The position numbers and the translations under genes are program-made. The notes beneath the pieces were generated by a model. It did no database searches. It was not told the origin of the DNA and saw nothing but the letters and a program-made list of their open reading frames with translations. A stretch of 60,304 bases of DNA, counting the filler, from Nemertoderma westbladi (taxonomy: Eukaryota; Animalia; Xenacoelomorpha), in the NCBI GenBank assembly GCA_032718475.1. It is 3 parts of 3 records of this genome, joined end to end, with 100 filler letters (N's around TTAATTAATTAA, not from the genome) between each part and the next. Parts side by side here need not be neighbours in the genome. Positions count along the whole stretch, not along the records: positions 1 to 24,379 come from JAUCBJ010006341.1; 2 more parts are not named here. The stretch is one strand, 5' to 3'. This document shows, piece by piece, positions 1 through 60,304 of the stretch (positions within the stretch are counted from its first letter, which is position 1; every line of letters begins with the position of its first letter).

Positions 1-76
1 GTTTATAAACAACCGGCAACCACGGTCATGCATTACAACCACTGCCCAAATTTCCCTTCCAGTAACTCGGACTTAC

Positions 77-3000
77 ATCTTGCTCTGCATTTATTTTACC
101 TAGACCTATCAATCTGAATATGGTATCCTAATGATTTTAAACTTTTAATTAAAAGTACTAAATAAAAGTGAGTTTCTAAATACCGGTAAGTTCCACTTAC
201 TTTCTCCATCATTACAGTAGTTGCAGGAAGTCTGACAGTAGTTGTACATGTACCGTGGGTTATTACCACACTCTCCATCAGCAGCCCATCCGGGGCAGTT
301 CACATCCAAGTCTGGTCTCTCGTTACAAACTGAAAGTAATCGATTATTTATCAAATTGGGACTGGAAATTATCTTTCGATTGTTTTAACATAATTTCCTA
401 ACTGTGAAAAATGTTTTGTACCTTGAAGGTCAAGACAAAACTAGCTAGTTGAGTAGCTTACTTAATTAGTAGGAGGCCTTGGTAGCTTACCAGTTCCATC
501 GTCGCATTTGTTACAGGTTGTCTGACACTGTTCGTACATGTAGTCGGGATTAGCGCCACATTCACCATCGGCGGCCCAGCCAGGACAATGGAAGTTATTG
601 TCGGGAGCTTCAACACAAGCTGAAAGAGAAATAGCGATATTACTTAATAGAAGAGTAGACGAAGCAGATCCAACAGCTGTTATGGACTTAAAATACATAA
701 ACCTCCCAAATTCAACAGTTTTAGCATAAAACACTTACGGCAGGGATCAGCTGGGGGTGCGTCGACACCATCTCCGCATTTATCGCAACTGGACTGGCAG
801 TAGTTGTACATGTAGGCTTTGTTAGCCGTACATTGCCCTTCGGCAGCCCACTCGGCGCAGTTATCATCGAGATCATCACGCTCCACGCAGACTGGGAAAT
901 ATATAAGTAAATAAAGTATAAAAGTAATTAATTAATTATTATATTAATAGACGGGGAATAATTTAGAAAAGTTATTAATTAATGTACTAAATAACAGTAA
1001 ACAGATACAGTAACATTACATCAACTATAATAACTAGCTAGTTGAGTAGCTACATAGCTAGTATGTTGCCTTGGTAACTTACCAGTTCCATCGTCACACT
1101 TGTTACAGGATGACTGACAGTAGGAGTACATGAACTGGGCGTTACTTCCACATTGTCCATCAGCAGCCCAACCTTCGCAATCGAAATGGGCATCCGACTC
1201 TTCGACGCAATCTATAACAGATTATTAATTTATTTATACTTTGATGGAATATAATCAATTATTATGATGTGATAACTATTTACATATATAAAGTTTGCAA
1301 CAAGTATAAATGTAAAATTTCGAAAAAAGGTTTCAGAATAAAAACTGCATATGAAAGTGATATGATGTCAAAAAAGTGTATATTTTTTGGAGGGGTTTAC
1401 AGGAATTTAAATTGCCAAATTGAGAGTCAAAATCCTTATTATTTCATATTCAACTTTTAAGATGTCTAGAAACCTTGTGCTGCCAAAACCTCAAATAGTA
1501 AATATAATATTACGTAATAAGGAACTATATACTAACCGGCGTATCCATCATCACATTTGTTGCAGCTCTTCTGGCAGTGGATATACATGTAATCGGGGTT
1601 GTTAAGGCACTCACCAACGGCGGCCCATCCAGCGCAGAGTACGCCGATATCAGCATCCTCTACACAAGCCGGAGGAAGAATCACTCCCGACAAGGCAAGG
1701 GCAGGTAGAACTGAAAAATAAAACCGGTTTTAACACACAATAATTGTGGTTAGCTAATTCCTGAAGACTGTTAAGTGAGGGAACATAACCTGAGGAAATA
1801 AAGTGAACATGCTTCATGCAGTTACTCGTTGCGGGGATTTGGTGTACGCGATTTAAGTATCAAACAGTCTATAAAGTACTGTGTGGTCGGTCCAAATAGG
1901 CAATGCGCAGTGTGAAAATTTTGAAACTTTGATCGAGATTTGATGAGTAAAACTATATGAATTTTTTAGTCTATTACATAACACGCACACAATTTCATTA
2001 AATTTGACAGAGCCGCTGCTGAGATATTAATATCATATCAGACGTTCGCACAGAAAGACACAAAGAAGGACAATGCTGATCTGGCCCTACTAAACAAACA
2101 TATTGTATGCTTATGCTCACAGACTTTGTTACACGCCCATTCAGCGATTATTAAAATCGATCGCGACCTATACTATGATTCGTGCCAGTGGAGTAAATGG
2201 CGTGCCCCTGAGGTCTTTAAAATTCCTGAGTGTTTGGAGCTCATTTCACACCATTATTGTGGACATGTATAGGACAAAGAGAGTCCCTCAAGAACTGAAA
2301 ACAAATAAGTTGGTACCAGCCCCAAAGAAGGTCAACCTAACAACCAGTGGATCTTTTCGCGGAATCTCGCTAATCTCGATTGCTGCAAAGCTATACAACA
2401 GAATTATATTAAATCCCATCAGGGATCCTGTTGAGAGACTGCGAACCAAAATGGGTTCCGTCAAGGTTGTGGAACCTTACTTTGCTGATGACTTAGAGGT
2501 ACTGTCAGAATCACTAGAGGGAGCCCAAAGGCGCCTCTTCTCATTGGTGTAGGTTGCTTCTAGTGTCGGTCTTTTTGTAAATTCCAAGAAGACCAAAATC
2601 ATGACAGTCAACCTAGACAGCCCTCAACAAATGTCTGATCGAAAGGGCATAAGCTCTAGGGACGGTTCGCTTGAGCACGTGGATGACTTCTGCTACAGAA
2701 GTCATCCACCATGGTGAGGTGAACACCTTCGGATACGGTAAGGGGAAGGCATGGGCTGGGTTAAATATAGTCTGTCCAGGATTTGGAAGTCCCATAGAAT
2801 AAAACGGAATCTTAAGGTTGGATTATGTATGGCTGTAGTAGTACCAGTACTCTTATATGGGAGTCCATGCTGGGCTCTGACTGTAGAGGATACCAAATCT
2901 CTGGGAATCCAGAATGCTGCGTCGGGTTCATTGTATCAAGTACAATGAACACATCCCCAATCAGACTCTAAACAACATTGGAGGTGTTCGATTAGTCTTC

Positions 3001-3356
3001 CCTAGCTTAACACTTGAACGGAACCGCCTCCGCTTTGCAGGACATTGCTTTCGCCGTCAGGACCAGCCAGTGCATAATCTTACGCTTTGGCGGCCGCATG
3101 GAGTGGATATGCATGGTGGACAGCCCATGACTTGATCGTGACATAACACGATCTTAAAGGGCACTGGCCTTGAAGATGCGGATGATCTAGCAAATGTCAT
3201 GGGTGCAAGGAAGTTGTGGCGGTGCAATTTTGTCGACAAGCCGGCACAACATGCAGCATTCCGATCGTAGTAGTAGTAGCATCATTTGTTAAAACAGATT
3301 TAGTTTGAGGTTGCGAACAACAACTTACCTATCAAACAGGCCATCCAAGTCCACAT
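77..3356 (-). CDS. Secreted multi-ShKT (ShK toxin-like) domain protein, 5' part; gene runs off the window start
   Basis: GT-AG exons read by hand: 3329-3356 (MWTWMACLI), 1537-1710 (rest of signal peptide plus ShKT1), 1083-1211, 739-891, 491-619 and 201-329 (one ShKT each, all phase 1), and a probable microexon at 77-99. Each domain has C-x8-C-xx-WA-xx-G-x-C-xx-N-xx-(Y/F)M-xxx-C-xx-(S/T)C-xx-C. Confidence 0.88.
2100..3279 (+). mobile_element. Decayed RTE-like LINE fragment in intron 1 of the ShKT gene
   Basis: FRGISLISIAAKLYNRII, then NQNGFRQG joined almost directly to FADD (internal deletion), then RLRFAGHCFR. Multiple stops and frameshifts. Ends in a (TAG)n tail. Confidence 0.85.
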
Positions 3357-4334
3357 CTTGATTTGTTAGTTTTAAATTTGTTTTTTATCTTGAAATATTT
3401 AAATTTTTAAGTAAACTTATTAGATTTAAAATCCGTAAAATTAAAAGTTAATGTGAAGGATATAAAATTCGGCTGTTATATATACATGGAGGGTTGCGTA
3501 TGATAGAACAATGACCTTATGCCAAGCTTGCCTATATGGTCAGCAAGCATAAACCCAACGCCCTAGCAAGGATGACGTCAATAGTTTGTTCTAAATTTGC
3601 ACGTGCAACTTTAATCACAGGCCATTTTGTGGGTAAATTGCTCTGAATGACATAATTTTGAGAAATTTGTACCCAATTATTAGTTGCTTTTTATTGTTGC
3701 ATTACGTTTTTACAATTCGGTTTCTGTAGAAAATTTTGCACAAAAGATATTTGGGAACAATAGAGTGAGCGATTAACCAGATGTTCTTTAATGCGAGTTT
3801 GCATCATAGTGTTAGTAATGCGGAGGGAGGGAGTGTGTAATAATCACAACAACGCGTGTCAATCGTATACAACCCACACAAATATTAGAAACACTGTGAT
3901 TGACAGTCAAGTTCGCATCAAAAAATTTACATTTTATTTACTTTTAGCAGCGAAATATTAAAAATAATTCTAGGAAGAAACGTTTGTAACACTAATAACA
4001 ATTAACAACGGAGTAAAACTATATTCACAAACATCAATTACAAACACTTAATGAAGCTCCAGCTATGATGAAGTGTTCAGCGTGAGAAGCCGAGTTCAAC
4101 CACGTATTCAAATCAAGTACAGATGCGTAAATCCCAACTTCTCCGAACAAAGCTGACCTTTGTCTGTCTTAAGGCCGGTTTACACGTGGGAACTTTCTAA
4201 GTTGCTGTTAAAAAGTTGCCACGTTTACGCTTCGATCAAGCCATGTTGTTCAAAATTAAGTTGCTATTTGCCGAAAAAAACAGGAGAAATACCGGCTCGG
4301 TCTTCGCCCGGGTCAACAAGGACCGCGTCCCTCA

Positions 4335-6500
4335 GTGGTACACCAGGCTGGGGTCGATAAATTGGCTACTGGAACAGAAGACAGAGAAGAAAGAAGAACC
4401 AACCTGTTGAAATGTAAAACGACACTAAAGATTGCTACAATGAACACACGCACGCTGAAAGCACATAGCAAACAGGGTGACATGGTTGCTCTGGCAATGG
4501 AATATAACATCGACATCATCTGCATCCAAGAAGATCGGATTTGTCATGAAGACACTGCCATGAAGTACAACGACATTGGAAATGGATGGACGTTAGTAAC
4601 AAGCTCAGCAGTAAGAAACTCGGCCAATGCATCAATTGGCGGAGTAGGAATTCTGCTAAGCCCATTTGCACTTAAGACCCTAAACAACATCGAATCTATA
4701 AATTCCAGGGTTATGATCGCAACATTTGATGGGAATCCCAAGACAACAGTTATATGTTGCTACAGTCCAACCAATGTCTCAGAGCCAGAACAAGCAGTCA
4801 AGTTTAATGAAGATCTGACTGGACTTATAAAGGACAATCCGAAACACAATGTTAAAGTCATTGCTGGTGACCTGAATGCGAAAATTGGCCCAGAAGACAT
4901 CAAGGGTTACACCTATAACACCAGTTCTAACAGAAATGGGTACTTACTTTTAGACCTAATGAAAGAATGTGAATTGATACCAACAAACAACACATTCGTA
5001 AAGAGTAAGGGGAAGCTATGGACCTTTCAATACCCTAATGGAACCAAAGCCAACTGGATTACATCCTTATAAACAAAAAGTGGAGAAACAGCATGATCAA
5101 CTGCGAGGCATACAGCTCGTTCAACCTAATTGGTTCGGACCACAGAATTGTGACTGCAGAGATCAGACTCAGTTTGAGAGCCAGCAAACCCAGGACAAGC
5201 AAGCAAATCAACTATGACTGGGAGAAACTCAGAACTGACAATGCAGTAAAGGATGCTTACACAGTAGAAGTTCAAAACCGCTTTGAAGCACTTCAGTCAA
5301 TGGATGAAGACCAGTCCACCGATTCAATATACCAGAATATAATAACAGCCCACAAGGAATCAGCTAAGAGGCATATCCCCCAGAAACCCAAACGAAAACA
5401 GTATGTGCCATGGCAAAACTCTGAGGTTACTTGTAAGAGAGAAGATCTTAAGATAGCCTACAAAGTTAAAACCGAACAACCAACAACAGAAAACATTAAC
5501 AAGATTGAGAAAGCTAAGGACGATCTTAAATTGGCCTACAACATCAGCCAGGAAAAGTACATACAGGATAAAATTGAAGCAATTACAACTGCTCACATAC
5601 AGCAACAATCAAGACTTACCTGGCAAACTGTAAATGAGGCATCTGGTCGGAAAAGTTGTGCAAAGGGGCGCCTCAAAGCCGATAGTCCCGAAGAACGTGT
5701 TGGGAAGTGGAAAGATCACTTCAGCAACTTGCTTGGGCAGCCACCAAACATCGAGGTCAGCCCTACCTATAGAAACAGGGGACTTCACACCTGCCGAACT
5801 CCAAAGAAGCATTACAAGCTGCTAAGGAGGTTGGATTGCATATAAATGCTACCAAGACCGAATTCATGACCTTTAATGTTGATGGAAACTTGACAACCAT
5901 TGACAATAATCAACTAAGGAAGGTTGACGACTTCAAGTACCTTGGATCATGGATAGAGAGTAGCAAAAAGGACATAGAAGTTAGGAAAGCAAAGGCTTGG
6001 GTAGCTCTATCAAAAATGGATACCATCTGGAAATCAGATCTCTCCAGGCACCTGAAGACTAAGTTCTTTCGAGCCACAGTGGAAAGTGTATTTTTATACG
6101 GGGGTGAGACCTGGACACTGACTAAATCACTTGAACAACGAATTGATGGTTGCTACACAAGACTACTAAGGGCAGCCCTAAACATCTGCTGGAGACAACA
6201 CATGACAAACGCCGAGCTTTATGGTACAATACCACCTGTATCAACCACCCTCCGTGAACGCAGATTAAGATTCAGTGGGCACTGCTGGCGAAGTAAAGAC
6301 GAGGTCATACCAGATCTACTTTTCTGGCAACCAACTCATGAAAAGCCTAGTCGTGGACGACCGGCCATAACATATATAGATCAACTTGAAAGGGATACTG
6401 AACTTGGGAGAAACGAAATTGCGACAACTATGGAGAATCGGGAAGCCTGGAAGGATCTCATTTCCACTGTCCGAGTTCGTTCGACCTAGTAGTAGTAGTA
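4335..6500 (+). mobile_element. RTE-like LINE with AP endonuclease, RT core deleted, intact 3' end
   Basis: APE motifs (IATMNTRTL, CIQE, YSPTN, GDLNAKIG, SDH) across frameshifted ORFs 4335-5072 and 5093-5845. Near 5820 it jumps to the post-catalytic region (FKYLGS, LYGGETW, RLRFSGHCWR, RGRP). No YADD motif. TAGTAGTAGTA tail at about 6488-6500. Confidence 0.9.
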
Positions 6501-6539
6501 TTATAAGCATGGCAGACTACCTGTCGTGCCCATGGGAGC

Positions 6540-7442
6540 GGTCTTGGGACGTTAGTGCCCGCGAGACATTAGTGCCCGCGGGCACTAATGTCTCAGTACC
6601 TTTAGTGCCCGCGATTACTTAGTCGCATTATCGCGTTCACTAATGTCCCATGGGACGTTAGTACCCGCGGGACATTAGTGCCCGCGTCTAGCGACTTAGT
6701 TAGTATATGTAATAAATACAACAGGCCAGGAAGATATTTCCCGCTTCTTTAGTTCCTGCTAATGCAAAATTCGTTACTTTCTTCAAACTTTTAAGGTAAT
6801 TTCCAGACTTTAGTTCCCGCATCTTGTTATTTAACATTTTAATTTCAACTTGGATCTTTTATGATTAAAAAATATATTAACCTCAGTTAGACATGGTATC
6901 ATTTATATTATTTGGTTTTGCGGTAAAGTTTTCAAGGAATGATGATTAAGCAACAGCGTTTGATTGTTTATAAATAACCTACTTTTGATTGTTTAATTTG
7001 TATGACGTTACTGGAGACAGTGTGTAATAAAAAAAACAAGGTGGAGTACTACAGTATATAATCGTCCGAGGACGCACTAACTCTGATATATTATAATGAA
7101 TTAATGATTTCAGGAAAAATACTCAGTCAACTGTCTGACATTTTGTCGACGAATTAAATGTAAAGTAGTACTTTTAGTTAATTAAATTAGGGAATTAATT
7201 AAATTAGTGTAGCCAATGTTAATGGAGGATGGAGGAGGCCTTATCGATGACTTTGGTTGAATGGGGTATAACTCACTATAAGTAAGAAGAAAAACGGATT
7301 GCCTTATACTAACTTCCAAATGCAGTGCAGGGTGCGGGCACTAATGACTCGCGGGCAATAATAACTCGCGGGCACTAACGTTTCACTTGCAGACATGGTT
7401 CCCGGGCACTAATGACTCGCGGGCACTAACGTCTCACTTGCA
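6540..7442. mobile_element. Non-autonomous TIR element with subterminal repeats
   Basis: Multiple TTAGTGCCCGCG units at 6553-6690 and their reverse complement (GCGGGCACTAA) at 7334-7430. TSD not resolved. Confidence 0.55.
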
Positions 7443-7894
7443 GAAAATTTAAAAAATGTGACGTCATTTATTGATGGCCCCTTATATAAAAGCCTATTTA
7501 ATTGAAATACATTGACTATTCCAGTTTAACAAATTGATTAGCTGTGACCTGTGAGTTTCACTGGCTAAAACTTAAACCTCGAATAATAATATACATTAAT
7601 GTGCAATAATATATGCGTGCGGTATATAAAACAATGCAAAAATGTGTTTTCAATCACATTATTAGAAAAATTATATTTAGTGTTGATATTGAATTACTGA
7701 GAGCTTAACGTTATGTACAGTTGAGTATCAAAAACTTCCCCATGTCATGAAAAAATGATACTTAATGATGTATACAGTATTTACATAACATTCCATTTGA
7801 TGTATATTTTCCTATTGTCAAGAGTCAGTAAAAATAACATTAGGCCCTACATATAAATAAATGTTGGGATGAGAGTTTCAGTATTGTCAAAATT

Positions 7895-10800
7895 TCATTG
7901 GTCGATATTTATAGATTGGCTTAAGTTATGAAGAGTGAGACGTAGACTCTTATTGGCTATATCTAGTGGTGTTTGTTCTTCCTTATTAACTGCCACAACG
8001 GAGGCTCCGGATTGGACCAGCGCTATAGCAACCTCATCTCTGTCCTCCTCGCACGCTAGATGTAGGGGAGTATCCCCACTGGTGTTACTCAACGAATGAT
8101 TGGCTAATCCCGTTGCTAAGAGTAACTTTACTATCTTGAGGTGCCCCTTAGAGGCGACCCTATGGAGGCATGTCGCACCGTAATTATCTGAAACATAAAA
8201 CATTTGATTATCCGCTAAGATTTCTAACACAAAATTTCTAACAAATTACATTTTCAATATTCACAGTATTGAGCAAAATAACCATAAACGACTACTCCGC
8301 CCAGATAGGGGGAAAACTGGAGGCAATACAAATTCATCCCTCTCCAGGGGAAATTGGACGCAAATAACAGATGATTACTGTACTCAGAAAAATAAAACTG
8401 TAACCTGTTCTATTGAGTTTAGTTTATTGTTTTGGTTAAAATAACGTGCCACTGTAACCTGCTCCTTTCCCTAAATTGAGAATTTTGAGGCGGGATATTA
8501 ATTCACCAAGGCGGGTTTTGCGTCGAGTCCCCCCCCCCCCCCCCCCCCCACCCCCTGTCTCACTCCACCACACTCCTTCGGTAGACAAACCTTGTATATT
8601 AATAGAAGCCTTGTGATTTAGAAGATCCACAACAATATCAGTGTGACCTTTACTGGCTGCGTAGTGCAAGGCCACCTGGCCCGTGTTGTTCTGGGAGTCT
8701 GGCAGAGATCCGTGAGCCAATAGGAGGCCGACAATATCTCGGTGCCCGCAAGATGCTGCGATATGCAGCGGAGTCCAGCCGGAATCATCGGGAAGATTAG
8801 CGTCGGAACCCGCTAGAAAACAAAGAAACAGCTACAAGATTCTAAAGTTAAATTTCTTACTCGTCGGCAAGTACTGTCCCAGTAAAACTAATTATCGCCC
8901 CTTTGGTACTCAAACAACTTTGTATTTGTAACAATAATTATTTTTAACTTTACAGTTTTCAGCACGGTCCAAATAGACCTTATTTATTAGTGATAATTAA
9001 TTAATTTTAGAGATAATTAATTGATTTTAGTGATAATTAATTGATTTTAGTGATAATTAATATATTTAGTGGAAACTGAATATTTTAGTGATTTCTATGG
9101 TGGCTCTGAAGGGCCATCGTATGTTTTTATTTTTTTCTTCATAACTTAAAAATAAGTTGCCCTGTAAAATTTTTTTGTTAAAAAAAAATGGTTATTTTTA
9201 GTCAGTCGATAAATCGTCGCATGGCATTTTAAGGCGCTAACTAGAGTTTATATTACAAAAAACAGTTATATATACCACCAGATAGCTGTCATCGATTGGT
9301 ACTACTTGGAATTGTAATAATAAATAATAATAAATTTAATTTTATTACATTTATCATTTTGAATAGGAATTCCAATAACAGAGTTAGCTCCTTTTAAACA
9401 GAACCTTTTAAGGGTTCCAAAAATTTTGAGTTAGTTCATTTCAAACGGAACCGTCAAACCGAATGGAAGGAGTTTGATAAAAACCCGAGTTAGCTCATTT
9501 TTAATGCCAAGCGACGAAATGACGGCCTTAATATAAAAAAAATTGGAATTTATTATTATGCGTTATACTTTATTAAACATCCATCACTCTTCTACAGTAT
9601 TTTTACATAGTTCATCACCACACCACTGACTCCCCTCACGTAAACTCCACGCAGTTGTTCTGTAGAGTTGAGTTGTCCTTGGTCATAATACTAAACACCT
9701 GCACATCAGTCTGCAAACAGTTTGTTGTCGTAATTCCTGAACTCCTATGGTAATATATTGGACGGATCCAAAAAGCGGATGTCCTTATTTCTCACGCGTG
9801 TTTGTTTGTTTGTTTGTCTGTTTGTTTGTACACACAACTTCATGCGCTTAATGTTGATGGAATTGGATGAAATTTTGATGATAGGTTCATTATCGGACCT
9901 AGTTGTGTATGCAAGGGACCTGTTGGTTGCATAGCAACAGTGAAATTAATTCTAGAATGACCGATCATAATCGTAGAATTCACTCAATCAAAATTCTGTC
10001 GACACCCCATAGGGAGCATCTATTGGACAGACTTTCTGCAAAATTTCGCTTTATTTCATTTAGAAATGTATGAGAAGATACATTTCTAACAAACAGTGTT
10101 TTTTTAACATAGACCCTACAATATTATACTAATTATAATATTATCATACTGGCCAGCCAATCCCAGAATATCGTTCCCTAGGCAACATCCTATTGGAGCT
10201 TCAGTGTGGATGTAATAATTGATGTGTGTAATTGAGAGTGCTGTCTGCTCCACATTGACAACTATTGGGTTCTCATTCGTTATTACTTATTACGATGCCC
10301 TGCTTATGCGCGTAATTCATGACAACAAACAATATAATAATATCTGTGTTGTACAGACGGTACTTTGCCCAATGTTTCGTTTTGCGTTTTTCGTTATTAG
10401 GCTTCCCTGCATGCATAGGCGCGTAATTTATTACAACAATAATATTGATAGCAATGGATCCGTCCATATTGCCAGCTCTCGCTGGCAAGCTTGTACTGAT
10501 AAAGGCTATCTGCCTCTATATCTGTATAATGCTACAGGCTGATCACTCAGTGATAGCAGTCACTCCAGTCTGTCAGTCAGTGATAGCTGGATAGATACAG
10601 AGATAGGTCTCAAGTTACAGTATTTCGAATTTTAAGTACGGTACCGTTATGGTGAAAGTGGAAATAGAATATTGCCAAGCCTGAGGTTACAAACCTCGGT
10701 TTGAGGAACTACGTCGCCGTTTATTGGCTGACGAACCACAAACCGAGGTGCAAGGGAGGACCGGCAGAACATCCTCATTCGAAGTAACTATCGACGGATG

Positions 10801-13800
10801 TTTGATCTACTCAAAGTTGGAAACAGGCAGATTCCCGAACATGGACCACGTGGTGGCGGCTGTTAAACACGTGGATGAGGGAAACCCACCGAGCCAGTGC
10901 GTGGGGCAGATCGGGACTAAGTGGTTTTAGTCAATATTCCCGTGTATTCGTACCTGTACTGTAGCCTATCGCCTTAGGCAACTGCTGCAACCTGCAACGC
11001 AACTGTGCAACATTATACTTTTCCAAGACAATAAGACTCCGAGGGACTGCGACTAGGAATTTCTGCAATGTTTTTCTATTTGTTTGTTACCACCGATGAC
11101 TGAATAACTCTGTCACCGGTCCAGCGCTGTTCCGGATCCGGACAATATAAGCCTAATCCAGTAGGCCTATTCGCGTTATCCAGTTATTGGTTATCGCCTT
11201 TCCATTCCGCGCGTATAAAATACAATCTGCAAACAGACCACCGGACAGCCGGAACTTGTTTAGTTGAAACTCAGGTTGTCACGGCCGAAATCTTTAATAT
11301 ATTTCGTAATACCAACCGATACCGGTAGGGGGGTATTGTATTACATGTAGGCCTATTTCATTCAACTAATGAAGCAGGGACTACTAATTCATTCTGATTT
11401 GGTCTGTACTGTAGGTACCGGTACATTATTATTCGAAGAGCACATAAACAACATTAATTAATAATTTGTGGTGACAATTAGCTAAATGAATGATAAATTA
11501 CAGGAGAGCGATAATCTAAACAATAAACAAATAGACAGACATTAATAAATGACTGTTAAAAAAAAGCTAATTGCTATTTGAGGTATAGCGTTTAATTATT
11601 TAGTAGAATACATATTTAAATTCATCAGGTAGTAAAACTTTATATTACCACAGTTCTAGATTATAAGCCTTCAATTACATTCTGTGCGCAGCGCTTTAGG
11701 GTGCAGTAAAATAGAAATAACATTTAATTAATGACAATTCTGGGAAATATTATTATTGTACTGTGAGGGTATATTTTTCTATTTTTGATGTAAACGTTCG
11801 TTGTTTGAAAATAAACAAAGTGGTAAATGCTAACTGCGCTATTCTCATATATCCTATAAAGTATGACGGTGAAAGTAGAAACAACAAAACAAGTTGGGAC
11901 TTTAACCCGATGGTTAATATTTGGATATTAGAGGTTTTCATTTTGGCCGTGGATTCATTACGTTGGTTATTTATTGTAATATTTAATGTATTTAATTTAT
12001 TACGGTGTTATATATCGTTAAATGTACATTTGATAAACGTATAAAGTTAAAAATATAATTTTACAATGAAAATAGAACGACCGCAACGCGCAACAACGTC
12101 ATTGTGTGTGGGGGTTTTCAGCTAAGTGGGATAGGAAGATACAAATAGCTAATCAACCTGGTTTATATGACGCCGATAGCAAGACCTCCATAGTTCACGA
12201 TAACCCACCGGCCGCCAATCATCATCAAGTGCCAATGTCCTTCAGATTATAAGTTTGAATTAAGAATAAGTATACTGTATATAAGTAATAAGTATATCCC
12301 CCCCACTCCCCATTCAGGTTTATAACTTTACAAATAAATAAATTATCTTTTATGACTTTTTTTCTTAAATATTTTATACCTAACAGAACTAACTACAGTA
12401 TATCACATCTATTATACACGTCCGTGGGGCGTCGCACAGCACGCGAACTTTGGCAAAAAATCAATTGATCTGGAGTCAAGAGTTCGAGAGGTATTTGCCC
12501 GTAACTTTCAAAAATATTGGAACCTTTTCTCTAGTATGCCCATACAAAATTTCGTTGAAAATGGTTAAAATCTTCAAAAAGTTATTTACGAATGAATTTT
12601 TCATTACAGACGGACAGACAGACAGACAAACGGACATGAAATTTGGCCCTATTTAATAATTATAATTGTGCTCGCCCTGACTCAGCGGCTCGCCCCAGTA
12701 GTACGATAGAGTGCACTTTGCATGATTGAATGGCGAGCGAGGCGAAGCGAGCAGATCAAGTTTTTCCACATTTTCGCTTATGAAACCAAAATCCATGACT
12801 TTTCAGTGCTTTTTACAAGAATTCCCTGACATTTATGTATCCTGGGTGAGTGTGCCTGGGGGAACGTCCCCCCTCGCTACGCCTCTGCTTGGGTAGGGAA
12901 CCGCAATATACAGTATGAATATAGGCCCAAATGCTACGCCGACCTCAGATAACCACAGCCGACAATGACAAATATGACACTGTATCATCATCATGTCCTC
13001 TTGTCTCTCGTTTTGGTTAGAATATAGTTTCGGTCATTATTTTATTTTACTTAAAGGATTTAACAATAACTAAGTACAGTATCCATAACTGACCGTAACA
13101 CTAAATATTATCACTAAAATATTGTTAGGCCCGGTACTAGTTGAATTGTGTTGGTTGTCGGTTTGATTGTGTCGCGATAAGTTCCATGGGGTGGTAAGAC
13201 CTGTCGGCTGTCACTCCAGGTTCCACCACGATATGCCACTAGGGGTGATAGGTAAAGGTTTGTAAAGGAGCCGTATATTAATAGAGGCAGCGTTCGGGGA
13301 ACCAAACCAACAAACGAAAATTAACGTGCAGGTTATAATAAAGAGTTATTACAATCAGAAAAAGAGTTACTTTCAGAGTGTAGTTTAAAGGATAGGCCGC
13401 TGCTACATCGTTAGATCCTGTAATTTTCAGTGAAACAAGCAGGTTACAATGACACATGTTATTCTAACGAAACAATAAACTAAACTCAAAAGCACATGCT
13501 ACAGCTAAATAAAAATTCAATTGCAACAAGATATAATACAATTCCTAATGACGCAGGACCTACATAAATGACGCGATACCAATTAAAGCTGCAGTGGGAC
13601 CTTACTGCGAAAGGAAGGGTATTTTTAGTGTAAAGAAAGATAATACAATTATTGGAAAATGAAGAAATTTAGTGGAAAGTGATCATGTGATGGATACAAA
13701 ATTATAAATACAGTAAGGTTCAAATATAATTTATTTTAGTGGAAGTCAAAAATATAAATAGTGGAGAATAATTAATTTTAGTGATACCGTAGTGTTAATA

Positions 13801-16800
13801 TTATTAGTGAAGGTGAAGGAAATACTGTATTTTGTGGACAAATGATTTAGTTTTTAGTGGGAAATAAATTTGTTTTGTTTAATAATATGAAGAAAAAATT
13901 AATAATGTATGTCAACTTAGGATGTCGCCTTTTTCGGCGTAGCTTTTACACCTGAAATAAGTCGTCAGTCGTCAGACATTTTGTGTATGCGTAATCGAAT
14001 CCCTGGCTTATTGGAGAAGAACAAGTTTTTTCATAATTATTGTTTTCAAAGTGATGGCCTACCTACCTGTTGTTGTAGGGTTGGTCGGTCTTGCTGCCAT
14101 GATCTTGTGCTAGTCTCACTCGCACTTGCCAATGAATAAATAGGCCTACGTACTGACTCATATTCCTGTATTCTGTCTGAGAGTGCATTATTTTGAATTT
14201 TAAACTGAATATTGATGCAGGCCTATTTCAGTATTTGGAATGTACAGATGTAATTGACTGTGGACTGTAATAAACTTTGGTAATTTTGTTATTAATATGT
14301 GGTACGAATCGCTAGTTTCGGGCGGTTTAATGGTACTATTCGCTGCGATTCCCGGATATACAGTTAAGTATCTCTCCCATCCGCAGCGCCGGGGAGCTGG
14401 GATATTATCCGGAAACTACAACTACAAACCTATGAAACATTTGTTCACACAGACTCAAGCGCACCTCGCCTGGCGGGAGTATAGAACATTCGGCAAATCT
14501 GAACTTTGGTAATCCGATTGAACAGAAAACTGAGACCAGGAGACTTACCCATTCGATAAATTGATAACATTCATGTTAAACTGAGTTTATTCTGTTATTT
14601 CTGTATTTCCTGATTTCAGATTTTGTTTTAGTACCGGTACGTAGTTCTGTAGTTGTTAGGTTAGGTTAGACGGATAGGGTTTTGATATTTATTTTACACA
14701 GTTCTAGTTTCTAGTTAACCGCGATAATGCGAAGACGAGGGATTGGCGTGGCCGCGGTTAGTAAGAAAAAACTCGAGACTGCGAAATTCAAGGAGAAAGG
14801 AGTTGAAATCGCCGAGGATGAGTTGTCAACAATGTCGCAGAGTTTCGAGAAATTCCGCTCGCATCTCGAGACCTTCGCGCAGAAACACCGCAGCGAGATA
14901 AAGAAGAACGCGGAGTTCCGAACCCACTTCCAACGGATGTGCAGTGCGACGGGCGTCGATCCGTTGGCCAGCAGTAAAGGTTTCTGGTCCGAGTTGCTAG
15001 GTGTCGGAGACTTTTACTACGAGTTGGCCGTACAGATTGTAGAAGTCTGTCTGGCTACGCGGCCCACTAACGGCGGACTCATTAGTCTGGCGGAGTTGCG
15101 GGGCCTGTTGGCACGAGGTAATCGCGCCGAGGTCAGCCCCGACGATGTTCTCCGTGCCATCGGGAAGCTCAAGGTTCTGGGTAGCGGGTTCGCGGTCATA
15201 CAGACTGGCAGCGAGGCCCTGGTACAGTCAGTCCCCGGGGAGTTGAGCATGGACCATACCACGGTGCTGCACATGGCGCAGGAGACGGGAGGCTTCACTA
15301 CAGCCGGAGCGGTGAGGGATAAGTTGGGATGGGAGCCGGGTAGGGTCGATAATGTTCTGGAGTTTATGGTAAAGGAAGGTATGGTTTGGGTTGACAAGCC
15401 AGATGGTAAGGAGACCAAGTATTGGTTCCCGGGTATGTTCCATTGCATATAAGAACGTTCCATCGATCTTTACGTAATTTACCGGATAATTATATTAGTT
15501 TTAGTTAATTACAATAAATTATAGGTTCTGTTTGAGATTTTATAGTGAGATATTTAGTATAATAGTATCCGTAATATATATATATATAATGTCATATTGG
15601 ACATTTCATATAGAACTAAGTTTTATTTTTAAAACGCTAGGCTATTTACTCAAGCAGAGCCGGATTAATTGATACTCTGATAGTAGATCAGTGATATAGA
15701 AATGTTTAGATTCACATAATTATTAGCACTCACTCATTGCGATTGAGAACGAGAAGATTATTGCGTCTCGCTCTATTTACGTTTTTCCGGGCCAGACACG
15801 GGATTTCGTTTCATTTACATGCGGTCTGCTGATCGGTTGATTTTCCCCGGTAACAAGACCTTGTCTTTATTTATATACTGTACAGCTATTAGCTGATATT
15901 AGTACGTTTAAGCATTTATTATCAGATATGAGAACTATGTTTAATTATTTCAACGCACAAAGACCAAATATGATGGAAAAAACCCACTACTCGACTGACT
16001 AATTTATATACAGTGTTACTAAGCCACTAATTGACTTAATATTTATGAATATTTAAAACCATAATATTATAACTAGCGGTGGTAGCTGGCTGGTAGGTCC
16101 ACTCCTGTACTGCTTAGCAACAGCCTCAAATTTGCACTAATCTAAAATTAATAATAATTGTTGCTTTAAGATGTTTTATTGCAGCAGCTTGGTCAGTGGT
16201 GACATTCCTGGGCTTCCAATTAGGAAGCCTTGGTTCGATCCCTAGATGGGGCAGCACTGTTTAGGCACGGGACAGTGCTTTAAATGCTGCAGCCTAGCCC
16301 AACCCTGGCTTTCATCCTTCAGTGGTCGATAAATGGAAGCCAAGGCAACTTGGGAAACAGAGTGGAAGGATTTACTGTGGAAGATCACCCATGGCGGTGA
16401 ACAGGCATTCCTTTGCTTAACGGGCCTAAAAGATTCTCCCATTTATTAAGTTTTATTGTCACAAAATCAAATTACCATTACTCCCCGTTATGGAACCCGG
16501 ACTGATACCCAGTGTATCCCACTTCCCTTACTTGCTACGGAAACCCCCTTTAAGTGTATACGTCTAATATTGGAAGCATTATTATGAGCACGGAGATGAT
16601 TTAATTACTTTAAAACTGTTCTTTACAAGATACATTTCAATATGGCATGAAGTAAAAAAGTCTACAAATATAATATTATTGTCTAAGAATAATAAGTAGC
16701 GTGAGTCGTAGTGTAACCTGCACCAGCAATTTTATCTAATAATATCATTCTCTATGCTTTTCGTAGACATTTAAAACATTTTTTCGTTCATTACATACTT

Positions 16801-19800
16801 TATTTGGCTCTGGAAAATTTATATGTTATAAAATTTCAAATCGCTTTATCGCAATCTTAATTAAATATAATAGAATAGACACAAAATATGTACCACATAA
16901 AGTTAAATTATTTACCTTCTTACTAATTAATTGTAAAATTGATAATATTTGGGAAGCACATTTGTTGCCTTGTGTAGAGCTAAATAGACCCATCAATAAT
17001 GGGTTTATTGGGTCACCCACCTCACACTGGATTCATACCAGATATCCGTCGTAACTGTTCGAAAATAAAGAAAGTAATGAGAGTGTGTGGACCAATCCGC
17101 GCCCAGTTGGGTACGAAACCTTTATATAAACCAAACAGACCCTCGGATTGTACTGTCTTTACGAAACAATGAAACCCTGACTTATAGACCACGGCGGAGT
17201 GCGTACCCTTACGTTGCTTCATATAGCGCGTCTTAACTACGTCAATAGGACTGGTTGTTAAGGCGCACACCAAACCGGCCCACATGCTACAGACTACATG
17301 GAGGTAGGGGCCCTCGGTCATTAACCCGGCGTTGAGTAGGGTATGTTTCGTGTGGTCGTACGTCGGAATCTGCGTAGCGGTTAGAACGGCGGCCCGCTGC
17401 ACGGTGGGACCGATTCCTCGGTATAGAGAACGGATCCCGCCTTCCCGACTGTAGATCACGTAGAACGCATGGAAGGCGTTACGGTACGGTAACGGGGGGT
17501 CCCGCAACCCGTGGCTCTGGTAGCGAACCTTTACCAGGTCTGTGGGAGTCGCAATGCTACTACCGATAGCCCCCGAGGTGGCCCCGGCTACGAGTTTCTG
17601 CCACAACGGAGTGTGCGACACATCCTTGGCGCCTAAGAACCGTTTCAACGGCTCGTACGCACCGAGACGTATAGTAGTGTAGGAACTCTCTCTCATTAAG
17701 GAAGGCAGTAGACCTTTATAGAGGCCGGCCACACCCTCCTCGGCGACAATTCTACCGGCCCCGCGTAACATCCCCCGGTAGTACCGCTCTCCCATCGCGG
17801 TACGCACCCCGCCCTCCCGTTGCGCCGAAAGCTCGTTGTCCAACTGCATCCGAACTTTTATTACGTCGATCGGATTGGTTATGCACGCGGCGCACATCGC
17901 CGATGTTCCAGCCAATAGGAAGCGAGTAGCATCGCTGTCGCGTTGTTTGGGTGGCAACGGTTGTGAGGTACTGGTTGGGTCCGCAGAACTGCTGCCCATA
18001 TCCACTTGTATTTATTTATTTATTATTATTATATTGTGTACTACTGCTATTACTACTACTACTAGGTCGAGCGAACTCTGACAGTGGAAATTAGATCCTT
18101 CCAGGCTTCCCGATTTTCCATAGTTGTCACTTTTGTGTAAGGCAGATAAACTGGACATCATTTATCAACCTGTGACCAATGCATACTATCCAAGCCCATG
18201 CCATCGAGTTAACTGGGGGCGGTAACTGGGGGCAAGATTTTCTTAAGCTTTATAACAGAGATTTCCTTACGTTATTGCAATTTATAAATTAATTGGAGTT
18301 GAGCTGTTAATGCAACTGTAAATAAAGATGTAATATTATGGTTTTGTTCCGAAATGGAAAAAATGACAAAGCGCGTCACCGGGGGTTGAACCAGCGCTAT
18401 ACGTACTTTTCAGCCTATCAGGCCTCATCAGCAGCGCTAACCAGGTCAGCCACTTGCCCCTGACAATCATTCTCCCACCTAATCCATTTCCATTGAACAG
18501 GCAGTCTTAAGTTGCATATCTAGGAGAGTGAATGTCAGGGGTAAGTGGCTAGCTACTGATGAGGCCTGAGCGCTGGTTCAACCACCGGTGACGCGCTTTC
18601 TCATCATTTCCATTTCTGAACAAAACCATAATATAATATAATAACAGTTGCATTAACAGCTCAACTCCAATTCATTTATAAATTGTAATAACATAAGGAA
18701 ATCTCTGTTATAAAGCTTAAGAAAATCTTGCCCCCAGTTACCGCCCCCAGTTAACTCGATGGCATGGCCTTCGAGCCATGCCAAGGCTACGCCTTGCCGG
18801 TGACCCAGAATTTGCTTGCCATCAATGATAAGCTGATGGATGTCAGCTGATTGGTAGGGTTCGCACCACGTGCGTGCGGGCTTTATAGACTGTTAAATGT
18901 ATACCCGATACATCCCTACTAATCCTACTGGACATTAATTATAACTGTAAACAAAAAGTACTTAGTAATCATATTACCGGTGTCTGTATAATATAAGCAC
19001 GACATGCATGTTTACAAGGCGTCCATTAATTAATACTGATATTTATTATACTTAAGGATGCCTCACCTAACTACATTACTACAGTGTATGATGCCTAGTT
19101 TATTTTAATTGCTAGACCAATTCAAAGTTATGTATTAATTAACAATTAATTATACATATGACATAAGCTGACATACAATAATACAATACACCTATTAAAT
19201 GTGTATAAGATAGTCGGTAAATAATATAACAAACAAAACGGAGGAAAAATTATAAGTGAACATTGTCACACTAGGAAGAGGAACAACCTCATTCTTATCT
19301 TACAAACACCATTATGTTGTTACCATCCAATCTATGTACGCTATGCACACAGCACATTAAGTATTACATACGTCATACATACTATATGCTATCCCCATTT
19401 ATTTGTGAGTGAAGGATAACGTTAATCTCTGCTTAATGTTTATAATGGTAGGTAAGAGACACACGTTCGTAGGGCCTTCACGCAGCACGAGGGTCATTTA
19501 TGAGATTATTCTATCACAAAATCGGTAATTAAGAAATTTAACCAAACCAATAAATCATAGCGGAGGGTGGTGGTGTGGATGCATTGCCGTATTTACAGTA
19601 ATGTATAATATTTACATAGTGCACTGCTATATTTAATATTATTACAATGTTAAGCGGGTGGATTTTTTGGAATAAATTTTTTTGTTAAGGGTGGATTTTT
19701 AGCCAATTTGTTCAGTAGTTTTATTGACAATGATATTCTGAACAAGTGTACCAAATGTCGACTCATTTCAGTAAAAGTTCGCGGAGAAATAGCCTTTTTG

Positions 19801-19951
19801 TCAGAAAAAGACATCCTGCGAAAAAAGTGTTTAAAGTTTAAAACTAACTAACTAAGATGAAATCACCATTAAATTCGGTACCCCCCCCCCCCCCCCCCCC
19901 CCCCCCCCCGATCATAAAAATAAATATAATAATGGGGTACTCGTGCTAACC

Positions 19952-19990
<39 letters not shown>

Positions 19991-20544
19991 ACCCCCCATC
20001 TTAATCTAATTAGAAATCCTTTACAAATTGTTTTTAAAAAACAAAACTAATATAAGGGTGCATAGTAAAATCAATTAGGCACGAATTCTGTCTAACTTAC
20101 AAAATTTCTTAAATATCAAAATAAACTACCTACGTAATATGTAGTAAAAAGATCAAATCAATATAATTAATGTGTCTCCATAATTACGATTATATATTCT
20201 GGTCTGCGACATGTTGGTTCATGTTAAATTATTTAAATATAAAGATATGGGATTGGGATACTACGGTGGTAATTTTGGGCCACTTCGTTCTATGTATTTA
20301 TGTACAGAGGTTCATTGAGATTTTCCTTTCCAGTTTTCCGTGAATACGAAAAGCACAAAGTTGACTATTAGTTCTGCTTACCTTTAAGTAAAACCTCCGC
20401 GCATTCATGGCGTCCCTTAGACGCTGCCCAATGTAATGCTATTCGTCCATTACTGTCAACATCATTACAAACAACAGAATTACTCTTGATAATGTCCTTT
20501 AATTCAACTAATTTTCCATCATTTGCCAACTGAAATACGTCCAT
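7895..20544 (-). CDS. PSMD10: Gankyrin, 26S proteasome non-ATPase regulatory subunit 10; 3 coding exons, 225 aa
   Basis: Exons 20382-20544 ([19 protein letters not shown]...[22 protein letters not shown]), 8591-8812 ([16 protein letters not shown]...[10 protein letters not shown]) and 7895-8187 ([20 protein letters not shown]...[17 protein letters not shown]...NKEEQTPL). Both introns are phase-1 GT-AG and join in frame (163+222+293=678 nt). Motif order matches gankyrin. Confidence 0.92.
8306..8555. repeat. Dispersed ~250-bp repeat (MITE-like)
   Basis: Shares GACGCAAATAACAG...GGGATATTAATTC...TTTGCGTC blocks with 44150-44386. A reversed partial copy lies at about 36810-36960 and a fragment at about 46640-46740. 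Confidence 0.6.
10649..10930 (+). CDS. Rdx-family selenoprotein (SelW2/MIEN1-like), 93 aa, Sec at codon 12
   Basis: ATG at 10649 reads [14 protein letters not shown](10682-10684)[13 protein letters not shown]...[25 protein letters not shown]. This gives a CxxU motif plus the FEV and SKL..G.FP signatures of the Rdx family. The ORF track missed the N-terminus. Intronless. Confidence 0.93.
11849..11928 (+). promoter_or_regulatory. Eukaryotic SECIS element (type 2)
   Basis: ATATCC...ATGAC(11863)-GGTGAAAGT-AG-AAA-CAAC[AAAACAA]GTTG-GG-ACTTTAACC-CGAT(11908-11911)...GGATAT. It has the UGAN/NGAN core, helix II with one mismatch, unpaired AAA, an apical mini-stem and helix I. Confidence 0.85.
12405..12700 (+). 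repeat. Possible Helitron/Helentron-type non-autonomous repeat
   Basis: Contains a (CAGA)n microsatellite and a GC-rich end GGCTCGCCCCA that recurs in reverse at about 50037 and 56229. Family assignment is tentative. Confidence 0.3.
14297..14512 (+). CDS. NDUFA1: NADH dehydrogenase 1 alpha subcomplex subunit 1 (MWFE)-like, intronless
   Basis: 71 aa beginning MWYE, then one hydrophobic helix ending in IPG, and an L..RE.R motif near the C-terminus. The C-terminus is divergent. Confidence 0.75.
   Translation: MWYESLVSGGLMVLFAAIPGYTVKYLSHPQRRGAGILSGNYNYKPMKHLFTQTQAHLAWREYRTFGKSELW
14727..15452 (+). CDS. SNF8: ESCRT-II subunit SNF8/Vps22, intronless
   Basis: [67 protein letters not shown]. Confidence 0.97.
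16181..16450 (+). mobile_element. tRNA-derived SINE with Meta-domain-like core
   Basis: A box (TGGTCAGTGG), B box (GGTTCGATCC) and core CCCAACCCTGGCTTTCATCCTTCAGTGGTCGATAAATG resembling the MetaSINE domain. Its 3' part holds one copy of the 63-bp unit amplified at 37331-41490. Confidence 0.8.
17022..17999 (-). CDS. Mitochondrial carrier (SLC25; UCP/2-oxoglutarate-carrier-like, ucpB-type), intronless
   Basis: Three Px[DE]xxK[RT] signatures ([24 protein letters not shown]), GLYKG boxes and [10 protein letters not shown]. First ATG at 17999. Confidence 0.95.
   Translation of the reverse strand: MGSSSADPTSTSQPLPPKQRDSDATRFLLAGTSAMCAACITNPIDVIKVRMQLDNELSAQREGGVRTAMGERYYRGMLRGAGRIVAEEGVAGLYKGLLPSLMRESSYTTIRLGAYEPLKRFLGAKDVSHTPLWQKLVAGATSGAIGSSIATPTDLVKVRYQSHGLRDPPLPYRNAFHAFYVIYSREGGIRSLYRGIGPTVQRAAVLTATQIPTYDHTKHTLLNAGLMTEGPYLHVVCSMWAGLVCALTTSPIDVVKTRYMKQRKGTHSAVVYKSGFHCFVKTVQSEGLFGLYKGFVPNWARIGPHTLITFFIFEQLRRISGMNPV
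18196..18767. mobile_element. ~570-bp foldback element whose arms contain a tRNA-like/hammerhead module
   Basis: CCATGCCATCGAGTTAACTGGGGGCGGTAACTGGGGG... at the left is mirrored at the right, with arms of about 230-270 bp. Related fragments lie at about 42655-42695 and 44585-44675. Confidence 0.85.
18393..18438 (-). ncRNA. Minimal type I hammerhead ribozyme motif between Pol III A- and B-box-like sequences
   Basis: Minus strand reads AGCGCTG-CTGATGA-GGCCT(GAT)AGGCT-GAAA-AGTACG-TA-TAGCGCT: stem I 7 bp, stem II 5 bp, and a near-palindromic stem III with one mismatch. Flanked by TGGCTGACCTGG and GGTTCAACCCC. Confidence 0.75.
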
Positions 20545-21725
20545 TTCACCCTGATAAAAAGACCGTGAAATATGTTAGGAGTTAGCAATCATTAACATAA
20601 AATAAAGTAGCACTTTATAGAAAAACAGACTCTGACTGGCCGTGCGATGAGACAAGTATTGTACGCCTTAGAAGTTCTATCCTATCAAGTCCCGCAAAAT
20701 TTTGTGTGATTGCATGATTTCGAAAGCTGAGCTTGTTTGGTACAGGAATTACATTAGTCCGCCGCGAAGTCGGCGAGCTTAGCATGCGGGTCCCGTTATG
20801 CCCATCGAAGATTACTGGTCGGTATGTCTGTCTGTCTGCTAATGGTTGGAAGCTAATAAATACCTGTAGTTTACCGCAAGAGGGGTGAAATGGGAAATGT
20901 CTGAAAGGGGAAAAAACGCGTTATCTAGTCAACATATTATATCTTTATATAATACGCCCGATTTATCTATACAAGATAGTAGCTACTACATATCAAGTAC
21001 CGGTATCGGCGGTATGCATGAGGTTGCCTAGGCTTTTCTCATTAAAATATATGTTCCCTACCGCGAAATGTGTTTGATGCAAATAACAATGATTATTTAA
21101 CCCTATGAATCGCCCATTTGATTGCGGCCTAATGGAGCAGGAGGTTGAAATTAAAATAGAAATAGCTATCCGTCCTTAATACCAACAGAGCAAACTTACC
21201 TAGCACGACTGCACGATTTATTTGGCTCTTGGTTTACAAAAAAAACGCAGTACAGTAGTAAATAACAGTTCAACTCAAGAGTTAACACAACAACCTATTG
21301 GCGGTACCAATGCCAGATATAATCAAAATAATACTACAGTACAGCAGTATACAATACTGCAGTAGGTCCGTACGTCAGTACACACTTGCTCACTTCTTGT
21401 AAACAATATTATAACCACTCATATTATCTGGTATTGTATTACATTTTGAATTTCCCTCTCACACATATTTTACCTTGCAAATTGTGATGTTATTTGCCAG
21501 TAGTGTAAAGGCCTTCTTGCGATTTGGTAGTGGGACTTCTGGACTTGAGCGTCAACTGCAGTCGTGTTTTCGTGCAGTTAGATAGTGTGACAATCCGAGC
21601 TAGTTTTGTTAGTTTAATATTTGTTACACACACTGAAGCGCTTAGGCCTACATGCCGATCTTACAGCGTTTGTCAGTAGATAGATATATTTTTTTATACA
21701 TTATGTAAAAACAATAACAAATATA

Positions 21726-22591
21726 TGGGGCGCCGTTTGGGCCAAAAATAAAAAAAACATATTATATTAAAAAGTTATAATGGTATGTTTTTTATCTTGC
21801 CGTTTGGGCCAAAAGTTGTAATGGTATGTTTTTTTATCTTGCCGTTTGGGCCAAAAATAGCTGAGAGGGAAATTTGAATTATCACTTTCTATATACTGTA
21901 TTTAGCAATTGCAATTATCATCATACCTGTGAGCCTGTCTGCCTATACATGATTGTGGATTGTATTTACACACGGTGTACCGTATCGCTGTAGGAGTGGA
22001 CTTTAGGCTTACCTCCCGCTGTATGGCTGTATGGGCCTTGGCCTACCAGTACTCATATACTGTCACTGGGTAATGCTGTAATGCGTTAGGCTGTTAGGTA
22101 CAAATCAGTATACTTTAGGCCCTGTAGCATTACACATTGTGCTTGTGATAGGCCTACATCTTGTGGTCCACAATACTGCAATACTGAGGCATTAATGTCA
22201 GAATGTCATTTGTACCTAACAGCCTAACGCTACATTACAGCATTACGCAGTGACAGTATATGAGTACCGGTAGGCCAAGGCCCATACAGCGGGAGGTAAG
22301 CCTAAAGTCCACTCCTCCAGCGATACGGTACCGTGCTGCCGTGTGTAAATACAATCCACAATCATGTATAGGCAGACAGGCTCACAGGTATGATGATAAT
22401 TGCAATTGCTATAAATACAGTATATAGAAAGTGATAATTCAAATTTCCCTCTCAGCTATTTTTGGCCCAAACGGCAAGATAAAAAAACATACCATTACAA
22501 CTTTTGGCCCAAACGGCAAGATAAAAAAACATACCATTATAACTTTTTAATATAATATGTTTTTTTTATTTTTGGCCCAAACGGCGCCCCA
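21726..22591. mobile_element. ~870-bp palindromic MITE
   Basis: TGGGGCGCCGTTTGGGCCAAAAAT...ATTTTTGGCCCAAACGGCGCCCCA. Arms of about 390 bp are nearly identical. Flanked by TA on both sides. Confidence 0.85.
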
Positions 22592-22906
22592 TACAAATAC
22601 ACCAAACAATGTATATTGTCCAACATAACATATGGGATTACCCCTAAAGCTTTGCAGCTTATGTTTCTTGGTTATAAATCTAATATTACACTAACACTAC
22701 GCTAACCTAAAACAAATATAAAAGGTAATTACACTAAATACGTACAACTTTACCAACAGCGAGACAGCTCCAACTCAACGATAAAGATGTAACTACAGTA
22801 TGTACACACATAGGACTATACGTTGAAATTGACGTTGACAGCTCATTGGAGCAATGAGCTTTATACGTTGTGCTTTATCACTGATCGAGCAGTAATTATT
22901 AATTTA

Positions 22907-24049
22907 GGATCTAGGACACTTCCCCCCCAGTTAAAGTGTTGAAATTAATCTGGCTGCATCAAAGCAATAAACAAAAGTTAAAGATGGTTACAGGACAAGT
23001 TGTATCTAGACAAGTTTTTTCAAAATTATAAAAGAAACATTTTTATAGTCAAATTTTGTTTGTTTTTCTTTTAATTCCTTTAATTCTTTTAATTTCTTTT
23101 AATTGGGGGCTGCCGCCCCCAAACCCCCGCTTCTTTTGTTGGGGGCTACCGCCCCCAAACCCCCGCTTGTTTTCTTGGGGGCTGCCGCCCCAAACCCCCG
23201 CTTCTTTTATTGGGGGTTATCGCCCCCAAACCCCGGCATTTCCCTGAGTGCCCGTGGTGAAAGACTTAAGACCACTTTGAAATAATTAATTCATGTTTGT
23301 ATCATCAGATAATAAATTGACTAAGCCTAAAGTAGGAGCTGTATTGAATGTTAACCAAATTAATATATAAATTACTACAATATTATATAATTCAACAAAA
23401 TCCTATTAGAAATATTGCAAGTAACCAGGAAATTTAATATGTAGTGTGTATAATATCTATATAGTATGTATAGTAGTAATATGTATATCAATATGTAATG
23501 CTGAACACAGAATACAGGTCGACGCATGTCGATTTTACATCGAGAGGTATAATTTTGATTGCAAAAATAATAATCATCCCCATCTGCTACAATTTGAAGA
23601 AGACTATTACATAATAATACCTATAATTAAAACAATTAATTATTATAATTCTATAGTTAATAAAAACAGTATATCATTCCGGGGATGGAATTTATAGGTC
23701 ATCTAATATAATTAATTGTTTAAAGATTAGCAAACAATACGATGTAATTGCATTGATAAAACCCATAAATAAAACTTGGATATAAAATGTAAAATCGGGA
23801 TGCGAAAGATCACTTTCTGAGCTATGAAAGGAAAATTGGATACAACTTATCTGAATACAAGCAGTCCGTTTACCTTACAAAATGAAAATTCGAATGTGCG
23901 AAGTTAAGAACAGTCGGGGGGGGAAGAGTCCGCGGGGGGGAAGTGTCTGGGGGGGAAGTGTCCGGGGGGGGAAGTGTCCTACTTGAGCGGGGGGGAACTG
24001 TCCGGGGGGGGGGGGGGGGGAAGTGTCCGGGGGGAAGTGTCCGAACACC
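22907..24049. mobile_element. Non-autonomous Mutator-like (MULE) element
   Basis: 9-bp TSD ATTAATTTA (22898-22906, 24050-24058), GG...CC ends, and GGACACTTCCCC/GGGGAAGTGTCC inverted subterminal repeats. Confidence 0.75.
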
Positions 24050-24379
24050 ATTAATTTATTTATCAGGCTAGTATGTAAAGTAGGTACCTGAGCAATATAT
24101 TCATTTCATTGTTTTTTTTACTAAGTTATTTACATCATATAGCAGCATATTTATTTACTTACATAATTAATTCTTAGCGGTGTTTATTCGATATTTTTAG
24201 CAAATGTCAATGTGTGCGATGGACAGATGATACTTAGCTTTGTTATTTTGATTGAAATTGCTTATTCTTTTGTGCTCTATTTATTTATCATATTCTAAAA
24301 CTTTGTCAATAAATAATATATATATACAGTACAATTTATATAACGTAATTACACTTACTAAATAGTACAACTTTACCGA

Positions 24380-24479
24380 NNNNNNNNNNNNNNNNNNNNN
24401 NNNNNNNNNNNNNNNNNNNNNNNTTAATTAATTAANNNNNNNNNNNNNNNNNNNNNNNNNNNNNNNNNNNNNNNNNNNN
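24380..24479. other. Artificial contig linker
   Basis: N44-TTAATTAATTAA-N44, giving stops in all six frames. Confidence 0.97.
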
Positions 24480-25335
24480 AATGAATGAATGAAATGAATG
24501 AATACGTAATATAGTCCATTGTTGCCCAGCTACTTGTGTGAGATAAATTAGTCTTTCGAACTCCCATACCTCTGATATTTTTCAACTAAATTCAGATTGT
24601 GTTACAAATTGTTATAAATTCAGATTACTTTTTAATGTAAGGGGGTGGGTGAGACGTGAGGGGGTGTACACACAAGCCAAATTTTGTAGGAAGGCTTGCT
24701 TGAAAATTTAACTTTTTAATCCACTGTAAGGGGGCGCATGCAAAATTTTGCAGGGGGGCGCATTGTGATGTTGCGACGCCAATGTCCCTAGGACTCCTCT
24801 GTACAGTAGTTTAGGCATGGACTTCTAGAATATTATTTATACCATACATGTATGTATTGGTATAAATTCATATTCTAGAAGTCCATGCTTTGAAGTCCAT
24901 CTTTGAATAAACACGTACAACTATACTGTATTATTTTATAGGCATTATTGCACTGTTAGTTGCCCAGCTACGTATGAAATACGCAAATGTTCCAGAATAT
25001 TGTGCATTTTTGTTAAATACAATAAATTGTCTGCAGCGGAAGCAAATACTGTACATGAATGCAACTATAACGCCCATACCTCAGCTATTTCCCAACCAAA
25101 TGAAAATATTTTTACATTTTTGGAATCCTTGCAAGACCAACTTTTTCAATGCAGTAGTATAGTAGTAGGCCTACCAACAAATCACTTTAAGGTTGAAGAA
25201 TAACTGCATTATGATTACGACTAGTCCAATACTGCAATATATCGATTGAGACACCTTTTTCAACCGCTGGTAGTTTAAGAAAGAAAGAAAGCAAAATTAA
25301 ACATTTTGTCTCGCCCACTCCCACTATGCACTAAG

Positions 25336-25499
25336 TGTTAATATCTATGATATGTGTAAAATGTATAATTGTAGTAACGTGTGCAACGAACAAGTTCTAG
25401 AATAGTTAGTTTTAATATATTCTGGATTGCATTGCGTGAAAGTGTTTGTTGGTAATAAATAAGCGTTGTGGTATAATATAGCAGTATTTAGTATTAACA
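25336..25499 (+). repeat. 5' LTR (164 bp)
   Basis: Begins TGTTAATA and ends TATTAACA (8-bp terminal inverted repeat), contains AATAAA, and ends 1 nt before the PBS. Confidence 0.8.
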
Positions 25500-25500
25500 A

Positions 25501-25511
25501 TGGTAGCAGAG
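25501..25511 (+). promoter_or_regulatory. Primer-binding site for initiator tRNA-Met
   Basis: TGGTAGCAGAG is complementary to the 3' end of animal tRNAi-Met. Confidence 0.85.
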
Positions 25512-25652
25512 CGTACCGACCAATCTTAATCCCTCTTTTTAGCGTTAAAAAAACAGATAGTGTATTGCGTAAATTTACACTCAGTATTGCGTAGCGTGGA
25601 GGCATTGCGAAATTTACTATCGTGTTGGTATGTAAAAAAAATACATGTTGAG

Positions 25653-26534
25653 ATGGCGTTAAGATTGAATCCACCTGAGTTTAAGAAAGACTCAAAGAGT
25701 TATGAGCGTTATAAACGAGAACTATTGGCTTGGCGAGAAATCACTGATCTTCCTAAATCTAAACAGGGTATAGCTATTGCATTATCCCTTCCAGAGGAAG
25801 GGGATTCTAAGATTAGAGAGAAAGTATTCGATGAGATTTCCATTGAAGATTTAAAGGGCGAGGATGGACGAGGTGAACTTATAAAGTACCTAGATGAGAA
25901 GTTAGGTAAAGACGATTTAGAAGATTGTCTCGAAAAGTTTGAGGACTTCGAAGATTTCCATCGAGACGAGATCTGCAATATATCAGAATATGTTTCAATG
26001 TTTGATCAGAAATATCAGCGAATAAAGAGACTTGGTATGAGTCTCCCTCCAGAAATTTTGGCCTTTAAATTATTAAGGAGATCTGCCATTTCTAAAGAAG
26101 AAAAAATGTTAGTACTCACCGGAATGGATTATTCTCAGAAGGTGACATTATATGATCAAGCACAAGAGTCTTTAAAAAAATTCATTAGCAAGGGAACATC
26201 CGGATTACAAAGTGCGGCCATTAAACTTGAACCAACCTTTCTTGCCCAAAATGAAGAGGCACTAGCGGCTGCTGGTTACTATCATTCCTCTAGGAGTAGC
26301 CCTAATTGGCAACGTGGTGGTGGTGGTGGTGGTAGAGTTCGGAGGGACGTTGGACATTTTGATTCCACAAGGCGGTATGTTCCTCCCAGTTATAAGAAAG
26401 ATGCTGGTAATTTGGGTTGTTCAGGTCACCGAATTAGTGCAGTTCGAGCCCAAGACAGGAAAGTGAATCCCGCTGGTACTGATGGAAAAAACCTCTTACT
26501 TGTCGCTGCTGTGGTTCATTTCGACATCTTTTAA
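25653..26534 (+). CDS. Copia gag
   Basis: ATG at 25653 (MALRLNPPEF...YERYKRELLAW...). The zinc knuckle lies in the -1 frame after the A-run at 26486-26491. Confidence 0.8.
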   Translation: MALRLNPPEFKKDSKSYERYKRELLAWREITDLPKSKQGIAIALSLPEEGDSKIREKVFDEISIEDLKGEDGRGELIKYLDEKLGKDDLEDCLEKFEDFEDFHRDEICNISEYVSMFDQKYQRIKRLGMSLPPEILAFKLLRRSAISKEEKMLVLTGMDYSQKVTLYDQAQESLKKFISKGTSGLQSAAIKLEPTFLAQNEEALAAAGYYHSSRSSPNWQRGGGGGGRVRRDVGHFDSTRRYVPPSYKKDAGNLGCSGHRISAVRAQDRKVNPAGTDGKNLLLVAAVVHFDIF

Positions 26535-28319
26535 GAGATTGTCCTGATAGTTGGGAAAATCTGGAGAAAGTCCACTACACTAATAATGATCACAAATTTC
26601 ACGATTCTATGATGCCTGCAGAACTAAACCTGTCTGAAAAGACGACCCCATCGGAAATATTGGAGGAGTATGATTGTGAAGATGTTCTGCTAAGTGTGTT
26701 CACTACGACCTCATCATCCACTGAGATTTATCAACTTGGCGTTGAAGCTTCCAATTATGCTGTATTGGATAGCGCCTGTACCAGCACTGTATGTGGAAAA
26801 GATTGGATCAACAACTACATTTCTAGTTTATGCAATACTTACAGATCCAAAATTCAATTGAATGAGGGTCACAAAATATTCAAATTTGGTGGCGGCACCA
26901 AGCTGAGATCAATTTCTGAATGTTTAATTCCAGCTTTTATAGCCGGGCGGGATGTTCAAATTCGAACAGATGTTGTAGAATCCGATATTCCACTACTCCT
27001 TTCCAGGGAATCTATGAAGCGCGCACAAATGACTTTGGACTTGAATTCTGATGAAGCCACAGTTTTTGGCAGACGCATATCTTTAAATACTACATCAACT
27101 GGACATTACTGTATTCCAATTATGAAAGATATACCAGAAAATTACGTCCGTGCAGTTAACTTTACTGCAATGGATGACAAGCACCTTCATCAAACTATTC
27201 TGAAATTACACCGTCAATTTGCTCATCCATCAGCTAAAAAACTGATAAATCTCCTAAAAGATGCTAAGGTATGGCAAGATAGTTGTAAACCTATAGTTGA
27301 CGATATTGTAGAACATTGTGAAGTTTGTAAGCGATTCAAAAAATCTCCACCGATTCCCATTGTTGGACTACCAATGGCAAGTGAATTTAATCAAGTTGTG
27401 GCTATCGATCTTAAGGTTTGGGAAAAACAGTGGATACTCCATATGGTAGACGTATGGTCTCACTATACTGTATCCGTCTTAGTTTCAAGTAAATTACCTT
27501 GTGTCATTGTTGATAAAATGATGACTAACTGGCTTTCCATTTTCGGTATTATGGGCGGTATAATGAGTGATAATGGTGGGGAATTCAACTCAGATGAAAT
27601 ACGGGAAGTAGCTTCAATATTAAATGTAAATTTACATACCACAGCTGCTCGAGCACCTTATCAAAATGGGTTATGTGAGCGAAATCATTCTATTACAGAC
27701 CGTATGCTCAGTAAACTTAAAGAGGATAATCCTCAGATCTCAGAACATATCTTATTGCCTTGGGCAAATATGGCTAAAAACTCTCTCCAGATGTGGAACG
27801 GTTTCAGCAGTCATCAACTTGTGTTCGGCAAAAATCCTAAATTACCATGTATTATGACTTCAAATCCCCCAGCACTGGAAGGTTCAACCACAAGTAAAGC
27901 ATTTGCTAACCATTTGAACGCCCTTCATGCAACTAGAGAAGCTTTTGTACAATCTGAAGCTGATGAGCGTATTCGTAGAGCTTTGAGACATAAAGTACGA
28001 GCATCAGAACAGACTTTTCAGAATGGAGATCTTGTTTATTATAAACATGATAGTAAAGATAGATGGCTGGGCCCTGCCAAAGTGGTTTTTCAGGATGGCA
28101 AGGTGGTGTTCGTGCGTCACGGAGGTGTATTCGTTCGTCTTTCTCCTAATCGTCTCATTGCTATCAATTCACTTGAACAAATTCCCGCAGTTCAAGTTCC
28201 TGATGCGTTCAAGCCAGAGGCAGTTTCCAAACTTGTGGATAACAATTGTGGCACAATAAGAAATACAACAGCTCTGACACCAGTATTAAAGCATACTGTA
28301 AAAACCAGTTCAACTGGAA

Positions 28320-28440
<121 letters not shown>

Positions 28441-29317
28441 AACTGGAATCAACAATTGCGGTCTTCAGGAAATGATCTCGACAATTGTGCCATCTAACAA
28501 AGACACAAATGTAGACAATAACTCAGACAATCTAAAGTCCAAACAAAAATCCACAAATAACGTGAACTCCTTGCCACATTCAGCACAATGTATTAAATTT
28601 CTTGATCATAACACACAGCAATGGTTTACAGCGACTGTTATGGGTCGTGCTGGTAAAGCATCAGGAAAGTATAGGGATTGGTTTAACGTGGAGGAGTCTA
28701 ATGGAGTTCAGAGGTGCATCGACTTTGGTTCTAACCCTTGGATCCAAGGTGATGCGACTAATGAAGTAAATTTAGTTCTCATTCCCAGAAAAGAGCAGTC
28801 TTCTCCTGAGTGCCAACAAGCAAAATTAGTGGAGCTACAAAAATTGAGAGATTTTGAAGTCTATCAAGAGCTACCTTTCAACGGACAACCATGCATATCG
28901 ACGCAGTGGGTTCTATGGCATAAGGGAACAGAGATTCGTGCTCGTCTAGTTGCCAGAGGATTTGAAGAGCAAATTGAGGTAGCTACAGACTCACCTACAG
29001 TTGCAAAATGTACACTTCGCACATTTTTGGCTATCGTTTCCAGTAAAAAATGGGTTCTAAAAACAACTGACATAAAATCTGCCTTTCTCCAAGGTGAATC
29101 CCTAGTACGTGATGTCTTCCTCCATCCACCCCAGGAGGCTGATGCGCCGTTGGGATATATTTGGCGATTAAATAAGTGCTTGTATGGTTTGAATGACGCA
29201 GCTCGTCAGTTCTACAATAGTGTGGTAGAAGAGATGTTGACCCTCGGTTGCAGCCAATCTCCATTAGACCCTGCTCTATTTTATTTTAGAGAGGATGGCA
29301 ATCTTTGCGGTATTCTA

Positions 29318-32301
29318 CAGTCCCGCTCTCAAAAAGCATTCCTTTGATCAAACATTGATCAAACTTTGATCAAACATTGATCAAAGTTTGATCAAATATT
29401 GAAATGAACCAGGCTTATAAATCCTGCCATTGAGTTCTACCAAAGGCGCTGCACTTCAAAGTCTAGATTCCCACTGAGCCGTGTGTCAATCAAGCAGCCC
29501 TCTCTCTCTCTCTCTCTCTCCCGCTCTCCCTGTGTGTGTAAAGCTCCATGTGCTCTGTAGGATGTCTGCAGAGCACACAGGACACCACGTCCATATCATA
29601 CCATAGGTTTGTACGCTATAGCCGTTATTTAATCCGCACCGCCTAGGTTATAATAATTTACAGCGATTATCAGAAAATAACAGCCGCAATTGAATCTCCA
29701 CTTGGCGGTGTGGTGGTAATGAAAGCAAGGGCGGGTAGGGGCTGTGTGGAGTTTAATTCTGAGTTACGCAATGTGTTGGTTGGGTGGATGGCTACAATAC
29801 ATTATAATGGGGGGGGGGGGGGATACATGGGAGGATACAATAATTGTATCCTGGCTGGCCAATGGCTAGATCCTGGGGGGGGGGGGGGGGGGGGGGGGGG
29901 TAATATGAGAATATCCCTTGGTATTATTATATCAGTTGACATTGTGGCCTTCTGGCTGGCCACAAGTGGGAAATACGTTGCTTTCTTGTAAGGAGAAATA
30001 ATTGATTCGACAACAAATTATGTCATAGGGAGTACAGGAGTCAGCGGTCTCCGTGCTATTTGCTGTATATTATTAGCTTGGGGTGCCGACAGCGACAGAC
30101 CACTAACAAAGTAAAGGCATAGCATGTGTAATGGCTCTTAGCTTATGCCGCCCCAGCATGTAAAACCATTTATCTGCTGTGGAATGGAATTCCCCGAAAT
30201 TTCGAAATTTACTAAAGGCTTCCCAAGAAATTAGACAGCCAACTAACCCATACACAGGAGGCGGCCGCGAACCAAAGAGATTGGCCTCCTGGCACTGAGC
30301 TGGCCTGGTCGCAAAGGAACTATGCAGGTAGTAATGTGTACTAAACTAATTTATTACACTAAACTTTCTTACTAAAATTTCAACATGGAGGTCTTTTCTG
30401 TTTGCCCAAAAACAATTAAACAGACGTTGTATTTGTCTCGATATTAATTAAAATTTCTACCTTATCTCGCAAATAGTGGCGCCAGTTGGTCGCAAATAAA
30501 AAAGTTCTCCAGCGCAAATCGATGAAATCTACTTTGGTTTGTTGTTTTGGTTAGAAAACACAACCCCTTTAACCTGCTCCTTTCGATGTATTACATTAAT
30601 TTTTTTGAAACAAATTGTAGCTGTACCAGTAATGGGCCTGTTCTCAGATACACTTGCGGTGACAGCACGGTGAAATCGCATACTGTGAATCACAGCATTT
30701 GGGTTGTTGTTACAGAGATGCGAGTAAAGCAGTTACAGTCAACTGTATGTTCGGTTGGGTGATGACTTAGCCCGCGGGAATTCTTAGCCCGCAAAATGGG
30801 AATCGTTTACCCGCAAGCTTTCTTAGCCAGTGGGCAGGGCATCCTTAGCCCGAAAATAAATTGTATTAGCCCGCGGGAATTGATACTGGACGATTAAATT
30901 GACAGACTGGCTTTCTAGTGAATAATGTCTAAAGAAAATAATTTAATAATATTCCAGAGGCTTTATTTCAGAACGTAGCCCGGAGTTGTTAGTGGGGCCT
31001 ATTACAAGACTCAGTCTGGTACTGGTACACTACCACAACACTGTGTTGTCATTCTAATAATGATTATAATAATTCACAATTGAATCTCCACTTGGCGATG
31101 TGGCGTAATGAAAGCAATGGCAGGTATGGGCTGTGCTGTGTGGAGTTTAATTCTGAGTTACGCAATGGGTTGGGTGGATGGCTACAACACATTATAATGG
31201 GGGGGGGGGGGGGGGGGGGGGGTGCAGGTCCGCAGCTTGTACAATGATATACTGTAGTAATAGTCCACAACAAGAGAGGGTATGGGATCACTGGGGTTAT
31301 ATTGAATGCCTTGTCTTACAGCAAAAGTGAGCAAAAGTGTGGTTTGTCGGCCGGATGGTTAAAAACCTCCATTAATTAAAAATGAATGAGCATAATTGAA
31401 TAAGTATTACTAACCCAATTTGATTTTTAATATTAAAAAAATTATAATTACAATACGTTAAACTGAATTAAAAAATACGTAACTAATGATGTACATAACA
31501 TAGTTTACTTTGAAACAAATTAGGTTTTCAATAAAATTACCTTATCAGAGTATTAAAATTAAATTACGTAAATTTTTAGAAGGTATTTTAGGGGGTGCGC
31601 TGGCGCTTGGATTTATTTATTACTTTATAAAATTATTTCTTATTTATTTCTTTACATTTATTAGTATAATTAGAGACAGGGGCAGGAAGGAAGCTTGTCG
31701 AATTTACACAATTAGTGTATAAGCAAATGCAATGCAACGGCAGCCATCGCGCTGCTACGTCAATGGAGGTATTTGGCCTTGATTCTGATTTAAGGAACAT
31801 TGAAACAATTTCTAATATAACAATAAATTAAAAATATTCCAAAGGCTGTTTTTCTGAACTAGTTGTTGGTGTAATAATAGGCCCTGCCCTACAAGAACAA
31901 AACTCAGTCTGGGACACTACCACAACACCGCCTTGTAAATCCAATCGCTGCCCATCCACAAAGTCAAGCAAGCTCCATCCACCGCCCTGTCAATCACATC
32001 GCGGCTTGGCCATTAACAAAAGCCAGTTCTCGGCGGGAATCTGAGTTCAAAGGTATGCCGCAGAAGAGCGATGTAAACTGTTACCTTGAAATCATTTCAA
32101 TGTCATTTCAATATGAGACAGAAAGTCTGGAATTTCGGTCCATCGATTTCAAGGTCATTTCAATATGCCATCAATGTCATTTCAATGTCAATGCTACTTT
32201 CAATGATATTCTATGGACACATTTTGATCAAACTTTGATCAATGTTTGATCAAAGTTTGATCAATGTTTGATCAAAGGCATGCTTTTTGAGAGCGGGACT
32301 G
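29318..32301. mobile_element. Non-autonomous Tc1/mariner-type DNA transposon inserted in the Copia RT
   Basis: TIR CAGTCCCGCTCTCAAAAAGCAT.../...ATGCTTTTTGAGAGCGGGACTG with tandem TTTGATCAAA repeats, TA TSD, no transposase ORF, and an internal duplication (about 29685-29825 vs 31075-31220). Confidence 0.88.
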
Positions 32302-33492
32302 TAGTCTCACACATTGACGATTTCCTGCATGCAGGAAATCAAAACTTCGAGTCAAAAGTTATACAGAATCTCACCAATAGATTTCTTGCGGGAAAGGAAG
32401 CAGCTCATAAATTTACTTACGTTGGTTTTGAATTATGTCAGCTTCCTAATGAGATAATTTTAAACCAGGAATCATACTTAAAGAATATTGAGATAAAGGA
32501 CATACCATTATCCTTGAGCAAGTCGACAAAAAATGAAAATTTAGGCCCATCTGACCTTACCATGTACCGGTCTCTAGTTGGTAAACTTAATTGGCTCGTG
32601 CAAGGGTCTCGCCCAGACTGGTCCTTTGAGCTAATAGATCTTAGCACACACTTCAGGGATGCTCGAATGGAACACTTATTGCGAATCAGAAAAATTTTGC
32701 TAAATGTCAAAGATAGAAATGCTTTCATTGTGTTCCCAAACTTAGGTAACCCAATCAATTGGTATCTAATTTTATTTACTGATGCTTCATTAGCTAATCT
32801 AGCAGACGGAATGAGCAGTACTATGGCATTTGTTCTGTATCTAGTTGGCATAGATATTCGCTCCTGTCCTCTTTCTTGGAATGTTTGCAAGATTAAACGC
32901 GTTGTCCGGTCTACGATAGCTGCAGAGGCGTTAAGTCTTCAAGAAGGTCTAGAGCAATCGATATACACAAGAGGTGTCATTAGAGAAATAATTGGTGATG
33001 GTGATTCTTTAAAGATACCCATCCGCGCGTAGGTCGACAACAAGAGTGTCGTTGAAGCCATTCACTCCACGAAATTGGTTGATGACAAGCGACTATGAAT
33101 CGATATTGGGGCTATAAAACAATCCCTAGAGAAGGGTGAAGTTGAATATGTGCGTTGGTGCCCAGGTTCCATGCAAATAGCAGATTGTTTGACAAAAAAA
33201 GGTGCATCCGGATTTCATCTCCTGGAGAGTATACAACATGGTCGAATTGACTTTCTACGATAATGTAACGATTCGTCAGTAGACTATGTTTTAAACCATT
33301 GGAGTATAACACACATGTGATTGATATTTAGAACAACACAAAAAAAAACATAATTTATACTAATCTATGATTAAGATTTGTAGAAAAATTGGGTAATAAC
33401 GAAACTTTAATGTACATTTTATTATAGGGAGGGATTTAGGGGTCTTAACCTCGATTGATAAGTTTATTTTACCGAAAATAAAAGAATCCGAC

Positions 33493-33535
33493 ACCACGCT
33501 GATGAGACCCAGTAAGGTCGAAACGCGTACGTGGT
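33493..33535 (+). ncRNA. Minimal type I hammerhead ribozyme, intact core
   Basis: ACCACG-CTGATGA-GACC(CAGTAA)GGTC-GAAAC-GC-GTA^CGTGGT. Palindromic stem III (ACGCGT). Predicted cleavage after 33529. Confidence 0.9.
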
Positions 33536-33910
33536 TTGGAGAGATATGAGATATTAATTTCAAGAAAAATTACGCTATTCCTAAATTTGTACACTACCCG
33601 GTTAAAAAGTACGCATGTGATGGGATTAGTCCTACAATTGCGCCTATTAAAAGATAAGTTATTTTCGGTAAAATAAACTTATCAATCGAGGTTAAGACCC
33701 CAAAATCCCTCCCTATAATAAAATGTATAATAACAAACACCTCGAAAAATACAGCTTGCCAACACATTGTTATGTTACTATCAATAATCAAAAATCAGGG
33801 GCTAATAAAATGGCCTCTGGCTTTGAAATTAATACTCCATATCTCAAGAACATGTTGCCTAGTGGTTGTAGTCTCGGCTTCCACCTTGAGGTCCCAGGTT
33901 CGAATCCGAC

Positions 33911-33953
33911 ACCACGCTGATGAGACCCAGTAAGGTCTAAACGCGTACGTGGT
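33911..33953 (+). ncRNA. Second hammerhead copy with mutated core
   Basis: Identical to the first copy except GAAA->TAAA at 33938. Confidence 0.8.
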
Positions 33954-34322
33954 TTGGTTGGAGAGATATGAGATATTAATTTCAAGAAAAGTACGCATGT
34001 GTGGGATTAGTCCTACAATTGCGCCAATAAAAGTATCAATCGAGGTTAAGACCCCTAAATCCCTCCCTATAATAAAATGTATAATAACAAACACCTCGAA
34101 AAATACAGCTTGCCAACACATTGACACTTTAATGCTTTAATGTTATTCCAGGACATACCGGTACTGTAAAGTACAGAAGTACAGTAGGCCTAGTAGAACT
34201 TCACTCAGAATTCCACATTCTGCATTCTCACTTCTCAGGTCTGCGGTTCTCAATCAAGCGTGCATAGTTCAGTAGTTAAATAGCTACACTGCTACACAAA
34301 ACATAGCAAAGCAACGTACCGG

Positions 34323-35392
34323 TGTAACAGCGGATTCAGTCCCCCGAAGAATCGGTCCCCCCGGACCAGATCTGCTAGCGGATTTAGTCCCCCCGGACCC
34401 AATCCGCTAGCAGATTTGGTCTCCCTAGGACCAAATCTGCTAGCGGATTGGGTCCTCGTTCGCGGATTTGGTCCCCCCAATGTTATTGCAATAAATTCAA
34501 AATACACTGCCAGACTGCTCCGTTCCCTTCCTTATTGTCAATGGATACAATACTGGCAGACCGGTTATTCAGTATGTATCGTTTATTGTTCTGGTTAGAA
34601 AACATTGTGTGTAACCTGCTCCTCTCCAATTTCGTAGTACGATAAATTTATTGTAATGAGGTTATATTGTTTTAACCTTTTTATTATTAGAAAATTTATC
34701 CTCCCCACCTGCAAACTATAATAATATGAATGAACATGAATGAATATGAATAACTGTTACTCAGTTGGGTTTAGGTGTAACAGCTGAACTGAATATACCT
34801 GAATATACCGAAATGACACCAACTGACCAATGACAAATCCAACCAAATACACCTGACAACTCGAACTACAGTATGATTATTTACTGTAATAGGGACAGTA
34901 CAATATCTTCCTCCTCCTCATGTAATCATCCCTCATCCATAATGAATCTATAATGTTGAAATTAGCCGCTTTCCTGAGTATAGTTGCAACTTTGTTGAAT
35001 TGACTGGATATGTGTCATCTCCCGAAATATAATTATAGACGGCTTGATAAAGCTGCGTCTCATCGAAGTTGGCCATAATAGCCTACTGTACTGATGCGAC
35101 TATATCAGTATATACAGATGTGGGAATTTAGTTTAACGCAGTAGTGGTAGCTACTGCAGTTTTAATCAGTCTATAATTTAATGCATAAGCTACGCTGCTA
35201 TGTCAGTACCAGTACTGCTGCACTCAGCACTGTCTGACTGTACTGTAAAATTATAATTTAAGGGGGGACTCAATCTGCGGAGGGGGGACAGAATCCGCTA
35301 GCGGATTCGGTCCCCCCGGACTCAATCCGCTAGCGGATTCGGTCCCCCCGGACCATATCCGCGGGGGGACAGAGACAGAATCCGCTGTTACA
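34323..35392 (-). mobile_element. Ginger1-type DNA transposon, deletion derivative
   Basis: TIR TGTAACAGCGGATTC/GAATCCGCTGTTACA with subterminal repeats and a CCGG TSD (34319-34322, 35393-35396). A minus-strand remnant from about 35076 (MANFDETQLYQAVYNYISGDDTYP.../ILRKAANFNII) resembles the N-terminus of GIN1/Ginger integrases. Confidence 0.8.
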
Positions 35393-35480
35393 CCGGTACT
35401 GCGGTTCTACAGTACACACACAGTACAGCAGTAGTACTGTAACTGTAGTAACCTGATTCAGTGATTACAACATTTACATT

Positions 35481-36095
35481 ATGAATGATAATTCTTTAGT
35501 TACGACATTAAAAATTCTTATAATCGGCGAGAGCGGTGTTGGTAAATCGAGTTTGCTGCTGCGGTTCGTCGGTGACACCTTCGACGAACAGCAAGCGGCC
35601 ACCATCGGAGTCGACTTCAAGGTGCGAACCCTAACGGTGGATGGAAATAAAGTGAAACTCGCGTTGTGGGACACAGCTGGTCAGGAGAGATTCCGGACAC
35701 TAACGCCGAGTTACTATCGCGGCGCCCAAGGTGTAATCCTCGTATATGACGTCACATCCCGTGAGTCCTTCACGCAGCTAACTCATTGGTTGGAGGAGTT
35801 AGAAGTTTATACCTCGCGGGACGATATAGTTAAGATGGTAGTCGGGAATAAGATCGATAAAAAATCTCTAATCGCAGTGAGAAGGGATGAGGGTTTAGAT
35901 TTCGCACGTCGGAACAGGTCGCTTTTCCTTGAGGTGTCCGCGAAGACGCGGGAGGGAGTTTTATTGGCCTTCGAGGAGTTGGTTGAGAAGATTATCCAAA
36001 CTCCTGGACTGTGGGAGGCCGTAGATACTGGTATGAGTTTACGTGAAGGTAAGGGAGGGCAGGGGGCGTGCGGGGGATACTGTTCACTACTGTAG
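35481..36095 (+). CDS. RAB18: Ras-related protein Rab-18, intronless
   Basis: LKILIIGESGVGKSSLLLRF, ATIGVDFK, WDTAGQERFRTLTPSYYRGAQG, FEELVEKIIQTPGLWE and C-terminal CGGYCSLL. Confidence 0.97.
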   Translation: MNDNSLVTTLKILIIGESGVGKSSLLLRFVGDTFDEQQAATIGVDFKVRTLTVDGNKVKLALWDTAGQERFRTLTPSYYRGAQGVILVYDVTSRESFTQLTHWLEELEVYTSRDDIVKMVVGNKIDKKSLIAVRRDEGLDFARRNRSLFLEVSAKTREGVLLAFEELVEKIIQTPGLWEAVDTGMSLREGKGGQGACGGYCSLL

Positions 36096-36931
36096 GAATC
36101 ACGGAACACTATTTTACTGCCTACCTCCAGACATATACAATTTTTTTATGTTTGTCGATAACTTCTTCGTATTTCGCTTTTTGTTGTTAAGATTGGAATT
36201 TAGTATAAGAAATGAAACGTTTGGGTAACTATGAAAAATGGAGTCCCGACTGATTTTGCTTGTTTCTTAGTGCGAATATGAATTGAGTTATTGAACAACA
36301 CATATCGGTATCCGAGGTGCCCCCGTTACGCTATACCACACAAATACGCGATCTATCATACGTTACGTATATTTATATTCCTCCACCTTTTGTAATATTT
36401 ATTTGGTTCCTGTTGCTAATAATTTACGCTGTTGTGCCGGTATATTCCTATATTAATTTTAATTAAGCAATTCGTCGTTATTATTTTATTAGATTAGAAG
36501 AAACACTTTATATAAATTCCAAATATTAGTTAACATGTGTCCGCAATATGTAAAAATGTACAGATGGTTAAAATCTGACAACCTTTACCGTCCAGGTTAC
36601 TATAGGTATCGTTGATCGTTAGTTTGCCCCTTAGTTTACCGGCAACCTATTTTGCCTTCGCCGAAAGTTCGAAAGTATATGAACTTTACATACGTACAGT
36701 AATATTGTGAAAACCCACCCCAATTCTGTTCGATTCAAGTTAATAATTTATTCATAATTTCGCGCCCTTACTGCAATAATTATTGCGACTAAAAAAAATG
36801 GGATGTGATGGGGGGGGGGGGGGGGGTGGGGGCAAATCCCATAGAACAGGTTTGGTTTTATTTTTTGGAAATAATCAGCTGTTATTTGCGTCGATTTTCC
36901 CCTGGAGATGGATGACTTGTTTGCGTCTAAA

Positions 36932-36962
<31 letters not shown>

Positions 36963-37330
36963 TTTGGATATATCTGTGTGGAGTTTATAAAGCCACTGGA
37001 CACAGCCACTGCCACAACCAAATAATATAATTAAAGGAGCAGTTATTTCGATTCAACAAAGTCAAGTAATAAACCTAAATAAGTATTGAAAGACCGATTA
37101 ATGAAATCGAGAGAACTAAAAAATTTCAAGAGTATACTGTTTGTGTAATAAAAGCAATAAACTGAAATCCACAACTTAATTTAATATAATAGATATCGGA
37201 TTATATTGAAACAGTAATTTAAACTGAAATTCCTTGGGTAGAATTTCAGTTTTCAGCACTCGTGTTGACATCTAGCCCAACCCAAGCTGTCATCCTTAAA
37301 TAGTCGATAAATTGTAACCAAGGTGACTTT

Positions 37331-40300
37331 GGAAAAAGAGTGGAAGTGTTTACTGTGGAAGATCACCCATGGTGGTGAACAGGCATTCCTTTAGGAAACA
37401 GAGTGGTAGGGTTTACTGTGGAAGATCACCCATGGTGGTGAACAGGCATTCCTTTAGGAAACAGAATGGAAGGGTTTACTGTGGAAGATCACCCATGGTG
37501 GTGAACATGCATTCCTTTGGTAAACAGAGTGGTAGGGTTTACTGTGGAAGATTACCCCTGGTGGTGAACAGGCATTCCTTTAGGAAACATAGTGGAAGGG
37601 TTTACTGTGGAAGATCACCCATGGTGGTGAACAGCCATTCCTTTAGAAAACAGAGTGGTAGGGTTTACTGTGGAAGATTACCCCTGGTGGTGAACAGGCA
37701 TTCCTTTAGGAAACATAGTGGAATGGTTTACTGTGGAAGATCACCCATGGTGGTGAACAGACATTCCTTTAGGAAACAGAATGGAAGGGTTTACTGTGGA
37801 AGATCACCCATGGTGGTGAACATGCATTCCTTTGGTAAACAGAGTGGTAGGGTTTACTGTGGAAGATTACCCCTGGTGGTGAACAGGCATTCCTTTAGGA
37901 AACAGAGTGAAAGGGTTTACTGTGGAAGATCACCCATGGTGGTGAACAGGCATTCCTTTAGGAAACAGAATGGAAGGGTTTACTGTGGAAGATCACCCAT
38001 GGTGGTGAACAGACATTCCTTTAGGAAACAGAATGGAAGGGTTTACTGTGGAAGATCACCCATGGTGGTGAACATGCATTCCTTTGGTAAACAGAGTGGT
38101 AGGGTTTACTGTGGAAGATTACCCCTGGTGGTGAACATGCATTCCTTTGGTAAACAGAGTGGTAGGGTTTACTGTGGAAGATTACCCCTGGTGGTGAACA
38201 GGCATTCCTTTAGGAAACAGAGTGAAAGGGTTTACTGTGGAAGATCACCCATGGTGGTGAACAGGCATTCCTTTAGGAAACAGAATGGAAGGGTTTACTG
38301 TGGAAGATCACCCATGGTGGTGAACAGACATTCCTTTAGGAAACAGAATGGAAGGGTTTACTGTGGAAGATCACCCATGGTGGTGAACATGCATTCCTTT
38401 GGTAAACAGAGTGGTAGGGTTTACTGTGGAAGATTACCCCTGGTGGTGAACAGGCATTCCTTTAGGAAACAGAGTGGTAGGGTTTACTGTGGAAGATCAC
38501 CCATGGTGGTGAACAGGCATTCCTTTAGGAAACAGAATGGAAGGGTTTACTGTGGAAGATCACCCATGGTGGTGAACATGCATTCCTTTGGTAAACAGAG
38601 TGGTAGGGTTTACTGTGGAAGATTACCCCTGGTGGTGAACAGGCATTCCTTTAGGAAACAGAGTGAAAGGGTTTACTGTGGAAGATCACCCATGGTGGTG
38701 AACAGGCATTCCTTTAGGAAACAGAATGGAAGGGTTTACTGTGGAAGATCACCCATGGTGGTGAACAGACATTCCTTTAGGAAACAGAATGGAAGGGTTT
38801 ACTGTGGAAGATCACCCATGGTGGTGAACATGCATTCCTTTGGTAAACAGAGTGGTAGGGTTTACTGTGGAAGATTACCCCTGGTGGTGAACAGGCATTC
38901 CTTTAGGAAACAGAGTGGAATGGTTTACTGTGGAAGATCACCCATGGTGGTGAACAGGCATTCCTTTAGGAAACAGAATGGAAGGGTTTACTGTGGAAGA
39001 TCACCCATGGTGGTGAACAGGCATTCCTTTAGGAAACAGAGTGGACTAGTTTACTGTGGAAGATCACCCATGGTGGTGAACATGCATTCCTTTGGTAAAC
39101 AGAGTGGAATGGTTTACTGTGGAAGATTACCCATGGTGGTGAACAGGCATTCCTTTAGGAAACAGAGTGGAATGGTTTAATGTGGAAGATCACCCATGGT
39201 GGTGAACAGGCATTCCTTTAGGAAACAGAGTGGAATGGTGTACTGTGGAAGATCACCCATGGTGGTGAACAGACATTCCTTTAGGAAAGAGAATGGAAGG
39301 GTTTACTGTGGAAGATCACCCATGGTGGTGAACATGCATTCCTTTGGTAAACAGAGTGGAAGGGTTTACTGTGGAAGATTACCCATGGTGGTGAACAGGC
39401 ATTCCTTTAGGAAACAGAGTGGAGTGGTTTACTGTGGAAGATCACCCATGGTGGTGAACAGGCATTCCTTTGGTAAACAGAGTGGTAGGGTTTACTGTGG
39501 AAGATTACCCCTGGTGGTGAACAGGCATTCCTTTAGGAAACAGAGTGAAAGGGTTTACTGTGGAAGATCACCCATGGTGGTGAACAGGCATTCCTTTAGG
39601 AAACAGAATGGAAGGGTTTACTGTGGAAGATCACCCATGGTGGTGAACAGACATTCCTTTAGGAAACAGAATGGAAGGGTTTACTGTGGAAGATCACCTA
39701 TAGTGGTGAACAGGCTTTCCTTTAGGAAACAGAGTGGTAGGGTTTATTGTGGAAGATCACCCATGGTGGTGAACAGCCATTCCTTTAGGAAACAGAATGG
39801 AAGGGTTTACTGTGGAAGATCACCCATGGTGGTGAACAGACATTCCTTTAGGAAACAGAATGGAAGGGTTTACTGTGGAAGATCACCCATGGTGGTGAAC
39901 AGGCATTCCTTTAGGAAACAGAGTGGACTAGTTTACTGTGGAAGATCACCCATGGTGGTGAACATGCATTCCTTTGGTAAACAGAGTGGAATGGTTTACT
40001 GTGGAAGATTACCCATGGTGGTGAACAGGCATTCCTTTAGGAAACAGAGTGGAATGGTTTAATGTGGAAGATCACCCATGGTGGTGAACAGGCATTCCTT
40101 TAGGAAACAGAGTGGAATGGTGTACTGTGGAAGATCACCCATGGTGGTGAACAGACATTCCTTTAGGAAAGAGAATGGAAGGGTTTACTGTGGAAGATCA
40201 CCCATGGTGGTGAACATGCATTCCTTTGGTAAACAGAGTGGAAGGGTTTACTGTGGAAGATTACCCATGGTGGTGAACAGGCATTCCTTTAGGAAACAGA

Positions 40301-41490
40301 GTGGAGTGGTTTACTGTGGAAGATCACCCATGGTGGTGAACAGGCATTCCTTTAGGAAACAGAGTGGAATGGTTTACTGTGGAAGATCACCCATGGCGGT
40401 GAACAGGCATTCCTTTAGGAAACAGAATGGAGGGGTTTACTGTGGAAGATCACCCATGGTGGTGGGCAGGCATTCCTTTAGGAAACCAGAGTGGAAGGGT
40501 TTACTGTGGAAGATCACCCATGGTGGTGAACAGGCATTCCTTTAAGAAACAGAATGGAAGGGTTTACTGTGGAAGATCACCTATAGTGGTGAACAGGCTT
40601 TCCTTTAGGAAACAGAGTGGTAGGGTTTATTGTGGAAGATCACCCATGGTGGTGAACAGCCATTCCTTTAGGAAACAGAGTGGAATGGTTTACTGTGGAA
40701 GATCACCCATGGTGGTGAACAGGCATTCCTTTAGGAAACAGAATGGAGGGGTTTACTGTGGAAAATCACCCATGGTGGTGGGCAGGCATTCCTTTAGGAA
40801 ACCAGAGTGGAAGGGTTTACTGTGGAAGATCACCCATGGTGGTGAACAGGCATTCCTTTAAGAAACAGAATGGAAGGGTTTACTGTGGAAGATCACCTAT
40901 AGTGGTGAACAGGCTTTCCTTTAGGAAACAGAGTGGTAGGGTTTATTGTGGAAGATCACCCATGGTGGTGAACAGGCATTCCTTTAGGAAACAGAGTGGA
41001 ATGGTTTACTGTGGAAGATCACCCATGGCGGTGAACAGGCATTCCTTTAGGAAACAGAATGGAGGGGTTTACTGTGGAAGATCACCCATGGTGGTGGCAG
41101 GCATTCCTTTAAGAAACAGAATGGAAGGGTTTACTGTGGAAGATCACCTATAGTGGTGAACAGGCTTTCCTTTAGGAAACAGAGTGGTAGGGTTTATTGT
41201 GGAAGATCACCCATGGTGGTGAACAGGCATTCCTTTAGGAAACAGAGTGGAAGGGTTTACTGTGGAAGATTATCCATGGTGGTGAACAGTCATTCCTTTA
41301 GGAAACAGAGTGGAAGGGTTTACTGTGGAAGATCACCCATGGTGGTGAACAGGCATTCCTTTAGGAAACAGAGTGGAAGGGTTTACTGTGGAAGATTATC
41401 CATGGTGGTGAACAGTCATTCCTTTAGGAAACAGAGTGGACGGGTTTACTGTGGAAGATCACCCATGGTGGTGGACAGGCATTCCTTGGC
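37331..41490 (+). repeat. 63-bp tandem satellite (about 66 copies) amplified inside a SINE copy
   Basis: Unit GGAAACAGAGTGGAAGGGTTTACTGTGGAAGATCACCCATGGTGGTGAACAGGCATTCCTTTA. Preceded (37272-37330) and followed (about 41490-41520) by sequence matching the SINE at 16181-16450. Confidence 0.95.
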
Positions 41491-41617
41491 TTGAGCCTAA
41501 AATATTATCACATTCAATAAGTTAGGTTGTTAGTAATTTTGGATTAATGTGGCATGTTAAAAGTTTGTTATTAAATGTTTGGTTAATCGTGAAACGATTT
41601 GCTTTTGAGGTACTTTG

Positions 41618-43012
41618 TAGTGTTGAGAACTGAATCAATTTTGACTAATTTCAGTTACAGTTACAGTTTCAGTATTCAAAGTTTTGCATTTCAGTTACAG
41701 TTACAGTTTCAGTATTACAAAGTGTAACATTTCAGTTACAGTTACAGTTTCAGTATTACAATATTGAGCATTTCAGTTTCAGTTACAGTTTCAGTTATAG
41801 ATTCAATATATATGATCTCACGTAGTAAGCAGTCATCTGAAACTAAAAATGAGGCACTTTAATATATTACTGTTATATACGCTAATATTAATGTTCATTA
41901 CGAAACGTCCTCTTTCTAGAGAGGTAGTTGTTGTAGGAAAGTTGGACTCACGCTATGGTAATATTTTGTAACTAATATACTGATAGTATGTAATGAAAGT
42001 GGCACGTCACAAGATCACACTAAAGGCACCCACATTTTACTGTACATCTTGTTTCAGTGCTTGTACAGTACTGTTATCATTTATTGTTTTGGTTATAAAA
42101 GCCATGCTTCTGAATCCTGCTCATTTTCCTTAATTCGTAATTTGTTTTAGTATTCATATATTTATTGTTTTGGTTAGACCCACCTCGATAAGCTGCTCCT
42201 TTCACTTTTAAGTTTAATTTTGTAATTTATAATGGTAAACTTGATCAAAATTTATTTTCCAGTGTGCCTCTAGTGTGATTGTGATATTAATAGTACCGGT
42301 AAAAACATTAATAATTCATAATGTAAAATATATATCCGTTAATATCCCTCTATCATTAGGCCTAACTTTTCTTTGTTTATCTAAAACATTTACATTTAAT
42401 ATGAAGCAAAAGTGGTGATAAGGCTGATAATAGTCTAATAGTTGAGACAGATAAACATAGACTTTATGCTACTGTAGATCTTCGTTCACTAACTTGATTC
42501 GCCAAATAAATCACATTTGAGCTACGTGGACAATAGGTCTTTTTGACCATTGACTTCTTTATTCCAACATATGGAGCTTAGTAAAAAAAGTAAAAATAAA
42601 TAAAAAAATAAATAAAAAAAGACCTAGTTTACTAATAGGTCTTTTTTTATTGTGTAATATGATGGTTTTGTTCAGAAGTGGAAAAAATGAGATTGTTTTT
42701 TATAACAATGTTTTAAAAATGATACCTATGGTAACCACTGTTATTCATTTAATAAACTATACTCTATACTATTACAATACTGTTTTAAATGCTTATTTAT
42801 ATTAATTGTGTGATTGAGAACTGAATCGGATTTTGTTAATTTCAGTTTCAGTTACAGTATTCAAAATTCGTAATTACAGTTTCAGTTACAGTTACAGTAT
42901 TCAAAATTCGCAATTACAGTTACAGTTATAGTTACAGTATCAAAAAAATCATCAAAATCATTCAGTTACAGTTGCAGTTACAGTATAATTACAGTTACAG
43001 TTCTCAACACTA
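41618..43012. mobile_element. Non-autonomous hAT-type element
   Basis: 15-bp TIR TAGTGTTGAGAACTG/CAGTTCTCAACACTA, 8-bp TSD GTACTTTG and subterminal CAGTTA repeats. Confidence 0.88.
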
Positions 43013-44149
43013 GTACTTTGTAAACATTAATAAAAATATCGGTAATAATAATACCGATTATACTGTTACTCTACTAAGACTATGATTATATTTATTAGTA
43101 TATTTGTTTCATTTAATTATACTGTTTACTATTTTATTCTCTCCCAACCCTAGGGGAATATTTTACTGTATCCATCCATTTACCCCATGGTGTGTATACT
43201 GTATATAATAATATTATTATAATAATTCCGATTTCGCTTACATTTTCGGAGAACCCACAAAATCACAAAATAGATTCTTTCTATAAATATTGTATTTTTA
43301 TTATCCATCGCCATGTCAATGTTTTTATTGGCTTTACTACAACTTACTATCAACTTTTAACGTAATTATTATTCATTGTAATTCAATTTATAACTAATTA
43401 GATTTATCGTAGTCGTTTACCATTCGAATAATTAAAAGTTAATGTGTTTTATATAAAGTCCCAGTTTATTTATTGTACAACTAGGCCCAACTGCTACTAC
43501 TGTATAGGCCTACTATTTATGGTGGTTATGGTTTAATATAAACATCATTTTACAAAAGAACCATGTGAATGAATATATCTGCTTGTTTATATTATATTAT
43601 TTATCAAATTGTAATATTACTAGACCAAAAACTGCGAAATTTCCAATAAGATTCTAACTGCAGTACAATTTATTGAGCAAAATGTTTAGTTAATTATCTA
43701 TTAAGTTGTAACGAACCGCGATATTTTGTCTGCGGTGAGTTTATTTCAGCTACTACATGAATGAGCGCCGAGTGGCGACAGAAATATAAACTCTTCCGAC
43801 CTCAATCGCGACAGGTCCGTTCTAAACCGTCTACATGTCCATTGTCCACTATAGTTGGTTAATTAAATATTAACTACGGTATATAATGACGTCATTGTTC
43901 ATAAAATACCACTTTAAAGCTTTACGAATTAACGTTTGTGAATAATATTGATAATTAATTATTTTGTTCCGATGTGTAGGATATTAGGATATTGGATAAG
44001 GGATACTTGGTAATGTTTTTGATAAATGCATGCATTCAAATACGTGTGTTATATGACTTACTGAATAATAATCCAAAATTAAATTGCATTAAATTAATTA
44101 CATAAAGTTGTTGAGTAACTAATGATATTCAAAAAACAGAAAAACCAGA

Positions 44150-44386
44150 TAGGGAGGGGGAGGTGGACTTTCTTCGCAATAAAAATTCGGACCTCTCCAG
44201 TGGAAAATCGACGCAAATAACAGCTGCTTATTCCCAAAAATTAAAATGTAACTTGATCTCTTGACTTTTATTTATTGTTTTGTTTGGTTAGAATATTTAA
44301 CGTGTCACACTGTGAGTTGCTCCTGTGACCTGACGGGATATTAATTCGCCGATATGGGATTTGCGTCAAGTCCCCTCCCCTCCCTG
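44150..44386. repeat. Dispersed ~250-bp repeat, same family as 8306-8555
   Basis: Shared internal blocks and AGGGAGGGG.../...CCCCTCCCT inverted ends. Confidence 0.6.
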
Positions 44387-45170
44387 CCTCCAGAAAAAGC
44401 ACTTTCAGTCACTAGTTTCCAGGTTTTACCGAAATGCCAGCGAGTTAAATAAAACAGTAAAAAGAGAAACACATACTGCAGTACTGCTCCAGTCCACTAT
44501 TAATTATAGCGGGCACTAGGGCAGTTTTAATATTTTCAACTTATGCTATTGAACCTGTCTAATCAGTCTATCTCATATATTTTGGTATAAATTGGGGGTT
44601 GGTTCTTGGTTGAACTGGTAATGCAACTGTAAAAACAATATTTTAATATAATTTTGTTCAGACATGGAAAAAAAGGGGGACGGGGACTTGTAACGTAACT
44701 ATTTAGCTATTAGAGCTTCAAACCCTTCAGTTTTGTTTCTTCGTTAATTAATTTAATTTTAATTATTAATTTTACGGCAATTCTCGGTAAATTTAAAACT
44801 GCTTCATTAAATTCGGAATCTGCAAAATAACCAACCAATAAAAAGGTTCTTCCAATTACGGAGGCGGTAAATTTGAATAGGTTTATACGCCAAGTTTACT
44901 GTGTGGTGTACCGGCACACTGTACAAATCAATCATACTATCATACCACAGTACCATGGCATATCTAAAGGTACCGGTTCCTATATCCTTACATTACAAGT
45001 CTCCATGAAGTATCATAAAATATATTTAGTATTATTTGCCGGATTGTAGTAATTGAAGTAGTGCTGTAGTAAAGGATAGCTCAGAAAGCCGAAACGCAGA
45101 GTATCCTATATATATACCGGTAGTAAAAAATATCGGTGTTTCATACTGTCATATAGCCTATATATTTTAA

Positions 45171-46208
45171 ATGATTTGTAGTCGGTTTATAAGGAATTAT
45201 TCTACCGGTACGGCAATGAAAGCGATTCGTGTGTCACAATCAGGCGGACCAGATGTATTAGTTCACCATGACAACGCACCCATACCTGAACCCAAAGACG
45301 ACCAACTCCTCATTAAACTCGCTTACGCCGGGGTCAACCCGGTGGATACGTACTTGCGACAGGGCGGACGGGGGTACAACCCGCCCTGTCTGCCATACAC
45401 GCCAGGCAAGGACGGGGCGGGGGTAGTAGCTGCGGTAGGCGCGAGTGTTACTGGATACACACAAGGAGACCGGGTGTACGTCTATTGGGGGGAAGTAGCC
45501 AACGGTACATATGCCCAGTACACAGTGTCGTCCCCACAGGGGGTGGGACATCTACCTAAATCAGTTAGCTACGAACTGGGCGCCGCGGTTGGGCTGTCTT
45601 ACTTCACCGCGTACCGCGCTCTAGTCGCTAAAGCGGCCACGAAATCTGGTGAAACTGTGTTGGTTCACGGCGCCAGTGGCGGTGTAGGAACGGCGGCGGT
45701 GCAGATAGCTAGGTCGTTAGGTTGCACCGTTGTAGCCACCGCTGGTACGGTAGAGGGTGAGTCTGTAGTCAGGGGGTGCGGCGCTCACTACGTCTACAAC
45801 CACAGAGAGAGTAACTACGAGCGTAAACTGTTGGAAGAATTCCCTTCCGGGTTCGATGTTGTTGTAGAATTCGCCGGGGATCGTAATTTAGTTCGGGACG
45901 TCGCGTTGGTTGGGTCGAACGGACGGATTGTGGTGGTTGGGTCCCGCGCGGAGCCGATCGGGTTGGATCCGAGACTGACGTTCCGCACCGAGTGTTCCAT
46001 CATCGGATGCGCGTTGGCGCGCACTACGGACACCGAGAGACGCCGCGCCGCTGCGTACATCGGTAGCGGGCTGGAGTTGGGTTGGTTGCGGCCCGTTGTC
46101 GCCAAGGTTTACCCCTTAGCTAACGCCAAGGACGCCCACGCAGATATAATGGAGCCATCTAGAGGGGCTACTGGGAAGCTGCTACTGAAGATCCAGGAGT
46201 TGCTTTAG
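45171..46208 (+). CDS. CRYZ: Zeta-crystallin/NADPH:quinone oxidoreductase (MDR family), intronless
   Basis: GGPDVL, GVNPVDTY, LPYTPGKDGAG, YFTAYRAL, VLVHGASGGVG, GRIVVVGSR and GATGKLLL. The 15-aa N-terminal extension resembles a mitochondrial presequence. Confidence 0.92.
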   Translation: MICSRFIRNYSTGTAMKAIRVSQSGGPDVLVHHDNAPIPEPKDDQLLIKLAYAGVNPVDTYLRQGGRGYNPPCLPYTPGKDGAGVVAAVGASVTGYTQGDRVYVYWGEVANGTYAQYTVSSPQGVGHLPKSVSYELGAAVGLSYFTAYRALVAKAATKSGETVLVHGASGGVGTAAVQIARSLGCTVVATAGTVEGESVVRGCGAHYVYNHRESNYERKLLEEFPSGFDVVVEFAGDRNLVRDVALVGSNGRIVVVGSRAEPIGLDPRLTFRTECSIIGCALARTTDTERRRAAAYIGSGLELGWLRPVVAKVYPLANAKDAHADIMEPSRGATGKLLLKIQELL

Positions 46209-46775
46209 ATTCGGGTTCATTATAGGTTCATAGCCTCCATTAGGAGTTAATTAAATTATTGTTTCACTCATTGTGATCTATTATTATACAGTAGTTAGTA
46301 CCCGCGCAATTATTTGTAATCAAAGGAAATTGTACACGGTGGCTTCTACAGTATTTGTATCGCTAATAATTCAAATAATAATGGAAGTTCATGAATTGTA
46401 ATCCATTTTTATAGCAAAAATATGTTATAATTATTGTAATATTATTATAATTATTAATGTTTACTTGTGATTGTAAAAGTTAAACGTTTTAGACCTTTTG
46501 ATGTCTGCTGTTTGCTTGCTATACCCACAATCCCGCAGGTCTACTATCCATTAACATGTTTGACGATTAAAGTAAAATTAATTTTCTGCCGTTATTTTGT
46601 AGTAAAACCAATGAATCGAATGATACTTCTATTACTTTATTATACCTCTATTGACTTTCGTTTATTGTTTTTGTTATAATAACGTGCTCTATAAGCTGCT
46701 CCTTTCTGTTATTTATTAATTCACCGATATTAGATTTGCTTCAGTAGACGAAGAGATTAATTTATCTGCTCTAAC

Positions 46776-47270
46776 CTCTACAGGAGTGTCTCCGGTTGAC
46801 CAATAGTAGCTGATATCCAGATTGGTACCTGCCGACGATTTATCAACACTGAACTCGTATTTCTGGGCCGAACGTTTCCGAATTCTCGACTCTTCCATTA
46901 TGTGGGATTGCGTTTCAATCTGATAGAAAAATTAATAAAATAATATGAACCTCCTAATATGAATCTCTATATTCCATCTATTCAATCTTGTAGTAAGGAA
47001 CTTTATACGACGGGCTGGAGTGCTTTATACGGCAGACGAAATTAAATCAGCTATTTGCAGACTAACTATTCAACATGCTATTACTTACAACAACAGGGGC
47101 TTCGGAACAAGACGGGTTGTTAGTTATTAGTAGAGCTGAGAAGGCGTCGTCTAGACCGCTACTGTCTGCGGCGTCGGTTGCGTAGTATACCATTCCGCCC
47201 ATATCTTCTATCATGTCAACGATCTCTTTATCAGCATTGGGACCCAGCAAAATTGCGTTCAATGAAATAC
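46776..47270 (-). CDS. Two internal exons of a CLCA-family (vWA) gene
   Basis: Exons 47089-47270 (ISLNAILLGPNADKEI...GGMVYYATD...GLDDAFSAL) and 46776-46919 (IETQ...FSVDKSSAGTNLDISYYW) are joined by a phase-0 GT-AG intron. They resemble the end of the CLCA vWA domain and the following segment. The donor at 46775 is tentative. Confidence 0.72.
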
Positions 47271-47329
47271 CTAGTGAGATACACAATAACCTAAATATAT
47301 CCCAAATACCTAGTAAGATACACAATAAC

Positions 47330-47429
47330 NNNNNNNNNNNNNNNNNNNNNNNNNNNNNNNNNNNNNNNNNNNNTTAATTAATTAANNNNNNNNNNNNNNN
47401 NNNNNNNNNNNNNNNNNNNNNNNNNNNNN
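47330..47429. other. Artificial contig linker
   Basis: N44-TTAATTAATTAA-N44. Confidence 0.97.
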
Positions 47430-48046
47430 ATGGTGGTAGGACGCGTAGTTCCCACTATATCTCGAATTTATTTCGATTCAACTGCTTCATTATTGTTGCT
47501 CATTCAAAGTCCTGTTTAAATTATGTAAATATTAAATTATTTCCGTTTCTAGCAATATTGCGTAGAAATATTTCTATGATCGGATTTAAGGATGTGAGCC
47601 TTGGAGTGTGTATAATACTCTCCTCTAAATTGATATACAATCGCCTCTTGTTTGTGTGCCAATCTTGTAAAAAGTAATAAGTTGTTAGACTTTGTGTATT
47701 ATTATCCCTGATCTATAGCCCAAAGAAAACTTTACGTTTACTTAGCAAAAGCAACGGTATTTTACACTCCGTCCCGAAGTCAGTAATCTGATCACGGAAC
47801 CACAGAGTAAATTATACAATTGTAAAATATTTCCACATTATTAATATAAATAATTTTACATTTGTGTCCGGATGTATCTGTTGGTAGATTACAGATATGA
47901 GGACATACTGTAGTACAGTAGAAGTGTAACGTAAGCTATCAGCGAACAACTGCAATGATACCAGGATGCAGGACCAACCTCCTCTCGGCTCTAGTATAAT
48001 TAAAACTGATGGCTCATAATTCTGATTCGCCCCACATACGGTACAA

Positions 48047-51000
48047 CTACATCTGTAGACTAATATCTGACTCATTTATAAAACGTTGAGTTCCTCCTGC
48101 CATTAATATTCTCCACAAAGAATTTCTTCCGCTCACTGAAGGCGGGTCTGTAGATCTCCGCTCCATAGTTGAATCGCTCGACCTCCGCACAATCTGTGAA
48201 TCCGTTAATCTTCGCTCTAGAGTTGTTTCGGTTCGATCGATACCTCGTAAAAGAATTCCATCTGAAACAGTATGTCGGCGACTGCGCCGTAGGTTCCGCC
48301 TTCTACGCCATTCCTTAAAGCGGACCGTGGCGTAATACCCTGTCGCTAGGACCCCGTAAGCCGCAGTCGTGAACAGGGCGATCATGCAGGATCTATCGTC
48401 TAGGGCTCGGTAGAAACTGCAAGCGAACACAAATATCGTGAGAACCAGCGGTATTGTCGCGCCAAGCATACCAAGGGGGCTTCTAAACGCGGCGCGCATC
48501 GTAAATAGACGAATTTTAAGCATCACAAAGGCGCAAAGTTGCAGCGAGTAGGAAATACAAGCGGATATCGATGTTATGTTCCATAGAATTACTCCAATTG
48601 TATCGCCATCCGCTACAAAACTCAATATAAGTTTAAGGAAGAAAGTCGAACCGCAACTGGCAACCAGTGCCACCACCGGACAGCCTACGTGTTTGTCTAC
48701 AGCGCTTAACGACTTCCATAGGATACCTTGTTCCCCGACGCTGTATAATAACTGGGTCGCGGTGCAGGTGGCTGCGTTGAGAGCCGTCAAGGAACCTATG
48801 AGCAGCAACCACCCGGCGTTGTTCCCATGGAGACTGTCAGAAAAAGCGGTCTTTATTGCGATGAGGGACGGGAACTCGGATTGTTCGAGTGAAGCCGCCC
48901 CAGGGTATATGGAAGACACTATAAAGGATGTGGTATAGGCTAGAATAGTTACTGTGAACAATGAAACCATGCACGAGTATTTTAAATTTCTCGCGTTACC
49001 TCTTGGTATAGTTTTCTCAGACATGAGAATAATAACTTCAATTCCAATGAAAAATCTCATTGCCGCAGGAAAACCTTCTATAATCTTCGAAAGGCCTTCC
49101 ACATACTCAAAGGGCATTGGACAGCTATCCATACCATTCCAGTCGTATACACCCAATAGCATAGAACTGTTGCCGCAAGTTATGTTTTCAGGGCATTGGT
49201 ATATGCAGGATGTAGTTGTCTCGTCTTCACAAACCATAGCAACATGGCAGTGGTCACCACAAACCCAGACGGAGTAATCGATACCTTTGGAAATCGCAGC
49301 GCAATAGACAACAGTCAGTAACATAACTGTTGCTATGGTAACGCCTACGTGGGTGTTGAGTTTTATTCTGACAGGGAGAGCGTTGAACACAGTGACTAGA
49401 AGCAATGACCCGAACCACCACAGAGGTGCGTATTTTGTTTGGTTTGAATCTGTTGCTTCTTCAATAAAGTAATTTATGGTCGTAGCTATTCCTCCCATCA
49501 GTGAAATAGCCTTCAATATCTCCACCATCGCAACTGCAAACCTAAATGATGGAAGAAAGTTATTAGATAACACCAACACCCTTAGGTACCTTGCGGGGAT
49601 GCTATTAAATAAACAAAATTAAAACTAAACGGGTGAACAGTCGATAACATAGAATGCGAGGTATGACTGGCGGCTTGGTGGAAACAATTAAATTAAAATA
49701 GGTAAAGCAAAAAAACTATGTAATACAATACGGATGAGCAACCGATTAAATTTCTAGTGTGGCTATTGTTACATAGGTGGATACAATTGATTAAATTAAA
49801 ATAAGTAAAAATGAATAAACAATATACAGTATAAACAAAAACTGATGAACAATTGATAAATTGCGAGATGTGGTTGGCTAGTTAGATGCAATTAAAATGA
49901 AATGAAATAAAATAAAAATGAATTAGAATAAAACCAAAGCGGTTGAATAATCGATAAAATTCATCAAATGAGATAAAGTGAATTGAGTTAAATTACAGTT
50001 ACAAGAATAAAAAAGTACAGCAAGTCAACCAGTTGTTGGGGCGAGCCGAGTTAATGGAAGGTACGATAATTTGTTTACAAAGTAAATAAATTCAAAGCAG
50101 AATGCATTACCATAGCGATAGCGGTGGGGTAACTTTGTAGAGGGGAGGGCGGTGTAAGTTAATACCGGCGGTGATTACGAAATTGCTGCTCGCACGTAAC
50201 AGTGTATTTCCGACACTACGCGAAGTGTTCCAGCAGGATAATTATTTATGGGTTGCTGGTCCCCAGGTTCTGGTCACCAGGTTCCGTTTGTGAGGCTTAT
50301 GAGGGGCAGATAGGGTCTTCCGATATTCTTGGAAATTCTCCCGGGGCTTATTAAGTCGTTTGTGGAGGTGCTGCTCGGTTTGGCCGAGGTAGTACTTTTC
50401 ATTTAACTTTAATCAACTATGTACGTACTAATTTTAAAATGTAAATTATTTATTTATAAATTTTCATGTATATAATATATATATAAAATAAATTTGTTTT
50501 ATTTAGAGTCGTGCCTAAAGCCCTGTTCACATCCAACGGTGCGTGAGCGGTAAAATAGTCTGGCGGTATTGAGGCGGTGAGCCAGCGGTACACTACGGGT
50601 TTGAAAAAAAGTGTCTCTGTCGATATTGCACCAGTAACACCGCAGTTATTCTTCAAACATTAGTGATTTATTCCAAATATGTAAAAATATGTGAATTTGG
50701 TTGGGAAATAGCTGAGATATGGGCATTCGAATTTTGCATGTATTTGCTTCCGCTGCAGGCCATTTATTCTATTAATAAATACACAATGTTCTAGAATATT
50801 TTGTTTATCTCATAAGTAGCTTGGTAACAATGCAATGCCTACATGATAATACTAGTATATGGATATTCATACACAATCAAAATGTTCTAGAACATTGTGT
50901 ATTTATTTAATAGAATAAATGATGGCCTGTAGTGGAAACTAATGCATGCAAAATTCGAATGCCCGTATCTCAGCTATTTCCCAACCAAATTCAAATATTT

Positions 51001-53573
51001 TTACATTTCTGGAATCCTTGCATGGTTAGATTTCTATTGGTAATTGAAGAATAACTGCGGTATAACTGGTGCAATATCGATGGAGACACCTTTTTCAAAC
51101 GCTTGTTGCTAAATATTGAAAGCGAAAATAAAAATTCTGGCTCACCCACCACGGAGGAGGAGGGAGGTGAAACAATATCCCTGTTTCAAATTTAATGCAA
51201 TCTCATTAAGATTTGTAGAAAAATTTGGGGTGGGGCAGGTTCCTGAATAACGACACAATATTCCAGGACATGGAGTGTGGTGGTGACACGGTAAAGCACT
51301 TAAGGGTTATACGAGTCTCTTGCGCTTTACCGTGCCACTGTTATTATGAAAACATACCACAGGGCATTGCAAAATACACAATAATGTAAAGTTACAACAA
51401 TTCTAGAACACTAAATAAAAATTCAATGGTTTTGTTTTACCTCTATAACTCCCACTGTGAGCCAGGAGGGCGTCCTAAAACGATGCAGCCGGAATTTACT
51501 AGCTAAACGTGGAAATTTAAGGTAAATCGAAAAATCAAACATTTCGTGAAAATTTCAATTAATTTGAATTTATATTTTTGTTCCTCCAAAGCATGTTAAC
51601 AATTTTATACACATACTGTAGTAGTGCCAAGTTTTGATAGGTAATTCATTGTGGGATGGTATGCTTAACCATAGCTAATTGGAAATATGAAACCTAAATT
51701 AAAATTCAATAGTTTTGTTTTATCTAGAATAAACCAATTCAAGAGTTTTGTTTTATCTAGAATAAACCAATTCAATAGTTTTGTTTCATCTAGAATAAAC
51801 CAATTCAATAGTTTTGTTTTATCTAGAATAAACCAATTCAATAGTTTTGTTTTATCTAGAATACCAATTCAATAGTTTTGTTTTATCTAGAATAAACCAA
51901 TTCAATAGTTTTGTTTTATCTAGAATAAACCAATTCAATAGTTTTGTTTTATCTAGAATAAACCAATTCAAAGGTTTTGTTTTATCTAGAATAAACCAAT
52001 TCAAAAGTTTTGTTTTATCTAGAATAAACCAATTCAATAGTTTTGTTCTATCTAGAATACCAATTCAATAGTTTTGTTTTATCTAGAATAAACCAATTCA
52101 ATAGTTTTGTTTTATCTAGAATAAACCAATTTAATAGTTTTGTTTTATCTAGAATAAACCACACATGTGAGCTATCTACAGTATATTAATTATTTATTAT
52201 TTTACTTGTCAAACTATTACTATTTATTTTATGGTAACGTAGCACTGTCATTTGCATTTAAATATAAATGAATTATTATTATTTTCATACAAACAAAAAT
52301 CGCTAAAAAAAAGTAGCAAAATGAGCAAAAAAAGAGAGCCCTTCCGTCGACTTTGCCTTTGATAGTAATGGTCAGTAAGGAACACCTCTTGGGATCTTTT
52401 CCTCTTATTTGGAAGTTCGGGGTGTATCATGTAATTGGCTGCTTTCTCTGAGCATTAACGAAAGGTCTGTTCAGTGTTCATACTCACAGAGACCCATATC
52501 TTCAGCCTCACTGACAGATGCATCATGTCTCTTGGCAAATGGTTGTTCCCAAAAAGTGAATTTTCCCTTCACAGTTATGTTCTTTAAGGCTCAGCAGATG
52601 ATATCTGCACAGTCTTAGTTTATTTCGTTCTGCGCACAACAAACAAGACGATGGATTGTCGAGTTACTATAATTCTAGTGATTTGGGGTATGAGATAGTT
52701 CCGGGACTTGTGATCACTGTGGCATGACATCCTTACTCCTACATACAGTACAATACACCCAAGACTAAGACTGGTGTTCAGAGAAATTGCCCTTATTGAA
52801 AATTTACCTAATCCATTCGTGCCCTTAGAAGATCAGCAGCTTACAAATTGCTTAACAAAATATTTAATTTTTATTTTTAGTAGGTACGGTAAGTACTATA
52901 TACAGTATGGTAGTTATTTTAGACCATAGATTAAAAAGACAAAATATAAATTATTACAAAAAGTCTATTTAACTTAGTAAAATATACCCTGTTCCATCGT
53001 TAGACTAACCCCCCTGTCCTCCCTAAGCACTCCCTAGCTGACAGATGTGGCGGAATGATTGAATCTGGTTTCATTGTCGCCAATTCCATCATACAAAGAA
53101 GTAAACAGCAGTGTATAATAGCCGCGACCGCGATGGACACAGTGTAAGATATAAACCCCGATCTGAGACCCGTCTAGAAATTTAATTATATTAATTAATA
53201 ATATAAGTATATCAAAATAAGGTGTTCCAAACTAATAAATATCAAGTTGTTTTGTAACCAAAACGTAGGAGTGATATTTTGGCATGCAGCGTGCGCTAAA
53301 ACGACGACTATTGATTTAGGCAATGGTACTGTTGTAGGTAATGTAGGTGTTTTTAAAATTTCCACTATCATCTCAATAATAAACAAGAGTTATTTCGGTT
53401 CGTATAATTTTATTTATTACCTATCGCGGCGAGTTAATATTTAGTAATTATAAGTTAATATTTCAAGGTTTTTATAAAATATATTCACCAACCTGCCACC
53501 CATCCACATGTATAGCCAGAGACAAACCAATCGCTAAAGAACAGAGGTGCCATATCCGTACAGTTTGATACAT
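48047..53573 (-). CDS. APC-superfamily permease, ethanolamine-permease-like; 3 exons, about 579 aa
   Basis: Exons 53493-53573 (MYQTVRIWHLCSLAIGLSLAIHVDGWQ), 53010-53173 (TGLRSGF...MMELATMKP...ARECLGRTG) and 48047-49541 (GFAVA...FFIGIE...FRSPLG) join in frame through GT-AG introns. Many hydrophobic helices. Confidence 0.8.
50130..50398 (-). mobile_element. Penelope-like element GIY-YIG endonuclease remnant
   Basis: Minus strand reads KYYLGQTEQHLHKRLNKPRENF (YIGQT..L..R.N.HR-type motif) and later AGINL. Disrupted by a stop. Confidence 0.6.
50600..51100. repeat. ~500-bp imperfect inverted repeat; same family as the host of the Copia insertion
   Basis: TTTGAAAAAAAGTGTCTC...GCAGTTATTCTTCAA is mirrored by TTGAAGAATAACTGC...GAGACACCTTTTTCAAA. 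Homologous to 24970-25320. Confidence 0.75.
51704..52160. repeat. 33-bp tandem repeat (about 14 copies)
   Basis: Unit TTCAATAGTTTTGTTTTATCTAGAATAAACCAA. Confidence 0.95.
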
Positions 53574-54795
53574 CACTTATTTATGGTATTATATTAATAA
53601 ACGAATTCGACGGTATAATAATACTGACTAACAAAATGTGATTTATTACTTTTGTGATTATTGAACTTTAACTTTAATAATAAACTCAGGTGACTGGAAA
53701 AACGAATAATTCGCACCCATAGAACTACTGGTGGGTGTTTACAGACACGATTCGGCAACAAATAAATTAAAAATTGTAAAACTACCGCAACAAATGTAAA
53801 TACTGAAAAATAACTGCAGTAGGCTACTCACATCGGAGAACCATAAACTTATTACAGTCCGTTATAATTGTAAGAAAATATTTAGTCAGTAGCAGCATAT
53901 CGATTTAGGATTATACTAGAATAGTATAGTGATTATTGTCTATGTAGGGCCTACAGTACTTATAGGCCTGACATAAAAATAAACTATATGATTTTATGTA
54001 CGAATATGTGTACTAGAATTATCTTGTATTATTCCGATTTCAAGAAGAACAGCAGCATTCAGTAAAATTAATGAGATCGTCTACTGTACATGTAAAACAG
54101 CCACAGCCATGTAAGTCTCTATCAATCAGGACAACCCATGGAATATCGATCCCCACAATCCATGTAATTGATTTAGACTTCGCCCCACCGCACAAAAATG
54201 TGTTACATCGTGACCAAAGAGCCAGAACAACACTCACCAAAAAATGTGGTTTCGAGAAAAATGCAAAAAACCTTCTCATTTCCCTCTATATGGATCCCGT
54301 CTCCTGATTTTTTCGACAGAGGTCTGGGAAGATACAATGACACATTTTATAATAGTGGCTAGCATTCAAAATGAATTTTGTTAATGAAAAAAACTGTTTT
54401 TTTCGTTATTTTCCAAAGAGGCAAAACAACACATACTGAAATTTAACATTAACTCTAGTCTGTGTGTGTTGTTTTACCTCTAGGATTTTATCACAGAAAC
54501 ATAAGAACTCACGTCATTCCTCGACTATTGAATGGTGTTTTTCCTTGCAAAGTATGATAGGGAAAAGTATGGTATGTGTTGTTTTACCTCTAACAGTTTT
54601 CAACTTCTATGTTGTGTGGGTTGTTCTGGTTTTCCATATCTCCTAAACGAACTGACATACAAGTCTAGGATTTTAACATAAGATGTAGAACGCCATCTTG
54701 AGTAATTTTGGTGAAAATTTTTTTTTTTGAAAAATTGTGGTATGTGTTGTTCTGGCTCTATGGTCACGACATATAGTTTTACACACCAAATATAG

Positions 54796-54960
54796 TGACT
54801 CACCCCTAGCTGTATATATTAATGACTCACCCCTAGCAGTATATATTAATGACTCACCCCTAGCAGTATATATTAATGACTCACCCCTAGCAGTATATAT
54901 TAATGACTCACCCCTAGCAGTATATATTAATGACTCACCCCTAGCAGTATATATTAATGA
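54796..54960. repeat. 27-bp tandem repeat (6 copies)
   Basis: Unit TGACTCACCCCTAGCAGTATATATTAA. Confidence 0.95.
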
Positions 54961-55016
54961 AATCTTGAAATTTATATTACATCTGAATAATCTTACTTTA
55001 TATTTTCATTTATAAG

Positions 55017-55638
55017 GGATGTAGGAGAATTCGGTCCCGGACAATTCGATCCCGGACAATTCGGTCCGGACAATTCGGTCCCGGACAATTCGGTCCCGGA
55101 CAATTCGGTCCCGGACAATTCGCTCCCATTTCTTTAGTGTTTTGGAATAGAATTGTTCGGGACCGAATTGGAATTGTCCGGCACCGAATTGTCCGGGACC
55201 GAATTGTCCGGGACCGAATTGTCCTGGACTGAATTGTCCGGACCGAATTGTCCGGGACCGAATTGTCCGGACAGAATTGTCCGGGACGAATTGTCCGGGA
55301 CCGAATTGTCCGGGACCGTAATTGTCCGGGACCGAATTGTCCGGGACCTAATTATCCGGGACCGAATTGTCCGGACCGAATTGTATGGGACCGAATTGTC
55401 TCAACCGAATTATCCGGGAATGAATTTTCAGAGACTGAATTGTCCGGGACGAATTGTCCGGGACGAAATGTCCGGGACGAACTGTCCGGATCGAATTGTC
55501 CGTGTCCGAATTGTCCGGACCGAATTGTCTCAACCGAATTGTCCGGGACCGAATTTTCCGGGACGAATTGTCCGAACCGAATTGTCCGGGACCGAATTGT
55601 CTCAACCGTATTGTCCGGGACCGAATTCTCCTGCTTCC
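55017..55638. mobile_element. Non-autonomous Mutator/Foldback-like element with 15-bp subterminal arrays
   Basis: TIR GGATGTAGGAGAATTCGGTCCCGGAC/GTCCGGGACCGAATTCTCCTGCTTCC, 9-bp TSD ATTTATAAG (55008-55016, 55639-55647), and inverted arrays of GAATTGTCCGGGACC. Confidence 0.85.
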
Positions 55639-57130
55639 ATTTATAAGACTACAGTTACATTATTTAATTTAAGAAAACATTAAGCCTATTGAAAAAAACG
55701 TCACATATAAGAAGCCATTATCGAATGCCAGACAGAACTAATGACATTTATACTCATAGCCAATACTTAATATAATCTCTTATAACTTTATACAACTCTA
55801 CAACTAAAACATGACAAATGTATTGAGATCTGCGGTGTAATTATTTATATATACAGTACAGTTGGCCTACAGAATTGAAACGTCATAATATAAAGTGCAT
55901 GCAATCAACTGTATGCTAATTAGAAATGTTACGAGTTAGTTGCGGTAAGTTTTCCGAGCAATGAAGCTTATTGACATGGTCTGAGTAAAGTTCATTGCAT
56001 TGTATTCCAGATGGCGTATCCTTTACTATACTTTCAGCTCAATTTAACAACATTATTTAATATCGGCAACATTTAGTAGTTTGTGCATACATGTTGGCAT
56101 ATTACTGAGTAACAGCATAATATATATTTAAGTTCTACCTAATTAAAGTCAGCAGTTTAAATACACCAGTTAACTACCCATTGATAGGCACCGCTAATGT
56201 AGGTAATATTAAATATTAATAAACTAGTGTGGGGCGAGCCACCGAGGCACTGAGCCGTTTCACAGTATATTACGTGCCAAAGCGAACTGGTCGGTCCGTC
56301 TTGCTCGACGTGTGAACGTCAATATCTTCGTCGTGGTATGTTGATAAGTTAAGTGAAAGTTTGAGAATTCTAAGAGGTGGCTTAAAAAAACACTGATTGT
56401 TCAGGCCTACATGAGTTTACATAGTTTCCATATCGCTCATTAACCTGCACTAAAACGGTGTGCTAGGGTACACTAGTTTCGTGCTAACTAGGCCTACACG
56501 ACTTATTGTTTTTATTAAATTTTGTGGGCCGTTCGCAACCAACAATGTACAGCATCATTTCCTGTATAACCTCAGGCCCAGCTCACAACCTCGGTGAATA
56601 TAAATATCCTCCCGTAGACTTGTTTATTTATAATCAGTATGTGTTATTAAATAATGGGTTTATTAGTCATTAATAAGACGCTCCAACCGTAAAAACATAA
56701 TAATCTTATGAGCAGATTGGTTGTCAAATTGGCTCTTAAATAGCTATTTTGTACTTAATGTATCCTTAGATCCATTCTTACACCATAGCCGGATTTAGAG
56801 TGCATTTCTACTTATGTAGTCCATAGCATTGTTTGGCATCGCTCTATTGTTATTGTCGGCCATTTTATATAGAATGTTGCGGTGTTACTGATACTAAATG
56901 ATACCGATTCTTTATCACACGTTAGCACATAATACATTTCGGGTTATTGTTGTTTAATATTAAGAAAGTACGTGAGTCATAGTGTTAGTGTAATTGCCTT
57001 ATGATTGCATTCCTTGGTCTTGTAATTGCAAACCCAGAGGGAGAGGACTTACGATGAACTGATAAACAATTAATAAACAATTAATGTTTCTTTGTATGCT
57101 GACCTCGCCCACAGCTACCACTGCGTCACC

Positions 57131-57290
57131 GTAGCTACAGAATCCATCGGGCCTATTGGCTATTAAGGTTCAACATTCCTTAAAGAAATTGGGCGTAAAA
57201 TATCACAGACTTCAAGTGAACCACGCGACACTTAATTCCTCTTCCAACGCCTTTCTTTGTACTGTACATACAATGCAACGTCATCCTGGG
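57131..57290 (+). mobile_element. C-terminal remnant of a CRE-like (REL-endonuclease) non-LTR retrotransposon
   Basis: VATESIGPIG.*.STFLKEIGRKISQTSSEPRDT*FLFQRLS resembles the conserved ETLG.WG...FL..LGRRI....GEPR...FLFQRLS tail. Confidence 0.65.
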
Positions 57291-57496
57291 ACCCCCCCCC
57301 CCCCCCCCCCCCCCACCTACCCCCACAAGTCAGTCTAGATAAAGGTTCCTCTTTATGTAACTCTAGCCACTTTCCAAACTCCATCAGAAACACCTTTACA
57401 TTGTCTCTCTGCTCCGCCCCTCCCCGTTTGTCATTTTTTACTACTTTACTTACAGTTTTTTTCATCGTTACATCAACCTGTGAATAATGGTTTTTA

Positions 57497-59092
57497 GTTA
57501 CCTAGTGCCAGCTACACGGTACGTTATTAGTACCTAGTGCCAGCTGCACGGTACGTTATTAGTACCTAGTGCCCAGCTACACGGTACATTATTAATACCT
57601 AGTGACAGCTACACGGTACGTTATAAGTACCTAGTGCGAGCTACACGGTACGTTATAAGTACCTAGTGCCAGCTACACTATAAGTTATTAGTAACTAGTG
57701 CCAGCTACACGGTACGTTATTAGTACCTTGTGCCAGCTACACGGTACGTTATTAGTACCTAGTGACAGCTACACGGTACGTTATAAGTACCTAGTGCCAG
57801 CTACACTATAAGTTATTATAGTACCTAGTGCGAGCTACACGGTACGTTATAAGTACCTAGTGCCAGCTACACTATAAGTTATTAGTACCTAGTGCCAGCT
57901 ACACGGTACGTTATTAGTACCTAGTGACAGCTACACGGTACGTTATTAGTACCTAGTGCCATCTACACGGTACGTTATTAGTACCTAGTGCCAGCTACAC
58001 GGTACGTTATTAGTACTTAGTACCTAGTGCCAGCTACACGGTACGTTATTAGTACCTAGTGACAGCTACACGGTACCTTATAAGTACCTAGTGCCAGCTA
58101 CACGGTACGTTATTAGTACCTAGTGCCCAGCTACACGGTACATTATTTGTACCTAGTGCCAGCTACACGGTACGTTATTAGTACCTAGTGCCAGCTACAC
58201 GGTACGTTATTAGTACCTAGTGACAGCTACACGGTACGTTATTAGTACCTAGTGCCATCTACACGGTACGTTATTAGTACCTAGTGCCAGCTACACGGTA
58301 CGTTATTAGTACTTAGTACCTAGTGCCAGCTACACGGTACGTTATTAGTACCTAGTGACAGCTACACGGTACCTTATAAGTACCTAGTGCCAGCTACACG
58401 GTACGTTATTAGTACCTAGTGCCCAGCTACACGGTACATTATTTGTACCTAGTGCCAGCTACACGGTACGTTATTAGTACCTAGTGACAGCTACACGGTA
58501 CGTTATTAGTACCTAGTGCCAGCTACACGGTACGTTATTAGTACCTAGTGACAGCTACACGGTACGTTATTAGTACCTAGTGCCAGCTACACTGTAAGTT
58601 ATTATAGTACCTAGTGCCAGCTAACGGTACGTTATTAGTACATAGTTCCAGCTACACGGTACGTTATTAGTACTTAGTGCCAGCTACACTATAAGTTATT
58701 AGTACCTAGTGCCAGCTACACGGTACGTTATTAGTATCTAGTGCCAGCTACACTATAAGTTATTAGTACCCAGTGCCAGCTACACGGTACGTTATTAGTA
58801 CTTAGTACATAGTGCCAGCTACGCGGTACGTTATTAGTACCTAGTGCCAGCTACACGGTACGTTATTAGTACTTAGTGCCAGCTACAAGGTACGTTGTTA
58901 GTACCTAGTGCCAGCTACACGGTACGTTATTAGTACCTAGTGCCAGCTACACGGTACGTTATTAGTACCTAGTGACAGCTACACGGTACGTTATTAGTAC
59001 TTAGTGCCAGATACAAGGTACGTTGTTAGTACCTAGTGCCAGCTACACGGTACGTTATTAGTACCTAGTGCCAGCTACACGGTACGTTATTA
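57497..59092. repeat. 32-bp tandem repeat (about 50 copies)
   Basis: Unit GTACCTAGTGCCAGCTACACGGTACGTTATTA with minor variants and no unique spacers. Confidence 0.95.
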
Positions 59093-59373
59093 CTCAATGA
59101 ATCGTTTTAATTGGCGTGCAAGCTAAATGACTGTTAGTTACACAGTGTGTTGGCTACTATTGATTGCACTGTACTCTCAATTAATAATAATTGTTTTATT
59201 TTGAAATCTTTGTGCCAACATTAATACTGTGGAGGCTGTTTTTTATTTTTATTTTAATCTTTATTCCGCACCAGGAGGCACATAGCTACAGAACAACATA
59301 CCAAATACCTACCATATTACAGTATGCAGTAGGCCTACGTACAGCACAAAATATACACATTTATATGATAATA

Positions 59374-60198
59374 CTAAAAAATAATAATAAGTCTTAAAAG
59401 TGACGGTTTCACGAAACGAAAAACCGTGAGAAATGGTCTGCAAGCAGAGTAAATGGTTCGCACCAAATCATTCTGAGATTCACTGACCCGTTTAAAAAGG
59501 CTGTGTACAGATCTGCTGTGAATATGACACAGCATTGGCAGATTTAATGTGCCGAATGAGAGTGAGATACTGGTCGGTTCATCGCCAATAAGGCGAGAGA
59601 TATTAAATAAAATACGAGCGCAATTGTTATACGCAACTTGTATTTTATCGTATACACGTTGAGAATAATTTGAACGGGTCCACAGACTGTTACCATATAT
59701 AGGAGTACAAAATGCACGAAATAAGGAAGTCTTAACAGCGGCGGAGGCATTGCCAAACTTCCTAACAAGGGTATTCGCTCTAGCATACAATGAATGCATT
59801 TGATTAATGATGTCACAATCGTCATAAGTTGATGACGTAATAATATGTCCGAGATAGTTGAAAGAATCCACTATAGGAATATATGCTCCATATAATGTAA
59901 TTTTAGTGCAACTCGTTAGAGAGAATGATTTCGGAATGAAGTACACACATTTAGTTTTCTTCACATTAATAATAATGGAGTTATTGTTAGCATAACTAAC
60001 CGCTATGTAAACCAATTTCTGTAAGCCGACAATTGAGTTTGACAACAAACACAGATCGTCTGCATACAGTAAATGGTTTATTCTAGTGGATCCAATCATA
60101 CAGCCTACCCCGCTTGCATTAAAGATAATACTGAGGTCATCGACGTAGATATTATAGAATATCGGAGAAAGAATTCTCCCCTGTCCAGTGGTTGCCAT
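59374..60198 (-). mobile_element. 5'-truncated non-LTR retrotransposon RT, C-terminal half
   Basis: QGRILSPIFYNIYVDDL, HLLYADDL, FNYLGH, LYARANTLVRKF. Confidence 0.9.
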
Positions 60199-60304
60199 TG
60201 GTTACATTGAATGAGGTAGAGAGCACACCGTCCCAGCATACCTGCAGTACGGAAGCCCATAGCGGCCAGGACACAAACATTAATGTGGGACACAAACATT
60301 AATG

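What the first reader, a model, noticed from the sequence alone, without database searches (positions are those of the whole stretch)
8813..20381. Four complete housekeeping genes nested in one 11.6-kb intron of PSMD10
Seen: gankyrin exon 1 (20382-20544) splices in frame to exon 2 (8591-8812) with no contig linker between them. The intron holds the SelW2-like, NDUFA1-like and SNF8 genes (antisense) and a mitochondrial carrier (same sense as the host). Established: nested genes are usually single and antisense. Four broadly expressed nested genes, one co-oriented, is exceptional. Inference: this needs a way to avoid transcriptional interference and premature polyadenylation, and co-processing of the carrier mRNA from the host intron is possible.
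Basis: partly seen in the sequence, partly recalled or inferred. Interest (0 to 1): 0.82.

Follow-up and report, generated by a model that had tools for sequence, protein, structure and literature searches.

The report
Four intronless genes inside gankyrin intron
In an invertebrate animal, the proteasome-chaperone gene PSMD10 splices across an 11.6-kb intron that, as assembled here, holds four intact intron-free genes of housekeeping type, which likely use their own promoters; nesting several genes in one intron is already known in animals, and the odd details are the housekeeping cargo and a likely two-gene message for NDUFA1 and SNF8.

Summary
Three coding exons give a 225-aa gankyrin in register with human PSMD10. 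Contigs of two runs that behave as RNA (two samples, two studies) join 20382 to 8812 with GT-AG ends.

The intron holds four intact single-exon genes:
- a MIEN1/SelW2-like selenoprotein (weak SECIS candidate)
- a likely NDUFA1
- SNF8
- a co-oriented ucpB-like carrier

No DNA contig spans the intron. Three DNA runs leave the window at 19527, and right of 20004 the window carries a different allele, so intron length and order rest on this assembly.

The claim 'exceptional' is overstated. Multi-gene nests are common in Drosophila (up to 13 genes) and a ctenophore. About a quarter of nested genes are co-oriented, and in flies most of those are intronless. Nothing supports co-processing of the carrier. 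Still unusual: the conserved housekeeping cargo, and NDUFA1-like plus SNF8 215 nt apart with no canonical poly(A) signal between them, likely one bicistronic mRNA. The scan had not noted this DNA before.

The parts
21200..21332 (-).
   Evidence: X4 records 27-32 and loose ends at 20552 and 21199; intron 20551-21199 has GTAAGT...TATCAG ends
20382..20550 (-). PSMD10 first coding exon (ATG at 20544; 54 codons + 1 nt); two alleles seen
   Evidence: X4 record 27 has the window's letters, record 28 has 6 differences
8813..20381 (-). Host intron, 11,569 nt as assembled, phase 1, GT-AG
   Evidence: joint 8812>20382 in X4 and X5; ends
8591..8812 (-). PSMD10 second coding exon (222 nt, ankyrin repeats)
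7895..8187 (-). PSMD10 last coding exon to the stop codon
10649..10930 (+). Single-exon Rdx-family selenoprotein gene, MIEN1/SelW2-like, CxxU motif, 93 aa
   Evidence: best PDB match C17orf37/MIEN1 E 5e-14; contigs of X4 and X5 cover it unspliced
11853..11923 (+). SECIS-like element in the likely 3' UTR of the selenoprotein gene (AUGA, AAA and GA in place; weak)
   Evidence: Rfam SECIS_1 18.8 bits, below the gathering score of 35, E 2.2; fold z-score -1.1; inside X4 record 19, 11346-12088
14297..14512 (+). Single-exon, likely NDUFA1 (MWFE) ORF, 71 aa
   Evidence: Pfam MWFE E 0.0011; Atlas top three clusters all NDUFA1 at 0.93, 212-213 of 256 features; no PDB hit; only 3 short matches in long proteins among representatives
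14727..15452 (+). Single-exon SNF8/VPS22 gene, 241 aa, 215 nt behind the NDUFA1-like stop
   Evidence: X4 record 20 (14118-15181) spans both ORFs unbroken; X5 record 27 starts at 14554
17022..17999 (-). Single-exon ucpB-like SLC25 carrier gene, 325 aa, same strand as the host
   Evidence: X5 contigs cover 16897-17073 and 17084-17422
18048..18128 (-). 3' tail of a LINE, about 50 nt upstream of the carrier's ATG
   Evidence: 94% match over 81 nt to 6423-6503, the end of an element with endonuclease and RT remnants
18189..18774 (.). Palindromic high-copy repeat (MITE-like) upstream of the carrier
   Evidence: inverted arms of 136 nt at 95%; very high summed depth in DNA runs; the Rfam miRNA hits here are far below gathering scores
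19527..19568 (.). Junction not supported by other DNA: structural polymorphism or local assembly error, inside a repeat fragment
   Evidence: X1, X2 and X3 contigs match to 19527 and continue about 240 nt unlike the window; X3 record 19 matches 19568-19772 and has 180 nt more unlike it
19881..19997 (.). Two poly-C tracts; right of them the window differs about 2-2.5% from the DNA runs

Best explanation
PSMD10 is spliced across this 11.6-kb intron, and the four intact intron-free genes inside it are likely ordinary nested genes with their own promoters, likely arranged as three units: the selenoprotein, a probable NDUFA1-SNF8 two-gene message, and the co-oriented carrier. Shown: the splice joints, the intact single-exon ORFs, and contigs of RNA-like runs over all four genes. 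Inferred: the genes reached this intron as processed (retroposed) copies or as already intronless genes, in a repeat-rich genome where compact genes and long introns make nesting likely. The host polymerase would read through them as it reads through the other AATAAA sites of the intron, probably under U1 snRNP protection (recalled knowledge, not tested). The co-oriented gene is likely tolerated because its coding part has no introns whose splice sites could compete. SNF8 would be translated from the shared message by leaky scanning or reinitiation (inferred).
For: Joints in X4 and X5, absent from X1 and X3, so no processed DNA copy explains them. Register with human gankyrin. Intact ORFs at 55-68% identity to animal orthologues. 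X1 contigs match the nested block and exon 2 side with 2 differences in 7,642 nt over six pieces at even depth 20-29, so the genes belong to this organism and have no near-identical second copy among the long pieces shown. X4 record 26 crosses the long joint with 72 nt in the upper exon, and record 29 crosses the upstream joint with 45 nt, each as one unbroken contig, as expected if those donors have one main partner. For the two-gene message: no AATAAA or ATTAAA between 14269 and 15513 on the + strand (one GATAAA variant at 14555); X4 record 20 spans both ORFs; X5 record 27 begins 42 nt after the first stop. Intronless coding genes are common in this window also outside the intron: Rab-family 35481-36095 and zinc-dehydrogenase/quinone-reductase-like 45171-46208. 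The pattern matches published rules. LINE and LTR remnants lie nearby.
Against: No listed contig spans the intron. No 5' ends, strand or tissue data were obtained, so own promoters and breadth of expression are not shown. A contig across two genes does not prove one transcript, and X5 has a gap at 14457-14553. No poly(A) tail or target-site duplication was noticed by eye, and no parent gene could be sought, so retroposition is unproven. Nested genes in flies and mammals tend to be tissue-specific, unlike these families.
Confidence: 0.7

Rival explanations
1. The four-gene block is misplaced by the assembly, or lies here only in some haplotypes: joins at repeats near 9094 and 19527 put it between two exons that are really closer together.
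For: X1, X2 and X3 contigs diverge from the window at 19527 inside a repeat fragment. X3 record 19 enters at 19568 from other sequence. The window changes from near-identical to about 2.5% divergent across 19527-20004.
Against: It needs two misjoins that still leave the exons in the right order and strand. One misjoin at 19527 would only change the intron's length. The window's right-hand allele is real and spliced in X4 (records 27, 30), and X1 and X2 show one version only, which fits allelic variation with indels (insertions of 26, 6, 2 and 13 nt are seen nearby). There are no Ns in the interval.
Confidence: 0.12
2. The nested genes are processed from longer precursors by spliced-leader trans-splicing, operon-style, with NDUFA1-like and SNF8 as an operon pair.
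For: The 215-nt spacing is under the 250-nt cut-off used to call operons in a chaetognath (PMC12460157, passages). Acceptor-like sites lie at 14652, 14701 and 14714. Unlaid 5' pieces of 17 nt (X5 record 26) and 23 nt (X4 record 18) exist.
Against: X4 record 20 and X5 record 27 both run through those acceptor-like sites unbroken. The unlaid pieces do not start at an AG boundary, and one lies in a repeat. The letters of those pieces were not shown, so no leader could be identified.
Confidence: 0.1
3. The carrier mRNA shares the PSMD10 promoter, by alternative splicing from a host exon or by release from the host intron.
For: Same strand, and only about 2.4 kb below the host donor. The 5' half of the carrier could not be seen in any laid run, so its start is unknown.
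Against: Contigs across both host donors are unbroken in X4 (records 26, 29), and no joint into 18000-18200 is among the 15 shown of 207. An intron-derived RNA would need a cap to be translated (recalled knowledge). Five out-of-frame ATGs lie in the 200 nt above the carrier's start.
Confidence: 0.08

Closest known systems
Complex nested genes of Drosophila (PMC5174743, passages; PMC3814207, passages)
   Same: Several genes in one host, about 71% antisense, co-oriented ones mostly single-exon, host broadly expressed.
   Different: Fly internal genes are fast-evolving, narrow and often testis-biased. Here they are conserved core genes. The paper's count of 13 is per host gene, not per intron.
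Nested intronic genes of the ctenophore Hormiphora californensis (PMC8527503, passages and section 38)
   Same: 2357 nested genes in 1654 hosts, four in one host figured, many parallel to the host, often flanked by transposons.
   Different: That genome uses spliced leaders widely; none was detected here. The passages read do not say whether the nested genes are housekeeping or intronless.
Mammalian nested pairs (PMC8467205, passages); NF1 intron holding OMG, EVI2A and EVI2B (recalled, no call)
   Same: About three quarters antisense; three genes in one intron are known.
   Different: The NF1 genes are all antisense and tissue-restricted (recalled). Most mammalian nests are simple pairs.
Bicistronic animal mRNAs with a small upstream protein, such as SNURF-SNRPN, MIEF1 with its upstream microprotein and ASDURF-ASNSD1 (all recalled, no call)
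   Same: A short conserved ORF ahead of an unrelated main ORF on what is likely one transcript.
   Different: An NDUFA1-SNF8 pair was not found in print (one search, 0 papers holding 3 of 4 terms), and the single transcript is not proven here.

Membership tests
Nested intronic genes | Host exons on both sides are spliced together in mature RNA | tested here: met
   joint 8812>20382 with GT-AG ends in X4 and X5, not in X1 or X3
Nested intronic genes | Internal genes lie wholly between those exons in genomic DNA | tested here: inconclusive
   true in the window with no Ns; no other DNA contig spans the interval, and the junction at 19527-19568 is not supported
Nested intronic genes | Internal genes are intact and transcribed | tested here: met
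   intact ORFs; contigs of RNA-like runs over all four, the carrier only over 16897-17422 in X5
PSMD10/gankyrin | About 226-aa ankyrin-repeat protein collinear with gankyrin | tested here: met
   225 aa; first and last coding exons match human gankyrin at the same offset; no reciprocal-best or tree test was run
Retrogenes | Loss of introns relative to orthologues | tested here: inconclusive
   all four coding regions are single-exon; that animal orthologues have introns is recalled, not tested
Retrogenes | Parent gene elsewhere, poly(A) remnant or target-site duplication | not testable with these tools
   no whole genome is held; no tail noticed by eye
Selenoprotein (Rdx family, SelW2/MIEN1-like) | In-frame UGA in a CxxU motif plus a SECIS in the 3' UTR | tested here: inconclusive
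   CxxU met; SECIS candidate below Rfam's cut-off
NDUFA1 (MWFE) | About 70-aa protein matching PF15879 | tested here: inconclusive
   19.7 bits against a cut-off of 27; Atlas 0.93, ten of ten best family hits agree; no PDB hit
Spliced-leader operon | Leader added at an acceptor ahead of the downstream gene | tested here: inconclusive
   contigs run unbroken through the acceptor-like sites; contigs cannot show 5' ends or rare forms
Bicistronic mRNA | Single molecules carrying both ORFs | not testable with these tools
   only assembled contigs were available; one spans both ORFs

The most novel reading that the evidence does not exclude
This lineage has replaced many core housekeeping genes with intron-free, retroposed copies that now sit packed inside the repeat-swollen introns of other essential genes, some on shared two-gene messages (NDUFA1-SNF8) without trans-splicing. 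That would be a genome where constitutive genes nest in constitutive genes as a rule, against the pattern in flies and mammals, and a natural test of whether transcriptional interference really limits nesting.
Probability: 0.25. Interest if true: 0.65.

Novelty: new member of a known kind. Interest (0 to 1): 0.33.

Why it matters
As one locus it is a dense but ordinary example of nested genes, and a warning for annotation: one essential gene hides four others. It matters more if it is typical of the genome. Work in flies and mammals holds that interference drives nested genes to narrow expression, and a genome with many housekeeping-in-housekeeping nests would test that directly. A bicistronic message joining a complex I subunit and an ESCRT-II subunit would also be a new pair.

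Tried and rejected
Runs. No RNA holder is listed on record. X4 and X5 are treated as RNA only because of their GT-AG joints.

Holes. 16473-17873 has almost no cover in X1, X3 and X4, 19564-19661 has none in X1 and X2, and X4 has none over 18780-19171 or 20054-20347. A filter drops records, so these prove nothing and were not used.

Paralogue idea. That the window's upper exon is a duplicate of the true one was rejected as unlikely: X1 and X2 show only one version at single-copy depth, and X4 shows both as a bubble.

'Degenerate second SelW copy' at 11864. Rejected: only a 14-nt match. The site is the SECIS candidate. My strict SECIS pattern found 0 hits.

miRNA hits at 18328-18639 are a palindromic repeat.

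Synteny. 80 metagenome loci with SNF8 relatives, none above 60% identity, so no close relative; their flanks were not examined. No exact match for 7 of 7 window proteins. No whole genome is held, so no genome-wide count and no parent search.

Lineage. A 48-row carrier tree placed the window in no supported group. Papers on Xenoturbella (PMC11521371, passages) and a chaetognath (PMC12460157, passages) were read as guesses and gave nothing on nesting.

Other nests in the window. The vWA/CLCA-like exons at 46716-47329 (label recalled; no matching Pfam hit) end in a stop before the dehydrogenase gene, so that gene is not nested in them.

The bacterial promoter scan is irrelevant to an animal.

Literature on this locus. 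Searches found no description of it. The Nemertoderma and Xenoturbella genome papers have 0 occurrences of 'nested' in the main text; their supplements were not read and could bear on exon counts.
Full report
The host gene. On the minus strand three exons (20382-20544, 8591-8812, 7895-8187) join to 678 nt and 225 residues with no internal stop, and both introns have GT-AG ends. The first and last match human gankyrin residues 10-60 and 138-222 at the same offset of seven. Exon 2 is ankyrin repeat, but gankyrin was not among the 60 of 297 rows shown for it. There is no N between 8813 and 20381.

The splice is real. Eight public runs were listed, none on record as RNA; five were laid. In one search, one contig each of X4 and X5 (two samples, two studies) skips exactly 8813-20381 and 8188-8590 with CT..AC ends. 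X1 and X3 show neither joint. X4 also joins 20550 to a further exon from 21200 to at least 21332, across an intron 20551-21199 with GTAAGT and TATCAG ends.

The cargo. (1) 10649-10930 (+): 93 aa, Rdx family, CxxU, closest solved relative MIEN1/C17orf37. A SECIS-like element at 11853-11923 lies inside covered sequence but scores 18.8 bits against a cut-off of 35 and folds no better than shuffles. (2) 14297-14512 (+): 71 aa, likely NDUFA1. The Pfam hit is below cut-off and the Atlas gives NDUFA1 clusters at 0.93; the PDB search found nothing and the representatives search only three short matches in long proteins. (3) 14727-15452 (+): SNF8, up to about 60% identical to animal orthologues. (4) 17022-17999 (-): ucpB-like carrier, up to 68%. 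All four coding regions are uninterrupted. Contigs of X4 and X5 cover genes 1-3; only X5 covers part of gene 4. Depth cannot rank the genes, and breadth of expression was not measured. Between the genes lie repeats, including a LINE tail about 50 nt above the carrier's ATG and a 586-nt palindrome.

What is not confirmed. No listed contig spans the intron. X1 matches six pieces between 7600 and 19527 with 2 differences in 7,642 nt but differs at 21 places in 20004-20844 and at 18 places plus 47 gap letters in 20833-21700; X2 and X3 behave alike. The window's letters in both upper exons are real, because X4 holds them with no difference beside a second allele (records 27 and 30 against 28 and 31). 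The contigs that cross the long joint carry the other allele's letter or letters (1 difference in 72 nt in X4, 7 in 168 nt in X5); four of the seven are silent. X1, X2 and X3 all match to 19527 and then continue about 240 nt in sequence that does not return within 18780-21700. One X3 contig enters at 19568 from 180 nt of other sequence. The simplest reading is indel polymorphism or a haplotype switch at repeats, which changes the intron's length but not the nesting. Removing the block needs two misjoins that keep the exons in order; I put that at 0.12.

NDUFA1-like and SNF8. The stop of the first is 215 nt from the start of the second. The + strand has no AATAAA or ATTAAA between 14269 and 15513, only a GATAAA at 14555. 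X4 record 20 covers 14118-15181 in one piece, and X5 record 27 begins at 14554 and runs through three acceptor-like sites unspliced. This points to one message for both, or to overlapping ends. Contigs cannot prove it, and X5 has a gap at 14457-14553.

How it likely works. The host polymerase crosses 30 AATAAA sites on its own strand. That is about twice a Markov expectation of 13-15, but the density (2.6 per kb) is like other AT-rich stretches of the window (1.7-6.0 per kb). Read-through of the carrier's signal is thus the ordinary long-intron problem, usually solved by U1 snRNP (recalled). The co-oriented gene has no coding introns, the state favoured for same-strand nesting in flies (PMC3814207, passages). 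Contigs across both host donors are unbroken, which gives no sign of a shared-exon isoform, though rare forms are dropped and the carrier's 5' half was not visible. Own promoters are the default inference. Origin by retroposition is likely but unproven: RT-bearing elements are nearby and other conserved genes in the window are also single-exon, but no parent could be sought.

Lineage and background. The carrier tree was unresolved. An earlier unchecked note on this genome reports a match to a Nemertoderma transcript (e1-10585389), another says acoel, and several describe giant repeat-filled introns; I did not test these. If that lead is right, published gene models for that species average 1.5 to 3.3 exons, and a 4-kb-N50 assembly still held 76.8% of BUSCO genes (PMC10565955, sections 12 and 17). 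That fits many compact core genes, though fragmentation also lowers exon counts. Compact genes plus long introns make nests like this one expected.

Comparison. In Drosophila 461 of 833 nested pairs are in complex nests, up to 13 genes per host (PMC5174743, passages). In human 296 of 452 are simple and 76 of those are co-oriented (PMC8467205, passages). In Hormiphora 2357 genes nest in 1654 hosts, many parallel (PMC8527503, section 38). Number and orientation here are within known patterns. The conserved housekeeping cargo is atypical, since internal genes are usually narrow. Ten paper searches found no account of this locus or of an NDUFA1-SNF8 message, and the scan's own notes held no look-alike.

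Verdict. A real, RNA-supported multi-gene nest, a new member of a known kind, with DNA continuity still to be proven and one extra lead (the two-gene message). Interest 0.33.

Noticed in passing
window 14118-15578 (+): NDUFA1-like ORF and SNF8 lie 215 nt apart with no canonical poly(A) signal between them and one contig across both: a likely bicistronic mRNA.
   Followed up: partly
window 20004-21700: A locally divergent allele block (about 2-2.5% substitutions plus indels) covers the PSMD10 upper exons, while the adjoining 12 kb is almost invariant against the same runs; three amino-acid differences in the first coding exon.
   Followed up: partly
window 35481-36095 (+), 45171-46208 (+), 48047-49528 (-): More single-exon coding genes: a Rab GTPase (Rab18-like by recall), a zinc-dehydrogenase/quinone-reductase-like gene, and a 493-aa membrane protein with no Pfam hit that looks like an amino-acid permease (recalled).
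   Followed up: partly
window 148-1729 (-): At least five small exons, each with one ShK-like domain, of a gene that runs off the window's left end.
   Followed up: partly
window 37327-41494 (+): A 4-kb satellite of about 63-nt units with long open frames; one unit-like piece also lies at 16350-16414 inside the PSMD10 intron.
   Followed up: no
window 25530-33032 (+): LTR retrotransposon with integrase before RT (copia-type order), interrupted between about 29347 and 32250.
   Followed up: no
window 21724-22593 and 18189-18774: Two near-perfect palindromic elements of 870 and 586 nt, MITE-like; the first lies just upstream of the PSMD10 non-coding exon.
   Followed up: no
window 46716-47329 (-): Last two exons of a vWA/CLCA-like gene (label recalled, no matching Pfam hit), cut by the contig linker at 47330.
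   Followed up: partly
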